Source: an uncultured Gammaproteobacteria bacterium (GTDB lineage Bacteria; Patescibacteriota; Patescibacteriia; Magasanikbacterales; UBA922). Taken from it: a stretch of DNA of 64,000 bases. The stretch covers positions 64,446-128,445 of the forward strand of contig CAYQNA010000001.1 in assembly GCA_964418775.1 (NCBI GenBank), read 5' to 3'. This document shows, one piece after another, positions 1 through 64,000 of this stretch. Both the position numbers and the translations under genes were made by a program. A model generated the notes under the pieces. That model saw nothing but the letters and a program-made list of their open reading frames with translations. It did no database searches and had not been told where the DNA came from. Each line of letters starts with the position of its first letter. Position 1 is the stretch's first letter.

Positions 1-102
1 TACAAATCCGTGGGTTCGACCGCGTTCATCGATTAAACGTGTGTTGTCTTCGGCTGCCCACAAAACCGAGCGGCCAGTTTTATCACAAAAAATAATACTC
101 AT
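1..102 (-). CDS. Partial CDS (N-terminal fragment, runs off the left edge), hypothetical protein
   Basis: ATG at 102..100 on the minus strand begins MSIIFCDKTGRSVLWAAEDNTRLIDERG... with no stop before the window edge. It starts 2 nt after the stop of the downstream deaminase gene. No recognisable motif. Confidence 0.3.
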   Translation of the reverse strand, partial: MSIIFCDKTGRSVLWAAEDNTRLIDERGRTHGFV

Positions 103-103
103 A

Positions 104-550
104 TTATTCGGAATAATTAAACGAAATGTCGTTGTAAGCTTCGGCTTCGTACCACTGCCAACCATTGGCGCGGTATAGGGCGATGCGCGCGAGCCCGGCA
201 TCAACAATGGCTTTGCTGCAAATAGTACAATACGGTCGCGTAATTTCTAAATTTTTATCCGCACCGAGGCGATAAAAATACATATCAGCACCAGCTAGGT
301 CGGCCGGGGAGTGGCGGAGCGCAGCGGCAATTGCACGCTGTTCAGCATGGATACAGCATGTACGGTCTGATTTGAATCCAGGCTTCAATTCATGCCTGCG
401 GTGGCAGCGTCGTTGGCTATCCAGACCTCCGGGCGGACTATTAAACCCGCGGCCAATAATCTGTCCGTTTTTAACAATAATTGCGCCACACTGACTGCGT
501 TCGCAGGTGGCCGCCTCGGCCATGGCTCTGGTTTCGGCAACAAAATCCAT
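104..550 (-). CDS. CMP/dCMP (cytidine/deoxycytidylate) deaminase family zinc-binding protein
   Basis: CIHAEQRAI (H-A-E zinc ligand/catalytic Glu motif) and PYCTICSKAI (PCxxC motif) are characteristic of the CDA/dCMP deaminase fold. Confidence 0.8.
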   Translation of the reverse strand: MDFVAETRAMAEAATCERSQCGAIIVKNGQIIGRGFNSPPGGLDSQRRCHRRHELKPGFKSDRTCCIHAEQRAIAAALRHSPADLAGADMYFYRLGADKNLEITRPYCTICSKAIVDAGLARIALYRANGWQWYEAEAYNDISFNYSE

Positions 551-636
551 AGTTTTAATACTGTAGCATATTTAAAGCAGGATCGGCTAGCACTTTACAT
601 TGTAAAGTAAAACCCGTATACTGCGGGGACTATTCT

Positions 637-2025
637 ATGATTACCAATCAATACGACATTGCCATTATTGGCGGTGGTGCTAGTGGTACCGCCCTTTTAT
701 ATACCTTGGCTAAATACACCAATGCGAACCGATTGGTGTTGGTAGAAAAATATTCGGCTTTGGGACAAGTAAATTCACACGCCCGCAATAACAGCCAGAC
801 ATTGCATGTGGGCGATATTGAAACAAATTATTCAATTGATAAGGTGCGTCAGGTTAAACCAGCGGCCATGATGGTGGCGCGCTACGCTAGTCAATTGCCG
901 GCTTCGGACCGTGACTCAATCATGAGTGTGGTGCAAAAAATGGTAATTGGCGTGGGTGGCAAAGAAGTCACTGCGCTCAAAAATCGGTACGAAGCACTAC
1001 GGGAATTATTTCCCGAAGTGCAAAAATTAAGCGGTCCAGAAATTGCCGCGGTTGAGCCAGCGGTAATGGCAGGACGTAATCCCAAGCAACCGATTATTGC
1101 GCTCTTTAATCCGCAGGGTTATGCGGTTAACTTTGGCCGTCTCGCCCAATCATTGGCCGATGAGGCCAAAAAAGCCTCGGACAAAAACGTGGAGGTCAAA
1201 GTAAACACGACTGTAGAAAAAATTATTCGCACTGACACCGGGTATATTGTAAAAACAGCCACCGGCGAAATTCACGCGCGCGCCGTTGTGGTCGATGCCG
1301 ATGCGTACAGTTTGGGGTTTGCTAAGTCGCTGGGGTATGGTCGCGAATTTTCGCTAATTCCAATTGCCGGGACTTTTTATTTCACCAAAAATATTTTGAA
1401 AGGCAAAGTATACACGGTTCAGGAGCCGCGTTTGCCATTTGCGGCGGCGCATGGCGACCCAGATGTAAATGTGCCCGATAGCACACGTTGGGGGCCAACC
1501 GCACGTTTTGTGCCTGTGCTCGAAAGCTATAAACCACGTACAATGCTGGCGTATTTACGCGCCGCTGGTCTTGGTCGTCCGCGCACGTGGCTAAGTTTTA
1601 CCAAAATTTTGTTACAACCAGTCCGCTTTTTTTACTTAATCAAAAACATTATTTTTGAATTGCCGATTGTGGGCAAATACCTGTTTGCGGCCACGGCGAT
1701 TAGAAAAATTGCGCCAAGTGTGCGGCTTGGTGATATCCGAGTAGCCAAACATTTTGGCGGCATGCGTTTACAGCGCGTGGATACGCGTACGCACGAATTG
1801 CAGTTGGGCGAAGGCAAAATTATTGGTGACAATATTATCTTTAACATGACCCCATCGCCAGGCGCGAGTGTGTGTTTGTACAACGGCATGCGCGATGCCG
1901 AAAAATTAATGGAATTTTTTAAGGGCGAATTTTCGTTTGATAAACAAGCCATGATGCATGACCTTATGGAAAAACCGGTGGCTCAGACAACTGATGTGTC
2001 GAATAAAACTTCGTACGCGTCCTAG
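637..2025 (+). CDS. mqo: FAD-dependent oxidoreductase, malate:quinone oxidoreductase-like
   Basis: N-terminal dinucleotide-binding fold DIAIIGGGASGTALLY. The segment NNSQTLHVGDIETNYS resembles the MQO motif NNAGTGHSALCELNYT. Length (462 aa) fits. Confidence 0.6.
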   Translation: MITNQYDIAIIGGGASGTALLYTLAKYTNANRLVLVEKYSALGQVNSHARNNSQTLHVGDIETNYSIDKVRQVKPAAMMVARYASQLPASDRDSIMSVVQKMVIGVGGKEVTALKNRYEALRELFPEVQKLSGPEIAAVEPAVMAGRNPKQPIIALFNPQGYAVNFGRLAQSLADEAKKASDKNVEVKVNTTVEKIIRTDTGYIVKTATGEIHARAVVVDADAYSLGFAKSLGYGREFSLIPIAGTFYFTKNILKGKVYTVQEPRLPFAAAHGDPDVNVPDSTRWGPTARFVPVLESYKPRTMLAYLRAAGLGRPRTWLSFTKILLQPVRFFYLIKNIIFELPIVGKYLFAATAIRKIAPSVRLGDIRVAKHFGGMRLQRVDTRTHELQLGEGKIIGDNIIFNMTPSPGASVCLYNGMRDAEKLMEFFKGEFSFDKQAMMHDLMEKPVAQTTDVSNKTSYAS

Positions 2026-2762
2026 TTAATACGCCGTCCAATTTCCCACAGTAAATCAAATAGTTGTTGAAACGTTTCGCGTATAACTTTGCTTTCCACG
2101 GTCCAGGCTAGACCTTCTTCTTTGGTACTGAAAAAAGCGACCGTGTTGTCCCACATGAAGATTGATGCGTGGAATGTTAGTTGTGCGGGCAAGAATTTGG
2201 CTTCGCGCAGTTCACGGCGATTTGAGTCGGTATTGTAGTTTTTGATTTCACGTTTGGAGATACGCAAACTTTTTAAGTGAATATTTTTGGCCACACGCCG
2301 GCGCGTAAAGTGAAACTTTTCGCCAATTAGTTTTTGAAAATCCTGAGCCGCGACAATTTCATATATTGTTTTTTGCTTGGTGGATAAAGCATTATGTAAA
2401 ATATCGGCCACGCGTTCACGGTAATAGACTGATACTTTGCTGATATTACGACCACTGGTTTCCAAGGTTTTGAGGAGTGGAATTATTGTAGTGACTTCGT
2501 GTAAACGTTCCTCGAGGATTTTCTTGAGTACGGCCGGGTCGAGCGCGCTATATACGTGGCGTGATTTATTTTTGGTAATGTTTACGAGTCCACGTTCGTG
2601 GAGGCGATTGGCAATGGATTGAACCGTGGTGATGGGGAGGTGGAGCGAGCGCCCCAATGGGGTAATTGTGTTAGGGCCACTACTTAGGAGGGCGAGATAA
2701 ACCGCCTGTTCATTAGGCAATAAGCCAAATTTACTCAGGGCCTCGTTAATTTCTTGTTGCAT
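2022..2762 (-). CDS. TrmB-family transcriptional regulator
   Basis: N-terminal winged HTH (LSKFGLLPNEQAVYLALLSSGPNTITPLGRSLHLPITTVQSIANRLHERGLV) typical of TrmB regulators, with a C-terminal effector domain. Overlaps the mqo stop by 4 nt, convergent. Confidence 0.65.
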   Translation of the reverse strand: MQQEINEALSKFGLLPNEQAVYLALLSSGPNTITPLGRSLHLPITTVQSIANRLHERGLVNITKNKSRHVYSALDPAVLKKILEERLHEVTTIIPLLKTLETSGRNISKVSVYYRERVADILHNALSTKQKTIYEIVAAQDFQKLIGEKFHFTRRRVAKNIHLKSLRISKREIKNYNTDSNRRELREAKFLPAQLTFHASIFMWDNTVAFFSTKEEGLAWTVESKVIRETFQQLFDLLWEIGRRIN

Positions 2763-2924
2763 ATCTACGATATATTTCGTAGTAAATAATGACTACTTAT
2801 TGCCTAATTATAGAGATAAAATAGGGTATTGTAAAGTTATACACAGATTTTCATCGTAGTAAAAATAGGGGTCAGGTATAGTGGCTATGTAATCGATTAC
2901 ACGCTCATTACAACGGAGGAACCA

Positions 2925-3344
2925 ATGTCCAAGAAGCTGATGGTTGATATTGTAGTGACGGTCGAGCGTTCGGCAGTGCTGCTGATCGCCCGGGCCAAGC
3001 CGCCGTTCATGGATCGCCTGGTGTTGCCGGGCGGGCATGTGGAAGCGAACGATTCGTCGTTCGTCGAGGCAGCGGCGCGTGAGCTCGCGGAAGAAGTCGG
3101 GATCGTCATTGACCCGGCTGAACTCCACTGGCTCATGCGTCTCGACACACCTGGTCGTGACCCGCGCTACGACACGGCCTCGGTCGTGTACCACGTCGAT
3201 GTTTCGGCAACGATCGCGGCTCAGGCTGCAGCTGGCAGCGACGCCCGCGCGCTCGCATTCCACCTCATCCATGAACTCAAGCCCGAGCAGTTGGGCTTTG
3301 ACCACTGGCTGGCGATCAGCCGGCTCAAGGAGGTGCTCGCATGA
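2925..3344 (+). CDS. NUDIX hydrolase
   Basis: Nudix box GGHVEANDSSFVEAAARELAEEVGI (GX5EX7REUXEEXGU). Lies in a locally GC-rich segment. Confidence 0.85.
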   Translation: MSKKLMVDIVVTVERSAVLLIARAKPPFMDRLVLPGGHVEANDSSFVEAAARELAEEVGIVIDPAELHWLMRLDTPGRDPRYDTASVVYHVDVSATIAAQAAAGSDARALAFHLIHELKPEQLGFDHWLAISRLKEVLA

Positions 3345-3598
3345 AGGTCATCAAGGAAGGCAAGTGGACCGTGCCCTGGCAGCAGGAAATGACCTGCACT
3401 GACAAGCAGTGTGAGGCACAACTTCTGATCGAAGAGGCCGATGTGATCGCACCTGACCAGTCCGAGCTGTTCAAGGCTGTGTGTCCGGTCTGCGGCACGA
3501 GTCTTGTCCTGAAGTCCAGTGAGCTGCCGCGCCGCATCAAGGATGTGCTCAACAAGATGCGTAAGCCGCCGCCTAGAGCGTATTCTTCCTGGGACTAA
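3341..3598 (+). CDS. Small zinc-ribbon-like hypothetical protein
   Basis: 85 aa with CTDKQC ... CPVCG cysteine pairs. Its start overlaps the NUDIX stop (ATGA), which suggests translational coupling. Confidence 0.5.
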   Translation: MKVIKEGKWTVPWQQEMTCTDKQCEAQLLIEEADVIAPDQSELFKAVCPVCGTSLVLKSSELPRRIKDVLNKMRKPPPRAYSSWD

Positions 3599-3659
3599 CC
3601 TCTGCAGCCACCCGAGCGGCTTACAATAGCTCGGGGATCAATAGTGTGCACACTTAGAA

Positions 3660-3691
3660 AAAACATCCCAACAAAGGGATGTTTTTTGTTT
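3660..3691. terminator. Rho-independent terminator, bidirectional
   Basis: Hairpin AACATCCC-AACAAA-GGGATGTT followed by a T-run on the + strand and an A-run upstream. Lies between convergent genes. Confidence 0.7.
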
Positions 3692-3704
3692 GCAATCATT
3701 TTCA

Positions 3705-4256
3705 CTACACAATTTTGGAAAACTTTTTCTTGAGTAGCCACACCACAACCATCGCAATTATGGTACCAGTCCCGGCCAGCACTATGTCAGTCTGCGCGTC
3801 CCAAATATCTCCCTGCGCACCCAAAAACGCCATGCCTAACTCCGGCGCAACACGCAGGGCCGAAACCCATTCAATGATTTCATACAACGCTGAGAACGAA
3901 AGAATAATATCCACTGGCAAATAATACGACCAACCACCACGCACACCGGCCAAACGCACCACAATTTCGCGCGCTGGGTAAGCCATGAGCAAACCAAACA
4001 AAAAGTGCATCAAACGGTCATACATGTTGCGTTCCACATCAAGCCAACCACCAAGAATATCACCCAATGGTACGTGTTCGTACGTGTAATGTGAGCCCAT
4101 CAAATGCAACACGGCCAAAATCAAAAGTAGTGTGTACGACGCATTAGAACATTTTAATTTTTTGCCAAAAATAATCAACAAAATCGGGATCAAAAACACG
4201 AGGAAATTTTCGAGCAACCAATCGTGCGGAAACAAAGGCTTAATTGCTGCCGCCAC
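3705..4256 (-). CDS. DUF2238/YjdF-like inner membrane protein
   Basis: Multi-TM hydrophobic profile. The sequence pattern (HYTYEHVPLG ... RLMHFLFGLL) is reminiscent of the YjdF/DUF2238 family. Confidence 0.5.
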   Translation of the reverse strand: MAAAIKPLFPHDWLLENFLVFLIPILLIIFGKKLKCSNASYTLLLILAVLHLMGSHYTYEHVPLGDILGGWLDVERNMYDRLMHFLFGLLMAYPAREIVVRLAGVRGGWSYYLPVDIILSFSALYEIIEWVSALRVAPELGMAFLGAQGDIWDAQTDIVLAGTGTIIAMVVVWLLKKKFSKIV

Positions 4257-4314
4257 CCAAGTCCCCAGAAAAATTACGACTAAAAATAATCGGTATCTGG
4301 AAAGGCCGAATATA

Positions 4315-5244
4315 TTATCTTGCTAACCAATAAATTGCAATGTTACCGTATTCATTGGTACCATTTGACCAGTCATCTTTTGCTTCAGTCAAACTGTTTT
4401 TACGATACAACAGAGTACCAAAATTTGTTTCCTGACTGAGACATTGATGATCTTTGAGTGCCTCGGCCAATGACTTCCGACTTGGGCGCAGATCTTTGAG
4501 GAGTGGGTCATTAGCCTTAAGATCAACCCAGTGGCTACTCGTCACATTATACGTCGCATACGTGCTGGTGTTGTAACCGGTTTTAAACACAATTGCACTC
4601 TCGGTCGCGCCCACCAACGCGGTTGCACTAATGGGATTTCCATCACCACCCGCACACTCCAATATATCAGGGTTATCTGGGCAAGCAATTTCCTCAATTG
4701 GTCTATATTTTGCGGGGATTAATACAGGGCTCAAGGTATTGTCAGCTACTTTGTACAAAGAATTGGCCACAAGCCCGCTTCCCAAACCCCATTCTTCGGT
4801 ACTAAATAAAAACAAATCTGGCCCTACTCGCACTGCCTGCGCATCGTCCACAAGCGTTGTTGTGACTGTGACAACGGGTTTAATTACATTGTATCGGTCA
4901 GCTTCGGATTTGATTGTCATCAGGGTCGGTTGGCCAGGGTTAAGCACCAAGACCTGATTTTGTTCTGGATAAATAAAAGACGCAACACGTACCTGGACTG
5001 GTACTAATTTTTTTGTAGGGAAATTTTGGCTTGTTTCGCTTGGTTTAAAAGAAGCATCGAGTTGAATACAGGTTACGGTCGGTTCTGGTGCAGCTTCTTT
5101 TGGTGTGCTGGTGTTAATGGCCACTGGTGTTGCCTTCGTGAGACGAATAGTTTGCGTGCGGTATGTATAATAGGCGCTGCCTGCGAGCAGAGCAGCAATC
5201 ATGAGCCCGCTGCCTACGAGCGCCGGACTAAACGGTTTGGCCAT
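4315..5244 (-). CDS. Hypothetical membrane-anchored/secreted protein
   Basis: N-terminal TM/signal segment (ALVGSGLMIAALLAGSAYY). The rest is Thr/Ser/Pro-rich and probably extracytoplasmic. No catalytic motif recognised. Confidence 0.5.
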   Translation of the reverse strand: MAKPFSPALVGSGLMIAALLAGSAYYTYRTQTIRLTKATPVAINTSTPKEAAPEPTVTCIQLDASFKPSETSQNFPTKKLVPVQVRVASFIYPEQNQVLVLNPGQPTLMTIKSEADRYNVIKPVVTVTTTLVDDAQAVRVGPDLFLFSTEEWGLGSGLVANSLYKVADNTLSPVLIPAKYRPIEEIACPDNPDILECAGGDGNPISATALVGATESAIVFKTGYNTSTYATYNVTSSHWVDLKANDPLLKDLRPSRKSLAEALKDHQCLSQETNFGTLLYRKNSLTEAKDDWSNGTNEYGNIAIYWLAR

Positions 5245-5307
5245 AGAATTTTTAGAAGATTATTGTATACTGTAAGTATTCCACAGTTTAGTGGGCTTTT
5301 CAAGAGT

Positions 5308-5907
5308 ATGGAACGAAATAAAAAGATTGGGATTTTGTGGCTAGTCGTGCCTATTTTGACGTTGTTTCTGTGTCTAAGTTTGTGGGCGATTACCATCTTC
5401 GCACTGCATAATGTTAGCAGTGCTGCTGGCACGTCGTCCGCAGCTGGCTCTACTATCGCACAGCTAATTAATGTGGCTCTGAGTTTGGTGGGAATTCTAG
5501 CTGTGATTGGAATTGTTGTGGGAATACCGGTCGGAATTATCTATTTACTGCGTAAACCAGAAGAAAATGACGTGAATCGATTACAAAAATTGCCGGCATA
5601 TACTGGCCTAACAGTAGAACAAATTCAGTACATTACGGGTTGGTCGTGGGGAGCATTTTTTGGCAACATTATTTGGCCGCTGGGTAATAAGTTATGGCTG
5701 TTTTCCTTATTGCGAATACTCCCACTAATTAGTTTATACGCTTGGATTAAGCTCTCCTTGAGTGGTCGTCAAATGGCTTGGGAGCAGGGCGGTTGGCAAA
5801 GTTTTGCGCAATTTAAAAAACGTCAGCAAATTATTGCTGGCGTTGTTTGGGGCTTTGTGATTTTAGGAATTGTACTAGCTGTTATGACTGAAGTAGGTAG
5901 TCGGTAA
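5308..5907 (+). CDS. Hypothetical integral membrane protein
   Basis: ATG at 5308 (MERNKKIGILWLVV...) followed by about 4 TM helices. The longer track ORF starting at 5026 overlaps the opposite-strand gene and is probably an over-extension. Confidence 0.5.
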   Translation: MERNKKIGILWLVVPILTLFLCLSLWAITIFALHNVSSAAGTSSAAGSTIAQLINVALSLVGILAVIGIVVGIPVGIIYLLRKPEENDVNRLQKLPAYTGLTVEQIQYITGWSWGAFFGNIIWPLGNKLWLFSLLRILPLISLYAWIKLSLSGRQMAWEQGGWQSFAQFKKRQQIIAGVVWGFVILGIVLAVMTEVGSR

Positions 5908-5968
5908 GTTATCCCCACCACGCTCTTGACCCTTACGTTACGTCATAGTTTATGCTAGGGTATAGGAT

Positions 5969-6724
5969 ATGTCCTACACTGTTCAAGCTCTAGCAAAACT
6001 AGCCAATACCAGCGTGCGCACGCTGCATTATTACGATGCCATTGGCTTGCTGGCGCCCAGCCGCGTTGGTCGGAATGGTTATCGTCAGTACGACGAGCCT
6101 GACCTACTTAAGCTGCAACAAATTCTATTTTTCCGCGAATTGGATTTTTCACTGGCGGATATTAAGCGAATTTTGTCTTCGCCGTACTTTGATATGGCTA
6201 CGGCTTTGGCTGACCACCGGCATTTGTTGGTCTTGAAACGGAAACGGTTGAATCGATTGGTTGCTACCATTGATCAGACCATTAAGAAAATTAACCAAGA
6301 AACAAGTATGTCTGACGAAGAATTATACGATGCCTTTGCTGACGAGGAAACGAAACATTATGCGGCCGAGGCTAAACAACGGTGGGGGAATACGGATGCG
6401 TACAAACAGTCGCAGGCGCGTGTGAGCAAAATGACCAAGGCACAAATGGCCAAATTAAAAGAAGATGGGGTCAAACATACACAGGCGATTGCCGAGGCGA
6501 TGGATTTGGGGGTCGATAGTCCAGAAGTCCAGGCACTCATTAAAAAAAGCCACGAGGGTGTGAACTTTTTTTATGACTGCAGCTTGGAAATGTTCCGTAA
6601 TTTGGGGCAAATGTACGTGGATGACCCACGCTTTACGGCGTATTACGAAAAGTTTCGGCCAGGCCTGGCTATGTTTATGCGTGATGCAATCAAGCTCTAT
6701 TGCGACAAGCAGGCAAAAGCTTAA
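5969..6724 (+). CDS. MerR-family transcriptional regulator with TipAS-like C-terminal domain (TipAL/Mta-like)
   Basis: N-terminal MerR HTH (YTVQALAKLANTSVRTLHYYDAIGLL). The coiled-coil linker and C-terminal domain are typical of TipAL/Mta/BmrR-type multidrug-responsive regulators. Confidence 0.75.
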   Translation: MSYTVQALAKLANTSVRTLHYYDAIGLLAPSRVGRNGYRQYDEPDLLKLQQILFFRELDFSLADIKRILSSPYFDMATALADHRHLLVLKRKRLNRLVATIDQTIKKINQETSMSDEELYDAFADEETKHYAAEAKQRWGNTDAYKQSQARVSKMTKAQMAKLKEDGVKHTQAIAEAMDLGVDSPEVQALIKKSHEGVNFFYDCSLEMFRNLGQMYVDDPRFTAYYEKFRPGLAMFMRDAIKLYCDKQAKA

Positions 6725-6730
6725 TAAAAA

Positions 6731-6760
6731 ATACCAGCGTGACGGCTGGTGTTTTTTATT
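6731..6760. terminator. Rho-independent terminator, bidirectional
   Basis: Hairpin ACCAGCGTGACGGCTGGT flanked by an A-run and a T-run, between convergent genes. Confidence 0.7.
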
Positions 6761-7562
6761 GACTGTTAAAGTTAATAAAGTTAGCGCTTTCGTAACGTTT
6801 GACGGCACGTTTGAAAACAAAAATAGAAAAACAAAACCAGGCAAAGGTTACGACTGTAATGAGGGCTGCCTTTGACCAATCTAAATCACGTACTGCTTCC
6901 ACGGGCAAGGCAGCGATTACCAAAGAGGGAATAATGAATGTGTAGATGAAGCGTGCGGCACCTTGGAAAGCGCCACCGTGGAACATTGAAGGTGTAACAA
7001 ATAAGTCAAATAAACTTGGCGTAATTGACGTCGCATCCGTGAATAAAAAGCTACTCGAGAAAATTACAATTGTCGATGCCAGGAAAGCAATCGTCGCCAC
7101 AATGGCTATCATGATGATTAGTAGCGCCTGCAACCAGGACACTTTGATAAGTAGACCAAAAATCCCTAAACAAATTAAGCCAAATAGTATGTCCCCAACC
7201 GCCGAAGCACTGAATGAAGCGGTGGCAATGCGGAGCAGTAAATTTTTGGGTGACAGCATGAAGCGGTCAAATGCACCGCTGGCAATATATTCTGGTAGAT
7301 TGCGGATACCAGCACCGATTGAAAATATAATTCCAAATGTTAAGGCCACAAAACCATTTAAACCAATAATATCAGCCACTGACCATCCATTAACTTCTCC
7401 AACTGATTGCACAAAAAAACCCCATAGAACCACAAACGAGCAATTGTTGATAGCCATCCCAACAATATTAAGCCAAAAACTGGTGCGTAATTCGGCACTG
7501 CCCTGTAAATTTTTTTTAATGGCGTAGAGTGCAAAACGAAATTCTCTGTACATATTAGCCAC
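6756..7562 (-). CDS. ABC-2 family transporter permease
   Basis: About 6 TM helices. Immediately downstream of, and overlapping, a second permease and an ABC ATPase in the same orientation. Confidence 0.65.
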   Translation of the reverse strand: MANMYREFRFALYAIKKNLQGSAELRTSFWLNIVGMAINNCSFVVLWGFFVQSVGEVNGWSVADIIGLNGFVALTFGIIFSIGAGIRNLPEYIASGAFDRFMLSPKNLLLRIATASFSASAVGDILFGLICLGIFGLLIKVSWLQALLIIMIAIVATIAFLASTIVIFSSSFLFTDATSITPSLFDLFVTPSMFHGGAFQGAARFIYTFIIPSLVIAALPVEAVRDLDWSKAALITVVTFAWFCFSIFVFKRAVKRYESANFINFNSQ

Positions 7563-8355
7563 CGTTAATAGAAACTTTACGATGTGCTGCTCGTGACATC
7601 AATGTGATTACTGATAATAATACGATGAGCCAGAATAATTGAATTCCCATAAGAACAGGCCAATCAGTCTGCCACGAGTCATATACTGTGTGCGTAATGA
7701 ACTGTGAGGCTCCAAATGGGCTGTAGCGGGCAATTTTGTAAAGAAAGTCGGGGAATAAGGCTACTGGCAAATATGAGCCTCCCAAAATCATTAGGGATTT
7801 ATCAGTAATCCAGTACAGTGGATTTATCTCTTCGAGCCAGAAAGCGCAGAGGCCAATAATGGCATAGAGTAAAAAACTTAATGTAGTCGAGAGCAGGAGG
7901 GTAATTATAACAGTTAGCAGTAAAACGGGTGAATGGAAGGTTTGGGGTAGCCCAAACATTTGTGTTAAAACAATACTCCCTAAAAATAAGACTAGTATAA
8001 ATTCGTGTAAGCCGTTACCAATTTGCCACCAAGCCCGATAAGGCAAGTACGAGATTGGTTTGTTGAATAAAACCTCGATCGTTCCAGATCGCACATCGTT
8101 CATTATGGTTCTGCACACTTCCCTAAGTCGTAAGGCATGAAATACGGTGTACATAAATAAGCCCCAGGCTGCAACTGAATAGGGAACGCCGTTTACTTCG
8201 CCACCACGCAGTTTAAAAACATACCAGTATAAATATAATACGAGCGCGCATCGAGCCGTTCGAGTAAAAGATTCGGCTAAAAAACGTCCGGGATAATGGA
8301 TTCTTTCTTTTAGTAATGTGCGAATAATACTACGCGCCAGTCGCATCTCTTTCAT
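7555..8355 (-). CDS. ABC-2 family transporter permease
   Basis: Multi-TM protein. Overlaps the ATPase gene end and the downstream permease start, an operon arrangement. Confidence 0.65.
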   Translation of the reverse strand: MKEMRLARSIIRTLLKERIHYPGRFLAESFTRTARCALVLYLYWYVFKLRGGEVNGVPYSVAAWGLFMYTVFHALRLREVCRTIMNDVRSGTIEVLFNKPISYLPYRAWWQIGNGLHEFILVLFLGSIVLTQMFGLPQTFHSPVLLLTVIITLLLSTTLSFLLYAIIGLCAFWLEEINPLYWITDKSLMILGGSYLPVALFPDFLYKIARYSPFGASQFITHTVYDSWQTDWPVLMGIQLFWLIVLLSVITLMSRAAHRKVSINGG

Positions 8356-9325
8356 AAATATGGCGGATTACACTTTCCAAATCAGTGTTATAAACATCAA
8401 GGTCACTCACCTCAAAAATTTCGAGCAAGGTTTGCAGTGCCGTTTTGACGGTGGTTTTATTGATGTCCACTGATATGGTGACTTTGGCTGCGCTTTTATT
8501 TAGGTAGGTAAGGCCGGCAGGTAGGGCGGGGAATTGTTTAAAACTATCGGCAGGTACGAGGTCAATATATTTTTCAAATACAAATGTGCGTGCTAGATCT
8601 GCAGTGGGAAGATCTTTAATAATTTGGCCATGATTGATGATAATTGTGCGGTCGCACAGGGTTTCAATATCGCCAACATCGTGCGAAGTAAGGAAAATTG
8701 TGGCGCCCTCCTCGCGATTAATGGTGAGTAGCAGATCGCGCAGTGATTTTTTGGCCACAACATCCAGGCCAATGGTTGGTTCATCAAGAAGAATGATTTT
8801 TGGTTTGTGAATAAGGGAGGCAGCGACTTCGGCGCGCATACGTTGACCAAGCGAAAGTTTGCGCACGGGTTGGTCAATAAAATCTTCGAGATTGAAAATT
8901 TCAGTTAATTCATTAATTCTTTTGGTAATTTGTTTATCACTCAAATCATACATGACGCCAAAGAACTCAAGCGAGTCAGTGAGCGGAAGATTAGGGAGGA
9001 GTTGCGAACGTTGACCAAACACGGTCCCAATTTGGTATGCTAATTTTTTGCGATCTTTGGTCGGGTCCAGACCAAGCACACTCATGCTGCCAGAGGTGGG
9101 AAATAGAATGCCCGTGAGCATTTTGATAGTAGTTGATTTGCCTGCGCCATTTGGACCAATAAACGCAATGCGTTCGCCCTTGGCCACAGAAAAGGAGATA
9201 TTGTCGACCGCAGTCACCTCACGAATTTCCGGAGACAATAAATTTTTTACCCAATTATGATTGGGGTTTTTGACGGGAAATTTAAACTTTTTCGAAAGAT
9301 TCGAAATGACAATTGATTTGGACAT
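8330..9325 (-). CDS. ABC transporter ATP-binding protein
   Basis: Walker A GPNGAGKSTT, ABC signature LSLGQRMR, Walker B ILLDEPT. Start chosen at MSKSIVISNL (ATG 9325), 4 nt after the upstream gene stop. Confidence 0.85.
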   Translation of the reverse strand: MSKSIVISNLSKKFKFPVKNPNHNWVKNLLSPEIREVTAVDNISFSVAKGERIAFIGPNGAGKSTTIKMLTGILFPTSGSMSVLGLDPTKDRKKLAYQIGTVFGQRSQLLPNLPLTDSLEFFGVMYDLSDKQITKRINELTEIFNLEDFIDQPVRKLSLGQRMRAEVAASLIHKPKIILLDEPTIGLDVVAKKSLRDLLLTINREEGATIFLTSHDVGDIETLCDRTIIINHGQIIKDLPTADLARTFVFEKYIDLVPADSFKQFPALPAGLTYLNKSAAKVTISVDINKTTVKTALQTLLEIFEVSDLDVYNTDLESVIRHIYERDATGA

Positions 9326-9329
9326 AGTC

Positions 9330-9953
9330 CTATTGTGCTGCGGCGCGACGTTTTTTGTGCCAATGACGATATGCAATCGCACCAACCACGATCACAAACA
9401 AGGCCGCGCCAATTTTGTCACCCTTGTCTGACCATTCGGCGGCTTTGGTCCAATTACTTTGCAAAGTGTAGCCGATATAAATTAAAAAAGTATTCCAAAT
9501 AATTGAGCCAGCTGCAGAATACAACATGAATGGTGCTAGTGGCATGCGCGACAGGCCCGCTGGGAGGGCGACATAGCTGCGCACAATTGGTACGAATTTG
9601 CTTAGAAAAATCGCTTTGCCACCGTGTTTAGCAAAGAATTCTTCGGCTTTGGTAACATCTTCGGGCTTGACCCAAACCCAGTGTCCCCAACGAGCAATCA
9701 CCGGGCGACCACCATAGCGACCAAGGGCATACAAAAAATACGCGCCACCCAAGCTGCCAATCGTGGTGGCCAAGAGCACGCCAACCCACGTGAATTTGCC
9801 GCTGCTAATCAAAAAACCAGAAAATGGCACAATTAATTCACTAGGAATTGGGGCAATAATCGCTTCCAAAGCCATTAAAAACGCCAGTCCAGCATAGCCA
9901 ACGCGTTCGATGAACGAGATAATATAATTGGTAAGGGCAATAAACATATGCAA
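9330..9953 (-). CDS. DedA/VTT-domain (SNARE-associated) family membrane protein
   Basis: Sequence pattern typical of DedA (ERVGYAGLAFLMALEAIIAPIPSELIV ... KFVPIVRSYVALPAGL). Confidence 0.75.
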   Translation of the reverse strand: MHMFIALTNYIISFIERVGYAGLAFLMALEAIIAPIPSELIVPFSGFLISSGKFTWVGVLLATTIGSLGGAYFLYALGRYGGRPVIARWGHWVWVKPEDVTKAEEFFAKHGGKAIFLSKFVPIVRSYVALPAGLSRMPLAPFMLYSAAGSIIWNTFLIYIGYTLQSNWTKAAEWSDKGDKIGAALFVIVVGAIAYRHWHKKRRAAAQ

Positions 9954-10003
9954 TTAGTATACGGGAATTTTCCAGGTTGCGCTAGGCTTGCTATACTCTG
10001 GGA

Positions 10004-10504
10004 ATGAAATTAAATCAATTCACAATTGAAACGCCAGTAGGGATTTTTTCAGTTATTTGCGCGCAAAAAAAGCCAGGAAAAACAGTTGTGTGCGCGGCTG
10101 GTTTTGCGGATTGCCAAAAATTGCAGGCACGCTTGCCGGTAGAGTGGCAAAACATAGTGGTGACCACGGTCCAGCGCCACCCATATAAAACCAAATTTCA
10201 GGCTTATTTTAAAGGGCAAAAACACGCTTTGAAGGGCATCCGGTGGGAACAGGCTGGCACTGAATTTAGCCGCGCTGTGTGGGCGCAGATTGCACGGGTA
10301 AAAGTCGGTGAGGTAATAACGTACGGTGAATTGGCGGCGGCGATTGGGAGGCCACGGGCTGTGCGGGCCGTCGGGACTGCGTGCGGTCGCAATTTGGTGG
10401 CAGTGTTAGTGCCCTGTCACCGCGTAGTTAGCCGAACTGGGGCAGGCGACAAATATGCGTATGGCGCTGCAGCCAAAGCATTTTTATTAGCGCTAGAGCA
10501 TTAA
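10004..10504 (+). CDS. ogt: Methylated-DNA--protein-cysteine methyltransferase
   Basis: Active-site motif PCHRVV. The motif VITYGELAAAIGRPRAVRAVGTACGRN matches the MGMT DNA-binding domain. Confidence 0.85.
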   Translation: MKLNQFTIETPVGIFSVICAQKKPGKTVVCAAGFADCQKLQARLPVEWQNIVVTTVQRHPYKTKFQAYFKGQKHALKGIRWEQAGTEFSRAVWAQIARVKVGEVITYGELAAAIGRPRAVRAVGTACGRNLVAVLVPCHRVVSRTGAGDKYAYGAAAKAFLLALEH

Positions 10505-11868
10505 GAATATTTGGCAATATACGCGGCCACATCGAATTTTTTGGCACAACCACTGCGCGCCAGATAGCGAATTTGCCCAAAAATCGGGCGCTCAAACCAG
10601 GCGCGGTCGTGCACGCCACCAATACTCCAGGCAATTCCCGTGTATCCATTAGGGTCACGACCATCGAGTTCGTATTTGTCATTTAAATAAATCGCAATTT
10701 TCATGGCATCGGCCGGTGTTTTGGTCCATTCCGTAATTTTTTTGGCCCAGTACATGCGCAGGTAGCCGTGCATTTTGCCAGTCAAAAGTAATTCACGTTG
10801 GGCCGCATTCCACAGGTCGTCGTGTGTGCGTGCATGTTCAAATTCAGCGCGTGTGTACACATATTCGCGCGGATCATGAGCGTGTGCGTGCAAAGTTTTT
10901 TGCGCCCACGCCGGGAAGCCGGCCGGTGTATCGTAGTGCGGATTGTATAAACAAAAATTATCCGCTAATTCGCGACGCACGATTAATTCTTCCAGGAACG
11001 CGGCCACTGGTGTTTCGCCAGCTAAGGCTTGATGGAGGCTAACGCCAGCCTGTTTTAGCACAGCCAAGGCAACTCGGTGTGCTGATAGTAAGCCGTAATG
11101 TAAATACGGCGACAAATTTGACTGCGCGTCGGCAAGCGCATTGTTACGGTCCAAATACCGGGGGAGTGTGTGGCGCAAAAAATGTTGCAAGGCGCGGTGG
11201 GCCGCTGCTTCGCCAGGGACAAAGTTGGTGGGCTGCGCGTCCTGATTTACCGCAGGGTGTTTTAGTAATTTATTCCAATTAATCGCTGGTACGGCGTGGC
11301 CAAATGGGATTGGGTGTTTTTTTAGTGAGGGAATTTCGGTCAAATATTCGGGTAGAGCGCGGTGTAATTTGGGGCGCAAGGTGTAGGCGCCGAATTCTTG
11401 TTTTGGCGAGGCTAACCACGCTGGCACAATATTGTGCGCGTCTACTTCGCGCAGTGACACGTGCAGTGATTTGGCGAGTTTTGCTTTCCAAGCGCGCTGA
11501 ATTCGGAGTGGCGAAAAATCAGTAACTACCGCACCAACGTGGTGTTTCTCGCAAAATTCCTGGAGTAAACGGGGTGAATCTGTGCCAGTTTCGTCGAGAA
11601 TAATAAAAAGCGGAATATCTTTTTTGGCTAATTCAGTCTGCAATTCCTGCAAACTACGGATTTTAAAATCCCATTGTCGGGCCGAGCCATGCAAAAAATT
11701 CACCACTAAGTTGTAAACTACTAATAGTGGTGCATGATTTTCAAGCGCTAGCGTCTGGGCTTCCAAAAGAGCCCAGTTATCCTGGGCTCTAAGGTCACGG
11801 TCGAGCCAATATACAATTGGTCCCGTTGACACCGTGTGCGGGTTGAGTGGGCGAATGCGATTTAACAT
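10501..11868 (-). CDS. phr: Deoxyribodipyrimidine photolyase/cryptochrome family protein (class II-like)
   Basis: N-terminal photolyase alpha/beta domain (IVYWLDRDLRAQDNWAL) and FAD-binding helical domain. Length 455 aa. Confidence 0.75.
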   Translation of the reverse strand: MLNRIRPLNPHTVSTGPIVYWLDRDLRAQDNWALLEAQTLALENHAPLLVVYNLVVNFLHGSARQWDFKIRSLQELQTELAKKDIPLFIILDETGTDSPRLLQEFCEKHHVGAVVTDFSPLRIQRAWKAKLAKSLHVSLREVDAHNIVPAWLASPKQEFGAYTLRPKLHRALPEYLTEIPSLKKHPIPFGHAVPAINWNKLLKHPAVNQDAQPTNFVPGEAAAHRALQHFLRHTLPRYLDRNNALADAQSNLSPYLHYGLLSAHRVALAVLKQAGVSLHQALAGETPVAAFLEELIVRRELADNFCLYNPHYDTPAGFPAWAQKTLHAHAHDPREYVYTRAEFEHARTHDDLWNAAQRELLLTGKMHGYLRMYWAKKITEWTKTPADAMKIAIYLNDKYELDGRDPNGYTGIAWSIGGVHDRAWFERPIFGQIRYLARSGCAKKFDVAAYIAKYS

Positions 11869-11933
11869 AGTCGGTATACATCAAAAAAATGCCGTGATGG
11901 AAATAACCGAAATAAACATCTGCAGTATACTGA

Positions 11934-13547
11934 CTATTTTTTGAGCCGACAATACTGGGCATTTATAAGTTGGGCAGTAGCTTTACCTACATTGCCCGTG
12001 CCTCTGGTATATCCGCCAGGGGTTAGGATAATGCTGCGGTACTTTTCTTGGTAGCGTATGATCGCTTTGCGTGTGGCGTTATCAAATACACCAGTGGTTG
12101 GAATATTTTTTTCATTCTCGTTTTCCTTAAGGAAGGTCTGCACCTTTTTAATTGAGTCAGGATTATTTTTTTGGCCGTAATTTAAAATTTTATCTGGATC
12201 TATGTAAATAACACAAGATGGTTTGCTTTGCTCACAAACATCCTGGTTAATTTGCAAAATTGTAGCCCCTCCGACTGTGCCTGTCCCTTTTAAAAGTTTA
12301 CTAGGGTAAAGGATGGTTTGTTTATTCTTTAATTGGTAACGAACGACGGCGTCGTATGTTTTTCTGTCAAATTTGCCGTTCACTAAAAGATTTTCGTGCT
12401 CATATTTATTTAAAAAGTTTTGTAATTTCTTTACGTGGACTTGGTCGTTCTTTTTTGTTTGTGAGAGTATTAGAGATGGATTAAGATAATCAGCACAAGA
12501 ACTCGTAGTGATTTCTCTTTGAATATTTTTTTGAGTAGAATTTGGAATTAAAGGGCGAGATATAAAATAATCATAAGGCGCCGTCATTATGCTGGGACCA
12601 GGAGCAGACGTATTATTTTGACTAATTGGTGTACTAACGCCAACTGCAACAAAGAGAGTTAGGTGATTAACGGAAACAGTTATACTTTGTTTGTCTGAAG
12701 CCACCGTGCCGCCATCACCCGCGAGACGGTATTGGTTGTTAGTGGTATCTAGATAGTATACTTTTATATTACTACTTTCATTACCCGGTAGTGGAATACT
12801 AAGCGTAATGTTTTTATCAAAAACTACACTGTCTGCTTGGGTTGTAATTTCAAGGCCTTGCCTAAAATTGAGTGACGAAGGAAGGGGGGTCGGCAGTTCC
12901 GACTCGATTTTATTTTCAGGAAGTCCAATAGTTAGTGTATATGTATCGCCATTTTCATTTTCAGCAGAAGTGTTTGAGTCTATGTATACCCAGGCTCCAG
13001 TAGTGGTGTTACGCATGGTGATGGGGGCCAATATCATACCACTGTTTGGTAGATCTAAAGGTTGAGCCATCTCGGCTGGGGTAGTAGTCGCAGTGGTTGG
13101 CAAATTGGTATCACGAACTCGGTAGGGTCTCCAATCGGTTTGCGGACGGTAGGCGCCGTCAAAATTAATAGTGCCCAATACACTTGAACTAGCGTACCCG
13201 GTAAATATCCCATTTTCGTCAATTATAGTGTGGCTAAAATCAATAAAGCCGGTGCTTTCACCCCAAGCATAACCAGACAGTTGACCCTCTGAGTTATTAC
13301 TAACCCCAGCATTGCTGGGGTTAAGGTTAATCCAGCCATAGTTTGGGTTCCAAACAGAGCCGAATATCATTGAATCGGTAATGGTTACATTACTGTTTGT
13401 GGTGCCGAAATTTAGCCATCCCGCTCTACTTGCCCAGACGTATGTGTTGGTTGTACTAATGGTTCCGGTTGTAACCGAAGCATGTGATGGGGGGATGCCG
13501 AGGACTAGGCTTATACTAAACAGTATGAGCATCCAAATCCGTCTCAT
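11934..13547 (-). CDS. Secreted protein with two C-terminal putative peptidoglycan-binding (PG_binding_1-like) domains
   Basis: Signal peptide (MRRIWMLILFSISLVLGIPPSHA). Two C-terminal repeats of the form V(K/Q)xLQxFL ... G(K/V)FD ... T..A(V/I)(V/I)RYQ match the PGBD helix-bundle signature. Confidence 0.6.
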   Translation of the reverse strand: MRRIWMLILFSISLVLGIPPSHASVTTGTISTTNTYVWASRAGWLNFGTTNSNVTITDSMIFGSVWNPNYGWINLNPSNAGVSNNSEGQLSGYAWGESTGFIDFSHTIIDENGIFTGYASSSVLGTINFDGAYRPQTDWRPYRVRDTNLPTTATTTPAEMAQPLDLPNSGMILAPITMRNTTTGAWVYIDSNTSAENENGDTYTLTIGLPENKIESELPTPLPSSLNFRQGLEITTQADSVVFDKNITLSIPLPGNESSNIKVYYLDTTNNQYRLAGDGGTVASDKQSITVSVNHLTLFVAVGVSTPISQNNTSAPGPSIMTAPYDYFISRPLIPNSTQKNIQREITTSSCADYLNPSLILSQTKKNDQVHVKKLQNFLNKYEHENLLVNGKFDRKTYDAVVRYQLKNKQTILYPSKLLKGTGTVGGATILQINQDVCEQSKPSCVIYIDPDKILNYGQKNNPDSIKKVQTFLKENENEKNIPTTGVFDNATRKAIIRYQEKYRSIILTPGGYTRGTGNVGKATAQLINAQYCRLKK

Positions 13548-13548
13548 A

Positions 13549-14391
13549 TTAATTAATTACGTACCAAGCGCTGCCGTTTGAGATAATTTGTTTGCTCGTG
13601 TAGAGTACGCTCATGACAAGTGTTGAAGCGCCTTCAATCTGCCCGCTTGCTGGGCTCAGTGTCACGGTCTTGAGAGAACCCAGGCTAATTACTTTAATTA
13701 TATACATTCGACCAGGTACGGAACTGGCAGTTGGGAGTGTAATTGTGAGATTAGCACTCGAAGCGTCAACGAGAAGAATATTATCATTGGCGGTTAGGGT
13801 GTAGTTGCTACTAACAGAGCGGAGTGTGTGAGAAATTGAACCGTTTACGTGCAACGTGCTCGATGGTGCAGCGGTTCCCAAGCCAAGATATCCATTGGCA
13901 CTGTCCCAATATAATTGGGAATTGCTTTGCGCAAAGTTTCCGCTTGTGCCCGCGTACACAATCGAGCCCGCGGTTAAGGCTGTGGTTGTGCCTGTGCCGC
14001 CGCGTGTAACTGGAATTACACTGCCATTCCAAACACCACTCGTAATTGTACCCAGTGTAGTGATGTTGGTGGATCCAGTCCATGTGGACAGGGCTGTGTT
14101 TTCTACACTCCCCAAACCAACCACACTTTTGTTTAGGCTCGCCCAGGATTTGTCGCCGCGCCAATATTCGGCAATTGTGGACGTGCTTATAAGTGGCTCT
14201 TTGCCAGCCAATGTCGCAGTGTAATCAGTCTGCGATACTGTGCAGTTTGTTTCACCTGGTGCACAATCAGGGTTCAATGTTTCTCCTGCACTATATGGTG
14301 TTGAACGTGCCAAAACTTGATCAGCGGACACTATTAAATACAAAAAGAACAGCATGGTGGTGCTGGCAGCAAACGTTTTCCGCCAGTTCAT
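13549..14391 (-). CDS. Secreted hypothetical protein (Gly/Ser/Thr-rich)
   Basis: Signal peptide and T/S/G-rich beta-rich sequence. Immediately upstream of, and probably co-transcribed with, the PG-binding protein (2 nt gap). Confidence 0.5.
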   Translation of the reverse strand: MNWRKTFAASTTMLFFLYLIVSADQVLARSTPYSAGETLNPDCAPGETNCTVSQTDYTATLAGKEPLISTSTIAEYWRGDKSWASLNKSVVGLGSVENTALSTWTGSTNITTLGTITSGVWNGSVIPVTRGGTGTTTALTAGSIVYAGTSGNFAQSNSQLYWDSANGYLGLGTAAPSSTLHVNGSISHTLRSVSSNYTLTANDNILLVDASSANLTITLPTASSVPGRMYIIKVISLGSLKTVTLSPASGQIEGASTLVMSVLYTSKQIISNGSAWYVIN

Positions 14392-14647
14392 AAAAAATGA
14401 AATGAATTTTTAGTAGTATACCATAACCATGGTTTAATCCCAAATTCACGGCGAATATCTTGAAGCGGCATGTTTAAATAAGCCTTATAATCGAAGTGCG
14501 GTCATTTTTTCTTTTGTTGTATAGCGCGGATAAAGGCGCGGAAAATACGAGGTGAAGTCAAGACAAAGCGACGGATCATGCGCCATGGACCAAATGTTTT
14601 AAGGAGCTCAACCGCGAATTTTGTTTTCGGCATTTCAATCACTTCTT

Positions 14648-15040
14648 TTATTTACGGAAAAGAGCCTTATATTTATCCCAGTAAGCGTAACCAAGGTAGA
14701 TGGTAAGCGCAGTCACAAGAAGGCCTCCCCACATGTCAGCAATAGCTGGAGCCACAGATAGGTGAAAAACCAAAATGCCAACGCAAATTGGAGCTACAAA
14801 TAAAGTGGCGAGTGCTGGTAACAATCCGATTACGAGCATGATACCAGCCACAAGTTCAGTGATTTTAATCATGTGGAAAATCCCTGTATCGATGAGGGTT
14901 TTCGTGTAAGGCAATAACGGTGCTGGGATCTCTTCGAGACCATTAGCTGCGGCCATGAGGCCACCGACGCCACTCATGATCAAAAACAAACCGAGCAAAA
15001 CACGAACAGCAATGACCAACTTGCGATTACGATAATCCAT
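14648..15040 (-). CDS. DoxX-family membrane protein
   Basis: 130 aa with 4 predicted TM helices, an arrangement typical of DoxX. Confidence 0.55.
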   Translation of the reverse strand: MDYRNRKLVIAVRVLLGLFLIMSGVGGLMAAANGLEEIPAPLLPYTKTLIDTGIFHMIKITELVAGIMLVIGLLPALATLFVAPICVGILVFHLSVAPAIADMWGGLLVTALTIYLGYAYWDKYKALFRK

Positions 15041-15057
15041 AAAAATAAAATGACTAA

Positions 15058-15456
15058 TTATTTTGCGTTAGGGTCAGCCTGGTGAATACCAAAGGTGTTG
15101 CCTTCGGTATCTAGGTAGTAACCCTGCCAGGCCATGCCAGCGAGCGCGAATTTCGGCATGGCCACTTTGCCGCCAGCGGCGAGAATTTTTTCATGCATGG
15201 CATCGTAATTCTCCACATCCATGGTGCAAACAAACGCGTTTGTACCGCATTGTTCTGGCGGCATATCAGCTGGACGCTTCAGCAGACCGCCATTAATACC
15301 TTGGTCTTTGCTGTCTTTTGGGGCTGTCATAATTACCCAATAGTCCCAGCCTAAACCTGGCCATTTACTAATTTCCCAGCCAAAAATATCTGTGTAAAAT
15401 TTGGCGGCGCGTTCAGGTTCCTGAGCCTGAATCTCAAAGTGGACGGGGCGATTCAT
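15058..15456 (-). CDS. VOC-family (glyoxalase/bleomycin-resistance fold) protein
   Basis: HFEIQAQEPERAAKFYTDIFGWE ... GNTFGIHQ is the typical VOC beta-alpha-beta-beta-beta module. Confidence 0.7.
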   Translation of the reverse strand: MNRPVHFEIQAQEPERAAKFYTDIFGWEISKWPGLGWDYWVIMTAPKDSKDQGINGGLLKRPADMPPEQCGTNAFVCTMDVENYDAMHEKILAAGGKVAMPKFALAGMAWQGYYLDTEGNTFGIHQADPNAK

Positions 15457-15531
15457 AAAAAATAGTTAGATACTTAAACCCTATCATGCACAGCCCCGGC
15501 GGTCAAACTAGGTTGGTTTCAAAACAGTAAC

Positions 15532-16383
15532 ATGGTAGTATATGGCCATATGGCTCAATCTCAATCAATTCAAAATGTACGGCTAGAAACCATGAAAAAA
15601 TTTCGCCAAGCCTGGTGGCAATTTTTGATTACATTTTTAGTCACCAGTGCAATAGGGGTTTGGTTGTACGATGGCACGGTAGACGATGCGATGGATGCGG
15701 TTAAATTGGTTTTGGTCGTGCTTAGCCTCCACATTAGTTGGGTTTGGTCTCGTCATTATGGACAGTTCCATAGAAGATTTATGTCCCAATTCGCGGCCGA
15801 ACATAAACTTGTGTTCACCGCGGTTGGGCAGACAACTGGTCGTCATGGAAAATTATTCAAACACTTGCGATCCGGCAAATTGTTTAATATTGTAAGTGGT
15901 ACGATTTTGGGTTTACCATCTGAATTGTTTAATTACACCTACAAATCGGGGAGTGGTAAGGCTACGGTTACACACGAGGTAACGGCGCTCCAGGTTACGT
16001 TCAAGGGGTTGGTACCAAATTTTGCCGTGATTGAGAAAAAAGAAACAATTGATTCGATTTTGCGTCCGGGCCCGGGACAATACACACACGAACTCGAGGG
16101 CGACTTTTTTAAATTTTACAAACTATACGTGACTGACAATTTTGAGATTGAAATATTGGAAATTTTAACGCCCGAAATTATGGCGTTTATGATTGACGAG
16201 GGTAAGCATTTAAGCTTTGAATTTATTGAAAACCAGCTGTTTATTTACCAGGACAAGTATATTGGTGAAAAGCAAGAATTGGTAAATTTTGTGACACTGG
16301 CGCGCCTGCTTTTGGGGCGTCTGCACAAAAGAATTGGCCGCCTGCATGATGACGTGGCCGCGATGAGTTCGGTCGCAAAGTAA
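15532..16383 (+). CDS. Hypothetical membrane protein
   Basis: N-terminal TM helices with a soluble C-terminal domain. No motif recognised. Start uncertain, several in-frame Met. Confidence 0.4.
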   Translation: MVVYGHMAQSQSIQNVRLETMKKFRQAWWQFLITFLVTSAIGVWLYDGTVDDAMDAVKLVLVVLSLHISWVWSRHYGQFHRRFMSQFAAEHKLVFTAVGQTTGRHGKLFKHLRSGKLFNIVSGTILGLPSELFNYTYKSGSGKATVTHEVTALQVTFKGLVPNFAVIEKKETIDSILRPGPGQYTHELEGDFFKFYKLYVTDNFEIEILEILTPEIMAFMIDEGKHLSFEFIENQLFIYQDKYIGEKQELVNFVTLARLLLGRLHKRIGRLHDDVAAMSSVAK

Positions 16384-16398
16384 GTGTGAGTTGAAAAT

Positions 16399-16486
16399 TG
16401 GCGGAGAGGGAGGGATTCGAACCCTCGAGGCCTTGCGGCCAACCGCTTTTCGAGAGCGGCACGTTAGACCACTCTGACACCTCTCC
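16399..16486 (-). tRNA. tRNA-Ser (anticodon CGA)
   Basis: Minus-strand sequence GGAGAGGTGTCAGAGTGGTCTAACGTGCCGCTCTCGAAAAGCGGTTGGCCGCAAGGCCTCGAGGGTTCGAATCCCTCCCTCTCCGCCA. It has a cloverleaf, a long variable arm, the T-loop GGTTCGAATCC and an encoded CCA. Anticodon loop CTCGAAA. Confidence 0.9.
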
Positions 16487-16523
16487 ATAGGTAGGCAGAG
16501 GGTATCATGTTGGAAGAGAAAAA

Positions 16524-16892
16524 TCAAGTCCAGGACTTTTTTGATTTTGCTTTGGGTTTTGGGGTGGGGAGAGCGTCGGCAGTGGTGATGATAAGCTCGT
16601 TGAGCCAGTCGGCGTCTTCGATGTGTTCGGGCGCAATTTTCATGGCTGGCTTGGCGCCAGGGTAGGGGAAACCTTCGTGGTAGGTAGCCCCGACAAACTC
16701 TTTGCCTGGTGGGGTGATTTTTACAAATAAAGTATTGTCACAAACCAAAGCAACGACTTTTCCGTGATAGTATAGTGCGTATTCACCAAACATTTTGCGG
16801 GCCGAAGCCTCGGTGGAATTCAGTTGGTCGAGGATGTAGTCGATTGTCGATGGAGGGGTAGCCATATAAGCAGCCAAAAGAAAATACCCCAA
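16524..16892 (-). CDS. TfoX/Sxy N-terminal-domain protein
   Basis: ARKMFGEYALYYHGKVVALVCDNTLFVK matches the TfoX_N consensus (RxMFGGYGLY.DGK.FALI.DD.LYLK). Start may be the internal Met at 16865, which reduces overlap with the upstream gene. Confidence 0.6.
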   Translation of the reverse strand: MGYFLLAAYMATPPSTIDYILDQLNSTEASARKMFGEYALYYHGKVVALVCDNTLFVKITPPGKEFVGATYHEGFPYPGAKPAMKIAPEHIEDADWLNELIITTADALPTPKPKAKSKKSWT

Positions 16893-18028
16893 TCATTTTT
16901 AATATAGGGTGAATCAACTAGGCCCATCATTAACCAGGCTGCGAGGGCCGCCAGTAACATAATTGCAAGATCGTCGTGTGTTTTGAAGGCCGGAGTGAGT
17001 AATTGAAAAAATGAAATTACGATGATGCTGATAAATCCGATTAAGCCAAGTAGGCCAATATTAATCCACATGGTTAAAACGATGTTGTGCGGATGGTGAA
17101 AGACCTCAATACGTTTGTCCTGACGGAACGGGCGAATTTCATCGGAATACGTCGCGAGCCCGGCGCCACGAAGGGGGTGGATTTTTAAATAAGCGATAGT
17201 TTCGCTCCACATGTCGCGACGCAATTGGCCAGAACGATTTTGTGCAAGCAATTCTTGTTTGAGACCTGAATTTATAGGTAACAAATACACGCCAATTAGT
17301 GCGAGGATCGCTCCGGCAACTGCAAACCAACGTGTTTTGCGCCATACAATTAAGGCCACGCCAATTGCCGCGGCTACGCCCATTAATCCGGCGGTTGATT
17401 TGGCAAATATAATTCCGGCTAAGCCAAGTGGGATGTAAACAAGGCCGAGCGCGCGATACAAATTATTTTTTTGCAGTGCTAGATATGCAGCAATTGGCAT
17501 TAACATCGCCAACCACAGACCAACCGCATTTGGAAAACCATACCAACCAGTGACGCGATAAGAATTTTGGTTGGCCCAAAAGCTATATGGCACCAACCAG
17601 CCGGTGAAATGCTGGTACATAGCAAGTGCGGCCGTGACAATGCCACCTGCAACTAAACCTACTGCGAGTTTACACCAATCAGCGCGCGTACGCACAACCG
17701 TGGCCGCAATCAATGCCACAATAATTGGCTCAACGTAAAATGCACGCCATTCACCAAGCGCGGCACGTAGGTTGGGACTTATGAATGCGTTAATTGTTGC
17801 ACCAAGCAAAAATACACCCGAGGCAATTGTTAGAGCGCGATTATTTTTGATGAGTGAGCCGAGTTCGCGCCAACTTTGTTTACCTCGCGCCAGCCACCAA
17901 ATAATCAGAACCCAAATCATTACCTCGAGCAATGTTGTGGGTAGTGGTCCAACCGAAAAACGCACCAAGTACGTTGGTAGTAATGCGAGAATGAGGGCCA
18001 AAAAATTGATCATATTAACTGCGAGCAA
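16820..18028 (-). CDS. O-antigen ligase (Wzy_C/WaaL)-like polytopic membrane protein
   Basis: About 10-12 TM helices with a large loop, typical of O-antigen ligase/polymerase family proteins. Adjacent to a Wzx-like flippase. Confidence 0.6.
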   Translation of the reverse strand: MLAVNMINFLALILALLPTYLVRFSVGPLPTTLLEVMIWVLIIWWLARGKQSWRELGSLIKNNRALTIASGVFLLGATINAFISPNLRAALGEWRAFYVEPIIVALIAATVVRTRADWCKLAVGLVAGGIVTAALAMYQHFTGWLVPYSFWANQNSYRVTGWYGFPNAVGLWLAMLMPIAAYLALQKNNLYRALGLVYIPLGLAGIIFAKSTAGLMGVAAAIGVALIVWRKTRWFAVAGAILALIGVYLLPINSGLKQELLAQNRSGQLRRDMWSETIAYLKIHPLRGAGLATYSDEIRPFRQDKRIEVFHHPHNIVLTMWINIGLLGLIGFISIIVISFFQLLTPAFKTHDDLAIMLLAALAAWLMMGLVDSPYIKNDWGIFFWLLIWLPLHRQSTTSSTN

Positions 18029-19433
18029 ACAATTCTTTGACTGTGCTAAATTTTATAACCCCAAGTCCTAGAATCGCCACAGCATATGTTGCACTGCCAA
18101 GGATAATTGTAATTGTGAGTGCCCAAGTACGTGTAGTCCATAGCACGGCGCCCATCAAAAGCGCGGCAACAATTGTTTTGCCAAGTGGTTTGAATGATAA
18201 ATGATTGGGGATTAAGCGAGTGACCGTAAAGGCAAGCAAAAGTCCGGCATACCATTCGGAAAAAACCGTGAGCGCGGCTGCGCCCAACCAACCAAAGCGA
18301 GGGATGGCCCACAAATATCCGCCGAGTGTGATGATTGCGTTGGAAATATAAATCCACATGGTCGCTTTTTGACGATTGATAGCCACTGCGGCATGACCAA
18401 ACACTGCGCCCACAAAAACTCCAAGCACAGCCCACGAAAGCAAGCCAAGCATTGGGCCAGCTGAGGCAAATTCAGGTCCAAACACAAGCGTCAAAACACG
18501 TGGCGCGAGTAGGGAGCAGCCAACCGCAATGGGAATTCCAATCAACATGAGGACGTTAAAACTTTGTTGGTAGCGTTCGCTGAATTCGCGTTCGTCGTGT
18601 TTGGCCCAGCTGGCGGCCAGGAGCGGCAGCATGACGCCCATAATCATCATGGCAAGTTGTGACAAAATATCAATTACGCGATACGCGGCTCCGTACCAAC
18701 CAACTTCAGTTTGTGAACGGAAAAGCGACAATAAGAGTGTGTCACCCTTTAAATACACCACATTAAATACAATGGACACGGCAATTGGCCACATTTTCAC
18801 AGTTACTTCGCGCCAAATTGGACCACTAAACGCAAGTCCAGCTGGCTGTTCACGTTGTGCTTGCCACCATAGTACAGCGGTAAAAATTAAACTCGCGCCG
18901 GCCACTGCCGCCATAAGTGGCAAAAATCCAGCGCCAAAATGAATCAACAGCCACATGGCAATTACCAAGGCCACACGTCCGGCTACTTCACCAAGCACCA
19001 CCACGTGCATGCGCAATCGATATTGGTAAAATCCGGTTAAAACTTGGTTCAGGGCCGTGGCCACAAACGAAATGGCCATGAGCGCAATTGCCCATTTAAC
19101 GAGTGGCGGATAGGGGAATAGCAAACTCGCAAGTGGTGCGACTAAAAAAAACACCCCGGCAGTGACAAACCGGTACCCTAATAAATTTGGCAGTAACACT
19201 TCCTGCTTGTGGCGCCCTTCGCCCAACATCTGGGCGGTGACGGGGATTAACCCAAAATCAACCAAAATTCCGGCAAATTGCAAAAACGTAATTGAAGTTG
19301 TGTACCAACCAAACTGCTCTGGCCCCAAGTATCGCCCGAGCATCGCAATCGCGGCTAGACCCAAGATTGTGGATACAATTTTTCCAACGAGCTGCACACT
19401 CGTATTAAAGGCCAATTTCTTGGTTAAACTCAT
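18015..19433 (-). CDS. MOP-superfamily polysaccharide/oligosaccharide flippase (Wzx/MurJ-like)
   Basis: 472 aa with about 12-14 TM helices. N-terminal pattern (KKLAFNTSVQLVGKIVSTILGLAAIAMLGRYLGPEQFGWY) is typical of the polysaccharide biosynthesis protein family. Confidence 0.7.
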   Translation of the reverse strand: MSLTKKLAFNTSVQLVGKIVSTILGLAAIAMLGRYLGPEQFGWYTTSITFLQFAGILVDFGLIPVTAQMLGEGRHKQEVLLPNLLGYRFVTAGVFFLVAPLASLLFPYPPLVKWAIALMAISFVATALNQVLTGFYQYRLRMHVVVLGEVAGRVALVIAMWLLIHFGAGFLPLMAAVAGASLIFTAVLWWQAQREQPAGLAFSGPIWREVTVKMWPIAVSIVFNVVYLKGDTLLLSLFRSQTEVGWYGAAYRVIDILSQLAMMIMGVMLPLLAASWAKHDEREFSERYQQSFNVLMLIGIPIAVGCSLLAPRVLTLVFGPEFASAGPMLGLLSWAVLGVFVGAVFGHAAVAINRQKATMWIYISNAIITLGGYLWAIPRFGWLGAAALTVFSEWYAGLLLAFTVTRLIPNHLSFKPLGKTIVAALLMGAVLWTTRTWALTITIILGSATYAVAILGLGVIKFSTVKELFARS

Positions 19434-19482
19434 ATGCGCGAGTATAGCATGCAGTCATTTTTTTTGGTATACTGCAAAAACT

Positions 19483-21363
19483 ATGCGTTACTTTTCTATT
19501 TCCAAAATTGCACGCTTAGCGGCTGTATTTGTAACTCTTTTATCTTTAGCTGTTCCGAATTTTGCCCTGGCCGCTGCTCCAGTGGTAACCATTAGTGACC
19601 CGCGGTATGCGGCGGTCATGACTGCCCAGTCGCTCAAAGACCCGGTCAGTGTTAAGGCTGGTCAGGCTGTGTCAGTGACGTTTTCGTTCAAAAATACCGG
19701 TACCGTGACTTGGGACAATACTGGTAAAAATTACTTGTCTGCATACACCATGGAACCACGCGATCGGGCCTCGGTTTTCAAAGGCACTGGTTGGGTTAGT
19801 GCTAAACAAACTGGCAAAATGACGGGCACGATTAAGCCTGGTCAGACAGGCAAGCTAACGGTTTCGTTTAAAGCCCCAACCAAGGCAGGCGCGTACACGG
19901 AAAAATTTTATTTGGCCGCAGAAAACAAAACTTGGGTAAAAGGAGGTTATTTTTACATTAAGTTCAATGTTACTGGTACTGCGACCACTAAGCCAAGTAC
20001 AGATTTAGAAGAAGCTGTACCAGGCAGCGAAGATGAACAAGTGGCGGCGATTAGCGCAAACCGATTTTTCCTTGGTCAGCGTACACTCAGCGGCCAGGGC
20101 GGCACGCCGATCTCGTTCATGGTTGGGTACCAAAATACGGGTAGTTCGGCTTGGAACAATTATCGCTTTGTCCTCGCGAGCGCGACTGGTACAAACCAGA
20201 GTGCTTTTGCCGATAGTAGCTGGGCAGATGGGCAAACAGCCGTAAATCGGACAATGCCAATCGCTGCCAATGGGTATTTGCGCGATACTTTGACCTTGCG
20301 CTTGCCGCAACAGACTGGTACATACACAGCCGCCATTGACCTGCTGGTAAATGGTCAGCGTGTACCAGGGGCTACTATTTTCTTGCCAGTAACCGTCACT
20401 TCGGATGCACCTCCAGGCTACACTGTTCCCAGCTTTGGCAGTGCAATTGATACTTTAGCTAACCAAATTCCACGCTTGACCGAAGAGCCAACCATCCGTG
20501 TTGGTTTGTGGAAGCCAGATGGCGACGTGTACTTTGTTTCTAATGATGACGATTATCAGATTTACCAAGGCACCACGCTGGTCAGTACCACTTTGCCACG
20601 AGGGTACAGCGCTTTGCTTGCGTTTGATGGCTCTACATATAGTCTTAAATCCGGCGACATTACTATTGCCGGACCGGATTATATTCGGTTAGTGCCAGTC
20701 ACAAACCTTCATGCTGTATTTACATTAACTAATTTCGACCGTCCAATTGCCGGGCGCACAGGTGTGAACTTTAATAAATACCGGGGTGCAATGGAATTGC
20801 GACAAGCACGCGACGCCGAGAAAAATCTCTATGTCATTAACGAGTTACTCATGGAAGACTATGTTAATGGAATTGGCGAAAATGCGAATGGCTCACCAAT
20901 TGAATATCTTAAGGCCCAAGCCGTGGCCCAACGCACCTATGCCTATTACACCATGGAGTACACGGCCAAGTATAAGACGCGTTATTTTGATGTGGTTGCG
21001 CACACAGGGGACCAGCTATATTTGGGCTATAACAGCGAGCAACGTATGACTAATTTTGTGAGTGCAGCCCAAGCTACGCGTGGGTACATGGTTACATACA
21101 ATAGCGAGATTGTAATCACGCCATACTTTGGCAACGCTGATACGCGCACTCGCTCGTGGACCGAGGTCTGGGGTGGTAAAGCCAAACCATGGCTTGTGCC
21201 GGTAGCCACAACTTACGATGCTAAAGATGGCAAAAAATTGTACGGCCATGGTGTGGGCATGAGTCAACGTGACGCGGCCTATCGTGCCGATGAAACTGGT
21301 GCTGATTTTATGGCCTTGCTTAAGTACTACTATACAGGTGTGGACGTAAGTAAAATTTACTAA
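19483..21363 (+). CDS. Secreted SpoIID/LytB-domain protein with N-terminal Ig-like/CARDB-like repeats
   Basis: ATG at 19483 gives a signal peptide (MRYFSISKIARLAAVFVTLLSLAVPNFALA). The C-terminal region (...YYTMEY ... RYFDVVAHTGDQLYLGY ... TPYFGNADTRTRS...) matches the SpoIID/LytB amidase-enhancer domain. The track ORF from 19162 overlaps the flippase and is an over-extension. Confidence 0.7.
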   Translation: MRYFSISKIARLAAVFVTLLSLAVPNFALAAAPVVTISDPRYAAVMTAQSLKDPVSVKAGQAVSVTFSFKNTGTVTWDNTGKNYLSAYTMEPRDRASVFKGTGWVSAKQTGKMTGTIKPGQTGKLTVSFKAPTKAGAYTEKFYLAAENKTWVKGGYFYIKFNVTGTATTKPSTDLEEAVPGSEDEQVAAISANRFFLGQRTLSGQGGTPISFMVGYQNTGSSAWNNYRFVLASATGTNQSAFADSSWADGQTAVNRTMPIAANGYLRDTLTLRLPQQTGTYTAAIDLLVNGQRVPGATIFLPVTVTSDAPPGYTVPSFGSAIDTLANQIPRLTEEPTIRVGLWKPDGDVYFVSNDDDYQIYQGTTLVSTTLPRGYSALLAFDGSTYSLKSGDITIAGPDYIRLVPVTNLHAVFTLTNFDRPIAGRTGVNFNKYRGAMELRQARDAEKNLYVINELLMEDYVNGIGENANGSPIEYLKAQAVAQRTYAYYTMEYTAKYKTRYFDVVAHTGDQLYLGYNSEQRMTNFVSAAQATRGYMVTYNSEIVITPYFGNADTRTRSWTEVWGGKAKPWLVPVATTYDAKDGKKLYGHGVGMSQRDAAYRADETGADFMALLKYYYTGVDVSKIY

Positions 21364-21372
21364 GAGATTCCA

Positions 21373-21406
21373 CAAAAAAGACGGCCTACGAGGCCGTCTT
21401 TTTATT
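21373..21406. terminator. Rho-independent terminator, bidirectional
   Basis: AAAAAAGACGGCCTACGAGGCCGTCTTTTTATTT: a perfect hairpin flanked by an A-run and a T-run between convergent genes. Confidence 0.8.
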
Positions 21407-21416
21407 TGTATGTAGA

Positions 21417-22493
21417 TTATTCAGTTGGAGGAGCTTCTTCGCCCTCAGCTGGAACGTCGAGTTCTTCTGGGGGCGCAGTTTCGCCACGTTCCACTGCTTC
21501 CCAAACTTTTTCATTGATTGAAGCAATGAGTTTAGGGTTTTCACGGAGGAACTGCTTGGCTTTTTCACGACCAACACCAAGTTTTTCTTCGCCAAACGTA
21601 AAGCTGTTACCAGATTTGGTTACCACGCGGTGGAGAACACCTGTGTCGAGTGCATCACCCGAAATGGAAATACCCTCGTTGTACATGATGTCGAATTCAG
21701 TCGTGCGGAATGGGGCCGCGACTTTATTCTTAACGACTTTAATTTTTACGCGGTTACCAATGACTTTCTCACCCTGCTTAATTTGGGCTGCACGACGAAT
21801 TTCAATACGGACCGAAGCGTAGAATTTAAGCGCATTGCCACCAGTGGTTGTTTCTGGATTGCCAAAGAACACACCAATTTTTTGGCGGATTTGGTTAATG
21901 AAAATAACCACCGTGTTGCTTTTGCTAATGATGCCGGTAAGTTTGCGCAGCGCCTGACTCATCAAACGAGCTTGCAAACCCATGTGCGAGTCACCCATTT
22001 CACCTTCGATTTCGGCTTTTGGCACCAGTGCCGCGACTGAGTCGACCACGACGACGTCCACGGCATTCGAGCGCACGAGTGTTTCTACAATGTCGAGCGC
22101 CTGTTCACCAGTGTCTGGCTGCGAAATAAGCAAATTGTCCACATCTACGCCAATTTTGCGCGCATAGTCTGGGTCGAGTGCGTGTTCCGCATCCACAAAC
22201 GCGGCCATGCCGCCTTTTTTCTGTACCTCGGCAATAATATGCTGAGCCAAAGTCGTTTTACCACTGGCTTCTGGTCCAAAAATTTCAATTATGCGACCAC
22301 GTGGTACACCACCTACGCCGAGTGCAATGTCGAGTGATAATGAGCCAGTCGAGACCGCATCCACCTGACTGCGTTTAGCCTCGCCAAAACGCATAATTGC
22401 ATTTTCACCAAATTTTTCTTTAATCAGCTCAATTGCGCTAGCCGCAGCCTTGAGCTTGGCTTGTTGTTCGTCAGAAGGTTTATTTTTTGCCAT
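21417..22493 (-). CDS. recA: Recombinase RecA
   Basis: Walker [10 protein letters not shown] and the full-length canonical RecA sequence ([18 protein letters not shown] ... loops L1/L2). Confidence 0.97.
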
Positions 22494-22562
22494 ACGAAGA
22501 AATTAAAAAACAAGTACCACGCTCTAAGTATGATACTTGTTTGAAGTGGTGCCGTCAAACGT

Positions 22563-23255
22563 CTAGCTGCCGCTGGCAAGGACTTCGGCTCGACCCACCT
22601 GCGGTGCCTCGCGATAAATGATGTGGCGCGTGGTTTGGGTGGTTTTACCGTGTTTTTTTTCGGCCGTCACCACCACTGTATTGATTCCCGGCTGGAGTAT
22701 GAGAGGTTGGTTAAATCGACCCTGTTCGTCACTCATGACTGATTGGCCGTTGATAGCGATTTTAACCTCCGGTTCAGTGAGGCCGCTCACGTTAACTTCG
22801 TGTGTGCTTGAAATTAAGCCTTCATTGGGGCCGACCAGGGTGAGCTCTGGTGGGCGTACTGTTTGCCTGACTTGCAGCCCAAGATAACTTAGACAAATAA
22901 TCGCAATTACGCCGGTTGTGCTCCAGCGGAATAGACTTGGTAAATTGGATAAATGCCAACGGCCAAAGCCTTTTGGTTCGGCTACAGGCGTGCTTTCGGT
23001 CAAACAGGTTTCGGCCAAAAGTGGCTCTGGGTCCAAACCAAGGGCTTGGGCGTATTTTTTTACAAATTGACGGCGGTACAGGGTGGAGACACCCACACAA
23101 TTACCGGCTTCGAGTGCAGCTAGGTGCTCTTTCATGAGTTTGGTTTTGGCGCTGACAATTTCCAGAGTCCAGCCTTTGGCTTGGCGCGCTTCGCGTAACC
23201 GAACACCAACCGGGATTACCTGGGTTTCAAGAGTTTTTTTAATAAATTCGGCCAT
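22563..23255 (-). CDS. RodZ-like HTH-domain membrane protein
   Basis: N-terminal XRE-type HTH (VGVRLREARQAKGWTLEIVSAKTKL), a single TM segment and a C-terminal extracytoplasmic domain, the RodZ architecture. Adjacent to ftsK. Confidence 0.6.
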   Translation of the reverse strand: MAEFIKKTLETQVIPVGVRLREARQAKGWTLEIVSAKTKLMKEHLAALEAGNCVGVSTLYRRQFVKKYAQALGLDPEPLLAETCLTESTPVAEPKGFGRWHLSNLPSLFRWSTTGVIAIICLSYLGLQVRQTVRPPELTLVGPNEGLISSTHEVNVSGLTEPEVKIAINGQSVMSDEQGRFNQPLILQPGINTVVVTAEKKHGKTTQTTRHIIYREAPQVGRAEVLASGS

Positions 23256-23257
23256 AA

Positions 23258-25633
23258 TTAGAATGGCAGGGCTTTGCCTTTAGCGTCTTCCTCTTCTTCG
23301 TCTTCTAATTCCTCATCCTCGGCATCTTCGTCGTCTAGTTCGGCTTCTTTCTCATCTTCGGCCTCGGTTTCGGGCGCGCTAAAAACGTTCAGCTCCTGAC
23401 CTGTATTCATTGTACCAGATTCGCCTTCGTCTGTCACAAATACCTCGCGTGGTTTGGCACCATCAGCCGGTCCAACAATACCAGCTTGCTCTAATTCATC
23501 GAGCAAGCGGGCCGCGCGTGCGTAGCCCACCTTCATGCGGCGTTGCAACAGCGAGGCGCTAGCTTTACCAGCCTGGATAACAAAACGTTTGGCATCTTCA
23601 AACAATGCATCTTGCTCGTCAGTTGGGCCGCCGAACATACTACCTGTCGCACTGCCAGTTTGTGAACCAACAATTGATTCATCGTACTCTGGCTCTTCGT
23701 CACCTTTAAGGTAATCAACCACACGCTTCATTTCTTCTTCAGAAATAAATGCACCTTGAATGCGCACTGGGCGCGACAATTCCGCACATGAATACAACAT
23801 GTCACCACGGCCTAATAGTTTTTCCGCACCAGGCGAATCTAAAATCGTGCGTGAGTCAATCACCGACGCAACCGAGAACGCAATGCGGCCTGGAATATTG
23901 GCCTTCATTAAACCAGTAATTACGTCAACACTTGGACGTTGTGTGGCGACAATCAAATGAATACCGACCGCACGAGCCATTTGCGCTAAACGAATAATGC
24001 CAGATTCAATTTCATTTGCAGCTGCGGCCATTAAGTCGGCCAATTCATCAATTACAAAAACAATGTAAGGAATTTTCGCTTCAGGATGTTTTTGATTGTA
24101 TGAACCAATGTCGCGACTACCAACTGAAGCCAGCAACTCAAACCGACGTTCCATTTCACCAATTGTCCACTTGAGCGCGTTTACGGTTTTTTGCACATTT
24201 GTAATTACGGGCGTCAGCAAATGTGGAATGCCATTATATAGCGTTAATTCAACGCGTTTTGGATCCACCATAATTAAGCGCAATGTTTCAGCCGTGTTTT
24301 GGTACAACAAGCCCATGATAATTGTGTTCATGCACACGGTTTTACCCGAACCAGTCGCACCAGCCACGAGCAAGTGGGGGAGGCGGGGTAAATCACCAAA
24401 CCATACTTTGCCCGCCACGTCTTTTCCGAGCAACAACTTGATATTGTGGTTGCGTTGACGGAAATCTTTGTCTTCGAGCAATTCTTTGAAGCTGACGAGC
24501 GCGGTTTTTTCATTTGGTACTTCTACACCCACCAGCGACTTGCCCGGAATTGGGGCTTCAATACGAATTGGATGTGCGGCAAGCGCGAGCGCTAAGTCAT
24601 TGCTTAGGCCGGTAATGCGCGACAATTTTACACCTGCGGCTGGTTTCATGGTGTATTGGGTCACAGTCGGTCCCACGCGCACTTCGCCCATGTCCACGTC
24701 AATGTTGAATTGTTCAAACGTATCTTTGATAATAGCGGCATTCGCATCAATATCACCGCTCGTTGGTTTGCCACGTTTATCAGATAACAAATCAAGTGGT
24801 GGCAAATTTTTGATCACCACTTTTTTGGACCACACATCATTGGCCGCTGGTTCTTCTGTTTCCTCATCCTCGTCTTCTTCCTCATCACCGTTTCGCACTA
24901 CCAATGCTTTTTTCTGGAATTGTGGTGCACCGGTTGTTTCCTCGGTTTCCTCGTCTTCCTCAGACTCCTCGTCTTCTTCACTTTCTTCCTCTTCTTCTGG
25001 TTCTTCCTCATCGTACTCTTCGTCATCATTAGCTACACGTACGCGCGCCATTTGTTTTTGTTCACTTGGCACAAAAATTCGGTGTACACCGCGGGCAATA
25101 GCCTGACCAAGGCCCACAAAAATCGATAACACCGCGCGATACATGTCCAAAAAACTGCCGATGAAGGGCTGAAACACGAGTAACACGCCCACCAGTGCCA
25201 AAGCAATCAATACAATCCACGCTGCAATCATGCCAAAGTATGTTTGCAACAACCAGGCTGCCATACCAAGCACGCCACCACCTTGGCCAGCGAGTGCTGC
25301 GTCCCACATTGCATCAGGTGCAAATTGCAAATGAAACAAACTGCAAACCGAAATAAAAAATAACAATCCGCCGAGCGCATGGGTCGGGTGATATCGGTAA
25401 TCTTTGCCAAGCACCATGAACCACGTAATGAGCAAGATTGCGGGTGGCACAGCATAACGCATGCCGCCAAACAGTGCGCTCAGTACATAATCATTCAGCA
25501 TAATGCCCACCACGCCTGCTTTGCCAAAAAAACTAAGCGTAATAATAATTGCAGCCAAAGCAAGTATAACCACAATAATCCCACGCGAGAGCGTAGGGTT
25601 AAGCATGGAATCAGACTGCCGCCGTCGTGGCAT
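23258..25633 (-). CDS. ftsK: DNA translocase FtsK/SpoIIIE
   Basis: N-terminal TM domain. Motor domain with Walker A GATGSGKTV, Walker B VFVIDELADL and ATQRPSVDVITG. C-terminal gamma winged-helix (LLQRRMKVGYARAARLLDELEQAGIVG). Unusual poly-acidic linker and C-terminal acidic tail. Confidence 0.93.
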   Translation of the reverse strand: MPRRRQSDSMLNPTLSRGIIVVILALAAIIITLSFFGKAGVVGIMLNDYVLSALFGGMRYAVPPAILLITWFMVLGKDYRYHPTHALGGLLFFISVCSLFHLQFAPDAMWDAALAGQGGGVLGMAAWLLQTYFGMIAAWIVLIALALVGVLLVFQPFIGSFLDMYRAVLSIFVGLGQAIARGVHRIFVPSEQKQMARVRVANDDEEYDEEEPEEEEESEEDEESEEDEETEETTGAPQFQKKALVVRNGDEEEDEDEETEEPAANDVWSKKVVIKNLPPLDLLSDKRGKPTSGDIDANAAIIKDTFEQFNIDVDMGEVRVGPTVTQYTMKPAAGVKLSRITGLSNDLALALAAHPIRIEAPIPGKSLVGVEVPNEKTALVSFKELLEDKDFRQRNHNIKLLLGKDVAGKVWFGDLPRLPHLLVAGATGSGKTVCMNTIIMGLLYQNTAETLRLIMVDPKRVELTLYNGIPHLLTPVITNVQKTVNALKWTIGEMERRFELLASVGSRDIGSYNQKHPEAKIPYIVFVIDELADLMAAAANEIESGIIRLAQMARAVGIHLIVATQRPSVDVITGLMKANIPGRIAFSVASVIDSRTILDSPGAEKLLGRGDMLYSCAELSRPVRIQGAFISEEEMKRVVDYLKGDEEPEYDESIVGSQTGSATGSMFGGPTDEQDALFEDAKRFVIQAGKASASLLQRRMKVGYARAARLLDELEQAGIVGPADGAKPREVFVTDEGESGTMNTGQELNVFSAPETEAEDEKEAELDDEDAEDEELEDEEEEDAKGKALPF

Positions 25634-25776
25634 AGAAGGTTAAAGACTGACCAGAATTATAACACAAAATTTGTGAGGTGAGTAGTTTGGCGATGGCTTG
25701 ACAAACAAGTGTGTTTAATTTACGATTATCCGCCGTGCGTTCACATTCACGGTATAGGTACAGGAGAAACGGAGCA

Positions 25777-26385
25777 ATGGATATCGCAAGCACAGAAAAG
25801 GGCCGAGCAGCGGCGAGCAAAATCCAGCAACAACGGATGGAGCACGCAAAGAGGGTGCGTCAGCTCCTGGCTGGGCATTTCAGACATAGCTCTTTCACGT
25901 ACCACGAGGCCCACCGACATGTGTTGGGTCAGGGTATGAAAATCTCGTCTGGAAGTTTTCAGGCAATGTGGACTGATTTCAAAAATCTGTCTGTCCTTAC
26001 CGGCCGAGGTTGCGGGCCGGGTCAATGGCGTTTCGATCCGGACGTGTACTTTGACCGGTACCGGCAGTCGATCGACTGTCCGGCACTGTCTGAGTCTGCG
26101 CCAGAATCGGTAGTGGATCCACCATCTTTACCACGTCGACCAGAGAGTCTCCACGAGCTACGCAAGCACTTGCCTGCGCTGTTGGATATTTTGCCCACCG
26201 GTCTGGTCATCAAGAGCTTACGTAAAGTCAGAGGCTCAGATAAAGCCGAGACAGGGCAAATCAAACGACTCCGGCGAATTCTAGAATTACGGATGTCTGG
26301 CTTGAGCGATTCGGAAAAGGAAGAACTTCTTACCGAGCTGCTCGTCAGGATAGCTGACCGTATCCCACCACATTCGGCTGATTGA
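25777..26385 (+). CDS. Hypothetical protein (Arg-rich, GC-rich gene)
   Basis: ATG at 25777 is preceded by AGGAGA about 10 nt upstream. Product is 202 aa, basic, with no recognised motif. Composition is markedly GC-richer than the AT-rich island downstream. Confidence 0.45.
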   Translation: MDIASTEKGRAAASKIQQQRMEHAKRVRQLLAGHFRHSSFTYHEAHRHVLGQGMKISSGSFQAMWTDFKNLSVLTGRGCGPGQWRFDPDVYFDRYRQSIDCPALSESAPESVVDPPSLPRRPESLHELRKHLPALLDILPTGLVIKSLRKVRGSDKAETGQIKRLRRILELRMSGLSDSEKEELLTELLVRIADRIPPHSAD

Positions 26386-26580
26386 AATCCAATCGGCCAA
26401 TCCCAAAAACACACCACTAATGGTGTGTTTTTAATTTGCATAATTTTAATTATATAAATTTTTTATAATTAAAAATATCCGGACCACTTTGAATTTCTGA
26501 AGCTTTTTGATTCCGTCGTGTCAACTGAGTCATGAGGCGGCAAGATTTAGGGAAAAAACTTCTCGCGCAGTAGACTGATT

Positions 26581-27681
26581 TTATGGATACGACTTAATGT
26601 TTTTTAGTCTTGGATACGGAATAACGTCTTTTATATCGTCTCTGCATAGCAGCCACGTAATATATCTTTCTATTCCCATGCCAAATCCTGCGGTGGAAGA
26701 ATACTGTGGCATGTCGCGTAAGTTTATATACCAATAGTATGGATCCGGTGGTATGTTTTGTCGCTTTAATGATTCGTAACATTCAACTGCTCTATCTTGC
26801 CTTTGACCACAACCAACTACTTCACCTCCAAATGAAAACTCTGTTAATGGGGGAAATATTAAATCAGCATTTAATACTTGGTCAGTATTTTTAGGATCTG
26901 GTTTTTGATAGAAAGGGACTCTGTCTCTGTCAAAATTAGTAATCCAAAAAGGTTCATTTGGAGAAAATATCTTTGATAACTCAATTTCTCCGATACTAGA
27001 AATATCTCTTCCATGATCTGTGTAATTTATATATTTTGTATAGCCATGCTCTTCAAGAATTTTTATTGCAGAATTAAAATCTATTTTTTTAAAAGATTTT
27101 AGGGATGCCAGTATTTTCATTGCCTGTTTAGAATGTTCAGGCGAACCACTTAAGCAATGTATTAAAAATGGTATATCTAGCATTGTTTGAGTGATATATT
27201 TTATATATTTTTCAACCAATTGCATGATGTCCGTCAAATTACCCCGCATTTCTGCCTCGCAGTGGAAAAATTGATTAAGGTGTCGTTTGTCAGGTTTCTC
27301 CCCTCGCATCGATGGTAAATAACAGTAGAGCAAATTAAAATTATTCATGAGAATTGGCTCAAAACCAAACTGTGATGAATCTACTAGAAATGTATCTAGG
27401 TTTCCAAACTGTATAGCGACAGCTTCACTGTCTGATCCTGGACCCATAGGACTGGATACAGAAGGAGTAAGCATAAACAAATCAACATTTATTCCATTCT
27501 GTTGGACAGAAAAAAAATCATCAGAGGCAAGTTTTAATACATGACGTAAATATAATATTGCATTCCAATATTTGTCTGTCGCTAGATCTTCGGTGTGACT
27601 TTTTGGATCGTATTTTGGCGGTTCCGTACCCCCTGCTTTTTCAAATAATTTGTTAATTTTTCTAAGCAAATCTTGGTTCAT
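26581..27681 (-). CDS. AsnRS-like class IIb aaRS catalytic-core paralog (lacks N-terminal OB anticodon-binding domain; archaeal AS-AR asparagine-synthetase-like)
   Basis: The C-terminus EFSFGGEVVGCGQRQ ... DPYYWYINLRDMPQYSSTAGFGMGIERYITWLLCRDDIKDVIPYPR aligns to the AsnRS motif 3 region (ELSSGSQRIH ... [30 protein letters not shown] ... VRDVIPFPR). The N-terminus aligns to the start of the catalytic domain, not to an OB fold. 366 aa, roughly 30% GC. Confidence 0.75.
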   Translation of the reverse strand: MNQDLLRKINKLFEKAGGTEPPKYDPKSHTEDLATDKYWNAILYLRHVLKLASDDFFSVQQNGINVDLFMLTPSVSSPMGPGSDSEAVAIQFGNLDTFLVDSSQFGFEPILMNNFNLLYCYLPSMRGEKPDKRHLNQFFHCEAEMRGNLTDIMQLVEKYIKYITQTMLDIPFLIHCLSGSPEHSKQAMKILASLKSFKKIDFNSAIKILEEHGYTKYINYTDHGRDISSIGEIELSKIFSPNEPFWITNFDRDRVPFYQKPDPKNTDQVLNADLIFPPLTEFSFGGEVVGCGQRQDRAVECYESLKRQNIPPDPYYWYINLRDMPQYSSTAGFGMGIERYITWLLCRDDIKDVIPYPRLKNIKSYP

Positions 27682-27688
27682 AAAATAA

Positions 27689-28675
27689 CTAGTGTGTAGT
27701 AATTATTAAAGAAACTTTGTCATTAATTGCCGATATTCTTGCCGTGCCCCCTATGGGAAATGTGGCGATCGGCATGGTGTGTCCTAATGTCATATTGGCA
27801 ACAATCGGTACAGACGTAAGTTCCTTTTTTGCTGCAATAATTTTCTTTAAAAAATCGGGTGTAATTTTTGTGATTTTTTTAAAGCGACCTATTACAATAC
27901 CCTTAATACCATTGAAATTGGGTAATTGAATAATTGATTGCAATAAGCGGTCAAAAATCATTGGGTTTATTTCCTCGTCCTCTTCTAAGAGTAATATTGA
28001 ATTTTCAAGTGATGGGAAATATTGTGTTCCTTGTAAGGAAGCAAAACAGCGCATATGTCCACCAATCAATGTTCCGGTTGCTTCGCCAGCTTTAATAATA
28101 TCAAAACCATTTGATTGGATGAATTCCCTTTTTTCTTGATCCAAGTACCAATCATCATCGCTCCAAAATTCGGAAGGGTTGATTTGATATTGGCCATCCT
28201 GCATACAACATTTCTCAAAGTATTCTTTGCTATAATCAAACCCTTTTTTTATGGCCCATGAAGAAAAATGTGGGCCATTACACCCCACCAATCCTGTTTT
28301 TGCATAAATTGCATTAGTTAGAACCGTTATATCTGAATAACCGCAAAGATATTTTGGATTTGATTTAATTAAATCATAATCAAGATAATCTAATAGTTGG
28401 TTTGAGTTATATCCGCCTATAGTCGTGAGTATTCCATCGACAGATGGATCTGAAAATGCATCATGCAAATCTTGCACCCTTGATTCAACTGATGAAGAAA
28501 AGAATTCATTAAATTCATTCACGTTTTTTCCAAAACTTACCCTAAACCCCGCATTTGCAAGTGCCTTTTCGGCTAATTTTACGGTGTCATTTGAAAGTAT
28601 TTTCATACTTCTAGAAGGAGCGATAACTCTAATATGCGAACCCTTTTTTAATTTTTTAGGTAGGATTGTTTCCAT
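27689..28675 (-). CDS. Peptidase S66 family LD-carboxypeptidase (LdcA/MccF-like)
   Basis: Nucleophile motif CGYSDITVL, His in LGHTMP, the acidic catalytic-Glu region LLLEEDEE, and N-terminal IRVIAPS. Start chosen at ATG 28675 (METILPKK...), 7 nt after the upstream stop. The track ORF extends to 28825. Confidence 0.75.
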   Translation of the reverse strand: METILPKKLKKGSHIRVIAPSRSMKILSNDTVKLAEKALANAGFRVSFGKNVNEFNEFFSSSVESRVQDLHDAFSDPSVDGILTTIGGYNSNQLLDYLDYDLIKSNPKYLCGYSDITVLTNAIYAKTGLVGCNGPHFSSWAIKKGFDYSKEYFEKCCMQDGQYQINPSEFWSDDDWYLDQEKREFIQSNGFDIIKAGEATGTLIGGHMRCFASLQGTQYFPSLENSILLLEEDEEINPMIFDRLLQSIIQLPNFNGIKGIVIGRFKKITKITPDFLKKIIAAKKELTSVPIVANMTLGHTMPIATFPIGGTARISAINDKVSLIITTH

Positions 28676-28682
28676 ATATTTA

Positions 28683-29789
28683 TTAAATATTTTCTTTAAT
28701 TGCTGACAAGAGGAATCCTTCTTCAGGAGACAGCGCATCCTGTATAAGAATTTTTTTTTCAATTTCTGGAATATACGAACTAATAAATTCTGACCCCTGA
28801 TGATTAATCCCTCGGCACTCTTCAAATTCTCGCATCATCTTTATTGTTGCTTTGGTTGATATTTTGAATTTATTTTTAAAATAAATCATTGCTCTTAGGT
28901 AAGATCTCAGAATTCGTTCTCTATTTTTATTTGCAGACGGCCGTAATCCTTCTGAGAGTAACATGCTAGATGTAATAATTGTATCCTCAAATTTAAATTT
29001 TAGTGGATCGTTAATCTTTTGAATGCCCAAAACAGGATTTGCAGAATTCACATGGTCAAGTGAAAAAAAATGTTTAAGAATAGTTGACGTGCCTAGAGCG
29101 AGCTCAACACCTAATTGTTTTTCGTTGTTTTCTAAAACAATCAAGTTGCCTATATCATGAAGAACCCCTTCTTTTTTAATGGAATAATTAAAATTTCTAC
29201 CCCACACACCGTTAACACCAACTTTATGTCTGTAGTATTTTTCAGGCATGGTGGTATCATCAAAACTTATACCTAAATTGGTATAAGTTTTTGCAAGCCG
29301 ATACAAATCTTTATCAGTATTATTTACTCGCAAAACTAGATTTTCTTTTGGTATATTTATAACATTTAACAAATAATCTAATGATTGGTCGCATAATTCA
29401 GATATTTTCTCGGGTATAACCAAAACACCCAAACTTTTAAAATAAGAGCCCCATGCTGGCACAATTGAGTCATTAAATATTTTTTGTAAATTTTGAGTTC
29501 TTACGCATTGCTGCGACATGACCAATCCGTTTTTAGGTATTTTGTTTTCCAAAAAATACTTTTTCATTGGGCTAATGTGTGAGCCAACAAATCTTACCGT
29601 TGGATCTATGCCTGAAGTAATGGTAACTGAGGGTATCTCCTTATATCCTTTTTCAGAAAAAAAGTCTATAAACGCCCGTATCATTTTTTCCGTATATTCA
29701 TGCATTTCTTCGGGGGCTGGCTTATATTCGCCAAATCCATAATCGAAAAGTGATTTATTAAAGGCAGGCTTTTTTGTATTTTTAATCAT
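28683..29789 (-). CDS. AlaRS-like class II aaRS catalytic (aminoacylation) domain paralog, truncated (no editing or C-Ala domains)
   Basis: IRAFIDFFSEKGYKEIPS ... DPTVRFVGSHISPMKKYFL ... SQQCVRTQN ... WGSYFKSLG parallels the AlaRS N-terminus (IRQAFLDFFHSKGH.VV.SS ... DPTLLFTNAGMNQFK ... SQRCVRAGG ... HHTFFEMLGNFSFG). About 368 aa from ATG 29789. AT-rich. Confidence 0.7.
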   Translation of the reverse strand: MIKNTKKPAFNKSLFDYGFGEYKPAPEEMHEYTEKMIRAFIDFFSEKGYKEIPSVTITSGIDPTVRFVGSHISPMKKYFLENKIPKNGLVMSQQCVRTQNLQKIFNDSIVPAWGSYFKSLGVLVIPEKISELCDQSLDYLLNVINIPKENLVLRVNNTDKDLYRLAKTYTNLGISFDDTTMPEKYYRHKVGVNGVWGRNFNYSIKKEGVLHDIGNLIVLENNEKQLGVELALGTSTILKHFFSLDHVNSANPVLGIQKINDPLKFKFEDTIITSSMLLSEGLRPSANKNRERILRSYLRAMIYFKNKFKISTKATIKMMREFEECRGINHQGSEFISSYIPEIEKKILIQDALSPEEGFLLSAIKENI

Positions 29790-29870
29790 ATTATAGTAGT
29801 ATGAAGTATAAAATACTACACTAACATTATGCCTATTCAGAATGAAAAATACAATATTAGTATTATTAAC

Positions 29871-30821
29871 ATGGAGACACATCCTAACCTAAAATCTATT
29901 TCGGAATTAGTTCAACTTAAAATAGGTGATATTCTTGATTTTAAAAAGATGTCCGGCGGAAGTAATGAAATTTTTTATATTAAAACCAATCATGGCGAGT
30001 TTATTGTAAAAATATACAATGAAGACAGCTCACAAAGAACTAATTTAAGTCGAGAAATACAAATGTCTAGCATATTGAAAGATTTTCCTGAAATAAGAAG
30101 TCTGGTTTTTTCTGATACAACAAGAAGTCAGATACCGTATGAGTTTGCAATATTTGAATATGTGGACGGCCAAACCTTACGATTTCTCGTTGAAAACAAT
30201 CTTTTAACAGATGAACAATTAGAAGTAATTGCTGATCAGATTTTTGATTTAATTAAAAGAATTATAGAAATTGCAACAAAAAAGTTTGGACAGCTGGATG
30301 AAAGTGGTTTGATAGGGACGTCTCAATCTTGGGTTGATTTTTTGGGTGGCATGCAAGATCCGACTACAAAAACATTTGAAAATAGTAACCTTTTCCCGGA
30401 CAAAGAATATTTAATACCGCAAGCAGTACTGGATAAACACAAAAGTGTATTTGAGCTAGATGATCCAAGATTGATCCCGATGGATTTAAATATAGACAAT
30501 ATAATTGTCACTCCCGATCAAAAAATAAAGTTTATAGACCCAGAAACTTTTTGGAGCGGTGATCCATTATGCGCATTTGCTCAATTTTATGCCCTAACAA
30601 AGGGCACCATATTAGGTGATAAATTTTTTGGGAATTTGGAGCTTTCACCAGATGATGAGTTCAAAGTTCGACTTTATGCACTCCTAGATAATCTGAATGT
30701 TCTTGCCTTTATAACGAGGGTTAATCCAGAAGGTGCTAAAGAAGCAAAGCCATATGGAAACCCAAACAAATTTTTTGATTTGATAAACGAGAATGTAAAA
30801 TTCTTTGAACAAAGTTTATAA
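29871..30821 (+). CDS. APH/choline-kinase-fold small-molecule kinase (aminoglycoside-phosphotransferase-like)
   Basis: Brenner-type catalytic loop PMDLNIDNIIV and metal-binding FIDPE. Protein-kinase-like fold length (about 316 aa from METHPNLK). Divergent from the AlaRS-like gene with an 80-nt AT-rich intergenic region. Confidence 0.6.
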   Translation: METHPNLKSISELVQLKIGDILDFKKMSGGSNEIFYIKTNHGEFIVKIYNEDSSQRTNLSREIQMSSILKDFPEIRSLVFSDTTRSQIPYEFAIFEYVDGQTLRFLVENNLLTDEQLEVIADQIFDLIKRIIEIATKKFGQLDESGLIGTSQSWVDFLGGMQDPTTKTFENSNLFPDKEYLIPQAVLDKHKSVFELDDPRLIPMDLNIDNIIVTPDQKIKFIDPETFWSGDPLCAFAQFYALTKGTILGDKFFGNLELSPDDEFKVRLYALLDNLNVLAFITRVNPEGAKEAKPYGNPNKFFDLINENVKFFEQSL

Positions 30822-30833
30822 AATGCAACGTCC

Positions 30834-32123
30834 ATGGAAAAAGTTTTAATTATTGGCAGCGCCACAAGTCGTGAATATGCTCTTGTTAGAGAGTTGTCAG
30901 TTTATTGTAAATGTAAAGTGAGTGCTTATTTATGGAGGGATAGTCATTTTATTAAAAATCATTGTACCAATTATGAAGTTGGCGATGTTCAGGATATTGA
31001 TAGAATTATTCAGTTTACTAAAAAGGTAAAGCCTGATTTTGTTATTGTTACACAGGGTGAAGCAATGCAAGTTGGAATCAGAAACCACTTAGATTCTATC
31101 AACATACCGTGTATATCGCCGACAAAAGAGCAAAGTAAATTAGAAAATAGTAAGATTTTTTGTCGACAATTTATTAAAGAGATAAACGAACACTTTGTAC
31201 CAAAACACAAAGCGTTCGACGTAAAAAATATTGCTGATTTAGATGGTTATATTAATGAATTAAAATCTGACAAGGTAGTATTAAAATTTGATGGACTCAT
31301 GAACTCTGAAGGGGTGAAGATTTATAACTTGAAAAAAGATTCAAAAAAAGATTTAAAAAATCAAGCAAATACATGGATTAAAAAAGTCAACGGCAAAATA
31401 GTTGTGGAAGAATTTGTTGAAGGAGATGAAGTTTCAATAATGAGTTTTGTCGATGGCACGAATATTGTACACATGCCCCCTGTTAAAAATTATAAGAAAA
31501 TCTGGGAAGGTGATGGTGGCGATAATACTTCTGGAATGGGTTCAATTACGATTGGCAAAACATTGGGTTTTTTAACAAATAAAGACGTCCTCAAATTAGA
31601 AGAAGTTAATAACCTAGTGTTTGAGAAAATAAAAAAGGATTTTTCAGAAAAATATATAGGTATATTGATGGGTGAATTCATAATTAATAATGGGGAAATT
31701 AAGGTTATTGAGTATAATACACGTTTTGGTAATCCTTCAACAATAAATATTTTAAATCTGTTAGATACTAGTTTTTTAGAAATTTGTAAATCAATGATAA
31801 GTGGTACGCTAAATAATACGCCTATTAAATGGAAAAATTTAGCATCAGTTTCTGTGTCGGTTGTACCAAAAGGTTATCCGTACTCAAAAGAAAATGTTGG
31901 AAAAAAAATAAATTTAACCAAACTAGAAAAAGAAGAACTGGGGCATATATTTTTTGCAAGCTTAAATGTGGATTCTAATAAAGATATCACACTTATGAAT
32001 TCAAGAAATTTAACAGTTTGTGTTGTTGGAGAAGAAATAAATAATTGCCGAAGCAGAATAATAAAAATTTTAGATAAAATTGGTGGGCCTATATATTTTA
32101 GAAAAGATATAGGAACTTTTTAA
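30834..32123 (+). CDS. PurD-like ATP-grasp ligase (phosphoribosylamine--glycine ligase homolog)
   Basis: MEKVLIIGSATSREYALVRELS matches MKVLVIGNGGREHALAWK. DGGDNTSGMGS matches DKDTGPNTGGMG. IKVIEYNTRFGNPST matches PKVIEFNCRFGDPET. The C-terminal GGPIYFRKDIG matches CFCRKDIG of PurD. Confidence 0.7.
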   Translation: MEKVLIIGSATSREYALVRELSVYCKCKVSAYLWRDSHFIKNHCTNYEVGDVQDIDRIIQFTKKVKPDFVIVTQGEAMQVGIRNHLDSINIPCISPTKEQSKLENSKIFCRQFIKEINEHFVPKHKAFDVKNIADLDGYINELKSDKVVLKFDGLMNSEGVKIYNLKKDSKKDLKNQANTWIKKVNGKIVVEEFVEGDEVSIMSFVDGTNIVHMPPVKNYKKIWEGDGGDNTSGMGSITIGKTLGFLTNKDVLKLEEVNNLVFEKIKKDFSEKYIGILMGEFIINNGEIKVIEYNTRFGNPSTINILNLLDTSFLEICKSMISGTLNNTPIKWKNLASVSVSVVPKGYPYSKENVGKKINLTKLEKEELGHIFFASLNVDSNKDITLMNSRNLTVCVVGEEINNCRSRIIKILDKIGGPIYFRKDIGTF

Positions 32124-32149
32124 GGCCTTTGATTATTTAGACATAATTT

Positions 32150-32722
32150 ATGTTAAAAGTTGGGTTTGACATGGATGGAGTTATTATTGACAACACAGTG
32201 TTTAAAAGTGATTTGTACCGTCAGAAAACTGGTATAAAGCTTGAATGTTGGAAGTTTAATTCAAATGTTATTGATGATTACATAACTAATACCCCTCTTC
32301 GTAAAGAAATAGACAAAATTAGCGCCATATCTGTACATCATAAAACAACTGAACAGAACATGCGCAACATTTTATTAGAAATAAAGTCCCACGCAGACAT
32401 TTTTTTGATTTCCTCAAGAGGAAAAAGTGAAGAGGGCGTGTTGGCAGCGCGACAAACCATTAAAAATCTAAAATTAGATACTATCTTTGGAGATAATATT
32501 TTTTTTACAAAAAACGATGGAGATAAAATTGAAAAAATTAAATTTCTTGAAATTGATTTTTTTATAGAGGACAGATTCGATGTTATTAGTATGCTACCTA
32601 AAAAAACAGCCATACTATATGATCAATTTTTTCAATGGAAAAAATATAAAAAATATATTATTATTAAATCACTCTTGGACATTATTCCGTTAATTAGATT
32701 TCAGGAGTACAGTGATAACTAA
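32150..32722 (+). CDS. HAD-superfamily phosphatase, 5'(3')-deoxyribonucleotidase (NT5C)-like
   Basis: Motif I FDMDGVIID (DxDGV) at the N-terminus and length about 190 aa are typical of NT5C-like HAD nucleotidases. Confidence 0.6.
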   Translation: MLKVGFDMDGVIIDNTVFKSDLYRQKTGIKLECWKFNSNVIDDYITNTPLRKEIDKISAISVHHKTTEQNMRNILLEIKSHADIFLISSRGKSEEGVLAARQTIKNLKLDTIFGDNIFFTKNDGDKIEKIKFLEIDFFIEDRFDVISMLPKKTAILYDQFFQWKKYKKYIIIKSLLDIIPLIRFQEYSDN

Positions 32723-32724
32723 GA

Positions 32725-34014
32725 TTGGGTGATGAATGTTACTATATGATCGGTACAGGAATTATCTTAAAACCAAATGGCGATGAAATTTTTATTAAGG
32801 ATGATGAGACTTTGGAATCTCTTATAAAAACAAAAATTACGAAAGAAATGGGAGCTTACTTGCGGAGAGCAGAGTTAGGAGGAAAAGTGAATGAAAGTAT
32901 GGTTGTGCAAAAAGCTATAGATTTGGGTTATTTATCTCACACCCTAAATACAAATGACGGTAGTGCAACATTTACCTCTAAGGGGAAAATAATAAAAGAA
33001 TTGATAACACAGTGGAGTAAATCAATCGCCAAAAATAAATTACAAGCTTTAGAAGTAGAAACTCCGGATATATATAAAGCTAATAAAGTTATATTATCAA
33101 TGCAAGATCAATTCGGCGAACCCCCTTTTTATATTAATGAAGAGGAAATATTAAGACCTGCATCTGATTTTGGGGTTTTTTCTTTGTATGGAGGGAAAAT
33201 ATTACAAGAATCAATTATTCCGCACAGAATTTTTGAGCTGGCAAATTGTTTTAGGCAGGAAGACGTGAATAGGGTTGATTTATTAGCAAGACCTAGGAAA
33301 TTTTCCATGCCTGATCTACACACATTTATTCAATTGAAAGATCTAGATAATGAACTAAAAATTCAGGAAGATGTTTATCTAGATGCAATGAGATCCATTG
33401 AACTTGAGTTTCTTGTTTCTGTTAGGACAACAACAGAAGAATACACTCAATTAAAAAAACATTTTTTTTATTTAGCTCAACAAACTAATAAAGAAGTTTA
33501 TATTAATATAGTACCAAGCAGGAAACGTTATTGGACAACTAAAATTAAATTCATCTACGTAGATAGTCTTGGCAATAATTTACAATTAACTACTATACAA
33601 ACTGACCACGATTCTGCCAAACTTTTTAATATCAAATTAAAAGATACTTATCCGAGTGTGCTTCATTCGTCGCTTGGCAGTATAGAGCGGCTGATGTATG
33701 CCCTTATTGACGAAGGATTAAAGGGAAAACATTTTATGTTACCACTATGGATAAGCCCCGTTCAAGCTATGATTTTTGGGGATAAAAAAAATTTAATGAT
33801 TGGGAGATTAGTGAGATATGAAAAATGTAGTGAAACTAGTATAAAATCAAATATGTTTGAAAGCTTTTTTAAAATTGGTATTCCTTATGTAATTGATGTT
33901 GATAATAACATTGCTTATAGCAGAGATGACCAGGAACAGGCTGACATGGTAATCAATAAAATTGAAATTATTAATAAAAATTTTTTGAATCTACCTAAAT
34001 CAAATAAATTTTAA
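32725..34014 (+). CDS. ThrRS-like class IIa aaRS paralog (catalytic + anticodon-binding domains only; no N1/N2 editing domains)
   Basis: Motif 2 RIFELANCFRQEDVNRVDLLARPRKFSMPDLHTF parallels the ThrRS sequence [33 protein letters not shown]. Motif 3 GSIERLMYALIDE followed by HFMLPLWISPVQAMIFG parallels GSMERFIGILTEE ... FPTWLAPVQVVIM, the catalytic/anticodon-domain junction. The motif 1 region GKIIKELITQWSKSIAKNKLQALEVETPDIY also matches. Confidence 0.7.
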   Translation: MGDECYYMIGTGIILKPNGDEIFIKDDETLESLIKTKITKEMGAYLRRAELGGKVNESMVVQKAIDLGYLSHTLNTNDGSATFTSKGKIIKELITQWSKSIAKNKLQALEVETPDIYKANKVILSMQDQFGEPPFYINEEEILRPASDFGVFSLYGGKILQESIIPHRIFELANCFRQEDVNRVDLLARPRKFSMPDLHTFIQLKDLDNELKIQEDVYLDAMRSIELEFLVSVRTTTEEYTQLKKHFFYLAQQTNKEVYINIVPSRKRYWTTKIKFIYVDSLGNNLQLTTIQTDHDSAKLFNIKLKDTYPSVLHSSLGSIERLMYALIDEGLKGKHFMLPLWISPVQAMIFGDKKNLMIGRLVRYEKCSETSIKSNMFESFFKIGIPYVIDVDNNIAYSRDDQEQADMVINKIEIINKNFLNLPKSNKF

Positions 34015-34015
34015 T

Positions 34016-34582
34016 ATGGCGAAAATCATACTGACTGGGCCACATTATTGTGGAAAAACCACTGTACTTAGAAAATTGAAGGATTACTTTTTAGATAACC
34101 CTGAAGTGGGTTTTATTGAAAGCGATGGAAGTCGCTGTCCAATTAGTTACAAAGATGTGGATTATTTGCGAGCAAATCCCAAAACAGAAATAAACATAAC
34201 ATATTGGATGATTGCAGATAACATAAAAAGAGAGATTGAGGCAAAAAATAAATATAAAAATTTAGTATTTGATCGCTGCGTCATAGATCAGCTTGCATAC
34301 CCCGCAGAAATTACCGGTAAAGATAATTTACCAAAATCCATAAATTTATTTATACGAGAATGGCTTATATTTGAACCATACGATAAGATATTTATATTTC
34401 CCGCAAACCCTGATTTTTTGAAAGCAGGTACAAATAATACTGGAGATGTAAATTTTCAGAAAAATATTGAACAAAGATATTTAGAATTAACCAAAGAATT
34501 TAATCTTTCGTCTGAAATACTCCCCTTAGATCAAGATAGACAAATTGATTTAATTTTAAATTATTTGAAGTCTAATTTATAA
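34016..34582 (+). CDS. P-loop NTPase, nucleoside/nucleotide-kinase-like (AAA_33/dNK-like)
   Basis: Walker A GPHYCGKTT at residues 8-16. 188 aa, a size typical of small-molecule kinases. Starts 1 nt after the ThrRS-like gene stop. Confidence 0.55.
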   Translation: MAKIILTGPHYCGKTTVLRKLKDYFLDNPEVGFIESDGSRCPISYKDVDYLRANPKTEINITYWMIADNIKREIEAKNKYKNLVFDRCVIDQLAYPAEITGKDNLPKSINLFIREWLIFEPYDKIFIFPANPDFLKAGTNNTGDVNFQKNIEQRYLELTKEFNLSSEILPLDQDRQIDLILNYLKSNL

Positions 34583-34931
34583 ATTGCCTGAAGCTCGTGT
34601 TTTTGTGTAAGTTAGAAAAATATAATCCGTTTTTTTGGCGTGTCGTCAATTATGGAAATTGGCGTGCAAAAGTTACAAGATTCCATAATCGGTGGCCAAT
34701 TGAAACTTTTTATTTTTACGGTTTGCAAAAAATCCCCGCATTACGGAGACTTTCGCCCTGCACGGCTGATTATATTTTTCAAAAGTAACTCACTGATCAC
34801 TGCACCAACAAGTGGTTAAGTAATCAGTGAGGGGGAGCGTCGTGCGAAACGATTCATACTCCCGACTGTGTCATCCGCTTGCGCGATTGACTCGGGTCGG
34901 AGCGTGAGCTCCCCAACACCTCCTTAGTTGC

Positions 34932-35708
34932 CTACTCCTCCGGAATGCAGCCCTCGATGGGCTCGTTGTACCGGCACTCGTTGCCCGACCCTGCAAAGTG
35001 CAGACAAACATTCTGCAGACAGGGATCATCGGTGACCCCGCAGTCCGTATCCGTCTGGCAAGTGTCGATGCACTTCACCTCGGGCTCGGACGTGCACAGA
35101 TTGTTGCAGAACTGACCGACGCCCATGCTGGGCTGGCAGGTCGAGTCTTCCTCACAGGAGTAGAGCAGCATACCAACACTGCTCCCGTTGCAGACCTTGT
35201 CAGCTTTGCAATCCGCGTGCGTCTTGCATGGCTTGCATCCCTCCACTGTTGCGTGGGCGCAGAAACCCCCATCGCAAGTTTCAGTCGTGCAGCCCTGGCC
35301 GTCGTCGCAGTCCTCGTCGGACTGGCACTGGACCTCGCTGGCCCAGATCTCTGGTGTGTCGGTCGGCTGCGACGCTTCTTCCTCGGCCTTCTGGCTCTGG
35401 AAGTACATGATGAGGTCTTCGAGCATCTCGTCGGAGAGGGTGAACGTGCCCTGTTCCACCGAGAACATGGTGGGTGCTCCGACCTGACCTTCCTCACCCG
35501 TGAGGTCGGTACCGTCAAAACCAACGGCCGGTTCCGGCCAATCGACGCCCGGCTCACCCATGGGACCGTCGACCCCGTGGGTACCGTCGCCGTTGTTGGT
35601 CTCGTCCACGCTGTTCGCGGTGGTACACACCGGGTCCGGGCTCACGCAGTCGCGCGAGCAGGAAGAGACGAGGGCAACGAAGACGGACAGCGTGTTGAAC
35701 TTATTCAT
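34932..35708 (-). CDS. Cysteine-rich secreted lipoprotein (repeated CxxDxDC-type modules), GC-rich and probably foreign
   Basis: Signal peptide with lipobox (LVSSC). About 28 Cys in repeated motifs (CQSDEDCDDGQGC, CKTHADCKADKVC, CQTDTDCGVTDDPC). Composition is strongly GC-rich. Long ORFs on the opposite strand look like GC-driven artefacts. Confidence 0.55.
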   Translation of the reverse strand: MNKFNTLSVFVALVSSCSRDCVSPDPVCTTANSVDETNNGDGTHGVDGPMGEPGVDWPEPAVGFDGTDLTGEEGQVGAPTMFSVEQGTFTLSDEMLEDLIMYFQSQKAEEEASQPTDTPEIWASEVQCQSDEDCDDGQGCTTETCDGGFCAHATVEGCKPCKTHADCKADKVCNGSSVGMLLYSCEEDSTCQPSMGVGQFCNNLCTSEPEVKCIDTCQTDTDCGVTDDPCLQNVCLHFAGSGNECRYNEPIEGCIPEE

Positions 35709-35967
35709 GACTGACTCCGATGCGGCCGTGTAGCGGTCCGCGTTTATGCCCCACAGGGCTAGATTGGAATGGTCCGGACTGGCTGACGAGTGTCATCCTG
35801 CCCAGAGCTTTGGGAGGGTCAAGCACTACCCTGGCAAAGCTGTAGGAAGGAAAAGCCGTAAAATTTTAACCGCGGAGTATACCTTTTTTTCAACCCCTTA
35901 GGACGTCAAAAGACCGGTTAAAACCGGTCTTTCTTGGCTAGATTAAGCCTTTTTGTTGGCTGCCTCC

Positions 35968-36234
35968 TTACTCCTCGCCCAGTCCCAGCTTTTCCTCTAT
36001 TAAGGTAAGGCTGCTGGCCATGGCATCGGCATCGGCCCGGGTGCGGTCGTCCAGTTTGTGGAGCTGTAGGCGGAGGTCGGTCAGGCCGCGGTCGAGGTTG
36101 GTGCCCAAGTGGCCAATTTGCTGGCGGCATTGCTGGGCCGTGACCTCTAGGTTTCCCAGGGTATCCAGGATGTCTCCTAGGAGGCGGGGGAGGTCACTAA
36201 GGTTAACGTCAGGTACATAGGTTGTGGTTGCCAT
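35968..36234 (-). CDS. Small hypothetical protein (coiled-coil-like)
   Basis: ATG at 36234 (MATTTYVPDVNLSDLPRLLGDILD...), 88 aa. Lies in the same GC-rich segment. No motif. Confidence 0.35.
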   Translation of the reverse strand: MATTTYVPDVNLSDLPRLLGDILDTLGNLEVTAQQCRQQIGHLGTNLDRGLTDLRLQLHKLDDRTRADADAMASSLTLIEEKLGLGEE

Positions 36235-36330
36235 AAAGAAAGTAGGCTGCTGTGGCGCTCCCACACGCAGCGTAGATAGTATCAAACAGCTGGGTTTGAC
36301 TGTCAAATTAGCCTAAAATACGTAGGGGAC

Positions 36331-36367
36331 TGTGGATAACCACAGACTTATCCACTATTTATCCACA
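36331..36367. promoter_or_regulatory. Cluster of three DnaA boxes
   Basis: TGTGGATAA (36331-36339, reverse complement of TTATCCACA), TTATCCACT (36348-36356, 8/9) and TTATCCACA (36359-36367). Followed by a roughly 60-nt AT-rich stretch. Confidence 0.6.
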
Positions 36368-36463
36368 TTCTCTTTTAAAAATCCCTTATTTAAGCTAAAA
36401 TAATAAACAACATTGACAAAAACTAGCGATTCGTTCTGTCCTTGACAATCCACGCTGCTTCGA

Positions 36464-36498
36464 GTATGATTATGGAGCTAATTTAGCTCGTGGTTCTG
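36464..36498 (+). promoter_or_regulatory. Sigma-70-like promoter upstream of rpoB
   Basis: TTGACA (36464-36469), 17-nt spacer, TATGAT. Perfect -35 and near-consensus -10, about 120 nt upstream of the rpoB ATG. Confidence 0.55.
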
Positions 36499-36615
36499 GC
36501 TCGGCCAAGAGCCGGGAGATTGGTAATATCATGTCCGCCCTACCAACCCCATAAGCATCCCACTATAATAATCCTTTGCCCAAGGAATTTTTTTGTTTAT
36601 TACGTTGACCAGACT

Positions 36616-39600
36616 ATGCCTCCAGTCTATAAGCGCCAACCTGGTACACAGCCAGAACGCAAGTTTTTTACTCCAATTCGCGACGCCGTGGAAACCCCGG
36701 ATCTGATTGAAGTCCAAAAAATGTCGTACGATTGGTTTGTAAAAGACGGTATCCGCGAATTGTTTGACGAAGTTTCGCCAATCACTGACTTTACGGGTCG
36801 TGATTTGGAGTTGTCGTTCGAAGAATACTACCTCGACGAGGCCAAGTTTGACGAAGCGCACTGCCGCTCCAAGAACATTACCTACGAAGCACCACTCCGC
36901 GTGCAGGTAAAATTGGTTAACAAGCGTACTGGTAAGTCCAATAAACAGGAAATTTATTTGGGCGACGTACCGCTCATGACCAACCGTGGTACATTCATGA
37001 TCAACGGCATTGAGCGCGTGGTCGTGTCCCAGCTTATTCGCAGTCCTGGTGCTTTCTTTACGGCTGACGCAGTTCGCGGTCGCCGTTTTTACGGAGCTAA
37101 AATTATTCCAAACCGCGGTGCTTGGATTGAAGTTGAAACTGACCAGAACAATGTTATCTGGGTAAAAGTTGACCGCAAGCGCAAAGTGGCCGCAACATCA
37201 CTCATGCGTGCCTTTGGCATGTCCAACGACGATGATATTCGTGCCGCGTTCAAAAACGTAAACAACCATCCAAACATTGATTACATTGAAGAAACTTTGA
37301 AAAAGGACGCCTCTTCGAGTGAAGAAGAAGGTTTGATCGAAGTCTACCGCCGCATTCGTCCGGGCGATCTCGCCACCGCAGACAATGCCAAGAGTTTGAT
37401 TCACGCCATGTTCTTTAACTTTGACCGCTACGATTTGGGCAAAGTTGGTGTGTACAAATTCGCCACTAAATTTAATTTGCAATATACCGACGAGCAATTG
37501 GAAAGCAAAGAAACTCGCGTGCTTTCGCTCGAAAAACTGATTCAGGTTTTGTCCGAAGTAATTCGCCTAAACGTGACTCAGGAAATTCCTGATGATATTG
37601 ACCACCTTGGTAACCGCCGCGTGCGCGCCGTAGGTGAACTCGTGCAGAACCGTTTCCGCATTGGTTTGGCTCGCATGGAGCGCATTATCAAGGACCGCAT
37701 GAGTACCATGGACATTGATAGCATTGTGCCAAACAAGCTCATCAACGCCCGCCCAGTAATTAGTGTCATCCGCGAATTCTTTATGAGTTCGCAGTTGTCG
37801 CAATTCATGGACCAGGTTAACCCGCTCGCTGAATTGGAGAACAAGCGCCGCGTGTCGGCTCTTGGACCTGGTGGTTTGTCCCGCGACCGTGCTGGCTTTG
37901 AAGTTCGCGACGTACACAGTACGCACTATGGTCGCATTTGTCCGATTGCCACTCCAGAAGGTCCGAACATTGGTTTGGTTGGCCACTTGTCCATGTTCGC
38001 ACGCATGAACAATTTTGGTTTCCTGGAAACTCCATACCGCCGTGTTATCAAGACCGTTGCCAACACCGCTGAATTTACGACTGGTGAAATTGCCAACGAA
38101 GATGTGGCCGGTGTGGTAAAAACAGGTGAGCACATTACCGCGGACATTGCCAAAAAATTGGCTGCCAAAAAAGATATTACCCAAATTGCAGTTAAGCCAC
38201 GTGTAGGCAGTGAAATTGTGTACCTGAACTCGTTTGAAGAAGAACGCGCGGTGACAACCAACGCCAAAGTGGCAACCGATGAAAAGGGCTATTTTGTACC
38301 AGGCAAGATTCCGGCTCGCGTGCACGGTCAACCAGCGATTGCCGATGTGCAAACCGTTGATTATGTTGATGTAAGTTCGCACCAGATTTTGTCTGTGGCC
38401 ACAAGTTTGATTCCATTCCTCGAACACGACGACGCTACCCGCGCCCTCATGGGTACGAACATGCAGCGCCAAAGTGTGCCATGTATTAAAGCCGACCCAC
38501 CACTCGTTGGTACGGGCGTAGAACGCGCCGCCGCCATGTCGAGTGGATATGTGTACACAGCTGACGACGACGGTGAAATCACCGCTGTTGATGGCAACCA
38601 CATTGAATTGACCAGCAAAAAAGGCAAGGTGTACACGTACCGTTTGCAGAAGTTCATTCGTTCGAATGCTTCCAGTTGTATCAACCAAACACCAACCGTG
38701 AAATTGGGCCAGAAAGTTAAGAAAGGCGACCCAATGTCCGACGGTCCATCGATCAAGAACGCAGAATTAGCGCTTGGTCAGAACGTCCTCGTGGCCTATA
38801 TGGTGTGGGATGGTTTCAACTACGAAGACGCCATTATTTTGTCTGAACGTTTGGTGCAAAAAGACCGCTACACTTCGATCCAGATTGAACATTACACCAC
38901 TGATGTTCGCGAAACTAAGCTTGGGCCAGAAGTGGTTACGAGCGACATTCCAAATGTAAGTGAAGAAAAACTCAAGAATTTGGATTCCGAAGGTATTGTG
39001 CGCATTGGTGCCGAAGTACACTCGGGCGACATTTTGGTAGGTAAGATTACACCAAAAGGTGAAACCGAATTGACTCCAGAAGAGCGCTTACTCCGCGCCA
39101 TCTTTGGTGAAAAAGCTCGCGACGTGCGTGATTCTTCGTTGTACTTGGAACACGGTGAACAGGGTAAGGTAATTGATGTGAAGATTTTCTCGGCCGATGC
39201 CGGCGACAAGTTGCAACCTGGTGTTATCAAACAAGTGCAGGTAACTGTAGCCGACATGCGCAAAGTGCAGGTTGGTGACAAGATGGCCGGTCGCCACGGT
39301 AACAAGGGCGTTATTTCCCGCGTGGTCCCAGTGGCTGACATGCCATTCCTCGAAGACGGTACACCAGTCGACATTATTTTGTCGCCACTCGGTGTTATTT
39401 CTCGTATGAACTTGGGTCAGTTGCTCGAAAACCACTTGGGCTTGGCTGCCAATGCTTTGGGTTACCGCGCCGCCACTCCGGTTTTGAACGGTATTACCGA
39501 AGAACAGATTACTGAAGAGCTCAAAAAAGCCGGCTTGCCAATAGATGGTCAGTCCCAGTTGTACGACGGTCGTACCGGTGAACCATACGACAACAAGACT

Positions 39601-40032
39601 ACGGTGGGTTACAACTATATGCTCAAACTTAACCACATGGTTGAGGACAAGATCCACCAACGCTCGATTGGTCCTTACAGTTTGATTACGCAGCAGCCAC
39701 TTGGTGGTAAGGCGCAATTTGGTGGTCAGCGCTTTGGTGAAATGGAAGTGTGGGCCTTGGAAGCATACGGCGCCGCACACACCCTCCAGGAAATGCTCAC
39801 AATTAAGTCGGACGATGTGCCTGGTCGCGCCAAAGCTTACGAAGCGATTATTAAGGGCGAACCAATTACCAAGATTAACCTACCTGAATCATTCAACGTG
39901 CTCGTGCGCGAACTTAAAGGTCTGGCGCTCGATGTTGAATTGCAGGATAACCGCAGCGAGGCCGAGATTGCCGCGTCAATGCCACCAGCAGAGACATCGG
40001 CTCCTGATGCGTCCGCTGACGCAGCTGAATAA
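36616..40032 (+). CDS. rpoB: DNA-directed RNA polymerase subunit beta
   Basis: Canonical RpoB sequence throughout (e.g. GDKMAGRHGNKGVIS, NMQRQ, rifampicin cluster region). Start chosen at ATG 36616 (MPPVYKRQPG...). The track ORF from 36490 is an upstream over-extension. Confidence 0.97.
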   Translation: MPPVYKRQPGTQPERKFFTPIRDAVETPDLIEVQKMSYDWFVKDGIRELFDEVSPITDFTGRDLELSFEEYYLDEAKFDEAHCRSKNITYEAPLRVQVKLVNKRTGKSNKQEIYLGDVPLMTNRGTFMINGIERVVVSQLIRSPGAFFTADAVRGRRFYGAKIIPNRGAWIEVETDQNNVIWVKVDRKRKVAATSLMRAFGMSNDDDIRAAFKNVNNHPNIDYIEETLKKDASSSEEEGLIEVYRRIRPGDLATADNAKSLIHAMFFNFDRYDLGKVGVYKFATKFNLQYTDEQLESKETRVLSLEKLIQVLSEVIRLNVTQEIPDDIDHLGNRRVRAVGELVQNRFRIGLARMERIIKDRMSTMDIDSIVPNKLINARPVISVIREFFMSSQLSQFMDQVNPLAELENKRRVSALGPGGLSRDRAGFEVRDVHSTHYGRICPIATPEGPNIGLVGHLSMFARMNNFGFLETPYRRVIKTVANTAEFTTGEIANEDVAGVVKTGEHITADIAKKLAAKKDITQIAVKPRVGSEIVYLNSFEEERAVTTNAKVATDEKGYFVPGKIPARVHGQPAIADVQTVDYVDVSSHQILSVATSLIPFLEHDDATRALMGTNMQRQSVPCIKADPPLVGTGVERAAAMSSGYVYTADDDGEITAVDGNHIELTSKKGKVYTYRLQKFIRSNASSCINQTPTVKLGQKVKKGDPMSDGPSIKNAELALGQNVLVAYMVWDGFNYEDAIILSERLVQKDRYTSIQIEHYTTDVRETKLGPEVVTSDIPNVSEEKLKNLDSEGIVRIGAEVHSGDILVGKITPKGETELTPEERLLRAIFGEKARDVRDSSLYLEHGEQGKVIDVKIFSADAGDKLQPGVIKQVQVTVADMRKVQVGDKMAGRHGNKGVISRVVPVADMPFLEDGTPVDIILSPLGVISRMNLGQLLENHLGLAANALGYRAATPVLNGITEEQITEELKKAGLPIDGQSQLYDGRTGEPYDNKTTVGYNYMLKLNHMVEDKIHQRSIGPYSLITQQPLGGKAQFGGQRFGEMEVWALEAYGAAHTLQEMLTIKSDDVPGRAKAYEAIIKGEPITKINLPESFNVLVRELKGLALDVELQDNRSEAEIAASMPPAETSAPDASADAAE

Positions 40033-40055
40033 TTGGTGATTAACTTCATACCTTT

Positions 40056-43000
40056 ATGAATAACCCCAACCTCTCCAGCGCTTTGCAGTTCGACGCGCTC
40101 CGCCTCAAAGTCGCCTCGCCAGAAGTGATCAAGCAGTGGTCATATGGTGAAGTGTACAAGCCAGAAACCATTAACTACCGTACCCAGAAGCCAGAAAAAG
40201 GTGGTTTGTTTGCCGAAGAAGTATTTGGTCCAACCAAAGACTGGGAATGTTATTGTGGTAAGTACAAAAAGATCCGCTACAAGGGTATTGTCTGTGACAA
40301 GTGTGGTGTAGAAGTTACCCACTCACTGGTGCGCCGCGAACGCATGGGCCACATTGAATTGTCCACACCGGTGTCGCACATTTGGTTCTTGCGCACAATC
40401 CCATCTCGTTTGGGTTTGGTGCTCGACTTGTCGATTCAGGCACTTGAAAAGGTTATTTACTTTGCCTCGTTCATCATTACGCATGTCGATGATGTTGAAA
40501 AAGATGCGACAGCCGAAGCTTTGAAAAAAGAATACAAGAACAAGCGTAAACAGCTTGAAGCTTTGCCAGCTGACCCAGGTCGCGATGCAAAGATTGAGGC
40601 ACTTGATGAAGATTACAACCAGGCCGAAGGCGAACTCAAAGAAATCGCCATGCTCAACATTGTGTCCGAAGCGCGCTACCAAGAATTGTCTGTGCGCTAT
40701 GGTCACTTATTCGAAGCGGGGATTGGTGCCGGTTCAGTGCGCCAACTTTTGGAACGCTTGAATTTAGAAGAAACAATTAAAAATTTGGAAGCCGAAATTG
40801 AAAAGAGTAAGGGTGCAAAGCGTGGTCGCCTCGTGCGCCGCGTTAAACTGCTCACTAGTTTGAGCAAAAACAACATCCGCCCAGAATGGATGATCATGAC
40901 CGCAATTCCAGTGGTTCCACCAGATTTGCGTCCAATGGTTGCACTTGATGGTGGTCGTTTTGCCACTTCGGATTTGAACGATTTGTACCGCCGCGTGATT
41001 AACCGCAACAATCGTTTGCGTCGCCTCATTGAACTCAATGCGCCAGAAGTTATTTGCCGCAATGAAAAACGCATGCTCCAAGAAGCAGTTGATGCGCTCA
41101 TTGATAACAATGCTCGCGCTACCAAAACTGTGCGTGCTTCGACTGGTCAAAAGCGCCAACTCCGCTCACTTGCCGACATTCTCAAGGGTAAACAGGGCCG
41201 CTTCCGCCAGAACTTACTTGGTAAGCGCGTTGACTACTCTGGTCGTTCGGTGATCGTGGTTGGTCCAAAGCTCAGTATCGACCAATGTGGTTTGCCAAAG
41301 ATCATGGCCCTCGAGCTGTTCAAGCCATTTGTGATGGCCGAAATTATTAAGCGTGGCCTCGCTCACAATGTGCGCAGTGCCTCCCGCTTTATCGAGAGCA
41401 ATGCCCCAGAAGTGTGGGATATTTTGGAAAATCTTACCAAAACCACTCGTGTACTCTTGAATCGCGCTCCAACCTTGCACCGTCTTGGTATCCAGGCTTT
41501 CCGCCCAACACTAGTCGAAGGTAAAGCGGTTCGCTTGCACCCACTCGTGTGTGCGGCGTTTAACGCTGACTTTGACGGTGACCAAATGGCTGTCCACCTT
41601 CCATTGTCCGAACAAGCCAAGTGGGAAGCCGAAAACCTCATGGCCTCGGAAAAGAACTTGCTTAAGCCAGCTACTGGTACGCCAGTAATTACGCCGCAGC
41701 AAGACATTGCGCTTGGTTGCTATTATTTGACTAAGTACGATGATACAGATAAGGCTGAGGTGAAAAAATACTTTGCCAATGTAACTGAAGCAAAGTTTGC
41801 GTACAAAACACGCCACATCAAGCTCAAGGAACGCATCAAGGTCCGTTTGGGTGCGGCTGACATGGCCAAGTTCCCAGCTGGCACAAACCCAATTGTTGAG
41901 ACCTGTATTGGTCGTATTTTCTTCAATGAAATTTTCCCAGACCTCATTCCGTTCTACAACGAAACCATTACCAAGAAGCACTTGTCGGCCATTATTCAGT
42001 CGCTCCTTGAACATTATGGTCAGGAACGCACGGCCAAGTCGCTCGATGATATCAAGAACTTGGGTTACCGCTATGTGACCAAGTCTGGTTACTCACTTGG
42101 TAAAAACCAATTCCCAGAAATTCCACAAAAGGCCGAACTCTTGGCCGAAGGTGACAAGCGCATTGAAGAAGTGGAAGAACAGTATGCCGAAGGTTTGCTC
42201 ACTGACGCCGAACGTCACGCCAAAGTGCTCGAAATTTGGACCGAAATTAAAGACCGCTTGTTAACGTTTACCAAAGATGTACTTAACAAGAACGACGCCG
42301 TATTTGCGATGATTGACTCTGGTGCTCGTGGTTCGTGGGCCCAGCTTGGTCAGGTGATTGCGATGAAAGGTCTCGTGGCTTCGCCAAGTGGTGAAATTAT
42401 CGAACTCCCTGTTAAAGGCAACTTTAAGGAAGGGTTCGAAGTGCTCGAGTTCTTTATTTCGTCCCACGGTACTCGTAAAGGTTTGTCCGATACTGCGCTC
42501 CGTACTGCTAACGCTGGTTACTTGACCCGTCGTTTGGTAGACGTGGCTCAGGACGTGATTGTGAAGATTGAAGATTGTGGTGACACGGACGGTGAGCACT
42601 TCAACAAAGCCGAATCCGAACAAATGGGTGAAAAATTATCCGAACGCGTCGCTGGTCGCTTTGTGCTCGCCCCAATTGTGGTTGATGGTAAAACAATTGT
42701 TGAAAAAGGTGATGCAGTAACTGCCGAAGCTGCTCGTCAGATTGAAAAACTCGGCGTGACCGAAGCTCATGTGCGTTCTGTGCTCCAATGTAAGATGGCC
42801 AAGGGTGTATGTATCAAGTGCTACGGCTACGACCTCGCCAACAATATGCCGGTTAAACCAGGTGTGGCTGCCGGTGTAATTGCTGCGCAGTCCATTGGTG
42901 AGCCTGGTACGCAGCTGACCATGCGTACGTTCCACCTTGGTGGTGTGGCTGGTGGCGATATTACCCAAGGTTTGCCTCGTGTTGAAGAATTGTTCGAAGC

Positions 43001-43880
43001 TCGCTTGCCAAAACGCAAAGCCATTTTGGCCGAAACCGCTGGTAAGATCGAGATCGAAGACGCAGACGGCAAAGTAATCACGAGCCCAACAGGCCGCAAG
43101 ATTTTCGAAGGCCGCCGTGGTCAAAAGATTATCAAGATCCACAGTGAAGGCGAGTCCGAAATGACATTCGAAATCAATGCCGAAGACGAAGTGAAAGTTG
43201 CGGATGGCGACAAGATCAAGAAAGACGATGTGCTCTTGGTCCGCGGTTCGTCGGGCGAAGAAATTTTGGCCAAGTACAATGGTTCGGCCGAAATCAAGCG
43301 CGGCAAACTCATCCTTACCTACGAAGGTGACTCAACTAAGGAATACATTATTCCAATGGGTTACAAATTGTGGGTCAAGACTGGTGACGAAGTACAAAAA
43401 GGTGCTCAACTTACCGAAGGTAGTATTGACCTGAACGAGTTGCACGAACTCCAGGGCCGCGACGCTGTGCAGCGTTACGTGCTCACCGAAATTCAGGAAA
43501 TTTACGCCGCTCAGGGTCAACGCTTGAACGACAAGCACGTAGAAATCATGATCAAGCAGATGTTCAGCCGCGTGTATATCGAAGAAGCCGGTGACACTGA
43601 CCTCTTGCCAGGTGAAGTGGCCGAAAAGTCACAGCTCATCATTGCTAACCGCGAGGCCGAAGCTGCTGGCAAACGTCCAGCCAAGGGTCGCGAACTCTTG
43701 CTTGGTATTAGTAAGGTTGCGCTCTCGACCCAAAGCTTCTTGTCGGCTGCATCGTTCCAAGAAACTTCGCGCGTGCTCGTCAACGCGGCCATTACTGGTA
43801 AAGTTGACCACCTCGAAGGCCTCAAGGAAAACGTTATTATCGGCCGCCTCATTCCAGCCGGTACCGGATTCCGCGAGTAA
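40056..43880 (+). CDS. rpoC: DNA-directed RNA polymerase subunit beta'
   Basis: Zinc finger CYCGKYKK ... CDKCG and catalytic NADFDGDQM. Full-length beta' at 1274 aa. Confidence 0.98.
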   Translation: MNNPNLSSALQFDALRLKVASPEVIKQWSYGEVYKPETINYRTQKPEKGGLFAEEVFGPTKDWECYCGKYKKIRYKGIVCDKCGVEVTHSLVRRERMGHIELSTPVSHIWFLRTIPSRLGLVLDLSIQALEKVIYFASFIITHVDDVEKDATAEALKKEYKNKRKQLEALPADPGRDAKIEALDEDYNQAEGELKEIAMLNIVSEARYQELSVRYGHLFEAGIGAGSVRQLLERLNLEETIKNLEAEIEKSKGAKRGRLVRRVKLLTSLSKNNIRPEWMIMTAIPVVPPDLRPMVALDGGRFATSDLNDLYRRVINRNNRLRRLIELNAPEVICRNEKRMLQEAVDALIDNNARATKTVRASTGQKRQLRSLADILKGKQGRFRQNLLGKRVDYSGRSVIVVGPKLSIDQCGLPKIMALELFKPFVMAEIIKRGLAHNVRSASRFIESNAPEVWDILENLTKTTRVLLNRAPTLHRLGIQAFRPTLVEGKAVRLHPLVCAAFNADFDGDQMAVHLPLSEQAKWEAENLMASEKNLLKPATGTPVITPQQDIALGCYYLTKYDDTDKAEVKKYFANVTEAKFAYKTRHIKLKERIKVRLGAADMAKFPAGTNPIVETCIGRIFFNEIFPDLIPFYNETITKKHLSAIIQSLLEHYGQERTAKSLDDIKNLGYRYVTKSGYSLGKNQFPEIPQKAELLAEGDKRIEEVEEQYAEGLLTDAERHAKVLEIWTEIKDRLLTFTKDVLNKNDAVFAMIDSGARGSWAQLGQVIAMKGLVASPSGEIIELPVKGNFKEGFEVLEFFISSHGTRKGLSDTALRTANAGYLTRRLVDVAQDVIVKIEDCGDTDGEHFNKAESEQMGEKLSERVAGRFVLAPIVVDGKTIVEKGDAVTAEAARQIEKLGVTEAHVRSVLQCKMAKGVCIKCYGYDLANNMPVKPGVAAGVIAAQSIGEPGTQLTMRTFHLGGVAGGDITQGLPRVEELFEARLPKRKAILAETAGKIEIEDADGKVITSPTGRKIFEGRRGQKIIKIHSEGESEMTFEINAEDEVKVADGDKIKKDDVLLVRGSSGEEILAKYNGSAEIKRGKLILTYEGDSTKEYIIPMGYKLWVKTGDEVQKGAQLTEGSIDLNELHELQGRDAVQRYVLTEIQEIYAAQGQRLNDKHVEIMIKQMFSRVYIEEAGDTDLLPGEVAEKSQLIIANREAEAAGKRPAKGRELLLGISKVALSTQSFLSAASFQETSRVLVNAAITGKVDHLEGLKENVIIGRLIPAGTGFRE

Positions 43881-43895
43881 GATTGCAAATAGTGA

Positions 43896-43935
43896 AATCA
43901 GGATACTGGCCCCGCTGGTATCCTGATTTTATTTC
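43896..43935 (+). terminator. Rho-independent terminator after rpoC
   Basis: AATCAGGATACTGG-CCCCGC-TGGTATCCTGATT followed by TTATTT. Confidence 0.7.
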
Positions 43936-43936
43936 T

Positions 43937-44611
43937 ATGCCATTTTTATTAATCAACAAAGCTGCGGGTTGGACCTCGCTCGATGTGGTTGCGAAATTGC
44001 GCGGCCTGATTCATGTTGAGCGGATTGGTCATGCGGGCACGCTCGACCCATTTGCCACGGGCTTGTTGATTGTGGCCGTGACACGCGATGCCACTAAGCG
44101 ACTCGATGAATTTAAAAATTTAGAAAAAGAGTACGAAGTTGAACTAAAGTTTGGTGCGACCAGTAGCACGTATGATTGTGATGGGGAAATCATCAAAAGC
44201 CCGAATTCACGGCCAATTACGCGCGAAGAACTGGAGCGTGTGCTTGAACACTATCGTGGTTCAATTCAACAAATTCCACCCATGCACTCGGCCAAAAAAA
44301 TTAATGGCCAGCGGCTGTATGAATTGGCATATCAGGGGATTACTGTTGAACGCAAATCACAAACCGTCAACATTTTTAGTTTGGAAATTTTAGATTTCAC
44401 ACCCGAATCCGCGCGCCTCCGTGTTGTCTGCAGCCCCGGCACTTACATCCGTTCACTCGTGCATGACATTGGCCAAGACCTTGGTGTCGGTGCGTACGCT
44501 ACAGCCCTCCACCGCGCCCGCATCGGTTCATACCACTCCAACCAAGCGCACACACTCGACGAAATTGCTGGACACCGTGAGGAGTGGGAGACGCTGGCAG
44601 TTGAGATGTAG
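43937..44611 (+). CDS. truB: tRNA pseudouridine(55) synthase
   Basis: GHAGTLDPFATGLL (catalytic Asp motif). Start at MPFLLINKAAG (ATG 43937), immediately after the terminator. Confidence 0.85.
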   Translation: MPFLLINKAAGWTSLDVVAKLRGLIHVERIGHAGTLDPFATGLLIVAVTRDATKRLDEFKNLEKEYEVELKFGATSSTYDCDGEIIKSPNSRPITREELERVLEHYRGSIQQIPPMHSAKKINGQRLYELAYQGITVERKSQTVNIFSLEILDFTPESARLRVVCSPGTYIRSLVHDIGQDLGVGAYATALHRARIGSYHSNQAHTLDEIAGHREEWETLAVEM

Positions 44612-44637
44612 AAAATTGACGAGTATAATTTAGATAT

Positions 44638-45363
44638 ATGGCTCGACATTCCAAATGGCACAATATTCAGGAGCGCAAGGGGAAGCAAGATAAAAAGCGC
44701 GGCGCGACATTTACGAAGCTGGCGCGATTTATTACGATTGCGGCGCAAAATGGCGGCGATCCAGAAATGAATTTTTCGTTGCGTTTGGCGATTGAAAAAG
44801 CGCGCGCCGCCAACATGCCCAAAGATAATATTGACCGGGCCGTAAAAAAGGGGACTGGCGAACTGGCGGGCGAGGCGCTCGATGAATTAACATACGAAGG
44901 GTTTGCGCCAGGTGGCGTGGCCATGCTAATTGATGTGGTGACTGATAATAAAAATCGGTCAGTTGGTGATGTAAAAATGATTGCCAATAAAAATGGTGGC
45001 TCAATTGGTGGGCCCGGCAGCGTGCAGTGGCAATTTGATCGTCGCGGGGTGGTGCGCGTGAGTGTTGATGAGGCTGCGGCGCATCTGGGTGACAAAGAGA
45101 CAATTGAATTAGCTTTGATTGAAGCCGGAGCCATTGATATTATTTGGGATGAAAATGGTTTGGAGGTTGTGAGTACAATTGAAGATTTAAAAAAAGTAAC
45201 CGCTGCGCTGGGTAACTTCCGTCTTACGCCAAGCGAGTCTGGCCTAGAATGGATTGCGCGCGAAACCATGGAAGTGGACGAGGAAACCGCGAGCAAAGTT
45301 ATGGATTTGATCGACGCGCTCGAGGAACACGATGATGTGCGTGCCGTGTACACTAACTTGTAA
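44638..45363 (+). CDS. yebC: YebC/PmpR-family transcriptional regulator
   Basis: MARHSKWHNIQERKGKQDKKRGATFTKL is the hallmark YebC N-terminus. 241 aa. Confidence 0.9.
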   Translation: MARHSKWHNIQERKGKQDKKRGATFTKLARFITIAAQNGGDPEMNFSLRLAIEKARAANMPKDNIDRAVKKGTGELAGEALDELTYEGFAPGGVAMLIDVVTDNKNRSVGDVKMIANKNGGSIGGPGSVQWQFDRRGVVRVSVDEAAAHLGDKETIELALIEAGAIDIIWDENGLEVVSTIEDLKKVTAALGNFRLTPSESGLEWIARETMEVDEETASKVMDLIDALEEHDDVRAVYTNL

Positions 45364-45364
45364 C

Positions 45365-45838
45365 ATGAAGCCGCTCCGCGTTATTGGACTTGACCCAGGC
45401 TTTGGTCGCTTGGGGTTTGCAGTGCTCGAACGGCAAGGGCGCGAATGGGTGGCGCTGGAATATGGCGTGGTCGAAACTTCGGCCAAAGACCCGTTTTTGG
45501 AGCGTCTGACTGCCGTATATGATGGAGTGGAAAAATTAGTGAAAGAGTACAAACCAGCCATCGCGGGGGTGGAAGAGCTCTTTTTTGCGCGCAATGTGAC
45601 CACGGCAATCAAGGTTGGGCAGGCCCGCGGGGTGGCCCTGTTGGCCCTGGCCCAGGGTGGGGTTCGGGTCAAGGAATTCACCCCCCAGGAGATCAAGCAA
45701 GCGGTAACCGGTTATGGCAAGGCCGACAAGGCCCAGGTAGCGGCTATGGTGAAAATTTTGCTAAAATTAGGCAATAAAAAGCTCCTCGACGACGCCACCG
45801 ACGCCCTAGCCATTGCCCTGGCCGCGGCCCCAGGTTGA
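45365..45838 (+). CDS. ruvC: Holliday junction resolvase RuvC
   Basis: VIGLDPGFGRLGFAV with catalytic Asp. Length 157 aa. Follows yebC, the classic yebC-ruvC arrangement. Confidence 0.88.
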   Translation: MKPLRVIGLDPGFGRLGFAVLERQGREWVALEYGVVETSAKDPFLERLTAVYDGVEKLVKEYKPAIAGVEELFFARNVTTAIKVGQARGVALLALAQGGVRVKEFTPQEIKQAVTGYGKADKAQVAAMVKILLKLGNKKLLDDATDALAIALAAAPG

Positions 45839-45946
45839 CAAAACACCCCCTCTCGGGTATACTTATAACGTTATTAATCCTCATTTTCGGGGACCCAGAC
45901 CGTTGGCGCACATGCTCCCAACCGGCCTGATAAACATGTGGCATGT

Positions 45947-46291
45947 ATGTTATCTAAGCAAAAAAAGCAAAACGTCATTAAGAAGTTCCAGACTCACAAG
46001 GGTGACACTGGTTCGAGCGAAGTTCAGATTGCGATTTTGACTACCGAAATCGACGAACTCGTAGGTCACCTTAAAGTTCACGCCAAAGATCACTCCTCCC
46101 GCCGCGGTTTACTCCGCAAAGTAGGGGAACGCCGCCGCTTGCTCCGTTACTTGCAGCGCGAAAACGCCGCTGCTTACGAAGAGCTCGTAAAGAAGCTTAA
46201 ACTCAAGCAGGCTAAACAGTTTGGTCCAGTAGTCGAAGATGTCGACACCGAACCAGACATGGAAGAAATTCATGAAGAAACTGAAGCCTAA
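45947..46291 (+). CDS. rpsO: 30S ribosomal protein S15
   Basis: [12 protein letters not shown] ... [29 protein letters not shown] matches the S15 consensus. It has an acidic C-terminal extension. An alternative GTG start at 45938 is possible. Confidence 0.85.
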
Positions 46292-46823
46292 TCATAATCC
46301 TCTTAAACACCCCGACCAACGCGTTGGGGTGTTTATTGATGTTCAGAATTTATACTATTCGGCTCGCAACATTCACGGCCGCAAGGTAAATTTTGGTAAC
46401 ATTGTTAAAGAAGCGGTGGCTGGCCGCAAACTAATTCGCGCCATTGCCTACGTTGTTCGTACCGAGACCCAAGAGGAACAGCCATTTTTTGAAGCCCTGT
46501 ATAACCAGGGGATTGAGACGCGCGAAAAAGATTTGCAAGTATTTTCGAGTGGTCTTAAAAAAGCTGACTGGGATGTAGGTTTGGCGGTTGACGCTATTCG
46601 TTTGGCCCCAAGTCTCGACGCAGTCGTGATTGTCTCTGGCGACGGCGATTATTTGCCGCTCGTTGAATATTTGCAAAAAAGCAGTGGCAAGCAAGTTGAA
46701 GTAGTCGCGTTTGGTGAAGCTACGAGCAGCCGACTGATTGAAGAGGCTGATGATTTCTTAGACCTTAGCGAAAGTCGTGATAAGTTTTTACTCTTTGACC
46801 GACGCGCGCCAAGGGCCAGTTAA
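46272..46823 (+). CDS. NYN/LabA-like (PIN-fold) domain protein
   Basis: [15 protein letters not shown] ... [18 protein letters not shown] is typical of NYN-domain RNases. An alternative ATG at 46239 is possible. Overlaps the rpsO 3' end. Confidence 0.65.
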
Positions 46824-46898
46824 TTAATTTATTCCGTTCGTCACAAGACATCTAGGTCCCCCGGGATCTATCGCCTTGTGATGAACTAACTATATAGT

Positions 46899-49118
46899 AT
46901 GTTGGACATCAAGTCTTGGTCACTCCCATGGGGTGGCCGCACACTGACCGTGGAAACAGGGCGTTATGCTTTGCAATCCAATCGTTCGGTGACAGTTCGT
47001 TATGGCGATACCGTAATTATGGCCACAGTGGTCAAGAGCCCAAACGTTCGCGCGGGCCTGGACTACTTCCCACTCATGGTCGACTTTGAGGAAAAGTTGT
47101 ATGCCGCGGGTAAAATTAAGGGCTCACGCTTTATTAAGCGCGAAGGTCGCCCAAGTGATGAAGCGATTTTAATGGGTCGTTTAGTTGACCGCACCATTCG
47201 TCCGCTTTTTGACGACCGCATGCGCAATGATGTGCAGGTTGTGGTTACTCCGCTGGCCGTTGATGGCGAAAATGATGCGGCCATTGTTGGTTTGGTGGCT
47301 GCTTGTGCTACACTTACTTTGTCATCGATCCCATGGAATGGTCCAATTGCGGGTGCTCGCGTGGGCATGGCCAAGAATGGTGAATTTATTTTGAATATTA
47401 CTCAGGAACAATTGGCTGAAAATGGTGCACTTGACCTCGTGGTCACTGGTACCAAAGACAAGCTTGTGATGGTCGAAGCTGGGGCGAGTGAAGTGCCAGA
47501 GGCAACTATGCTCGAAGCCATTAAATGGGGCTTGAACCAATTACAGCCAGTGGTTGAATTCCTCAAACAAATTCAGGCCGAAGCTGGTTCAACAAAAGAA
47601 ACCATTGATGCGGCGATCGAAGAAACGCCAATTGCTCAGGCCAAAAAAATGGCCAAGCAGGTGATTGCTGATTCGGCCGATAGTTTAATTTTCAACACCC
47701 CAAAAATTACACGCACCGACCGCTTTGCCATGGTTGACGCGCTCAAAGTTACAGCCAAAGAAAAATTGGTTGCGGCTGGTTTTGAAGAGGGTGTAATCGC
47801 CGGCGTGATGGCCGAAATGAAATATTTGGTTGGGGATACAGTGTCCCAGCGCATTTTGGATCGTGGCCAGCGCCTTGACGGTCGCTCGCTCACTGATATT
47901 CGCGAATTGCAGACCGCCGTTGACCTCCTCCCACGCGTGCATGGTTCGGCTATGTTTATGCGTGGTGATACCCAGGTACTCTCGATTGTTACTCTTGGCG
48001 CGCCTGGTGACGTCCAGACAGTGGACACCATGGAGGAAGATGGCAAAAAGCGCTACATGCACCACTACAATGACTCGCCATTCTCGTATGGCGAAGCTGG
48101 TCCAATGCGGGGTCCAGGTCGTCGGGCCATTGGTCATGGTGCGCTTGCCGAACGTGCACTCGAACCAGTCCTTCCAGCCGAAGCAGATTTCCCATACGCC
48201 ATTCGCGTGGTGTCCGAAGTGATGGGCTCGAACGGCTCCAGTTCAATGGCTTCAACCTGTGGTTCAACCATGTCACTCATGGCTGCCGGTGTGCCAATCA
48301 AAAAACCAGTGGCTGGTATTGCCATGGGTTTGGCCTCTGATGAACAAGGTCGCTGGAAAGTTTTGACTGACCTTCAGGATATTGAAGATGGCCATGGTGG
48401 TATGGACTTTAAGATTGCTGGTACTCGTGATGGTATTACCGCCATCCAAATGGATACTAAGACTCAGGGTCTTAGCTGGGAAATTGTGGAGCAAACCATT
48501 AAACAAGCTTACGAAGCTCGTGTAAATATTCTCGCTAAAATGGCCGAAGCGATTGAATCACCTCGCCCAGATTTGTCTGAATTTGCACCACGCATTGTAA
48601 CGATTCAGATCCACCCAGATAAGATCCGCGAAGTGATTGGTCCAGGTGGTAAAGTCATCAACAAAATCATTGACGACACTGGTGTTCAAATTGATATTGA
48701 ACAAGACGGTCGTGTGATGATTACTTCGGCCGATGCCGATGGCATGACTCGTGCCGTGAAAATGGTTCAGGATATCGTGCGCGAAGTTGTGGCTGGCGAA
48801 ATTTTCGAAGGCCCAGTTGTTCGCCTCGAAGATTTTGGCGCCTTTGTGCAGCTCTTGCCAAACAAAGACGGCCTCGTCCACGTAAGTGAAATTTCGTGGG
48901 ACCGCGTAGGTCGCCCAAGCGATGTGCTCAAATACGGCGATGTCGTAAAGGTAAAAGTAAAAGAAATCGACAGTCTTGGTCGCGTTAATTTGACCATGAA
49001 AGAATTGACCGAAAAGCCAGAAGGTTGGACACCTCCACCACCACGCCCACCACGTCCAGAAGGTGGTCGCAGTTTCGGCGGTCCCCGCCGCAGCGGCCCA
49101 CCACGTGATCGGAATTAA
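46899..49118 (+). CDS. pnp: Polyribonucleotide nucleotidyltransferase (PNPase)
   Basis: Two RNase PH domains, a KH domain (VIGPGGKVINKII) and an S1 domain. C-terminal Pro/Arg-rich tail. 739 aa. Confidence 0.96.
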   Translation: MLDIKSWSLPWGGRTLTVETGRYALQSNRSVTVRYGDTVIMATVVKSPNVRAGLDYFPLMVDFEEKLYAAGKIKGSRFIKREGRPSDEAILMGRLVDRTIRPLFDDRMRNDVQVVVTPLAVDGENDAAIVGLVAACATLTLSSIPWNGPIAGARVGMAKNGEFILNITQEQLAENGALDLVVTGTKDKLVMVEAGASEVPEATMLEAIKWGLNQLQPVVEFLKQIQAEAGSTKETIDAAIEETPIAQAKKMAKQVIADSADSLIFNTPKITRTDRFAMVDALKVTAKEKLVAAGFEEGVIAGVMAEMKYLVGDTVSQRILDRGQRLDGRSLTDIRELQTAVDLLPRVHGSAMFMRGDTQVLSIVTLGAPGDVQTVDTMEEDGKKRYMHHYNDSPFSYGEAGPMRGPGRRAIGHGALAERALEPVLPAEADFPYAIRVVSEVMGSNGSSSMASTCGSTMSLMAAGVPIKKPVAGIAMGLASDEQGRWKVLTDLQDIEDGHGGMDFKIAGTRDGITAIQMDTKTQGLSWEIVEQTIKQAYEARVNILAKMAEAIESPRPDLSEFAPRIVTIQIHPDKIREVIGPGGKVINKIIDDTGVQIDIEQDGRVMITSADADGMTRAVKMVQDIVREVVAGEIFEGPVVRLEDFGAFVQLLPNKDGLVHVSEISWDRVGRPSDVLKYGDVVKVKVKEIDSLGRVNLTMKELTEKPEGWTPPPPRPPRPEGGRSFGGPRRSGPPRDRN

Positions 49119-49125
49119 AATTCAA

Positions 49126-49157
49126 TTTCAAAAAAGACCTTCGGGTCTTTTTTGTTT
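49126..49157 (+). terminator. Rho-independent terminator after pnp
   Basis: AAAAAAGACCTTCGGGTCTTTTTTGTTT hairpin plus T-run. A second hairpin (GACAACC ... GGTTGTC plus T-run) follows at about 49218-49250. Confidence 0.75.
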
Positions 49158-49247
49158 GACAGAAAAGATAAAATTCTGTACTATGCATGTAGTATTGTCC
49201 TCCAAAAGAGGACCCTGACAACCTTCTATACGAGGGTTGTCGTTTTT

Positions 49248-49703
49248 TTATATCATGTTTTTGTATCTCCGAACTATCTCTTCAAATACGGCTGGATCGG
49301 CTTTGCCTAGGTAATTTAGAAGGCGTTTTGAGCTTATGCTTCGAGATTGTTCAAATAGGACAGCAGATTTAATTCCGTTGATTTCTATTGGAAATTGGTA
49401 AGGCGCGTCTGGCTTGAGCTTTGTAGTTAGCGGAAGAACTAAGCACATTGTGGAAGAATGTCGCTTAAGAATTAAAACAGGACGACTTGAGTCTTGGTTT
49501 TTTCCGTCAATTTCATGCCCAATGTTTTGACCCAAAGCTGCCCACCAGATATCGCGTTCGTAAAAATGAAGATTGCGATGAGGGCGCTCATCGAGTAGAA
49601 TTTTTTGATTAGACCATTCTTGATGCAATTGACGACGGTCTAACATCAAGTTCCCTCCTTGATTAGACATAGAAGATATATTGTTAAATCTATTTAAATC
49701 CAT
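49248..49703 (-). CDS. PemK/MazF-like endoribonuclease-fold protein (putative toxin, no adjacent antitoxin seen)
   Basis: IWWAALGQNIGHEIDGKNQDSSRPVLILKRHSSTMCLVLPLTTK fits the MazF/PemK core (G.E..K.RP.L.L ... V.P.T.). It has a 50-aa N-terminal extension. Confidence 0.5.
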   Translation of the reverse strand: MDLNRFNNISSMSNQGGNLMLDRRQLHQEWSNQKILLDERPHRNLHFYERDIWWAALGQNIGHEIDGKNQDSSRPVLILKRHSSTMCLVLPLTTKLKPDAPYQFPIEINGIKSAVLFEQSRSISSKRLLNYLGKADPAVFEEIVRRYKNMI

Positions 49704-49843
49704 TCCGAATATCTTGTCAAGATTACAAACAAATTAGTTTTGTGCTATAATTGCAGCACACCGCCAAAGTCGTTGGTCTCTAACCCTTTTCCTGTCGGCT
49801 TAGAGACGCACGAGTTTGGTTTTTAGGCTTTTTATTTAAGGCT

Positions 49844-50833
49844 ATGAAAGAACCAACGTACAGCCAGGCTGTGCATGCTAGTTGGCAATTGGCGTGGAAA
49901 CACAAGAGTTTGTGGGCATTTGGCTTGTTTGCCATGTTGCTCGGACAATTGGGAATTGTGGATTTGTTTTTTAAAGTGATTTTTGTCTCTCGCACGGCCG
50001 AGACACCGCATTTGGCAGATTATTTGTGGTCGGTTTTGAATCCACAAACATGGATTCAGTGGGTTGGTGGGCCAGTGTCGCTAACACCAGACACGTGGGT
50101 TTGGTTAGCGTGGTTGATTGTCACAATGGTGGCACTCGCGGCCATGGTGGTATTTGTAGCTGTGGTGTCGCAGGGTGCGCTGGTACATATTAGCGCACGC
50201 ATTGCCAAGCGTCCGGGCGGGGAAGTGGACGAAACCAAGGCGTGGCACCAGGGTGTGACGCACTTTTGGCGCTTGCTTGGACTCAATATTGTGCGCAAAT
50301 TAATTATGGGCGCAGTGTCACTGCTCTTGGTGGCAGCGGTTTTACCGGCTGTACAGGACCCAAGTGGTGTGAACAAGGTGCTTTTGGTTGGGCTCGTGAT
50401 TTTTGCACTTTTGGTTGGTGTGATCGCTTCGTTTTTGCTTGTGTACGCGGCGTGTTACGTGATTGTCGAAGAGTATCGTTTACCAGAAGCGCTCCGCGAA
50501 GCCTGGCGTTTATTTATCCGTCATCCATTTGTGTCACTCGAAGTTGGCGCAATTGTAATTTTGGCCAATATCTTGCTCGCATTTGTGGCGCTTGTGGGCG
50601 TGGTATACATTTTGTTCTTGCCAATTTTGGTCTCGTACTTTATGGCCGTATGGTTTAACACGGCTGTGCTCGTAAAATTCGGTCTTATTTTGGGCTACGC
50701 ACTGTTTGTGGTATTGCTCGTGGTTGCCTGCGCCTTGTTTACAGTGTTCACCACCAGCATGTGGACATACTTGTTTACTAAAATGCACAAGCATGGACTC
50801 ACAAGCCGTCTCTTCCATTGGCTGCATCGCTAA
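49844..50833 (+). CDS. Hypothetical polytopic membrane protein
   Basis: About 7 TM helices. No catalytic motif recognised. Confidence 0.45.
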   Translation: MKEPTYSQAVHASWQLAWKHKSLWAFGLFAMLLGQLGIVDLFFKVIFVSRTAETPHLADYLWSVLNPQTWIQWVGGPVSLTPDTWVWLAWLIVTMVALAAMVVFVAVVSQGALVHISARIAKRPGGEVDETKAWHQGVTHFWRLLGLNIVRKLIMGAVSLLLVAAVLPAVQDPSGVNKVLLVGLVIFALLVGVIASFLLVYAACYVIVEEYRLPEALREAWRLFIRHPFVSLEVGAIVILANILLAFVALVGVVYILFLPILVSYFMAVWFNTAVLVKFGLILGYALFVVLLVVACALFTVFTTSMWTYLFTKMHKHGLTSRLFHWLHR

Positions 50834-50835
50834 CT

Positions 50836-52566
50836 ATGTCCGGTTTCCAAAACCTTAATGATTTGCTCGGTGTTAAAGACGACCAGGGGACTGGGCCGTC
50901 GGCTCTGCCTACCGCGGTAAATGAAAAATTTGCCGAAAAAATGGTGAACATCAAGAAAAAGGAATTGGAAACTGAAGCCATTCGTTTGGCGACAGACATG
51001 GGTGCACCATACATTAATTTGGAGCGCTTTCCCGTGAGTCAGGAGGCGCTGCGCCAGGTGCCGCGCGAAACTGCCAGTGCACTCGGGGCTGTGTGCTTTT
51101 TTGCAACTCCAGACGAAGTGCGTGTGGGTGCACTCGATCCAACAGCACCACAGGTGCAGCAACTTTTATACGATATTCAGGAACGTAACCACGTACAAGG
51201 TGGCATGTACTTGATTTCGGAAACGAGTTTACAGCGCATTTTGGAGATGTACAACACGTTGCCTGTAATTAAACCCGTGACCAAAGACGTGCAAATTAGC
51301 AGTCAGGATTTGGAGAGAGTACAGGCTGATGTCAATGATTTTCGGTCGCTGCAGGCTGCGCTCGAAAAACGTTCGACGACCGACCTACTCACTTTGATTT
51401 TGGGCGCGGCGCTTAAGCTCGATAGTTCGGACGTACATATTGAAGCTGAAGAAACTAAGATTGTGGTTCGCTTGCGCTTGGATGGTATTTTGCACGATGT
51501 GGCCACGCTGCCAAAAGAAGTCTACAAACAATTGATTTCGCGCATTAAATTGTTGTCTTCGCTCAAAATTAATATTACAGATAAGCCGCAGGACGGCCGT
51601 TTTACCATTAAATTTACTGATTACGACATTGACCTGCGTATTTCGACCATCCCAACCGTTCATGGCGAAAGTGTGGTAATGCGGTTGCTCAAGCAAAAAC
51701 AAGAGGGGATTAGTCTGGACAAATTAGGTGTTCGAGGTCGCATGCTCGAGCAGCTAAAGCGCGAAATTGCGCGGCCAAATGGCATGATTATTTCGACTGG
51801 TCCGACTGGGAGTGGTAAGACTACAACTTTGTACGCGATTTTGAAAATACTAAACCAACCAGGCGTGAAAATTTTAACTCTTGAAGACCCAGTTGAATAT
51901 CGTATCGAGGGTGTGAACCAGAGTCAGATTGACCGCTCCAAAGATTACACGTTTGCCAAGGGTTTGCGTTCAATGCTGCGTCAAGATCCGGACATTGTGA
52001 TGGTTGGTGAAATTCGCGACCTTGAAACCGCGGATATTGCCGTTCAAGCGGCGCTTACTGGTCACTTGCTCCTATCTACAATCCACACCAATAGTGCTGC
52101 GGGCGCTGTGCCACGCTTTTTGTCCATGGGTGTAAAACCATTTTTGCTTGCACCGGCCCTGAATTGCGTGATTGGTCAGCGTTTGGTTCGTCGTGTGTGT
52201 CAACAATGCGCCGTTAAAACAGATTTAACTGCGTTACCAACAGACATGCAAACACGTTTGACAGAAATTTTACAAAATTTACCAGAAATTGATAAAAAAG
52301 AAATTGCGGAAAAACCAAAAATGTTCTATACTGCTAAGGGTTGTGTGGCCTGTAATAATTTAGGTTACAAAGGCCGTGTTACTATTTGCGAGTTGTTTAG
52401 CTTAACACCACAAATTGAACAAGCTGTGAACAGTGGGAAAGTGTCAGAATATGACATTGAGCAAATGGCCCGCGCCAACGGCATGGTCACAATGGTGGAA
52501 GATGGTGTTTTGAAAGCTTTAGACGGTATTACCACACCGGAAGAAGTCTTCCGAGTAATCGAATAA
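50836..52566 (+). CDS. pilB: Type IV pilus assembly ATPase PilB (GspE family)
   Basis: Walker A GPTGSGKTTTLYA, Asp and His boxes, tetracysteine CQQC ... CVAC, and an N-terminal T2SSE_N-like domain. Confidence 0.85.
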   Translation: MSGFQNLNDLLGVKDDQGTGPSALPTAVNEKFAEKMVNIKKKELETEAIRLATDMGAPYINLERFPVSQEALRQVPRETASALGAVCFFATPDEVRVGALDPTAPQVQQLLYDIQERNHVQGGMYLISETSLQRILEMYNTLPVIKPVTKDVQISSQDLERVQADVNDFRSLQAALEKRSTTDLLTLILGAALKLDSSDVHIEAEETKIVVRLRLDGILHDVATLPKEVYKQLISRIKLLSSLKINITDKPQDGRFTIKFTDYDIDLRISTIPTVHGESVVMRLLKQKQEGISLDKLGVRGRMLEQLKREIARPNGMIISTGPTGSGKTTTLYAILKILNQPGVKILTLEDPVEYRIEGVNQSQIDRSKDYTFAKGLRSMLRQDPDIVMVGEIRDLETADIAVQAALTGHLLLSTIHTNSAAGAVPRFLSMGVKPFLLAPALNCVIGQRLVRRVCQQCAVKTDLTALPTDMQTRLTEILQNLPEIDKKEIAEKPKMFYTAKGCVACNNLGYKGRVTICELFSLTPQIEQAVNSGKVSEYDIEQMARANGMVTMVEDGVLKALDGITTPEEVFRVIE

Positions 52567-52568
52567 TT

Positions 52569-53717
52569 ATGGTGAATCGCTCGCGCGGTACTTTGCCAGG
52601 AACTCCTGGCGCACCGGTCAGATTTTATAAATTTGTCGCGGTTACTTTTTTGCTATTAACGTTGGCCTTACTTGGCCTGATTGCGTTTATGTCAGCCAAA
52701 CGGGCTGACATTGTTATTACTACCCATTCGGACAACGTGGATGCAACCTTTCCGTTGGAAATTGGGCCTGGTGTGCCGCAGGCAGCGGTGAAGGCGAGTG
52801 TGACGACCACGGTTATCACACTCAGTAAGGTCGTGGCCCCAAGTGGTTTGCGTACTGCTACGACGACGAATAGCGATGTTAAAATAACACTTGTGAACGA
52901 GTCAGTTGTGGCTCAACCATTGGTTGCAACCACGCGTGTTCAGGCAGCCGATGGAACATTAATGCGCTTGCGTCGCGGTGTGACCGTGCCAGCCCAGGGC
53001 AATATTGTGGCTGATGTATATTTGGACCAACCAGGCAGTGTGTCTACTGTACCAGCTGCTCGTTACACAATCCCAGGTCTGAGTAGTTTGCGACAGCAGC
53101 AGGTGTACGCCCAATCAGCTGGTGAATTGAATTTCACGGGCGTACGCAAAGTGGGTGTGATTACGGCCGATGATATTACCAAGGGTAAGGCCGAACTTCT
53201 TGAAGCCATGAAAACCAAGGCGCAAGAAGGGGCCACTATGGTGACCGGTACTACGGTTTTGGCGACAGTGCTCCAGCAAGTCGTGGAAACCCCTGCTAAC
53301 ATTGGTGACGAAACAGAAAGCTTTACACTGACCGGGCGCGCGACCATTGCTCTCGTAGCATATGCGGATAGTGATTTAACAGCACAAGCTAACCAAATGC
53401 TAGCCAAACAAATTGTGGATGCCAGCGAAGTGCTTGAGAGTGCCAATGCTACCCCATCAGTTTCGCTCGAAAATTATGATTTAGCCACAGGCGTGGCCAC
53501 GCTCAAAGTCGTGCATAGCGGCCTGGTAAACATTGATCCGAATAGTCCTGAGCTCCAAAAAGTTATGTTCTTTGGCAAAACCGAAGATGAAGTGCGCCGC
53601 TACCTCCTGTCGCTTGACCATGTTAAAAGCGTGGAAATCAAGTTTAAACCACTGTGGAACCACACGGTCCCTCATGTGGCTGACCATGTCGAGGTGACAG
53701 TGGTTCAGGCTAAATAG
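52569..53717 (+). CDS. Hypothetical membrane-anchored protein
   Basis: Single N-terminal TM (FVAVTFLLLTLALLGLIAFM) with a large extracytoplasmic domain. Tightly linked to pilB (2-nt gap). Confidence 0.45.
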   Translation: MVNRSRGTLPGTPGAPVRFYKFVAVTFLLLTLALLGLIAFMSAKRADIVITTHSDNVDATFPLEIGPGVPQAAVKASVTTTVITLSKVVAPSGLRTATTTNSDVKITLVNESVVAQPLVATTRVQAADGTLMRLRRGVTVPAQGNIVADVYLDQPGSVSTVPAARYTIPGLSSLRQQQVYAQSAGELNFTGVRKVGVITADDITKGKAELLEAMKTKAQEGATMVTGTTVLATVLQQVVETPANIGDETESFTLTGRATIALVAYADSDLTAQANQMLAKQIVDASEVLESANATPSVSLENYDLATGVATLKVVHSGLVNIDPNSPELQKVMFFGKTEDEVRRYLLSLDHVKSVEIKFKPLWNHTVPHVADHVEVTVVQAK

Positions 53718-53736
53718 TTTATTATTTTTTACTCGT

Positions 53737-55182
53737 ATGCCTCAGGCAAAAAAACACGTCAGTCGGTCGCGCGCTCCGCGCGTTAGCCGAAGCAATCGCA
53801 CCAGCGCGGTCGCAACCCAGACCCTAACTAACACCAAACTAGCTTTGGCGACTTTGTTTTTGGGCTTTTCTTCGTTAGCTGCTGCGGCCAGCTCCACCCC
53901 AATGTCTGCGGCTGATCAAGCACGTATTGATGCACGCATGGCTCATCAAATGAACGGAACCTCAGCTTCACCAACGCCTGTTACTGCCACGTCTACGGTA
54001 CCCACGAGTACAGGGTCTCAGGTGAAAACGAGTCCAAGAGGATTTGTAACATTTAATTATAATAATGATAAAAAAACGGATAGAATTTTGACAAGCGGCG
54101 AGAGTATACGGGTTCAGTGGTATATGAGTGGTCATGGGAACCCAATTAGTTTACGTAAGATTTCATTTATAGTAAAGACTTATGGTGGCCCGACAAATGC
54201 TGCTGATTTTTCCCAGTTTGTACTAAAAAGTGGTTTTTACTCCGAAAAGGTTTTGGCAACTGCGGTTTTGCAGCCAAATAGCGATAAAATTACGTTTGTT
54301 TTACCAGAGCCACTGGTTTTAAACAAGTATAATACAGCTCCTTATGGTAATTATGGCGGAGTGGCTCTTTATTTAGAAGCAAAAGCGTCAACCTCTGGGC
54401 TAATGACACCGGGAGCAGTTCATACTTTTGATTTTGCTCCTGACACGCCGGAAAATATCGAAGTCATGGACATGGCTACCGGAGATTTGTTAGGACCAGA
54501 AAGAATCGTGTTTGGATCTAAGTCTGCGGGCAAAGCGGATATTGCCTTACCCAGTGAGGCAATCTTAATGCATAATACAGCGCCAGTGATTACTAAGTGG
54601 GGGACAGCCTTAAGCTCTTCTCAATCTGCACAATTGAATTTATTTTCGATCACGGCTAAGGGCGACCGGGATTTAAAGTTCAAAGGGATTAACTTTGATA
54701 TTTCTGTTGAAGGGTTGGGCGCAAACGGCAATGATGTGGGTAAGATTCATAGTTTTAGGTTGCACGAAAGCGGTCAGGGCGGTGGAATGAAACAACAAAT
54801 TGGTAAAACATACCCACTTTGTTTGGCAGGGGCAGCTGGCGTTACCACCCCAATGAAGTGTCGATTTGCCACTAACGAGACAGTTTATTTTGAACCAGAC
54901 TCAACAAGTCCAATTATTATCCCCGCCGGCACCACTCGTTATTTCTACCTTGTAGCCGACACAACTGATATTTTAAAGGGAAAAACTACTGGTTCGGTTT
55001 CGGTTAGGACCACCGTAAAGGGTGAGACTGGTCTGAAAGTTGGCAATAATGGGTATGAGAAAAATTGGGCTGATGGCGGCTTTGTTTATGAGTATACTCC
55101 GATTAACAGTAGTGTGAAGGGTCCTTTTACAGCTTCGGATTCATACCCAATGAACGGCATTGTGGAGTCTATTAGTCTTTAG
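53737..55182 (+). CDS. Hypothetical secreted protein
   Basis: N-terminal basic region plus hydrophobic segment (LALATLFLGFSSLAAAAS). The rest is S/T-rich and beta-rich. Confidence 0.45.
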   Translation: MPQAKKHVSRSRAPRVSRSNRTSAVATQTLTNTKLALATLFLGFSSLAAAASSTPMSAADQARIDARMAHQMNGTSASPTPVTATSTVPTSTGSQVKTSPRGFVTFNYNNDKKTDRILTSGESIRVQWYMSGHGNPISLRKISFIVKTYGGPTNAADFSQFVLKSGFYSEKVLATAVLQPNSDKITFVLPEPLVLNKYNTAPYGNYGGVALYLEAKASTSGLMTPGAVHTFDFAPDTPENIEVMDMATGDLLGPERIVFGSKSAGKADIALPSEAILMHNTAPVITKWGTALSSSQSAQLNLFSITAKGDRDLKFKGINFDISVEGLGANGNDVGKIHSFRLHESGQGGGMKQQIGKTYPLCLAGAAGVTTPMKCRFATNETVYFEPDSTSPIIIPAGTTRYFYLVADTTDILKGKTTGSVSVRTTVKGETGLKVGNNGYEKNWADGGFVYEYTPINSSVKGPFTASDSYPMNGIVESISL

Positions 55183-55189
55183 CTTGACA

Positions 55190-55374
55190 GGCCGCAGGCC
55201 TTGGGTTAGAGTATAAGGGACACGTTTGCACGAGAACCAGCCCAGCCCTACGGCATGGTACCACTCTCGGAGTGTCAAGACAGTTTATTGAGTAAATTAT
55301 CGGGTGGAACCGTCAATGATTCATTGACCCCGGTACGCTTGTAAAAGGGCGTATCGGGGTTTTTATTTTTTCAT
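55190..55374 (+). promoter_or_regulatory. thrS leader: promoter plus probable T-box riboswitch with intrinsic terminator
   Basis: TTGACA at 55191. T-box-like sequence AAATTATCGGGTGGAACCGTC (compare AAUUAGGGUGGNACCGCG). AGAGTA in the Stem I region. ACC (Thr codon) in GAGAACCAG. Terminator hairpin CCCCGGTACGC ... GCGTATCGGGG followed by TTTTTATTTTTT just before the thrS ATG. Confidence 0.5.
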
Positions 55375-57123
55375 ATGGATAAAGAACAATTGCAGGGTTT
55401 GCGGCATTCGGCCGCGCATTTGTTGGCCGCAGCCGTGGCCGAATTGTGGCCAAATGCCAAGCGCACAATTGGCCCAGCGATCGACACTGGGTTTTATTAT
55501 GATTTTGATTTTGGGGCAACCAAAATTTCGGAAACTGATTTTCCTACAATTGACGCGAAAATGCAGGAATTGGTGAAAAATTGGACCAGTTTTTCGCACC
55601 GCGAAGTAAGCAAAGACGAGGCACTCGAGTATTTTAAAGACAATGAGTATAAACAAGAATTAATTAATGAATTTGCGGGCGAGGGAAGCGCGCTCACGTT
55701 TTACACGTCGGGTAATTTTACTGATTTGTGTCGCGGCGGACATACGGAAGACCCAAGTAAAGTGCTGAAACATTTTAAATTGCTCACCATTGCAGGTGCG
55801 TATTGGCGTGGTGATGAGAAAAATAAAATGTTGACGCGCATTTATGGCACAGCGTTTGAGACTGCCGAGGGCTTGAACAATTATTTAGTTCAATTAGAAG
55901 AAGCCCGCAAACGTGACCATCGCCGTTTGGGCAAAGAGCTGGATTTGTTTGTGTTTTCCGATTTAGTTGGGCCGGGGTTGCCACTTTTCACGCCAAAAGG
56001 TGCGTTTGTGCGTCGTGAATTGCAAAAGTTTGTGAACGAATTGCAACAGGGAATTGGGTATCAGGAAGTGTGGACACCACAATTGACCAAAGCCGAACTC
56101 TTCAAAACGTCGGGCCACTATGATAAGTATAAGGAAGACATGTTCCATGCGCGTTCGAATTACAGCGAAGAGGAATTTTTCCTTAAGCCAATGAACTGCC
56201 CAATGCACACGCAATTGTTTGCGAGTCGTTCGCGCAGTTACCGCGACTTGCCGCTCCGCTACAGTGATTTTGCGAATTTGTACCGCGACGAACGTCCAGG
56301 TGAATTGTCTGGACTCACACGTTTGCGCGCGTTTTCGCAGGATGATGCACACTGCTTCTGCCGTGAAGACCAAATCGAAGCCGAGTTTTTGAATGTATCC
56401 AAAGTAATTGCCACTGCGATTGCCAAATTTGGCATGAAGTATTGGGTGCGTTTGTCGCTCTGGGACCCAAACAATCAGGCAAAATATTTAGGTTCGCCCG
56501 AAGTGTGGGAACGCGCACAGGCCAAGCTCGAAAGTATTGTGAAGCAGGTGGGCGTGGAGTACAAACGCGTGGAAGGGGACGCGGCGATTTATGGGCCAAA
56601 AATGGACTTTATTGCGGTGGACGCACTCGGTCGCGAGTGGCAAATTTCGACGATTCAGTTGGACTTTATTCAACCAGAGCGCTTTGAATTGGAGTATACC
56701 GATGCCGATGGCCAGAAGAAGCGTCCTGTGATGATCCACCGCGCGATTTTGGGCTCCCCAGAGCGTTTTATGGGTCTTTTGATCGAACATACGGCTGGGG
56801 CCCTTCCGGTGTGGCTAGCGCCTATCCAGGTGCTTCTGGCGCCTGTTTCTGGGGAGAAGCATGGTGCTGGTGCCGAGGCCATGGCGGCCGAGTGGCGCAA
56901 GGCTGGTATTCGCGTGGAAGTTGATGCGGCCAATGAAACCATTGGCAAAAAAGTGCGCAATGCGTCAGCGCAAAAAATTCCGTATATTGTGGTCGCTGGT
57001 GACCGCGAATTGTCTGGTGAATCACTTAGTGTAAAAGTTTTGGGCCAAGAAGAGCCACTCGTGATTAGTGCGGCAGACTTTGTGGCACGGGTGGTATCGG
57101 AAACACGTGAACGTAGTCGCTAA
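55375..57123 (+). CDS. thrS: Threonine--tRNA ligase (lacks N-terminal TGS/N1 domain)
   Basis: Begins with the N2 editing-domain motif RHSAAHLLAAA. Class IIa motif 2 (YRDERPGELSGLTRLRAFSQDDAHCF), motif 3 (GSPERFMGLLIEH) and an anticodon-binding domain are present. Confidence 0.93.
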   Translation: MDKEQLQGLRHSAAHLLAAAVAELWPNAKRTIGPAIDTGFYYDFDFGATKISETDFPTIDAKMQELVKNWTSFSHREVSKDEALEYFKDNEYKQELINEFAGEGSALTFYTSGNFTDLCRGGHTEDPSKVLKHFKLLTIAGAYWRGDEKNKMLTRIYGTAFETAEGLNNYLVQLEEARKRDHRRLGKELDLFVFSDLVGPGLPLFTPKGAFVRRELQKFVNELQQGIGYQEVWTPQLTKAELFKTSGHYDKYKEDMFHARSNYSEEEFFLKPMNCPMHTQLFASRSRSYRDLPLRYSDFANLYRDERPGELSGLTRLRAFSQDDAHCFCREDQIEAEFLNVSKVIATAIAKFGMKYWVRLSLWDPNNQAKYLGSPEVWERAQAKLESIVKQVGVEYKRVEGDAAIYGPKMDFIAVDALGREWQISTIQLDFIQPERFELEYTDADGQKKRPVMIHRAILGSPERFMGLLIEHTAGALPVWLAPIQVLLAPVSGEKHGAGAEAMAAEWRKAGIRVEVDAANETIGKKVRNASAQKIPYIVVAGDRELSGESLSVKVLGQEEPLVISAADFVARVVSETRERSR

Positions 57124-57135
57124 GCAATTATTCAA

Positions 57136-57170
57136 CCAAACAAAAAACCTCCCACACGGGAGGTTTTTAA
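57136..57170. terminator. Rho-independent terminator, bidirectional
   Basis: AAAAAACCTCCCACACGGGAGGTTTTTAATT between convergent thrS and the downstream minus-strand gene. Confidence 0.8.
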
Positions 57171-57183
57171 TTACCTAGTTTAT

Positions 57184-59160
57184 TTACAGACCTTTCAAAG
57201 CTTCCTTGGCAGCGTGGAGAGCAGTGATGCGCTCAGCCGTAATACCTGGGTCTTCGTGGATGTTGATAATCTTGTCAGCCAACAAGGCGCGAGCTTGGGC
57301 TGGAGTACTTTCGCTTAAAGCTGCGCGTACATCCTTTGGTAAAGCCTTCAAATACCGTTCTGCATCAGCACCAAATTTATTGTTTAAACTGCTTTCAATT
57401 TGGGACATTAAACCACCGCTTGGTTCAGCCACTTCAGCTTGCCTTGCAGCGCGTTCAGCTTTTACACGGTTTGCAATTTCAATTGCCTTGGCTTTGTGAG
57501 CCAGTGCACGCTCTGAAGCAGCTGACTTTGGGGCAAAATCTTTCTTAATAAGACTGGCTAATGCGTTTTTAGGAATCAGGTCATCTGCAATCTTGGCAGC
57601 CTTTGCGCGGTTTTCACGTGCTAAAGCAGCTTCTTTTTTGGCAGCGGCAATGCTCCTGGCAAAACTATCAACTGGCTTAGCCTTGGTGGATTCTTTTTTA
57701 CTTGTTTTCTTGGTAGTTACGATTGGCTTAACTTCGAGTGTGGTTGACTCTGGTTCAGCAAAAACCGGAGCTTTAGCAGCGTCAGGTGGGATTGAATGAT
57801 CTGCAAAAACATCGATCTTAGGTGTGCGACGTGGAGAAGACTCGGTGCGAACGGATTTTTTGGTTGTTCTCAAATCTAATGCCTCGTCAATTGAACGTGC
57901 CTGCGAAACTGTTTCTGCTTCGGCTGAACGAGCTGGGGTATACTCAGTGCGCTCACGACGAGGGCGAGCCGTGGCTTCAACTTCGGCCTTTTGTGGGGCA
58001 ATTGTAATTTCAGGAAATTGATAGAGGCCATCTTGTGTGTCGGCTTGAGTACTTTCTGCTTTTGGGGCAACTGCGCTGACTTTGACAGGTTCACCAATAT
58101 CGCGCGCTTTAGCTTCGTGGCCGCCAACTGTAGCGGCGACCGCTCCAATTGTGGCTAAACCAGCAACACCGCCACCAATACCAGCGGCCCAGTCACCGCT
58201 ATAATCTCGACGAACGCGTCTTTTTGGTGCGGAAGTTGTCTGAGTAATTTTTTGCTCAACACCTGCGGGCAATTCAGCCCTTTGCGGCATTGGGCCAACG
58301 GCAATGGCGTCACGCAAAGTCTGAAGGGAAATAATATTTTGGTATTCACGTGAACTTTTTTGTTTTTCTGCTCTGCGGCCACGACTAAGGAAGTTCATTG
58401 CTTTATTCCAGCCGCCAATTGGTTGTGGATCGCCGTGCAAATCAAGAGTAAATTTACCTTTATTTTCGAAAGCACGAATTGTTTTGTCAATTGCACCCAA
58501 AAGGGCTGGGGTGTTCTGTAAATCAACCTGGCCAGACACAAAGTCAGAGTGCTGGATAGCATCAATTAACTCTTCACTAAGTGCATTCTGAACAGTACCA
58601 GCGTCAATTCCTAACTTGACGAGAGTTGAGTATAGACGTTCGGTGTTGTTTACTGGTATGCGTTTAATCTCACCACGAGCAATTGGGGCACTATACAACT
58701 CAGTTAAAGATGATAAACGGGCGAGACTTTGTTTAACGTTTTCGTAGGTATGGGCCTGTTCGCCAGCTTCGTCTAAAATTAGAGTGTTGTCTGTTTCAAA
58801 GGTAAACCCTAAACTTTCTAAATAGTGACGTTCGGCGGCGGCCATTGGTGCAGCTGCGGCTTTAACCATCTCCCATATATCACGTTCTGTCGGAATTCCG
58901 TCAGCTTCGAGATTGAGCCCGTTTTGGATGCGACGGTACATGGTCATGCGCGCTTCTGGTGGCAGGCCAGTTTTTTCAATCACTGAGAGAATTTTGCGGC
59001 CAACTTTTTCTTCGTCAGTAGCCGCTTCGCGTTTTTGGTTAATTTCTTCGGTGTGTTGCTGTTGATCAGGATTTTCAGCATTCTCAAAACTTTCAGGTTC
59101 TAGCGAGTGGTCCAAGGGTGATTCAATTTTTGGGCTATCAAATTCTGAAGTGTCGCGCAT
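57184..59160 (-). CDS. Large hypothetical protein with glycine-zipper TM segment and Lys/Ala-rich coiled-coil C-terminus
   Basis: Start chosen at ATG 59160 (MRDTSEFDSP...) to avoid overlap with miaA. Gly-zipper GDWAAGIGGGVAGLATIGAVAATVGG. Long K/A/E-rich C-terminal half. No catalytic motif. Confidence 0.5.
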   Translation of the reverse strand: MRDTSEFDSPKIESPLDHSLEPESFENAENPDQQQHTEEINQKREAATDEEKVGRKILSVIEKTGLPPEARMTMYRRIQNGLNLEADGIPTERDIWEMVKAAAAPMAAAERHYLESLGFTFETDNTLILDEAGEQAHTYENVKQSLARLSSLTELYSAPIARGEIKRIPVNNTERLYSTLVKLGIDAGTVQNALSEELIDAIQHSDFVSGQVDLQNTPALLGAIDKTIRAFENKGKFTLDLHGDPQPIGGWNKAMNFLSRGRRAEKQKSSREYQNIISLQTLRDAIAVGPMPQRAELPAGVEQKITQTTSAPKRRVRRDYSGDWAAGIGGGVAGLATIGAVAATVGGHEAKARDIGEPVKVSAVAPKAESTQADTQDGLYQFPEITIAPQKAEVEATARPRRERTEYTPARSAEAETVSQARSIDEALDLRTTKKSVRTESSPRRTPKIDVFADHSIPPDAAKAPVFAEPESTTLEVKPIVTTKKTSKKESTKAKPVDSFARSIAAAKKEAALARENRAKAAKIADDLIPKNALASLIKKDFAPKSAASERALAHKAKAIEIANRVKAERAARQAEVAEPSGGLMSQIESSLNNKFGADAERYLKALPKDVRAALSESTPAQARALLADKIINIHEDPGITAERITALHAAKEALKGL

Positions 59161-59275
59161 AAAATTATGAAGAAAAAAGATTAGGCCAAGTATAGCAAAC
59201 TCCGCAAAATTGAGCAAAGAAATTGTCCACCGGGACTTGCGTTTTTGGGTGGGGAACGATACACTGGTGCCAATT

Positions 59276-60208
59276 ATGTTAGAAGTATTGCCAAAATTAA
59301 TTGTAATTTGCGGGCCAACCGCCAGTGGCAAGACGCAGTGGGGGGTGGACCTGGCGAAGCGGTTCAATGGGACCGTGATTTCGGCTGATTCGCGCCAGAT
59401 TTATAAGAAAATGGCGATTGGCACGGCCCAGCCCGAGGGTGAGTGGCGGCGCAATGGGTTGCGTAAGTCGTTTTTTGTCCAAGATGTGCCGCACCATTTG
59501 ATTGGTTTTTTGGACCCGGGGAAAACTTTTAGCGCGGCTGAGTTTCGTGACCGGGCGCTTAAATATACTAAATTGATTCGACAGGCGGGTAAGGTGCCAA
59601 TGGTTGTGGGCGGCACAGGCTTGTATGTGTCTGCACTCGTGGATAATTTTTCAATTCCGCGTGTGCCAGCAAGTCCCAAGCTGCGGCGGAGTTTGGAGGA
59701 AAAACCATTGCCTGAACTGGTTGCACTATTACAGAAACTAGACCCCGAGGCGGCGGGTGTGATTGATACGCATAATCCACGGCGTTTGGTGCGAGCACTC
59801 GAGGTGTGTATTATGACGGGCGAGCCATTTTCCGCGCAGAAAAAGAAAGGGGCGCCATTGTTTGATGTGTTGCAAATTGGCATTCGCGTGCCGCGTGAGG
59901 TTTTGTATAACCGCATTAATGAGCGGGTGGATGCGATGATGAGGGCCGGGCTTTTGAAGGAAGTGGAAGCGTTATTAAAGCAAAAATACAGTTGGGCCCT
60001 GCCAAGCATGAATGGAATTGGGTATCGCGAATTTCGCGAATATCTGGAGGGGCGTGCAACACTGCCGACTGTGGTCGAAATGATTAAGCAGGATACACGT
60101 CAATACGCGCGTCGCCAGCTTACGTGGTTCAACCGCGATAACCGGGTTGTGTGGTGTGATGATTTTGCCGAAGCGGCGAAGAAAGTTGAACAGTTTTTGG
60201 GTGTGTAG
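59276..60208 (+). CDS. miaA: tRNA dimethylallyltransferase
   Basis: LIVICGPTASGKT P-loop, DSRQIYK, GGTGLY. Start at MLEVLPK (ATG 59276). Confidence 0.9.
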   Translation: MLEVLPKLIVICGPTASGKTQWGVDLAKRFNGTVISADSRQIYKKMAIGTAQPEGEWRRNGLRKSFFVQDVPHHLIGFLDPGKTFSAAEFRDRALKYTKLIRQAGKVPMVVGGTGLYVSALVDNFSIPRVPASPKLRRSLEEKPLPELVALLQKLDPEAAGVIDTHNPRRLVRALEVCIMTGEPFSAQKKKGAPLFDVLQIGIRVPREVLYNRINERVDAMMRAGLLKEVEALLKQKYSWALPSMNGIGYREFREYLEGRATLPTVVEMIKQDTRQYARRQLTWFNRDNRVVWCDDFAEAAKKVEQFLGV

Positions 60209-60217
60209 TGTGATATA

Positions 60218-60922
60218 ATGGGGGATATGCCTTTGAATTCGTTACCGCCAATTTTGCCAGTTGCCCGCCCAGGCAGTATGTCTGGTGTGGGTGGTTTTGG
60301 GCGACCGGTTGGACCGACGCCACCGCGCGCACAGAATTTTTCTGTGGCCAAATTGCAACAGACTCGCGACCTGGAAAATTCGCGCGTGTCTATGAACCAG
60401 GCCATGCGTTTGCGCGATGAAAATCGTTCCAGTGGTGCAGTTTCTTCGATTTTCCGCGTGGGACAAGCGAATAATGCGCCAACAACATCAATCAACCGTC
60501 CGGCAGTGGAGCGTGACGCAGCTGGTAGTATGCAAAACGACGCTGGTGCTGACGACCGTCGCTACTCATACGTGCGTCGTTTGATTAAACAGCGTCAGGC
60601 CACGGAAGCGGCCGAAGGCAAGGGCGAAAACTCTGCTTTTGGTGTGCATACGGGTAGTCAATTCCGTGGCAAATTATTACACAAACAATTTGGTAAATTA
60701 ATTCGCGCCAATCGGGCGACATATAACACAATCGGTGCCAAAGAGCGTGCGTTTTTTGAAGATTTGGTTAAAAGCCATGCGGCGCACAAAGCCACAGGCG
60801 CTGGTTTTCATCGCCACGACCGTTTGTCCATGCGTATGGAAGTTGAAAAAGCCCGGCAAGCCGGGCAATTGTCATACATTAACGCGCAACACTTTAAAAA
60901 ACTAATTGACGGCCTGGAGTAA
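60218..60922 (+). CDS. Hypothetical protein
   Basis: 234 aa, low-complexity Gly/Pro-rich N-terminus and basic C-terminal half. No motif recognised. Confidence 0.4.
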   Translation: MGDMPLNSLPPILPVARPGSMSGVGGFGRPVGPTPPRAQNFSVAKLQQTRDLENSRVSMNQAMRLRDENRSSGAVSSIFRVGQANNAPTTSINRPAVERDAAGSMQNDAGADDRRYSYVRRLIKQRQATEAAEGKGENSAFGVHTGSQFRGKLLHKQFGKLIRANRATYNTIGAKERAFFEDLVKSHAAHKATGAGFHRHDRLSMRMEVEKARQAGQLSYINAQHFKKLIDGLE

Positions 60923-62446
60923 TTAGCGCAATTGTTCGCGCAGAAGTTGTTCAGCTACAGCTGGGTCAGCGCTGCCTTCGGTCGCTTTCATGACCATGCC
61001 TTTGAGGAATTGAAGGACAGGCTCTTTGCCGGCTTTGAATTGGGCTACCTGAGCAGGGTAGCTTTTTAGTACATCAGCAATTATCGCGTTCAGTTCGCCT
61101 GCGTCGCTTTTTTGGCCATAGCCCTTGCTTTCCATGAGGTGAGTTGGGTCCATGTTAACGCCAGAGGCAACCATTTCACCCAGCATCTTCAGGCCATTGG
61201 TACTGTTCACGCGCCCCGCGGAAATCAAAGTCAGGAGCTCAGCAAAATTTTCGGCCGAGATTTTTAGATCTTTAATTGTTTCGTTGCGTTCGTTCAAAAT
61301 ACCGAGGAGTTTGCTCGTGATCCAACCACCAGCTAGGCGAGCCACATTGGTTTTTTTGTCTTCGGTTTCGGGTAAGCTGCGCATCCATTCGGCCAGTTCA
61401 CTCATGACTTGATCGGCAAACTGCACGAGCGCGCGGTCTGTGGACAAAAATTCCGCGTCGGCGTACGAAAAACCATGTTCGTCGCGTAGACGCGCACGGC
61501 AAGCAGACGGCAATTCAGGTAAATGGATTTCGCCCGCAATGGCGAGCGGGTGAAATGGGGGAATGTCTGGCTCAGGGAAATAGCGATAGTCTGCCGCGTT
61601 TTCTTTGATACGCTGCATCACGGTTTCGCCTTTGTTATCGTCCCAGCCGCGAGTTTGTTGTGGCCATGGTTCGCCAGCCTCGATCATTTTTGTTTGGCGG
61701 GCAATTTCAAATTGAATCGCTTTTTCCACAGCGCGGAAGGAGTTGATGTTTTTTACCTCGACTTTATTATTTAAAGTAGTGCCGGGCGCAGGCTTAACCA
61801 CACCGTCCTCAATCGTAAAGCTGCCCTCGACTTGTACGGAAACATTGGCCTCCACACGCATCTGACCTTTTTCCATATCAGCGTTGCTCACCCCCAAATA
61901 GCGGAGGAGTTGTTGCAACTCTTGGCCAAATTTTTTGGCTTCAGCCGCACTTTGAAAATCAGGGTCAGTCACAATTTCCACGAGGGGCGCACCCGAGCGA
62001 TTGAAGTTTACATACGTTGTGCCTGCGCTTTCGTGCAAGAGTTTGGCCGTGTCTTCTTCCAAATGCGCGCGCGTAATGCCAATTACGGCCACTTCGCGGA
62101 CATTATCTCCAGGCAAAAAACGGAGCTCGAGCGCACCATGCTCGGCAATTGGTTCGTCGTATTGCGAAATTTGGTATCCCTTTGGTAGGTCTGGGTAAAA
62201 GTAGTGCTTGCGGTCAAACTTAGACAGCTCGCGCACGTGTGCACCTAAAGCCTTGCCAATTTTAACCACACTCGCAATTGCGGCGCGGTTTGGTACAGGC
62301 AAAGTACCTGGGTGAGCCAGGCAAACTGGGCAAACAAGTGTATTTGCCTCCTGAACATCAGGCTGATTGGCACAGCTGCAGAACATTTTACTAGCTGTAG
62401 CCAGCTCCACGTGGATTTCCAAACCAATAATCGGGACAAGTTTCAT
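60923..62446 (-). CDS. gatB: Asp-tRNA(Asn)/Glu-tRNA(Gln) amidotransferase subunit B
   Basis: IIGLEIHVEL ... CSCAN at the N-terminus, canonical GatB core and C-terminal YqeY-like domain. 507 aa. Confidence 0.93.
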   Translation of the reverse strand: MKLVPIIGLEIHVELATASKMFCSCANQPDVQEANTLVCPVCLAHPGTLPVPNRAAIASVVKIGKALGAHVRELSKFDRKHYFYPDLPKGYQISQYDEPIAEHGALELRFLPGDNVREVAVIGITRAHLEEDTAKLLHESAGTTYVNFNRSGAPLVEIVTDPDFQSAAEAKKFGQELQQLLRYLGVSNADMEKGQMRVEANVSVQVEGSFTIEDGVVKPAPGTTLNNKVEVKNINSFRAVEKAIQFEIARQTKMIEAGEPWPQQTRGWDDNKGETVMQRIKENAADYRYFPEPDIPPFHPLAIAGEIHLPELPSACRARLRDEHGFSYADAEFLSTDRALVQFADQVMSELAEWMRSLPETEDKKTNVARLAGGWITSKLLGILNERNETIKDLKISAENFAELLTLISAGRVNSTNGLKMLGEMVASGVNMDPTHLMESKGYGQKSDAGELNAIIADVLKSYPAQVAQFKAGKEPVLQFLKGMVMKATEGSADPAVAEQLLREQLR

Positions 62447-62480
62447 ATGGGCCTATCCTAGCATGCTAACGCGTATTTGC

Positions 62481-63311
62481 CTAGGACCTGGCCTGGGTTT
62501 TGAGGTTCTCGTAAATAATCACAAGAGGGATAAAACCAATTGGTAAAAAGAAGGCGCTGAGGATCAAAACCACAAAACTGGACAAGAACCAGCTGCCTTG
62601 GAAGTTGATACCGGCAAAGTACCCGACTGGGGTGAGGAATAATAGGGAAATGATACTAACTATGATGGATAAAACAATCGTGTAAGCCAGTGTCCACCAG
62701 AACATTTGCCACCAGCGGCCTTTGAGAATAGAAGAGCTGGTTTTAAGAGCAGCTACACCGCGAGCGCCATCAATTGCAATTGCTGGTGTTACTAAGCTGT
62801 AACGCACACCAAGCCAGATAATTGCCGCTGCGCTCGCAAAGTAAGCCAACATAATGAGTCCTAATTTGCCAGCTGTTGGATATGTCAAAAAATAGAAAAC
62901 ACTAGAGATCATGATTATGGCTGGGATTAATTGCAATAAGGCCAACAACACCGATGTGTAAATGTATGGCCACAAAAGTGTGCGGGCAGTGTGGAGTTCA
63001 TTTACCATGGTTTCGTGTGGTTGACCAAGGTAGGCGCGGCGGATAGCACGGATTAAGGCGATGATAATTAGAATTGAGCCAAGCGCTAAAACCAGGCGTA
63101 AACTAAACATCAAAATTGTCACGGGCATTGGTGGAGCCACTCTTTCGTCGGCGGTGTTCAAAAATTCAGAGCCCAAAAATGTAATTGAGGCAATGAAATA
63201 TAGGGCAAACATGCCGGTTAAACTGATGGCGTACTTGGCCACCAAACCAAAATTTTTAAAATAGGTGCGAAAACTGTGCGCAATAATGTATCCAGCAGAG
63301 AGTTCGGCCAT
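62481..63311 (-). CDS. Hypothetical polytopic membrane protein
   Basis: About 7 TM helices. Architecture is similar to the 49844-50833 product. No motif. Confidence 0.45.
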   Translation of the reverse strand: MAELSAGYIIAHSFRTYFKNFGLVAKYAISLTGMFALYFIASITFLGSEFLNTADERVAPPMPVTILMFSLRLVLALGSILIIIALIRAIRRAYLGQPHETMVNELHTARTLLWPYIYTSVLLALLQLIPAIIMISSVFYFLTYPTAGKLGLIMLAYFASAAAIIWLGVRYSLVTPAIAIDGARGVAALKTSSSILKGRWWQMFWWTLAYTIVLSIIVSIISLLFLTPVGYFAGINFQGSWFLSSFVVLILSAFFLPIGFIPLVIIYENLKTQARS

Positions 63312-63316
63312 AGGCT

Positions 63317-64000
63317 TTAATTATCGGTTAAGCGGGGCGCGATTTGGCGCCAAATAAGGTCATGAATAACGTCTTTGGAAAGGAGTTCGCCGCCTGGGGC
63401 ACATTCCACCAGGGTGAATTCGGGAAAGCGCTGCGCCATGTCCAGATAACTGACCTCGGCGGCTTTGAGGTGAGCCATATCTGCTTCGTGAATGTCACGT
63501 TTTTTGCCTTGCAAATACTCCCGGTCATCTTTTTTATCAATGAGTGCGGAGGCAACTTCGGCTGGTACGTGCAAAATTAAATTCACGTCAGGCTTGGGAA
63601 TACCAAAGATAGTATACTCCAAATCACGTACCCAAGCAAAGTATTTAGCGCGTTCGTCGGGGTCAGAAATTTTACCGCCCTGGTGCCCCATGTTTGAACC
63701 AACATAGCGATTGGCAATTACCACTTTGCCTTCGGCTAACCATTGTTTCATTTCGGCGCTGGCAGCGTAACGGTCAGCGGCGTAAAAAATTGACGCGCGG
63801 TACGCCCCAACTTCTTCGGCTGTGCCGTATTTACCGTGCAAATAATCCTCCACCATGGCGGCACTGCGTTCGCCGTAGCGGGGGAAGCTAATGGCTTGTA
63901 CAGCGTGCCCTTCGGTTTTCAAGCGCTCCACCAGCAAATCCGTCTGCGTGCCTTTGCCTGATCCGTCCGTGCCCTCGATCATGATAAATAGGCCTGGCAT
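63317..64000 (-). CDS. tmk: Thymidylate kinase
   Basis: IEGTDGSGKGTQ P-loop and DRY-like motif region. The start codon is at the last three bases of the window (64000..63998), so the gene is just complete. Confidence 0.88.
   Translation of the reverse strand: MPGLFIMIEGTDGSGKGTQTDLLVERLKTEGHAVQAISFPRYGERSAAMVEDYLHGKYGTAEEVGAYRASIFYAADRYAASAEMKQWLAEGKVVIANRYVGSNMGHQGGKISDPDERAKYFAWVRDLEYTIFGIPKPDVNLILHVPAEVASALIDKKDDREYLQGKKRDIHEADMAHLKAAEVSYLDMAQRFPEFTLVECAPGGELLSKDVIHDLIWRQIAPRLTDN

Follow-up and report, generated by a model that had tools for sequence, protein, structure and literature searches.

What is the function of eight adjoining genes, three of which encode truncated relatives of class II aminoacyl-tRNA synthetases (aaRS), in a 64,000-nucleotide stretch of bacterial DNA (the window)? 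They probably form a mobile biosynthesis-plus-immunity cluster for an antimetabolite of the aminoacyl-nucleotide or -nucleoside type, the general class of agrocin 84, ascamycin and processed microcin C. If so, an amino-acid–nucleotide toxin would be made, and self-protection provided, by one imported cassette.

Composition and acquisition of the island

The GC content of the island is 0.320, against 0.479 in the rest of the window, where other 8.2-kb windows range from 0.447 to 0.502 (sd 0.016). GC3 is 0.22-0.28 in the island genes and 0.45-0.53 in host genes, and the mononucleotide-normalised tetranucleotide distance reaches 0.59 in the island and at most 0.12 in every other window. The drop in G+C pointed out in a preliminary description of this DNA is thus confirmed as foreign composition. 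The borders of this AT-rich, strain-specific island lie at about 26,400 and 34,693, wider than the gene span of 26,581-34,582. The eight open reading frames are intact and lie where the preliminary description had placed them, apart from three starts: ORF2, ORF3 and ORF7 probably begin at internal ATGs (28675, 29789 and 32746, respectively), which yield proteins of 328, 368 and 422 aa and agree with the gene calls. Packing is tight, with intergenic gaps from ORF1 to ORF8 of 7, 7, 39 (divergent), 12, 26, 23 and 1 bp.

In a close relative (L048; nucleotide identity 79-87%), the syntenic ftsK-rpoB interval lacks the island, whose site is filled by a gene for a 249-aa methyltransferase. Only the 3' end of that gene has a counterpart in the window, a 96-bp remnant at 34694..34788 that marks the right junction (blastn, window 34788-34694 to L048 6038-6133, 79% identity). 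An independent Logan assembly (L001) contains the left junction with 100% identity. The island is horizontally acquired, its foreign origin being shown by composition, the empty site in the relative, the remnant and the independent left junction. A second island (L002) is collinear with window positions 26582-32695 at 73.5% identity; because collinearity spans only this part, ORF7 and ORF8 are extra genes here.

Three truncated synthetase cores

ORF1 (26581..27681, minus strand, 366 aa) is an AsnRS-like, AgnA-like class IIb catalytic core. The Pfam tRNA-synt_2 match (96.5 bits) covers residues 96-359, and the OB-fold anticodon-binding domain is missing. Scores against NCBIfam models were 154.7 for asnS (cutoff 414) and 141.7 for AS-A (cutoff 389). 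The best solved relatives are AsnRS enzymes at about 89 bits, while the archaeal asparagine synthetase AS-AR gives just 38 bits. Motif 2, a GGE.VG.GQR segment and motif 3 (GFG.G.ER) are conserved in 26 family members. A Bradyrhizobium homolog matches ORF1 with 435 bits. Homologs of ORF1 carry the label 'asparagine synthetase A' at NCBI.

ORF3 (28683..29789, minus strand, from the internal ATG) is a truncated AlaRS-like protein of 368 aa with 109 homologs, each of about 370 aa. It consists of the aminoacylation domain, with a remodelled active site, together with some 100 aa from the helical tRNA-recognition domain; the editing domain, the C-Ala domain and the motif-3 Arg are absent. The Pfam tRNA-synt_2c match is confined to model positions 2-135 of 552, the N-terminal part of AlaRS, and the central active site has diverged too far for comparison at the sequence level. 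The AF2 model (pLDDT 95.4) has AlaRS catalytic fragments as its top fold matches (TM 0.64-0.68). In one hhalign run against E. coli AlaRS, whose reference sequence may be inexact, N215 aligned with N212, the invariant E229 with D235 and A231 with G237. Thr occupies the position of the motif-3 Arg, and K239 is near-invariant.

ORF7 (32746..34014, plus strand, from the internal ATG) is a ThrRS-like class IIa catalytic core of 422 aa, for which nine homologs were found. It scores 51 bits with Pfam tRNA-synt_2b and 189.6 with the archaeal-type thrS model NF003068 (cutoff 484), the best-matching ThrRS type. The N-terminal editing and TGS domains are absent, and the anticodon-binding domain is reduced to a shortened, gapped, degenerate remnant; model pLDDT is 75-92 in the core and below 50 for residues 329-422. 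R170/E172, E314/R315, H192 and H307 are invariant, and 'ASDFG' stands in place of the Zn-ligand Cys. The earlier statement that all three cores have lost their accessory or editing domains needs revision for ORF7, which keeps its anticodon-domain remnant.

It is scarcely credible that the three cores are housekeeping, split or spare synthetases that charge tRNA in a reduced genome, even though the class II catalytic motifs of ORF1 and ORF7 are intact and ORF3 retains part of a tRNA-recognition domain. ORF1 lacks the anticodon-binding domain, and ORF3 the motif-3 Arg, editing and C-Ala parts. All three score far below the equivalog cutoffs, and they are not full-length synthetases delimited wrongly. 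The cores are also foreign and missing from the close relative, and the host possesses a full-length thrS (55375-57123; 660 bits, cutoff 384) and gatB (60923-62446, minus strand; 539, cutoff 338), both of which had been recognised before.

The S66 peptidase and ORF4 to ORF8

ORF2 (27689..28675, minus strand, from the internal ATG, 328 aa) is an S66 serine peptidase of the BA_5613/Lmo1638 'MccF-like' subfamily (Pfam Peptidase_S66 124 bits, S66C 89 bits). Among solved relatives it scores 378 bits with BA_5613 (4e5s/5fd8) and 343 with Lmo1638; MccF of B. anthracis gives 155 bits, that of E. coli 119, and LdcA merely 65-74.

ORF4 (29829..30821, plus strand, 330 aa; Pfam APH 43.3 bits) is an APH-fold small-molecule kinase with K61, D219, N224 and D237 invariant in its family, and has homologs in L002-4 (521 bits) and in module-B loci, described below (109-111 bits). 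ORF5 (30834..32123, plus strand, 429 aa) is a PurD-like ATP-grasp amide ligase with GARS_N, GARS_A and GARS_C domains and homologs in L002-4 (667 bits) and L042-46 (293-316 bits). ORF6 (32150..32722, plus strand, 190 aa) had no match in Pfam and NCBIfam searches; it is assigned to the HAD-superfamily phosphatases by four motifs kept in its family alignment, D7xD9 (GFDxDGV), S88, K126 and D140-D141. Its sole PDB hint is the HAD phosphatase TM_1254 (E = 0.11), and its homologs in module-B loci show faint HAD_2 matches. ORF8 (34016..34582, plus strand, 188 aa; Pfam AAA_28 41.9 bits) is a P-loop kinase of the nucleoside/nucleotide-kinase type; it matches Thymidylate_kin and DTMP_kinase weakly and has weak similarity to TMPK in the PDB. 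Its family shows an invariant P-loop and an invariant DR motif, and homologs lie directly 3' of the ThrRS-like gene in L042-46 (115-134 bits). The domain calls of the preliminary description (aaRS-like cores, S66, APH, PurD-like, HAD and P-loop kinase) were upheld by Pfam, NCBIfam or alignment, except the NT5C assignment of ORF6.

With ORF5 practically at the purD equivalog cutoff (TIGR00877, 287.5 against 288), a salvage or primary-metabolism cassette, one of the explanations offered earlier, may be considered: an acquired set for asparagine synthesis (AS-AR) and for purine/nucleotide salvage (PurD, kinases, a nucleotidase) would compensate for a reduced genome. In such a set ORF8 could act as nucleotide kinase and ORF6 as phosphatase, and host GatB serves Asn-tRNA. 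This explanation is very improbable. The island holds no other purine genes, and the PurD-like gene always occurs with genes for ThrRS-like, APH-like, HAD and Asp-specific hydrolase proteins, not with pur genes. Moreover, tmk is already present in the host (63317-64000), and the pairing of AlaRS-like and S66 genes has no role in salvage.

Two recurrent modules

The island is a composite that joins two recurrent modules, A and B; the eight genes, previously viewed as one pathway, are by synteny not one conserved unit. Module A consists of the AlaRS-like, S66 and AsnRS-like genes and occurs in 30+ species, most of them Patescibacteria; parts of it also turn up in Bradyrhizobium, Peribacillus and Calothrix. 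Of 34 non-redundant loci, 32 have the AlaRS-like and S66 genes side by side, and 24 contain an AsnRS-like gene. A class I methyltransferase gene lies directly upstream in 22 of the loci and a gene for an HD protein in 12. The methyltransferase designated c3 shows no specific likeness to MccD.

Module B, of the ORF4-8 type, comprises the PurD-like ligase, HAD protein, APH-like kinase, ThrRS-like core, AAA_28 protein, Peptidase_S51, HD protein, AsnRS-like core and an isoaspartyl peptidase (TIGR01975, 370.7, cutoff 331), and is adjoined by genes for a full-length AspRS and a serine recombinase. Homologous islands thus do contain hydrolase and kinase partners. Full-length aaRS genes of foreign composition accompany several clusters (GlyRS in L012, L026 and L035; AspRS in L042 and L044; leuS in Agrobacterium and Xenorhabdus).

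Related clusters often carry an exporter and a resistant full-length aaRS copy; the window island, in contrast, has neither, its list of ORFs and domains containing no exporter, methyltransferase, radical SAM enzyme or resistant full-length aaRS. Because an exporter, a methyltransferase and a resistant aaRS are missing, the island may be incomplete or serve another purpose.

Known aminoacyl-nucleotide systems and the proposed pathway

The closest precedent for ORF1 is AgnA of agrocin 84, a truncated AsnRS without anticodon domain that has been proposed to form the phosphoramide bond (PMC4392301, PMC8323819) and whose gene sits in a cluster needed for agrocin 84 production. ORF1 is homologous (142.7 bits) to the gene in the AgnA position of pAtCFBP5877c, a plasmid called agrocin-84-type (cf. 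pAgK84) from its gene content, which also encodes an S66 protein, methyltransferases, a radical SAM enzyme and an extra leuS. A Xenorhabdus cluster combines genes for an AgnA-like protein, a methyltransferase, S66, a nucleoside phosphorylase, leuS, an aaRS-related protein and an MFS transporter; a Peribacillus cluster contains AlaRS, a truncated AlaRS-related protein, an MFS transporter, ATP-grasp, methyltransferase, AgnA-like and S66 genes. Compared with the published description of AcmF, ORF3 fits in being cut to aminoacylation and tRNA-recognition domains and in the D-to-E change. Among the parallels drawn earlier (AS-AR, carrier-protein ligases and the AlaRS-like enzymes of ascamycin), the likeness to AcmF holds, whereas AgnA had been overlooked.

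For the antimetabolite pathway, we infer the substrates, the order of steps, the tRNA dependence of the AlaRS-like enzyme and the toxicity of the product as follows. The AsnRS-like and ThrRS-like families have kept the motifs for adenylation. ORF1 would activate Asn, Asp or an analogue with ATP; in place of tRNA, the acceptor would be an amine or a scaffold of the nucleotide or ribosyl type. ORF3 would then add alanine to an amino group of this intermediate, its former ATP pocket holding the nucleoside part; by analogy with AcmF, it may use aminoacyl-tRNA, Ala-tRNA being a possible donor. Module B (ORF4-8) would supply or extend the scaffold: ORF5 might form an amide on a ribosylamine-type amine, ORF7 might activate Thr or a related beta-hydroxy acid, and the kinases ORF4 and ORF8 and the phosphatase ORF6 would set the phosphorylation state. 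The core of the earlier idea gains strong comparative support from synteny across phyla, AgnA homology, the AcmF-like core and recurrent links to, and fusions with, S66, S51, HIT and GNAT proteins; ORF3, however, need not be the tRNA-independent ligase of that idea.

S66, S51, isoaspartyl peptidase and Asparaginase_2 enzymes are also ordinary hydrolases of Asp and isoAsp peptides, and a non-toxic (iso)aspartyl metabolism has been weighed, in which the cluster makes and recycles a conjugate of the beta-aspartyl or aminoacyl kind, such as a cyanophycin-like or isoAsp-dipeptide, a decoration of the cell envelope or a riboside resembling a cofactor. The AsnRS-like core would then act like AsnA or AS-AR, but with a different amine in place of ammonia. 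In module B an S51 (PepE/cyanophycinase-like) peptidase occurs together with an ATP-grasp ligase and a bona fide isoaspartyl peptidase, Asparaginase_2 isoaspartyl-peptidase domains are fused to the AsnRS-like core, and the NCBI labels of homologs point the same way. We nevertheless regard it as rather improbable: ORF1 lies far under the AS-A cutoff, and the P-loop nucleoside-kinase-like protein, the HIT and HD partners, the nucleoside phosphorylase, the AlaRS-like and ThrRS-like cores, the full-length aaRS genes of foreign GC and the agn-type kinship are left unexplained.

Another unlikely alternative is resistance alone, with S66, kinases and phosphatase inactivating imported aminoacyl-nucleotide or -nucleoside antibiotics and the truncated cores serving as decoys or modifiers for adenylate mimics. 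It agrees with the absence of an exporter and of tailoring enzymes (methyltransferase, radical SAM) from the window island, with the classical role of APH-fold kinases as antibiotic modifiers and with the origin of the close S66 relatives BA_5613 and Lmo1638 in Bacillus anthracis and Listeria; S66, S51, HIT and GNAT are known resistance enzymes whose homologs mostly stand alone. The AlaRS-like/S66/AsnRS-like order, however, is tightly coupled and conserved across phyla, related clusters have, as is typical of producers, exporters, radical SAM enzymes, ATP-grasp ligases and additional genes for full-length aaRS, the homologous AgnA belongs to a production cluster, and the PurD-like ligase has no obvious resistance role.

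In the biosynthesis-plus-immunity cluster that we favour, ORF2 would cut the aminoacyl-nucleotide amide bond and so protect the producer. Four families are known to detoxify aminoacyl-nucleotides of the microcin C type: S66, S51, HIT and GNAT (PMC9239234). All four occur as neighbours or fusions of island-type cores. Among the neighbours, S66 belongs to module A and S51 to module B, HIT is encoded in L024-29, and L005 has a GNAT gene that stands alone. The AsnRS-like core is elsewhere fused to HIT, GNAT, methyltransferase or Asparaginase_2 domains, and in L047 a GNAT domain is fused to the AlaRS-like protein.

Foreign composition and insertion site of the island

The AT-rich island, which carries eight genes (ORF1 to ORF8), has a GC content of 0.320, compared with 0.479 in the remainder of the window and 0.447-0.502 in 79 other 8.2-kb windows. 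GC3 is 0.22-0.28 in the eight island genes and 0.45-0.53 in ftsK, recA, rpoB, rpoC, thrS, and gatB. The tetranucleotide distance, normalised for mononucleotides, is 0.59 for the island and no more than 0.12 for every other window. The foreign composition proposed by eye in the preliminary description is thus borne out by all three measures. The segment is packed with eight intact ORFs, separated by gaps of only 1-39 bp.

The empty site can be seen in a close relative (locus L048), which shares with the window the backbone rpoC-rpoB ... ftsK-HTH-recA-spoIID-murJ at 79-87% nucleotide identity. The rpoB-ftsK interval of this relative holds an 88-aa ORF, a 249-aa methyltransferase gene, and nothing else. 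In the window, about 9 kb (25,674-34,693) stands in place of this methyltransferase gene, of which a 96-bp 3'-end remnant is kept at 34,694-34,788. The island is a strain-specific insertion, and its left junction with the host was recovered at 100% identity in an independent Logan assembly. An integrase, a flanking tRNA, and a convincing terminal repeat were looked for at the borders of the island, and none was found; recombinase or integrase genes near the cluster were detected only in some other loci (L005-L007, L042-L044, L051, L052, and L055). No tRNA gene was consistently associated with the operons. An Rfam scan of window positions 25,000-37,000 gave no riboswitch or other element, its sole match being a chance one to U4 snRNA (E = 0.12), and a promoter and terminator scan gave signal at the level of shuffled sequence.

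Other segments absent from L048 lie close by. Between ftsK and the island, orf224 (25711-26385, plus strand, GC 0.53) has no family match and no relative among the fetched loci, and directly after it comes a hairpin rich in GC, with a T run behind it (approximately 26405-26432). An ORF of 258 aa, rich in Cys and probably with a signal peptide (34932-35708, minus strand), has a GC of 0.61 and a GC3 of 0.79, compared with a host GC of 0.48; it has no Pfam match, is missing from the syntenic site of L048, and is a second, independent indel beside the island. With its three segments of differing composition, the interval between ftsK and rpoB resembles a hot spot for insertions. Elsewhere in the host sequence, ORFs of 481 aa (53737-55182, plus strand) and 727 aa (57184-59367, minus strand) match neither NCBIfam nor Pfam, and one of 537 aa (11934-13547, minus strand) has no NCBIfam match.

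The AsnRS-like core and agrocin 84

ORF1 is a class IIb tRNA-synt_2 core of the AsnRS type without the anticodon-binding OB-fold, as called by Pfam and NCBIfam. Its relatives form 94 representative clusters at E <= 1e-30 in an exhaustive search, mostly of 330-380 aa, and the class IIb catalytic elements, including motifs 2 and 3, are all kept across the family. Among solved structures, ORF1 scored 89 bits with AsnRS and 38 bits with AS-AR, the archaeal asparagine synthetase. An asparagine-synthesis cassette had been named as an alternative explanation of the island. Like ORF1, AS-AR and AsnA are class IIb cores without an anticodon domain, and PGAP labels homologs of ORF1 'asparagine synthetase A'. 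However, ORF1 falls below every AS-A and AsnRS equivalog cutoff (best AS-A model NF005055, 141.7 vs 389), and this score tells against the alternative. ORF1 is also longer than AS-AR (366 aa vs approximately 294 aa), the match to solved AS-AR is limited to the C-terminal part of ORF1, and ORF1 always travels with S66 and other partners.

A higher score was obtained with a protein of the agrocin type. The AgnA-position protein of the agn-type plasmid pAtCFBP5877c, standing in for AgnA of pAgK84, aligned with ORF1 at 142.7 bits (E = 4.5e-43, 32% identity, 91% of length), above the score of ORF1 with any solved AsnRS (about 89 bits). The same plasmid carries leuS and genes for methyltransferases, an amidohydrolase, a radical SAM enzyme, and an S66 peptidase that scored 103 bits with ORF2. 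According to secondary sources, AgnA is a truncated AsnRS without the anticodon domain (PMC4392301) and has been proposed to join an amino-acid-like moiety to AMP through a phosphoramide bond; the agrocin 84 pathway beyond this proposal is undescribed there, and the LeuRS AgnB2 confers immunity. An enzyme of this type would be expected to form an N-acyl phosphoramidate, a mimic of an aminoacyl-adenylate. In the agn cluster of pAgK84-type plasmids, the truncated AsnRS-like AgnA is accompanied by the methyltransferase AgnB1 and this immunity LeuRS.

The island and the agn-type cluster share a class IIb AsnRS-type core devoid of an anticodon domain, an S66 peptidase in the same cluster as the core, SAM enzymes adjoining the core, and a mobile-element context. 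Extra full-length aaRS genes occur in clusters related to the island, and in one of these (L047) an AgnB1-type methyltransferase lies beside the triad of AlaRS-like, S66, and AsnRS-like genes. The two also differ. The island has no LeuRS or other immunity synthetase and no exporter, methyltransferase, radical SAM, SDR, or PEP-utilising genes. Its additions to the agn-type set are the AlaRS-like core, the ThrRS-like core, the PurD-like ligase, the HAD phosphatase, and two kinases.

The S66 hydrolase and microcin C immunity families

In ORF2, Pfam found both the Peptidase_S66 and the S66C domains, and the sequence belongs to the BA_5613/Lmo1638 'MccF-like' S66 subfamily. Scores with MccF were 155 bits (BaMccF) and 119 bits (EcMccF), compared with 65-74 bits for LdcA, and the NCBIfam LdcA equivalog gave 105 against a cutoff of 378. 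The GYSD, EED, and GHT segments are kept in the alignment to 4e5s; the positions of the nucleophile-elbow Ser, the His, and the Glu of the catalytic triad are presumably those of the family. In E. coli MccF, an adenine is stacked by a Trp loop (W186).

Four families are known to detoxify microcin C: MccF (S66), MccG (S51), MccH (HIT), and MccE2 (GNAT) (PMC9239234). All four are linked to the synthetase-derived cores, as neighbours, as fusions, or as both. S66 adjoins them in module A (the recurrent triad and its partners), S51 in module B (relatives of ORF4 to ORF8 and their partners), HIT in a gut variant of module A, and a standalone GNAT in L005. GNAT is fused to the AlaRS-like protein in L047, and HIT, a RimL-type GNAT, a methyltransferase, and Asparaginase_2 are fused to AsnRS-like cores. 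In four very large proteins (P0160, P0176, P0177, and P0186; 1298-1569 aa), a carnitine/choline acyltransferase and Asparaginase_2, with or without HIT, are combined with a C-terminal AsnRS-like core, an architecture that looks eukaryote-like.

S51, HIT, and GNAT replace or join S66 in clusters related to the island, and the Asp/Asn theme is consistent with the target logic of an Asp-adenylate mimic. Unlike microcin C clusters, the island encodes, among its eight proteins, neither an MccA precursor peptide ending in Asn nor the ThiF-like nucleotidyltransferase MccB. No ThiF-like domain was found in the eight island proteins or in the related loci with Pfam calls. The possibility that the island is an mcc (RiPP) cluster is ruled out because there is no MccB-type enzyme. 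Two further candidate counterparts of microcin C genes were considered. The c3 methyltransferase, a class I family recurring beside module A, reaches the MccD structure 5FCD at 41 bits, at rank 14 among generic class I methyltransferases, and is not specifically MccD-like. The decarboxylase of L047, considered as an analogue of the MccE N-terminal domain, was set aside because it resembles an ordinary DAP decarboxylase and lies on the opposite strand.

The AlaRS-like protein and ascamycin

ORF3 (368 aa) corresponds to the N-terminal part of AlaRS, with the aminoacylation domain and about 100 residues of the helical tRNA-recognition domain; the editing and C-Ala domains are missing. Its AF2 model has a pLDDT of 95.4, and the top Foldseek matches are AlaRS catalytic fragments (TM 0.64-0.68). 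The central active-site stretch, used alone, retrieves no AlaRS from the PDB. The family profile was aligned to E. coli AlaRS by hhalign (probability 96.5%), and the correspondence of positions is approximate. In this alignment, an invariant E229 falls on the Asp that binds the alpha-amino group (D235), and A231 falls on G237. The motif-3 Arg position is occupied by Thr, with a near-invariant Lys three residues further on, and R97, F117, and N215 are kept.

In ascamycin biosynthesis, a nucleoside sulfamate is N-alanylated by AcmF, a truncated AlaRS-like enzyme that carries a D-to-E change and uses Ala-tRNA supplied by AcmD. As far as AcmF can be compared by its description, ORF3 resembles it in the reduction to aminoacylation and partial tRNA-recognition domains, and it appears to share the Glu that replaces the Asp binding the alpha-amino group and the remodelled ATP gamma-phosphate side. 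Unlike AcmF, which has an N-to-Q change and has lost residues for ATP and alanine activation, ORF3 keeps N215, as well as R97 and F117, which lie on the ATP/adenine side. Neither a dedicated AlaRS partner nor sulfamate-nucleoside genes occur in the window, and the hydrolase partner is S66 rather than the alpha/beta-hydrolase AcmE of ascamycin. The pairing of AcmD and AcmF has a parallel in Peribacillus psychrosaccharolyticus, in which a 595-aa AlaRS is encoded beside a 386-aa AlaRS-related protein.

The PurD-like, phosphatase, ThrRS-like, and kinase genes

The domain calls made from the sequence for ORF1-5, ORF7, and ORF8 were upheld by Pfam and NCBIfam. ORF4 matches APH in Pfam, and ORF8 is an AAA_28 protein with weak similarity to dTMP kinase. 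In ORF5, all three GARS domains are present and the purD model TIGR00877 gives 287.5 bits (cutoff 288); in the loci examined, the genomic context of this family is never a pur operon. ORF6 belongs to a small family that keeps all four HAD motifs and is, as judged from these motifs, a HAD phosphatase. Its earlier identification as an NT5C-like nucleotidase is unsupported, with no family match.

ORF7 is a tRNA-synt_2b core nearest to archaeal-type ThrRS. It retains motifs 2 and 3 as well as two of the Zn ligands, both histidines, and the segment of the Zn-ligand Cys has become 'ASDFG'. It had been described as a ThrRS stripped of its accessory domains, and this holds in part: ORF7 has no full housekeeping-ThrRS architecture (N-terminal domains, core, and anticodon domain) and scores below the thrS equivalog cutoffs (189.6 vs 484 and 146.8 vs 384), but a gapped remnant of the anticodon domain is kept, modelled with low confidence. 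As stated previously, the window also holds thrS (55375-57123) and gatB (60923-62446, minus strand) of the host, both at full length. The reading of the three cores as a housekeeping synthetase set is ruled out. The ThrRS-like family was also compared with the AgnC1-position protein, and kinship was rejected (hhalign probability 0.4%).

Two recurrent modules and their distribution

Comparison of loci revealed that two modules, each of which recurs elsewhere, are joined in the island. For the AlaRS-like protein, 109 homologs with a length near 370 aa were found, and a scan of species-representative genomes gave 31 AlaRS-like loci, mostly in Patescibacteria. The remaining ones are in Calothrix (in a cultured strain, on a plasmid), in Magnetococcales, in an archaeon, and in MAGs that bear a Gamma- or Alphaproteobacteria label. 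The family was absent from the viral contigs searched, and in PLSDB plasmids only two weak partial matches were found (query coverage no higher than 40%, identity 29-36%). Among 34 non-redundant loci, S66 adjoins the AlaRS-like gene in 32, and an AsnRS-like core is present in 24. The usual order of module A is HD, methyltransferase, AlaRS-like, S66, and AsnRS-like, with radical SAM/SPASM, SDR, HAD, beta-helix, and ATP-grasp proteins and a histidine kinase as variable partners; the gut variant contains a HIT protein and a P-loop kinase.

The ThrRS-like protein of ORF7 is rare (nine matches). Its relatives that consist of the core only, about 300 aa long, are encoded on very AT-rich contigs and share one collinear gene cluster, module B, with the order AsnRS-like core, isoaspartyl peptidase (TIGR01975, 370.7 vs a cutoff of 331), a 220-aa protein, PurD-like, HAD (ORF6 family), APH-like (ORF4 family), ThrRS-like, AAA_28 (ORF8 family), Peptidase_S51, and HD. 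The closest island (L002) is collinear with ORF1-ORF6 of the window at 73.5% identity and has no ORF7 or ORF8. In L047, the cluster of GNAT-AlaRS-like, AsnRS-like, and S66 genes (7798-9639) adjoins T4SS genes of the TrbL/TrbC type, which suggests that it is carried on a conjugative element.

Full-length synthetases of foreign composition also travel with several clusters. A GlyRS clade, 77-78% identical across three genomes, lies inside or beside the AlaRS-like/S66 operon (GlyRS genes at L012 1842-3269 and 8864-10270, L026 12079-13479, and L035 3379-4863). The GC of this clade is 0.49-0.56 in loci of 0.37-0.44, whereas the second, host-like GlyRS of L012 has a GC of 0.35 and is 66% identical to the travelling clade. 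Beside module B, a large serine recombinase and a full-length, archaeal-type, non-discriminating AspRS are found (AspRS at L042 2800-4098 and L044 8946-10259); the two AspRS genes have a GC of 0.41-0.44 in contigs of 0.27 and are 46% identical to each other. These synthetases could be resistant copies of a target or dedicated suppliers of aminoacyl-tRNA.

Predicted function and significance

The best-supported reading is that the island is a mobile biosynthesis-plus-immunity cluster for a predicted antimetabolite of the aminoacyl-nucleotide or aminoacyl-nucleoside type. The AsnRS-like core would form the warhead and the AlaRS-like protein would transfer alanine, module B may supply or extend a ribosyl or nucleotide scaffold, and S66 would serve as a self-protecting hydrolase; the substrates and the order of steps are inferred. 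A resistant full-length target aaRS and an exporter are both found in related clusters, but neither is among the eight island genes. Since an exporter, a methyltransferase, and a resistant synthetase are all missing from the window island, it is possible that the island provides resistance only, or that it has a non-toxic function in (iso)aspartyl conjugates.

A bolder form of the biosynthetic reading, which we regard as conceivable though doubtful, is that in Patescibacteria and scattered other bacteria stand-alone AsnRS-, AlaRS-, and ThrRS-derived cores and a PurD-like ligase build a short aminoacyl- or peptidyl-nucleotide toxin with no ribosomal precursor or NRPS, protected by interchangeable immunity of the MccF, MccG, MccH, and MccE types. 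If true, this synthetase-core assembly logic would be previously undescribed and would give ultrasmall episymbiotic bacteria their first characteristic family of antibiotic-type pathways, with possible use against hosts or competitors. It would also show by what route the warhead bond (P-N or amide) arises in compounds of the agrocin 84 type; to our knowledge, this key step of agrocin 84 is still undescribed, and natural Trojan-horse aaRS inhibitors are few (agrocin 84, microcin C, albomycin, and ascamycin).

In literature searches, no paper joining MccF with Patescibacteria/CPR and no description of the triad or of either module was found, and a 2021 review of Trojan-horse aaRS inhibitors places agn-like clusters only in Ensifer and Actinobacteria. 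These clusters are therefore a novel form of AgnA-type, aaRS-core-based aminoacyl-nucleotide clusters. The present comparison shows that the AgnA-type core, always accompanied by S66, stands at the centre of a mobile family that is far more widespread. Members of this family are combined with AlaRS cores of the AcmF-like kind, with ThrRS-like cores, with ATP-grasp ligases, and with all known types of microcin C immunity enzyme. This family is especially common in Patescibacteria, which are usually regarded as nearly without secondary metabolism. The comparative evidence is unusually rich, and because cultured, tractable strains carry members, the chemistry, the targets, and the role of the conserved S66 enzyme can be tested directly. 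Such work could yield new scaffolds for aaRS inhibitors and new biocatalysts derived from aaRS.

Cultured carriers

Cultured carriers include Bradyrhizobium elkanii USDA 76, Peribacillus psychrosaccharolyticus FDAARGOS_1161, Xenorhabdus bovienii CS03, and Calothrix parasitica NIES-267; the first three show the agrocin-type cluster in graded versions. In B. elkanii USDA 76, the cluster comprises genes JEY66_RS44550-44565 and lies on the symbiosis plasmid pUSDA76 (306884-310669) beside nodU, flanked by IS630 and IS3, and identical copies are present on B. barranii plasmids. Its proteins score well with those of the island and the c3 family (S66, 340 bits; AsnRS-like core, 435; HAD, 196; c3 methyltransferase, 186); we know of no function assigned to this S66/AsnRS-like/HAD/methyltransferase cluster. 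The Peribacillus cluster, with genes I6J18_RS00210-00240, also encodes an ATP-grasp protein, an MFS transporter, a methyltransferase, an AgnA-like protein, and S66. X. bovienii CS03 carries genes for an AgnA-like protein, a methyltransferase, S66, a nucleoside phosphorylase, an aaRS-related protein, and an MFS transporter, together with leuS; the genes concerned are XBW1_RS21445-21485. About 3 kb from this AgnA-like cluster, on the same megaplasmid (L055, 4164-5552), is an XyeA/XyeB cyclophane RiPP cluster with an ABC/HlyD exporter, and recombinase genes separate the two. This looks like a plasmid region that gathers secondary-metabolite cassettes.

Follow-up and report, generated by a model that had tools for sequence, protein, structure and literature searches.

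A mobile gene cassette pairing an AgnA-like AsnRS core with an MccF-clade hydrolase in ultra-small bacteria, and its possible role in aminoacyl-nucleotide synthesis

Background

The agn cluster of plasmid pAgK84 encodes AgnA ("agrocin 84 synthetase"), the methyltransferase AgnB1, the MccF-like AgnC5, the aaRS-like AgnC1 and the resistant LeuRS AgnB2, and formation of a phosphoramidate (P-N) bond by AgnA has been proposed (PMC8323819). In ascamycin synthesis, the Ala-tRNA-dependent transferase AcmF aminoacylates a 5'-X-NH2 nucleoside; it is a truncated AlaRS that has lost its activation residues and carries an essential Glu in place of Asp (PMC12945691). Four classes of microcin C immunity are known, namely S66, HIT, S51 and GNAT, the last of which forms the immunity domain of MccE (PMC8323819, PMC7157772, PMC9239234). 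Here we describe a locus in which relatives of several of these components are encoded side by side.

Results and discussion

Gene order and composition of the locus

The window, that is, the whole stretch of 64,000 nucleotides analyzed here, had been the subject of an earlier note that reported an AsnRS-like gene and an S66 hydrolase gene separated by 7 nt. Both open reading frames were found where it had placed them, on the minus strand, and the spacer was exact (TAG-ttatttt-ATG). The two genes are co-directional, the S66 gene being transcribed before the AsnRS-like gene, and an AlaRS-like gene located 7 nt upstream of the S66 gene is the first of this three-gene operon. The features of the locus are as follows.

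26440..34800, no strand: low-GC island holding all eight genes (by GC content)
26581..27681, minus strand: AgnA-family AsnRS-like catalytic core (366 aa), without an anticodon-binding domain
27682..27688, minus strand: 7-nt spacer, ttatttt, separating the S66 stop from the AsnRS-like start
27689..28675, minus strand: MccF-clade S66 serine hydrolase (328 aa), with both Pfam S66 domains (N and C)
28683..29789, minus strand: truncated AlaRS-like protein, AcmF-like (368 aa; Pfam tRNA-synt_2c, N-terminal part only)
29790..29828, no strand: divergent intergenic region of 39 bp (read from the sequence)
29829..30821, plus strand: APH-family small-molecule kinase (330 aa; Pfam APH, 4.7e-11)
30834..32123, plus strand: PurD-like ATP-grasp ligase (429 aa; GARS_N/A/C domains)
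32150..32722, plus strand: 190-aa protein, putatively a HAD-like phosphatase (N-terminal DMDGV motif in the translation)
32725..34014, plus strand: paralogue of the ThrRS catalytic core, N-terminal editing domains absent (429 aa)
34016..34582, plus strand: P-loop nucleotide/nucleoside kinase-like protein (188 aa; Pfam AAA_28, 1.6e-10)

The island is about 8.4 kb long and has a GC content of 0.27-0.37, compared with 0.45-0.63 in its flanks. A homologous six-gene block in another genome, L001, is also a low-GC island, with flanks that differ from those of the window. Because the cassette lies in low-GC islands with different flanks in these two genomes, it is considered mobile and accessory. The gene cassette is horizontally acquired and is widespread in ultra-small (CPR) bacteria. 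The divergent intergenic region contains a 7-bp inverted repeat, GTAGTAT-N10-ATACTAC (29796-29802 and 29813-29819); PADLOC and scans for promoters and terminators added nothing. Neither an exporter nor a full-length extra AlaRS is encoded in the island. The AlaRS-like third gene, the eight-gene low-GC island and the recurrence of the AsnRS-like/S66 pairing described below go beyond the earlier note.

The AsnRS-like protein

The AsnRS-specific C-terminal signature (YYWYINLRD, GFGMGIERY and VIPYPR) is present, as had been noted. The protein had also been described as consisting of the catalytic core only, and indeed its match to Pfam tRNA-synt_2 (2e-27) spans the catalytic part alone; since the match to NCBIfam asnS covers only model positions 130-451, the protein lacks the OB anticodon-binding domain at its N-terminus. 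The NCBIfam scores for asnS (152 bits) and AS-AR (141.7 bits) are both far under the cut-offs. In the AF2 model (pLDDT 87), the top fold match was AsnRS 1x54 (TM 0.79). The arginines that bind ATP and the amino acid, singled out for checking in the earlier note, are retained as R126 of motif 2, R294 and R339 of motif 3, and R126, E128, E142, E144, D273, E287, R294 and R339 are all invariant across 24 members of the family. Judged by its sequence, the protein derives from the catalytic core of AsnRS and has an intact set of class II residues for ATP/Mg and for the amino-acid pocket. These retained AsnRS residues are the ground on which asparagine is proposed as the probable ligand, either as substrate or as nitrogen source.

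The suggestion that this protein is an archaeal-type AS-AR was not supported: its NCBIfam score compares with a cut-off of 389, the AS-AR structure 3p8t was matched at 8e-9, and AS-AR ranked only 49th in Foldseek, with AsnRSs on top. AsnRS is nearer both by sequence (2.5e-24 versus 8e-9) and by fold. The earlier proposal of an Asp-AMP former, over an enzyme with an Asn-type pocket, likewise gained no support. There was no detectable similarity between the protein and E. coli AsnA (18 bits). In BLASTP searches, AgnA aligned over 337 aa at 32% identity and scored 150 bits, as against 100 bits for E. coli AsnRS and 29 bits for AspRS, AgnA and AsnRS themselves scoring 77 bits against each other; an HMM of the AsnRS-like family gave 188 bits for AgnA and 113 bits for AsnRS. 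By these scores, the protein is nearer to AgnA than to AsnRS, AspRS or AsnA, the closeness to AgnA versus AsnRS being judged on a handful of reference sequences. A region common to the protein and AgnA, VSSPMGxGSDS, aligns with the flipping loop of AsnRS.

The S66 hydrolase

The reading frame starting with METILPKK encodes 328 aa, and an independent gene call chose the same start. As claimed earlier, the GYSD nucleophile motif and the His and Glu residues of the triad are present; the triad, S114, E and H299 (S118/H311/E243 in MccF), is conserved. Placement among the MccF and LdcA clades had been named as a check, and both PDB E-values and an NJ tree put the protein on the MccF side, with LdcA as a distant outgroup. 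The E-values were 4e-112 for BA_5613, 3e-44 for BaMccF and 1.5e-33 for E. coli MccF; LdcA gave values of 1e-17 to 1e-20. Sequence identity with the window protein is about 60% for B. anthracis BA_5613 (4e5s), about 56% for Listeria Lmo1638 and 28% for E. coli MccF. The substrate loop agrees with this placement, in that the adenine-stacking Trp186 of MccF is kept as W176; at this position, Trp occurs in 69 of the 72 aligned S66 sequences and LdcA has a gap (cf. PMC8323819).

For LdcA, NCBIfam gives a score of 105.4 where 378 would be required, and no murein genes, whose presence would have spoken for LdcA, were found in the neighborhoods of 80 relatives. On the low score, the retained Trp186 and the lack of murein neighbors, an LdcA identity was rejected. 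The two further MccF residues that we take to be N220 and K247 are not conserved in the S66 alignment. In short, the protein is an MccF-clade S66 enzyme, and its kinship to MccF predicts hydrolysis of aminoacyl-adenylate analogues.

The AlaRS-like protein and the divergent arm

The first gene of the operon encodes a truncated AlaRS, comprising the aminoacylation and tRNA-recognition domains only. The hhalign probability against E. coli AlaRS was 96%, and the top fold match of the AF2 model (pLDDT 93.8) was the AlaRS catalytic fragment 1riq. The motif 3 Arg is lost, and an invariant Glu, E229, stands in the place of D235; in these respects the protein seems to resemble AcmF, as judged from the published description of AcmF. 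The motif 2 Arg (R97) and Asn215, by contrast, are kept.

In the divergent arm, the APH kinase, the PurD-like ligase and the 190-aa protein share 71%, 70% and 66% identity, respectively, with their counterparts in L001. The PurD-like ligase scores 287.5 for TIGR00877 (cut-off 288), and the 190-aa protein has no Pfam or NCBIfam match. The ThrRS core scores 190 bits for NCBIfam ThrRS, under the cut-off, and in the PDB it matches yeast mitochondrial ThrRS (3ugq) best. The Arg residues of motifs 2 and 3 are kept; of the Zn ligands, two His remain and the Cys is changed to Asp. No counterpart of this ThrRS core was found in any of the related loci compared. The P-loop kinase-like protein weakly matches dTMP kinase.

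Distribution of related loci

AsnRS-like genes of this family are sporadic: among 185,579 species representatives, 116 have one. Neighborhoods were compared in 80 species-representative genomes, which are mostly of CPR and include Calothrix. In 73 of these, the AsnRS-like gene has an S66 gene no more than 6 kb away, and owing to this recurrence the adjacency is not attributable to chance. A SAM methyltransferase is present in 71 of the 80 loci, as well as in the agn, Xenorhabdus, Bacillus and Bradyrhizobium clusters; a tblastn search found none in the window, whose cassette differs in this respect from those 71 relatives. The loci also carry a second component of about 370-400 aa, which is either AlaRS-like or a member of a family here called c3, never both in the 80 loci. 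The median S66 identity is 63% when AlaRS-type loci are compared with one another and 31% when they are compared with loci of the c3 type. This situation is different from that of the AsnRS-like protein, whose identity is 57% in every class and in whose tree the operon types are intermixed. The S66 gene thus co-varies with the second component and not with the AsnRS-like gene, which fits an enzyme acting on a variable product.

On Bradyrhizobium symbiosis plasmids, an S66 gene is followed by an AsnRS-like gene (53% identity), a HAD gene and a methyltransferase gene. On a Xenorhabdus bovienii megaplasmid, genes for an AgnA-like protein, a methyltransferase and an S66 enzyme precede a second leuS and a gene related to aaRSs; as an additional aaRS copy is a hallmark of self-resistance, this leuS points to self-resistance. 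AgnA-like clusters without any S66 gene were found in B. pseudomycoides, Pantoea and the locus L076. An in-frame fusion of AlaRS-like and S66 proteins exists in the locus L059, and no further S66 fusion was found among the top 120 S66 homologues. Beside or fused to AsnRS-like cores there occur S66/MccF, HIT/MccH, S51/MccG and a GNAT Acetyltransf_3 domain, that is, all four classes known from microcin C immunity; a methyltransferase domain and Asparaginase_2 are also fused to the core in relatives. In public databases, the relatives are annotated as "asparagine synthetase A", "asparaginyl-tRNA synthetase" or "muramoyltetrapeptide carboxypeptidase LdcA".

Proposed function and alternatives

The earlier idea of a toxin-like metabolite produced together with self-protection gains strong comparative support from the homology to AgnA, the MccF-like gene in agn, and the Xenorhabdus core with its extra LeuRS. 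By analogy, the locus probably belongs to a class of mobile cassettes, of the agrocin 84, ascamycin or processed microcin C type, for the synthesis of an aminoacyl-adenylate mimic and self-protection against it. For the more specific reading, an agrocin/ascamycin-like pathway to an aminoacyl-phosphoramidate nucleotide with an MccF-type self-protection hydrolase, we see about an even chance. The product would be a non-hydrolysable aminoacyl-adenylate mimic, namely an N-acyl phosphoramidate nucleotide. The AsnRS-like enzyme would convert ATP and probably asparagine into a nucleotide scaffold with a P-N bond, the constant chemistry of the family. The AlaRS-like protein, like AcmF, would transfer alanine, probably from Ala-tRNA(Ala), to the -NH2 of the scaffold, yielding an alanyl-phosphoramidate adenosine that mimics Ala-AMP. 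The S66 enzyme, like MccF, would cut the aminoacyl-nitrogen bond of this warhead and so provide a de-aminoacylating self-immunity matched to the AlaRS-like component, and the divergent arm (APH kinase, PurD-like ligase, HAD-like protein, ThrRS core and P-loop kinase) may serve in tailoring or possibly in target replacement. The cassette of the window, however, has no methyltransferase, no exporter and no full-length extra AlaRS, and its AlaRS-like protein retains Asn215 at the position of a Gln in AcmF; these points count against this reading.

A broader form of the same proposal is more tentative: CPR, some rhizobia and some cyanobacteria may possess modular, "plug-and-play" systems for making aaRS inhibitors. 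The phosphoramidate nucleotide scaffold would be built by a constant component, the AgnA-like AsnRS paralogue, in most cases together with a methyltransferase, and asparagine may donate the nitrogen. The aminoacyl-adenylate that is mimicked, and hence the target synthetase in a host or a competitor, would be set by two swappable parts: an aaRS-derived transferase, of the AlaRS-like, c3 or another type, and the MccF-type hydrolase that matches it. The window would then encode a phosphoramidate analogue of ascamycin in a minimal-genome producer.

Within the same class of pathway, the S66 enzyme might instead be a biosynthetic processing enzyme. The AsnRS-like enzyme would adenylylate asparagine in such a way that a P-N bond forms at the amide nitrogen, either by MccB-like succinimide chemistry or by a flipped binding such as that by which AsnA and AS-AR bind Asp; S66 would next strip off aspartate to leave adenosine 5'-phosphoramidate (AMP-NH2), which the AcmF-like AlaRS paralogue would alanylate. 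Precedents are the removal of aspartate from processed microcin C by MccF (PMC8323819), the aminoacylation by AcmF of its 5'-X-NH2 nucleoside (PMC12945691) and the Gln amide nitrogen as phosphoramidate nitrogen donor in Campylobacter (PMC6429109). The pocket of the AsnRS-like protein is constant although the clusters seem to be directed at different aaRSs (e.g., at LeuRS in agn and Xenorhabdus), and Asparaginase_2 and S51, which also hydrolyze aspartyl-amide bonds, are fused or adjacent to the core. Because the S66 gene is in mid-operon, 7 nt from either neighbor, and is fused to the AlaRS-like gene in L059, a processing role fits at least as well as immunity. With a constant Asp-N-P substrate, however, the S66 type should track the AsnRS-like gene, whereas it tracks the second component; moreover, the AgnA-like clusters without S66 and the solitary nature of the L059 fusion speak against this alternative, which we consider unlikely.

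The locus might also be a defensive or salvage module, in which S66 would cleave the aminoacyl-nucleotide antibiotics of neighbors and the AsnRS-like enzyme, as an AS-AR type, would recycle the aspartate to asparagine. Such a module would suit CPR cells, which rely on hosts and neighbors for metabolites, and the catalytic-core-only architecture does resemble AS-AR. Stand-alone homologues of MccF, HIT and S51 are resistance genes (PMC8323819, PMC7157772, PMC9239234), and BA_5613 and Lmo1638, the closest S66 relatives with characterized structures, are stand-alone genes. This explanation is nevertheless improbable, as it leaves unexplained the obligatory methyltransferase, the second aaRS-like partner, the homology to a biosynthetic AgnA, and the resistant aaRS copies and exporters of the Xenorhabdus and agn clusters, and the AS-AR scores are well short of family membership.

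Paralogues of aaRSs have many roles other than toxin synthesis (PoxA/EpmA, MshC and amino acid:carrier-protein ligases), and the cassette might likewise aminoacylate a non-toxic target (a cofactor, a signaling nucleotide or an envelope component), in a tRNA-independent or aminoacyl-tRNA-dependent manner, with S66 as a trimming or recycling peptidase. The kinases, phosphatase-like protein and ATP-grasp ligase of the window suit a nucleotide-metabolite pathway, and the lack of an exporter in the island is in keeping with this; the sporadic, island-borne distribution and the linkage of the core to microcin C immunity-type enzymes and extra aaRS copies are not, and there seems little chance that this account is right. 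Finally, a housekeeping pair of an AS-AR-type asparagine synthetase and a murein-recycling LdcA carboxypeptidase, as the automatic annotations of relatives would have it, is largely refuted and most improbable, given the NCBIfam scores (LdcA, 105 versus 378; AS-AR, 142 versus 389), the clustering of S66 with MccF, its Trp186 that LdcA lacks, the 80 neighborhoods devoid of murein genes and the low-GC mobile island.

Implications

To our knowledge, Patescibacteria (CPR) are generally thought to be almost devoid of secondary metabolism. If the preferred reading, a self-protected aminoacyl-phosphoramidate pathway, is correct, CPR episymbionts would own a translation-directed chemical weapon or a tool of host manipulation. 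It would represent a third way in which nature makes aminoacyl-nucleotide inhibitors of aaRSs, in addition to the MccB/ThiF-type and sulfamate-type routes, would mean that aaRS-derived transferases of the AcmF type are not confined to actinomycetes, and would provide a candidate natural substrate for the stand-alone S66 proteins BA_5613 (Bacillus) and Lmo1638 (Listeria). Agrocin 84 is a commercial biocontrol antibiotic, and a relative with a minimal core of three to four genes would make the question of the P-N bond directly testable; relatives of this core exist in cultured strains of Bradyrhizobium and Xenorhabdus.

Comparison with known systems

AS-AR (AsnA-type, Pyrococcus) shares with the window protein an AsnRS/AspRS-type core without an anticodon domain, and the fold match is significant; we know of no linkage of AS-AR genes to S66, methyltransferase or aaRS-like partners. 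MccF and the window S66 have in common the fold, the Ser-His-Glu triad and the adenine-stacking Trp186, and BaMccF, BA_5613 and Lmo1638 are stand-alone homologues. The island differs from microcin C clusters in lacking an MccA peptide gene and the ThiF-like MccB (no ThiF-family protein was detected among the island proteins by Pfam or NCBIfam), the proposed nucleotide-forming enzyme here being aaRS-derived.

The acm cluster, which is for an alanyl-nucleoside aaRS inhibitor, likewise encodes a truncated AlaRS-like protein in which activation residues are lost (in the window protein, the motif 3 Arg but not the motif 2 Arg) and Glu stands for the alanine-binding Asp, and an alanyl-removing hydrolase, AcmE (PMC12945691). 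However, ascamycin is a sulfamate whereas the product proposed for the window is a phosphoramidate, AcmE is an alpha/beta hydrolase whereas that of the window is an S66 enzyme, AcmF has Gln where the window protein has Asn (Asn215), and acm as described lacks an AsnRS-like enzyme (PMC12945691).

The agn cluster has an AgnB1-like methyltransferase, many tailoring genes, an exporter and a full-length resistant aaRS, none of which is present in the window, and its AgnC1 is unrelated to the AlaRS-derived second component found here. The 32% identity to AgnA indicates a different subfamily, the AgnA/Xenorhabdus/Bacillus/Pantoea group being 41-51% identical internally, and the Glu of the flipping loop, kept in the window family, is Leu in AgnA. 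In spite of these differences, no named relative is closer than AgnA, which is itself an AsnRS catalytic core lacking an anticodon domain (PMC8323819, PMC4392301), and agn and the window share the VSSPMGxGSDS motif, an MccF-like S66 (27% identity), a second aaRS-like protein and a location on a plasmid or island.

Organization of the operon and its island

The AsnRS-like gene and the S66 peptidase gene are present on the minus strand where the earlier note had placed them, with a spacer of exactly 7 nt, as it had also stated. The AsnRS-like product (366 aa) matches the Pfam domain tRNA-synt_2 at 2e-27 and carries the C-terminal AsnRS motifs that the note had quoted; its description as a catalytic core holds as well, since the match to NCBIfam asnS is limited to model positions 130-451, and the N-terminal OB anticodon-binding domain is thus missing. 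The S66 product (328 aa) contains both S66 Pfam domains. Its start, METILPKK, agrees with an independent gene call, and an alternative, longer TTG ORF would overlap the upstream gene. This third co-directional gene, which had not been noticed earlier, encodes a truncated AlaRS-like protein. The operon lies within an island of about 8.4 kbp (approximately 26440-34800), the G+C content of which is 0.27-0.37 versus 0.45-0.63 elsewhere. Three of the eight genes of the island are class II aaRS paralogues (AsnRS-, AlaRS- and ThrRS-like), and five of the eight form a divergent operon.

Features of the island
26581-27681, minus strand: AsnRS-like protein
27689-28675, minus strand: S66 peptidase
28683-29789, minus strand: truncated AlaRS-like protein, ending 7 nt upstream of the S66 gene
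29796-29802 and 29813-29819: perfect 7-bp inverted repeat, GTAGTAT-N10-ATACTAC
Divergent operon, plus strand: APH-family kinase
30834-32123, plus strand: PurD-like ATP-grasp ligase (purD score 287.5, cut-off 288)
Divergent operon, plus strand: small protein with a DMDGV motif
32725-34014, plus strand: ThrRS catalytic core without N-terminal editing domains
Divergent operon, plus strand: P-loop kinase

The ThrRS core, found in the window alone among about 90 related loci, retains the motif 2 and motif 3 Arg and two Zn-ligand His, with the Zn-ligand Cys replaced by Asp; possible roles are those of a further activating enzyme or of a resistant or replacement ThrRS. No other purine genes accompany the PurD-like gene in the island. 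The inverted repeat, located in the 39-bp intergenic region between the two operons, is a possible operator; in a scan for promoters and terminators, the number of sites did not exceed that in shuffled sequence.

The flanks of the island are occupied by ordinary housekeeping genes (FtsK, RecA). The linker of the FtsK (23258-25633, minus strand) is acidic (rich in Asp/Glu) and unusually long, and its C-terminal tail is acidic too. Directly to the right of the island, the G+C content is high (0.55-0.63 at 34800-36000), and an ORF at 34932-35708 (minus strand) encodes a cysteine-rich, probably secreted protein of 258 aa without a Pfam match. In the closest relative (locus L001, 77% identity), a six-gene block of identical make-up, in which the PurD-like ligase, APH kinase and DMDGV protein are kept together, also forms a low-GC island but lies between different housekeeping genes, which indicates that the block is mobile. 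The island ends are marked by neither a tRNA gene nor an integrase, and the repeats there are AT-rich chance matches without clear direct repeats among them; the one tRNA gene found, for tRNA-Ser, is 10 kb from the island. PADLOC defence models gave nothing meaningful, only weak kinase matches.

Relationships of the AsnRS-like and S66 proteins

The AF2 model of the AsnRS-like protein (pLDDT 87) superposed best on AsnRS 1x54 (TM 0.79). Identification of this protein with the archaeal asparagine synthetase AS-AR, whose architecture the earlier note had recognized in it, was not supported: AS-AR ranked only 49th in the fold search, and the NCBIfam scores (152 bits for AsnRS, 142 bits for AS-AR) were both far below the cut-offs. 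A search of plasmids with the S66 protein matched agnC5 on pAgK84, which also encodes AgnA, the "agrocin 84 synthetase". AgnA is a truncated AsnRS homologue without the anticodon domain, for which formation of the phosphoramidate bond in agrocin 84 has only been proposed (PMC4392301, PMC8323819). In BLASTP, the AsnRS-like protein of the window scored 150 bits against AgnA (32% identity over 337 aa) and 100 bits against E. coli AsnRS, to which AgnA itself scored 77 bits. The family HMM gave 188 bits against AgnA and 113 bits against E. coli AsnRS, with no match to AspRS or AsnA. On a wider search, two subfamilies were recognized, one of AgnA, Xenorhabdus, Bacillus pseudomycoides and Pantoea (41-51% mutual identity) and the other of CPR bacteria, Bradyrhizobium, Calothrix and the window; they are 32-36% identical to one another, and each is 25-29% identical to true AsnRS.

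The catalytic and pocket residues of AsnRS (motif 2 R..E..RHL..E.E; D..GE..G.QR; motif 3 GFGxGxER) are all invariant within the window family, and the conserved Asp- and ATP-binding arginines, the loss of which would have spoken against the earlier interpretation, are thus in place. Because the Asn pocket is intact, the substrate is probably asparagine. A VSSPMGxGSDS segment common to this family and AgnA was aligned by MAFFT with the flipping loop of AsnRS. The flipping-loop Glu, which in human AsnRS makes contact with the asparagine moiety (PMC10831071), is retained in the CPR-type family, whereas AgnA has Leu.

Among solved structures, the S66 protein was closest to B. anthracis BA_5613, annotated as "MccF-like" (4e-112, about 60% identity), and Listeria Lmo1638 (2e-101), followed by BaMccF (3e-44), E. 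coli MccF (1.5e-33) and the LdcA enzymes (1e-17 to 1e-20). The alignment (E. coli MccF numbering) shows no variation at S118 and H311, and either Glu or Asp at E243. W186, the adenine-stacking residue of MccF (PMC8323819), is kept in 69 of 72 S66 sequences; at its position LdcA has a gap. In a rough neighbor-joining tree (like all trees here, of a small sample), every module S66 grouped with MccF, AgnC5 and BA_5613, and the outgroup, LdcA, was on a long branch. The E-values, W186 and the tree thus place the S66 with MccF, so that neither of the two outcomes that the earlier note had named as refuting its reading came about. The stand-alone BA_5613 and Lmo1638 are as similar to window-type S66 proteins (about 56-60%) as are other CPR copies, which suggests either that these genes have spread horizontally or that their substrate is strongly conserved.

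Conservation and variation of the module

The AsnRS-like family is tight (about 370 aa, 50-77% identity) and is abundant in metagenome-assembled genomes of Patescibacteria/CPR; further members occur in Calothrix and on symbiosis plasmids of Bradyrhizobium. To judge from these relatives, the organism of the window is probably of the CPR as well. Of 185,579 species-representative genomes scanned, 116 were carriers, from which 80 loci were kept and their neighboring ORFs clustered without bias. An S66 gene is present at 73 of the 80 and a class I SAM methyltransferase at 71. A second component of about 370-400 aa is either AlaRS-like (about 22 loci) or a member of an unassigned family, c3 (26 loci), and never both. 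Rarer neighbors are an HD-domain protein, an APH-like kinase, HIT, peptidase S51 and a PLP-dependent decarboxylase.

Gene orders of the module
Order 1 (the window's type; the methyltransferase is absent from the window): methyltransferase, AlaRS-like, S66, AsnRS-like
Order 2: AsnRS-like, methyltransferase, S66, with c3 on the opposite strand
Order 3: methyltransferase, c3, S66, AsnRS-like

The conserved methyltransferase showed no similarity to MccD (E 0.12), and the CPR type only generic similarity to AgnB1 (4e-5). The hhalign comparison of c3 with the AlaRS-like family gave no significant sign (E 0.02) of a common ancestry of the two second components. In Parcubacteria bacterium OLB19 (L059, 9847-11925, minus strand), AlaRS-like and S66 form one in-frame ORF of 692 aa without an intervening stop, which may be real or an assembly error; it was the sole such fusion seen, none being found in the best 120 S66 homologues. 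On symbiosis plasmids of Bradyrhizobium barranii/elkanii (L103; e.g., NZ_CP088278.1, 409139-412924), S66, AsnRS-like, HAD-IA and SAM methyltransferase genes occur in this order between IS elements, adjoining nodU; the AsnRS-like protein there is 53% identical to that of the window. These cultured carriers are tractable hosts for the study of the family.

Identity between AsnRS-like proteins is about 57% in every class of locus comparison, and operon types are intermixed in their tree. By contrast, S66 identity is 63% among AlaRS-type loci and 31% between AlaRS-type and c3-type loci. S66 thus co-varies with the second component, and the two are exchanged as a unit against a constant AsnRS-like protein (and methyltransferase).

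The AlaRS-like protein

The AF2 model of the AlaRS-like protein (pLDDT 93.8) matches the AlaRS catalytic fragment 1riq, and hhalign against E. coli AlaRS gave a probability of 96%. Only 40 members of the family could be detected, and no informative name is attached to any of them. The motif 2 Arg (R97) is kept and the motif 3 Arg lost, an invariant Glu (E229) stands in place of the alanine-binding Asp235, and the start of the tRNA-recognition domain is still present. AcmF of ascamycin biosynthesis is a truncated AlaRS-like protein that is unable to activate alanine, depends on a Glu (Glu232) at the position of the Asp, and moves Ala from Ala-tRNA(Ala) to the -NH2 of a 5'-O-sulfamoyl nucleoside (PMC12945691). 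Compared with this published description, the protein of the window agrees in its truncation, its Glu and the loss of the motif 3 Arg, but it retains the motif 2 Arg and also Asn215, where AcmF has Gln.

Proposed pathway and alternatives

On the basis of homology and gene context, from which all functions here are derived, the module probably belongs to the agrocin/ascamycin/microcin-C class, making an aminoacyl-adenylate mimic and protecting its producer. The AsnRS-like enzyme would perform the constant step, an ATP-dependent building of a nucleotide scaffold bearing a P-N bond; the AlaRS-like protein, acting like AcmF, would load alanine onto the scaffold nitrogen to give a non-hydrolysable mimic of Ala-AMP; and the S66, acting like MccF, would cleave the aminoacyl-N bond and shield the producer. 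The right arm of the island would probably serve product tailoring or substrate supply. We give this particular division of labor an even chance.

The tracking of the second component by S66 is expected if S66 acts on a variable, amino-acid-specific product. It tells against S66 being a processing enzyme that frees Asp and AMP-NH2 from an Asn-derived adduct, the AMP-NH2 then being acylated by the AcmF-like enzyme, as does the absence of S66 from some AgnA-like clusters. Each step of that route has precedent, and the constant AsnRS-like pocket, the occurrence of Asparaginase_2 and S51 among the partners, the mid-operon position of the S66 gene and the single fusion in L059 agree with it; we nevertheless regard it as unlikely. 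A pure detoxification or salvage role and a non-toxic aminoacylation role are each improbable, as both leave unexplained the homology to AgnA and the clusters with extra aaRS copies. A housekeeping pair of AS-AR and LdcA is contradicted by the family scores, tree, neighborhoods and island composition, and is scarcely credible.

Further indications on the product come from the partners of the core. Inactivation of the microcin C aspartamide-adenylate is known for four enzyme classes: S66 (MccF), GNAT (MccE C-terminal domain), HIT (MccH) and S51 (MccG) (PMC8323819, PMC7157772, PMC9239234). Distant AsnRS-like relatives are fused to GNAT Acetyltransf_3, HIT, a methyltransferase domain, or Asparaginase_2 with or without HIT, and HIT and S51 genes adjoin the core in some CPR loci. 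All four classes thus recur with the AsnRS-like core, an argument for an aminoacyl-nucleotide phosphoramidate as the product. On Pantoea agglomerans plasmids, the GNAT::AsnRS-like fusion adjoins an MFS transporter. Five proteins of 1,000-1,570 aa (P0321, P0337, P0338, P0347 and P0355) combine a carnitine-acyltransferase-like domain, Asparaginase_2, HIT and the core; the first of these domains suggests that they may be eukaryotic in origin.

Comparison with known systems

The agn cluster shares four types of parts with the module, namely AgnA, the methyltransferase AgnB1, the MccF-like AgnC5 and the aaRS-like AgnC1, and also encodes a resistant LeuRS (PMC8323819). AgnC1 showed no similarity to the AlaRS-like and ThrRS-like proteins of the window or to c3. 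An agn-like cluster was found on the megaplasmid of Xenorhabdus bovienii CS03 (L105/L107; NZ_FO818638.1, about 10.4-20.7 kb), in the order AgnA-like, methyltransferase (41% identical to AgnB1), S66, nucleoside phosphorylase, VOC-family, GloA, extra leuS, class IIa aaRS-related and MFS transporter. It bears a hallmark of self-resistance, the extra leuS, and looks like an undescribed agrocin-84-type cluster aimed at LeuRS.

In a 2021 review of Trojan-horse aaRS inhibitors, a RefSeq BLASTP search with Agn proteins turned up, apart from AgnC1 clusters in actinobacteria, just a single full agn-like cluster, that of Ensifer (PMC8323819). Our full-text literature search found no paper tying CPR bacteria or the AsnRS-like family to MccF or AgnA, and the proteins appear in public records as "asparaginyl-tRNA synthetase", "asparagine synthetase A", "amino acid--tRNA ligase-related protein" and "LdcA". 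In short, the module probably follows the known agrocin-type and ascamycin-type logic, in a minimal and modular form that is widespread in CPR bacteria.

Follow-up and report, generated by a model that had tools for sequence, protein, structure and literature searches.

The locus described here raises the question of what an alanyl-tRNA synthetase (AlaRS) core does once it stands on its own. Within the 64 kb of DNA that was analysed (hereafter the window), part of a chromosome assigned to Patescibacteria by RecA homologs, a low-GC island with ftsK/recA to one side of it and rpoB/rpoC to the other encodes an AlaRS-like protein of 368 aa. Its open reading frame (ORF) lies on the minus strand, from an ATG start at 29789 to a TAA stop ending at 28683, and a Logan contig, on which genes were called independently, yields the same product. 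The features of the island are collected in Table 1.

Table 1. Features of the low-GC island, in positions of the window.
Feature	Position	Strand	Remarks
Low-GC island	26400..34800		About 31% GC versus about 48% in the flanks; 8.4 kb, holds the whole cassette
AsnRS/AsnA-like class II core, 366 aa	26581..27681	minus	AgnA-like; without anticodon-binding domain
S66 serine peptidase of the MccF clade, 328 aa	27689..28675	minus	Begins 7 nt after the stop of the AlaRS-like gene
AlaRS-like protein, 368 aa	28683..29789	minus	Class II catalytic core and some 105 aa of helical tRNA-recognition region
Divergent intergenic region, AT-rich, 39 nt	29790..29828		Separates the AlaRS-like operon from the APH operon
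APH-fold small-molecule kinase, 330 aa	29829..30821	plus	PF01636, E 5e-11
PurD-like ATP-grasp ligase (glycine-amine ligase family), 429 aa	30834..32123	plus	TIGR00877, 287.5 bits versus cut-off 288
190-aa protein without family match	32150..32722	plus	Ortholog in Saccharibacteria locus L001, 67% identical
ThrRS-like catalytic core, 429 aa	32725..34014	plus	Without editing domain; anticodon-domain remnant short and degenerate
P-loop AAA_28/dTMP-kinase-like protein, 188 aa	34016..34582	plus	Family match

A first-pass annotation had described the protein as a stand-alone homolog of the AlaRS aminoacylation domain without editing or C-Ala domains, a description that is borne out by Pfam, hhalign, AF2 and Foldseek; the two strings that it quoted, RAFIDFFSEKGY and SQQCVRTQN, are both found in the ORF. 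The protein matches Pfam tRNA-synt_2c (PF01411) with 49.6 bits (cut-off 30.3, E 3e-13) over profile positions 2–135 of 552 only, and reaches 44.1 bits against TIGR00344, for which the cut-off is 457. AlaRS fragments in the PDB are matched by sequence with an E-value of 7e-9, and hhalign against the canonical full-length AlaRS of locus L042, used as the reference for alignment, gives a probability of 96.5% over 275 columns. Structure prediction, which had been proposed as a check, yields a confident AF2 model (pLDDT 93.6), and AlaRS catalytic fragments head the list of its Foldseek matches (E 1.8e-15, TM 0.69). A homolog of the GlyRS alpha subunit was ruled out as a candidate (Foldseek TM 0.35 versus 0.69 for AlaRS). 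Neither an editing nor a C-Ala domain follows the core; the next gene begins almost immediately downstream. The helical part corresponds to about half of the AlaRS tRNA-recognition domain, being shorter than in the AlaRS fragments. The ORF is a genuine homolog of the AlaRS catalytic core, with a similarity well above chance.

The protein might also be the fragment of a disrupted alaS or the product of a chimeric assembly, a reading that could draw on the fact that AlaRS sequence models score only the first third of the protein and on the sharp GC shift at the island borders. The evidence against it is extensive: the protein has hundreds of relatives of equal length with shared, invariant family-specific residues, the AF2 model is confident over the full length, and a tblastn search with a full-length AlaRS across the 64 kb window revealed no further AlaRS piece. 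The left GC junction is covered with 100% identity by an independent assembly, and a collinear island is present in another genome. A split or frameshifted alaS was ruled out by the conserved length of the relatives together with the lone AlaRS segment in the window, in line with the frameshift concern raised earlier being unfounded, and a chimeric assembly by the Logan contig, which matches the left GC junction without a difference, and by the collinear island in a Saccharibacteria MAG. The artefact reading has next to no probability and is effectively refuted.

In canonical AlaRS, the motif-2 Phe and the motif-3 Arg sandwich the adenine of ATP, the motif-2 Arg contacts the alpha-phosphate, and Asp235 binds the alpha-amino group of alanine. 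The corresponding active-site set of the window protein comprises R97, W113, F117, Y186, H188, R198, D212, N215, I217, E229, A231, G233, T236, and K239. Canonical AlaS (about 870 aa) shares with it the class II fold, motif 1, the Arg and Phe of motif 2, the E209/N212-type strand, and the first tRNA-recognition helices, whereas the editing and C-Ala domains are missing here and active-site residues differ as follows: the motif-3 Arg is replaced by Thr, Asp235 by Glu, V214 by Ile (I217), and Gly237 by Ala (A231). Among 172 family members, the motif-2 Arg (R97) is kept in 163 and the motif-2 Phe (F117) in 166. N215, the equivalent of N212, is likewise retained in 163, and D212 is the equivalent of E209. 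T236 occupies the position of the motif-3 Arg (GxGxER), seven residues past the acidic residue, a spacing as in AlaRS, and Arg does not rank among the five residues found most often there in the 172 members. The equivalent of Asp235 is Glu229 in 163 members and Asp in one. The ATP-binding Arg motif recognized by the first-pass annotation thus holds in part: the Arg of CVR is the motif-2 Arg that contacts the alpha-phosphate, but the adenine-stacking Arg of motif 3 is missing. Similarly, the Asp235 equivalent, whose lack of conservation it had named as counter-evidence, is present as an acidic residue at the alpha-amino site but not as Asp. Three conserved, family-specific residues, R198, H188, and K239, could in principle rebuild an ATP site. 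Judged by its residues, the active site is remodelled and is predicted not to be that of an alanine-activating enzyme.

The part of the protein that might face tRNA is mixed in character. A basic helix (EGLRPS..NR.RILR.Y.R) that corresponds to the acceptor-stem helix of AlaRS is kept; the equivalent of Asn303, the reader of G3:U70, is A286 here and A, G, S, or N across the family, and the protein stops short of the region in which AlaRS has Asp400. Because the helical region is half-size and the Asn303 equivalent is variable, tRNA binding is only putative. In all 30 family members linked to an S66 peptidase gene, the whole active-site set is invariant, except that W113 is Y or F in two, which argues for a single conserved reaction and an active enzyme.

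The closest characterised precedent that we found is the AlaRS-like enzyme of the ascamycin pathway, as the first-pass annotation had suggested. AcmF is an AlaRS-like, aminoacyl-tRNA-dependent transferase of ascamycin biosynthesis in Streptomyces sp. 80H647 (Zheng et al., ACS Catal 2024, via PMC12945691). It consists of the aminoacylation and tRNA-recognition domains only and has lost its ATP-binding residues; it carries a D232E change, E232 is essential, and the substrate is stacked on W100/F104 (PMC12945691). AcmF acylates a nucleoside sulfamate from Ala-tRNA and does not activate alanine (PMC12945691). Both AcmF and the window protein are truncated AlaRS paralogs without editing or C-Ala domains. 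In both, activation residues are lost (here the motif-3 Arg) while the motif-2 Arg is kept (R93 in AcmF), the Asp235 equivalent has become Glu (E232 and E229, respectively), the Asn/Asp reader of G3:U70 is not conserved, and the same W-x3-F spacing (W100/F104 and W113/F117) could serve to stack a nucleoside. Sulfotransferases beside distant members of the AlaRS-like family are a further likeness to the AcmF system. The two proteins differ in that N215 is kept in the window protein where AcmF has Gln (Q219), and the helical domain of the window protein is shorter than that of AcmF. Unlike the AcmF system, the window contains no sulfamate-pathway genes, and where AcmF is accompanied by a second, full AlaRS (AcmD) and the alpha/beta-hydrolase AcmE, the window protein has an MccF-type peptidase and an AsnRS-like ligase as partners; the AlaRS-like family is mainly found in Patescibacteria, whereas AcmF comes from actinomycetes. 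Likeness to AcmF was judged by published residue numbers, not by alignment, and by these positions none of 182 retrieved proteins matched AcmF itself. Locus L042 was dropped as an actinobacterial AcmF-like member, being a canonical full-length AlaRS.

Stand-alone AlaRS catalytic homologs had been considered rare, which is contradicted by the at least 321 clusters (at 50% identity, E below 1e-30) formed by relatives of 300–400 aa. In some family members, the AlaRS-like domain is fused to a SAM methyltransferase, an HD domain, or a GNAT. Neighbourhoods were counted in 34 non-redundant related loci, in 33 of which an S66 gene is adjacent to the AlaRS-like gene; an AsnRS-like gene is adjacent as well in 27, and the commonest order is AlaRS-like, S66, AsnRS-like. 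The divergently transcribed APH kinase gene, which the first-pass annotation had stressed, was seen in no locus other than the window and a single Saccharibacteria variant; it is the two downstream genes that are the conserved partners. The divergent orientation itself was correctly noted, although the intergenic gap is about half the roughly 80 nt that had been given (Table 1). The conserved S66 and AsnRS-like genes downstream had gone unmentioned. Further linked partners include SAM methyltransferases (20 of the 34 loci), HD phosphohydrolases (9 loci), HAD phosphatases, nucleotide kinases, and sulfotransferases. A dedicated tRNA gene is not consistently linked to the cassette, and no conserved sensor or regulator was identified among the cassette partners. 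No prior description of the cassette was found in the literature covered, which leaves out most subscription journals.

Several loci illustrate the variety of these contexts. A Kitasatospora locus encodes a LanB-N protein, AsnRS-like and AlaRS-like proteins, a methyltransferase, a full ThrRS, S66, a P450, and a nucleotidyltransferase, and adjoins PKS genes. GC-rich family members adjoin a sulfotransferase and two DCD genes, and extra full-length GlyRS copies lie beside the cassette in three genomes. Since the extra synthetases vary (GlyRS, ThrRS, ThrRS-like) while the AlaRS-like pocket is invariant, a simple rule that the linked synthetase is the resistant target would be incoherent. In Draconibacterium the cassette is surrounded by CBASS-E2, HD, Fic, CTD10/MC6-7, DUF2326, and BrxR-like genes and by transposases, and a Magnetococcales relative adjoins a type I restriction–modification (R-M) system and an Abi_C gene.

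The cassette is horizontally mobile. The window island is collinear with a Saccharibacteria island at 73.5% nucleotide identity over 6.1 kb, and the cassette also forms a low-GC island in several other genomes. Besides the ortholog of the 190-aa protein, the Saccharibacteria locus L001 carries an APH ortholog in the same position (71% identical) and a PurD-like gene, which is also found, more distantly, in Draconibacterium locus L004. The ThrRS-like gene is confined to the window among the loci examined; its product keeps motif 3 (GSIER) and has Asp at the position of a Zn-ligand Cys. The N-terminal FDMDGVII of the 190-aa protein looks like a HAD motif I. Sequence searches of the PDB with the 190-aa protein, the APH kinase, and the P-loop protein gave no useful match, and a promoter and terminator scan of the island found fewer sites than in shuffled controls. 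The island contains no exporter gene, which would be odd for a secreted antibiotic. A PADLOC scan returned no match for the core genes, and a known defence system was dropped as a candidate on that ground.

Comparisons with PDB entries and with a profile place the S66 neighbour in the MccF clade and not in the LdcA clade. It matches PDB entry 4e5s, “MccF-like BA_5613”, with an E-value of 4e-112, BaMccF with 3e-44, and EcMccF with 1.5e-33, but LdcA-type structures with just 1e-17 to 1e-19, and its score against NCBIfam PRK11253 (106 bits) is far under the 378 bits set as the cut-off for LdcA. In the S66 neighbours of all relatives, the Ser/Glu/His catalytic residues are conserved. Its nearest solved relatives (BA_5613 and Lmo1638) are stand-alone genes.

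Both conserved neighbours have counterparts in the agn cluster of pAgK84, which encodes AgnA (a truncated AsnRS-like “agrocin 84 synthetase” assigned to biosynthesis), AgnC5 (MccF-like), SAM methyltransferases, and AgnB2 (a resistant LeuRS). The AsnRS-like neighbour, in which motifs 2 and 3 are intact, is 31.8% identical to the agnA product over 91% (E 2e-37), a match that beats those to true asnS genes, and the S66 neighbour is 27% identical to AgnC5 (E 7e-38). Like agn, related loci carry SAM methyltransferases and extra full-length synthetases. Unlike agn, the window has no methyltransferase, exporter, or full-length resistant synthetase, just the truncated ThrRS-like gene, and agn for its part has no AlaRS-like gene; AgnC1 was rejected as a counterpart of the AlaRS-like or ThrRS-like protein for want of similarity (hhalign probability of 0.2% against the AlaRS-like family). 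In the microcin C system, MccF cleaves the amide bond of the aminoacyl-nucleotide, and immunity is provided by four classes of enzymes acting on aminoacyl-nucleotides, MccF (S66), MccG (S51), MccH (HIT), and MccE2 (GNAT). The window has the MccF type; S51 peptidases and HIT proteins occur with other family members and GNAT is fused to the AlaRS-like domain, so that all four classes are linked or fused to the family. A ThiF-family domain, as in MccB, was found in none of the eight island proteins: mcc clusters use a RiPP route, whereas any aminoacyl-nucleotide made here would come from synthetase-derived enzymes.

The best explanation, in which we place moderate confidence, is that the protein is an AcmF-like aminoacyl transferase and the signature of a mobile cassette that would build an aminoacyl-nucleotide or aminoacyl-nucleoside, i.e., an aminoacyl-adenylate mimic; by the same joint claim, it would be an active paralog of the AlaRS core that is no longer a synthetase. 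The cassette, in the layout AlaRS-like gene, MccF-type peptidase gene, AgnA-type AsnRS-like ligase gene, and variable tailoring genes, points to both the making of, and self-protection against, an amino-acid-linked nucleotide that poisons tRNA synthetases, most likely a mimic of the microcin C, agrocin 84, or ascamycin type. The fold, the remodelled and invariant active site, the gene linkage, and the mobility of the cassette are established here; from these, and by analogy with AcmF, we infer what serves as donor and as acceptor, what is produced, and that it acts as a toxin, as follows. A nucleotide-type acceptor with a free amine (phosphoramidate, sulfamate, or amino-nucleoside) would bind in the former ATP/AMP site, held by R97 and stacked on W113/F117. 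The donor would be a small aminoacyl group delivered as aminoacyl-tRNA, probably Gly or Ala because of the tight pocket formed by I217, A231, and E229. [quoted passage not shown] The MccF-type peptidase may hydrolyse the acyl–N bond, for self-immunity or to generate the acceptor, and the AsnRS-like enzyme, its adenylation site intact, may form the other of the two acyl-nucleotide bonds, a role that has been proposed for AgnA.

A more specific version, in which the three core genes form an undescribed, peptide-independent route to N-acyl-phosphoramidate nucleotides, is speculative and in our judgement improbable. Here the AsnRS-like enzyme would apply MccB-like chemistry to free asparagine and yield isoasparaginyl-AMP with an N–P bond; the MccF-type peptidase, acting biosynthetically, would strip aspartate to leave adenosine 5′-phosphoramidate; and the AlaRS-like enzyme would re-acylate the nitrogen with Gly or Ala from aminoacyl-tRNA. 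The resulting non-hydrolysable Gly- or Ala-AMP mimic would be decorated by variable enzymes (methyltransferase, kinase, PurD-like ligase).

In the model of the first-pass annotation, ATP-dependent activation, the protein would act as a stand-alone adenylation/ligase enzyme that itself adenylates Ala or Gly and hands it on to a carrier or small molecule. R97, F117, D212/N215, and an acidic alpha-amino-site residue are all kept, invariant R198, K239, and H188 might replace the motif-3 Arg, the helical domain falls short of that in AlaRS and no tRNA gene is linked, and the AsnRS-like neighbour is an example of an ATP-dependent synthetase-core ligase in such clusters; but the ATP-anchoring Arg has become Thr, with Arg not among the commonest residues there in 172 members, and the basic acceptor-stem helix is conserved. 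In AcmF, moreover, the D-to-E change and the lost ATP-binding residues go along with the use of aminoacyl-tRNA and no activation. Given this AcmF pattern, and because AcmF uses Ala-tRNA without activating alanine, Ala-dependent ATP-PPi exchange is the less likely activity, and we regard the model as unlikely. It is improbable, in turn, that the cassette is an anti-phage or conflict system whose product is no secreted antibiotic but a modified nucleotide used inside the cell for abortive infection, where it would terminate chains, signal, or poison translation. The conflict genes around the Draconibacterium cassette, the type I R-M and Abi_C genes beside the Magnetococcales relative, and the mobility of the cassette with an exporter-free window island would suit such a system, whereas the PADLOC result and the lack of a conserved sensor or regulator speak against it, and contexts with P450, PKS, LanB-like, and extra ThrRS/GlyRS genes resemble natural-product clusters.

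An island devoted to immunity, in which the AlaRS-like and AsnRS-like proteins bind, sequester, or inactivate imported mimics that the peptidase, phosphatases, and kinases degrade, would account for the linkage of all known microcin C resistance enzyme classes to the family and for the lack of both an exporter and an obvious precursor gene; many MccF, MccG, and MccH homologs do stand alone as resistance genes. Its chance is slim. T236, E229, and A231 depart from the adenylate-binding residues of AlaRS, so that the protein would hardly make a good decoy for an inhibitor of AlaRS; the AsnRS-like enzyme retains every catalytic motif, and its relative AgnA is assigned to biosynthesis; and the methyltransferase, P450, and radical SAM partners have the character of biosynthetic enzymes. 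Most remote of these functional readings is a role in cell-wall peptide metabolism, with S66 as an LD-carboxypeptidase and the synthetase-like and ATP-grasp enzymes extending murein peptides. ATP-grasp and synthetase-derived enzymes make peptidoglycan bridges in some bacteria, and S66 belongs to the LdcA family, as its PRK11253 score indicates; yet the peptidase is closer to MccF-type than to LdcA-type structures, LdcA gives no protection against microcin C, and the partners are nucleotide enzymes (HD, HIT, dNK, DCD, NTP transferase, sulfotransferase) with no mur genes among them.

To our knowledge, AcmF is the sole characterised truncated AlaRS-like transferase, and a recent one; it may be one case of a large and widespread family with a fixed, remodelled active site. 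The three-gene cassette joins elements of the ascamycin, agrocin 84, and microcin C systems, and the island shows repeated recruitment of tRNA-synthetase cores, with AlaRS-like, AsnRS-like, and ThrRS-like proteins encoded together. If the cassette yields an aminoacyl-adenylate mimic, it would represent a new, compact, RiPP-independent route to such inhibitors and could be a source of enzymes for the chemo-enzymatic synthesis of tRNA-synthetase inhibitors. Patescibacteria are usually regarded as host-attached, with almost no biosynthetic capacity, and this would be among their few specialised-metabolite pathways. Should the peptide-independent route hold as well, these ultra-small bacteria would own a home-made poison of tRNA synthetases for use against hosts or competitors.

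The AlaRS-like gene encodes a 368-aa protein on the minus strand, from an ATG at 29789 to a stop codon ending at 28683, and an identical product was obtained by gene calling on an independent Logan contig. A longer start at 29882 overlaps the divergent APH gene and is unsupported by homologs. Both short AlaRS-like strings quoted in the first-pass annotation are present in the product, and the catalytic-domain similarity that it proposed reaches significance with Pfam tRNA-synt_2c (49.6 bits, gathering score 30.3, E = 3e-13), with PDB AlaRS fragments (E = 7e-9) and with the alaS models of NCBIfam (E of about 1e-11, the scores lying far under their cut-offs). The AlaRS sequence models cover just the first third of the protein, and profile-profile comparison with a canonical Acidimicrobiales AlaRS of 866 aa (L042) aligned 275 columns at a probability of 96.5%. 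The structural comparison that had been suggested as a check gave a confident AlphaFold2 model from 23 family members (pLDDT 93.6, pTM 0.90), for which the top-ranking PDB structures are catalytic fragments of AlaRS (1riq, E = 1.8e-15, TM 0.69); GlyRS alpha-subunits match far more weakly. The proposed lack of editing and C-Ala domains was borne out, with the next gene starting 7 nt after the stop codon and no remnant of either domain in the whole 64 kb by tblastn with a full AlaRS. The AlaRS-like observation is therefore confirmed; its sole factual slip was the divergent spacer, put at about 80 nt and actually 39 nt (29790-29828).

The gene belongs to an island that spans 8.4 kb (approximately 26400-34800) and has about 31% GC, against 48% for the chromosome; the island is flanked by recA/ftsK and rpoB/rpoC. 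The host is assigned to Patescibacteria from its RecA, which shares 81-87% identity with proteins labelled Patescibacteria group or Candidatus Magasanikbacteria. A Saccharibacteria MAG carries a collinear island (73.5% nucleotide identity over 6.1 kb) that is also low in GC within its own genome, and the left GC junction of the window is reproduced at 100% identity in an independent assembly; together with the low GC, these observations indicate that the island is real and horizontally acquired. In several further genomes the cassette is GC-poorer than its flanks, often with tRNA genes alongside. The border proteins gave no family match (left; local GC up to 0.595) and no Pfam match (right; within a 58-63% GC patch at 34800-35800 against the 48% background), and the nearby FtsK homolog has long, extremely acidic low-complexity E/D runs in its linker and C-terminus.

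Genes of the island and other features of the window
Feature	Coordinates	Strand	Basis
FtsK homolog	23258-25633	minus	
Left-border protein, 224 aa	25711-26385		
AsnRS/AsnA-like core without anticodon domain	26581-27681	minus	family profiles
S66 peptidase	27689-28675	minus	family profiles
AlaRS-like	28683-29789	minus	family profiles
APH kinase	29829-30821	plus	family profiles
PurD-like ATP-grasp ligase	30834-32123	plus	287.5 bits vs purD cut-off 288
190-aa protein, HAD-like DMDGV start	32150-32722	plus	
ThrRS-like core, 429 aa	32725-34014	plus	family profiles
P-loop dTMP-kinase-like protein	34016-34582	plus	family profiles
Cys-rich, Asp/Glu-rich 258-aa protein	34932-35708	minus	
Housekeeping ThrRS, 582 aa	55375-57123	plus	

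Genomic context provides the strongest evidence. The APH kinase, singled out earlier as the partner, does adjoin the gene divergently, but the conserved partners had been overlooked: of 34 related loci, counted without redundancy, 33 have an S66 gene next to it and 27 an AsnRS-like gene, most commonly in the order AlaRS-like, S66, AsnRS-like. A SAM methyltransferase gene precedes the AlaRS-like gene in 20 of these loci, nine contain an HD phosphohydrolase gene, and an alphaproteobacterial variant has a radical SAM enzyme, a P-loop kinase and a 270-aa HIT protein in place of the AsnRS-like gene. The module of APH, PurD-like and 190-aa genes was found only in the window and one Saccharibacteria MAG among the loci examined. 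Orthologs of the PurD-like gene occur in the same position in that MAG and, more distantly, in Draconibacterium. Patescibacteria are commonly described as lacking de novo purine synthesis, and the presence of this gene inside a mobile island suggests that a glycine-amine ligase has been recruited to act on a different substrate. No exporter was found in the window island, and no tRNA gene is consistently linked to the cassette in the related loci.

The AlaRS-like protein belongs to a family and is no accident. A word-indexed search returned 40 relatives, all of 323-401 aa, and an exhaustive HMM search over 1.84 billion cluster representatives returned 532 clusters at E < 1e-10, of which 321 had E < 1e-30, with nearly all of the 150 best matches 300-400 aa long. 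Scanning one genome per species identified 33 loci, mostly in Patescibacteria (Saccharibacteria, Paceibacterota, Staskawiczbacteria, Colwellbacteria and Gracilibacteria), the others being in Gamma- and Alphaproteobacteria MAGs, a Calothrix plasmid and a Magnetococcales MAG; members also occur in Draconibacterium and Kitasatospora. In the representative search, the core was seen fused to a GNAT acetyltransferase, a SAM methyltransferase, an HD phosphohydrolase or a response-regulator receiver domain (proteins P0065, P0088, P0162 and P0107).

AlaRS anchors ATP through the motif-2 Phe and motif-3 Arg, which sandwich the adenine, and through the motif-2 Arg on the alpha-phosphate. Alignment with L042 assigns the motif-2 Arg and Phe to R97 and F117 and, in E. 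coli numbering, W170 to Y186, E209/N212/V214 to D212/N215/I217, D235 to E229 and G237 to A231, while the motif-3 Arg, seven residues past the acidic residue, is replaced by T236; the same mapping was obtained against E. coli AlaRS. Among 172 aligned members, position 229 is Glu in 163, and the five commonest residues at position 236 are T, V, N, S and A, Arg not being among them. The ATP anchor appears half-dismantled, and the side-chain pocket is predicted to be very small. R97, F117, Y186, H188, R198, D212, N215, I217, E229, A231, G233 and K239 are invariant in 30 S66-adjacent members, and W113 is kept except for one Tyr and one Phe; this set is constant across phyla and cluster types, and is the signature expected of an active enzyme with one conserved reaction. 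The helical region, shorter than that of AlaRS, retains a basic motif (EGLRPS..NR.RILR.Y.R) that aligns with the DGV.PSNE.RGYVLRR helix of the AlaRS tRNA-recognition domain. The family does not conserve the G3:U70-reading Asn, and the protein stops short of the second reader residue.

These features resemble AcmF of ascamycin biosynthesis, a truncated AlaRS-like enzyme with aminoacylation and tRNA-recognition domains only, in which most residues for ATP binding and activation are missing and the changes N219Q and D232E are present (PMC12945691). Alanine is not activated by AcmF itself: the Ala comes from Ala-tRNA and is moved onto the sulfamate nitrogen of dealanylascamycin, which is seated in the adenylate site, where W100/F104 stack against it and R93 binds it; the enzyme depends on E232 and has no G3:U70 reader (PMC12945691). 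Judged by these published residue descriptions, AcmF and the window protein have in common the truncation, the D-to-E change, a Trp-x3-Phe pair (W113/F117 in the window protein, at the adenine site), the retained Arg and the missing G3:U70 reader, but the window protein keeps Asn215 where AcmF has N219Q.

The S66 neighbour falls in the MccF clade: it matches the PDB entries "MccF-like BA_5613" (E = 4e-112) and Lmo1638 (2e-101) and, among characterised enzymes, MccF of B. anthracis (3e-44), with E. coli MccF at 1.5e-33, as against only 1e-17 to 1e-19 for LdcA-type murein carboxypeptidases. Its Ser, Glu and His motifs are kept in the S66 neighbours of all relatives examined. An alternative TTG start at 28825 (longest ORF 27689-28825, minus strand) would run 143 nt into the AlaRS-like 3' end; the ATG at 28675 (328 aa) is favoured instead, both by homologs and by independent gene calling. 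In microcin C immunity, MccF hydrolyses the amide joining the aminoacyl and nucleotide parts, and LdcA gives no protection. The other known classes of aminoacyl-nucleotide-detoxifying enzymes are all linked to the family as well: an S51 peptidase (MccG class), together with a dNK-type kinase, in the Magnetococcales member, HIT proteins (MccH class), and a GNAT fused directly to an AlaRS-like domain (MccE2 class).

The AsnRS-like protein retains motif 2, the Mg/ATP acidic residues, motif 3 and the AsnRS-type SSQ...E element. In a tblastn search of all PLSDB plasmids, it matched agnA of pAgK84 (31.8% over 91%, E = 2e-37) more strongly than any true asnS gene (26-28%, E = 1e-20 to 1e-29). AgnA is a truncated AsnRS homolog whose proposed role is to make the acyl-phosphoramidate bond in agrocin 84, which mimics Leu-AMP, and the agn cluster also holds SAM methyltransferases, the resistant LeuRS AgnB2 and the "MccF-like" AgnC5, which is 27% identical to the window S66 protein (E = 7e-38). 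The window cassette has both an AgnA-type and an AgnC5-like component; no relation was found between AgnC1 and the AlaRS-like family. On the Bradyrhizobium barranii symbiosis plasmid pBb323S2a (L046, 7907-11692), S66, AsnRS-like (53% identical to that of the window), HAD and SAM methyltransferase genes adjoin nodU and IS elements with no annotated AlaRS-like gene, which may represent a reduced or different version of the cassette. Pantoea agglomerans plasmid hits (H9-H14), AsnA/AsnRS-like and about 34% identical to the window protein, are annotated as GNAT family N-acetyltransferases, which suggests a further aaRS-core/GNAT fusion in a plant-associated antibiotic producer.

Biosynthetic genes accompany several members. 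One locus (L008) contains a P450, a methyltransferase and a HAD protein. In Kitasatospora sp. NPDC056446 (L043; JBHTRF010000003.1, 6610-16993) the order is LanB-N (PEARL-like), AsnRS-like, AlaRS-like, SAM methyltransferase, full ThrRS, S66, P450 and nucleotidyltransferase, adjoined by PKS, thioesterase and ABC-transporter genes; the extra ThrRS is bona fide (530.8 bits against a cut-off of 383.65). GC-rich members (L044, 2161-5936; L045, 2890-6157) lie in another kind of operon, where genes for a methyltransferase, two DCD (dCTP-deaminase-like) proteins and a sulfotransferase accompany the AlaRS-like gene, a context that hints at aminoacyl sulfamate or sulfate pyrimidine nucleosides. Full-length GlyRS genes adjoin the cassette in three Patescibacteria genomes (L013, 1872-3272 and 8870-10273, one on each side; L027, 10076-11476; L035, 3376-4848); the cassette-linked copies are 77-78% identical to each other but only 66-67% to the second copy of the two-copy contig, so that they group more closely than the two copies of one genome (67%), and they may serve self-resistance or supply aminoacyl-tRNA. 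The island ThrRS-like protein lacks the editing domain, has a remnant anticodon domain and carries Asp at a Zn-ligand Cys position; it may be a resistant mini-ThrRS or another repurposed aaRS core. The housekeeping ThrRS, with SAD, core and anticodon domains, lies 21 kb from the island copy.

Taken together, the lines of evidence all point to nucleotide and amino-acid chemistry of the kind found in aminoacyl-adenylate mimics. For the AlaRS-like enzyme, an AcmF-type mechanism would be the most economical, and we give it about an even chance overall: a nucleotide-type amine would occupy the former AMP site, a small aminoacyl group would be brought on tRNA and passed to nitrogen, and the MccF-type enzyme would cleave the same bond. 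Its placement in an aminoacyl-nucleotide pathway is more secure than the aminoacyl-tRNA donor. Variation of the linked extra aaRSs (GlyRS, ThrRS, ThrRS-like) while the AlaRS-like pocket is invariant calls for caution with this reading, as do the shortened helical domain and the lack of an island exporter and of a cassette-linked tRNA gene. The main alternative, continued use of ATP through family-specific basic residues, for which R198, K239 and H188 are candidates, seems unlikely. A defence or conflict role of the cassette is quite improbable, a pure immunity or decoy role still less probable, and cell-wall peptide metabolism very improbable; an artefact can practically be dismissed.

Literature searches, in which subscription journals were covered incompletely, returned AcmF, agrocin 84 and the microcin C immunity enzymes and no description of this family or cassette. 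The Kitasatospora locus, from a culturable organism, is a good candidate for product isolation. The cassette is best viewed as a putative aaRS-paralog-based aminoacyl-nucleotide cluster in which an AcmF-like enzyme is joined by AgnA-like and MccF-like partners, compact, mobile and concentrated in Patescibacteria.
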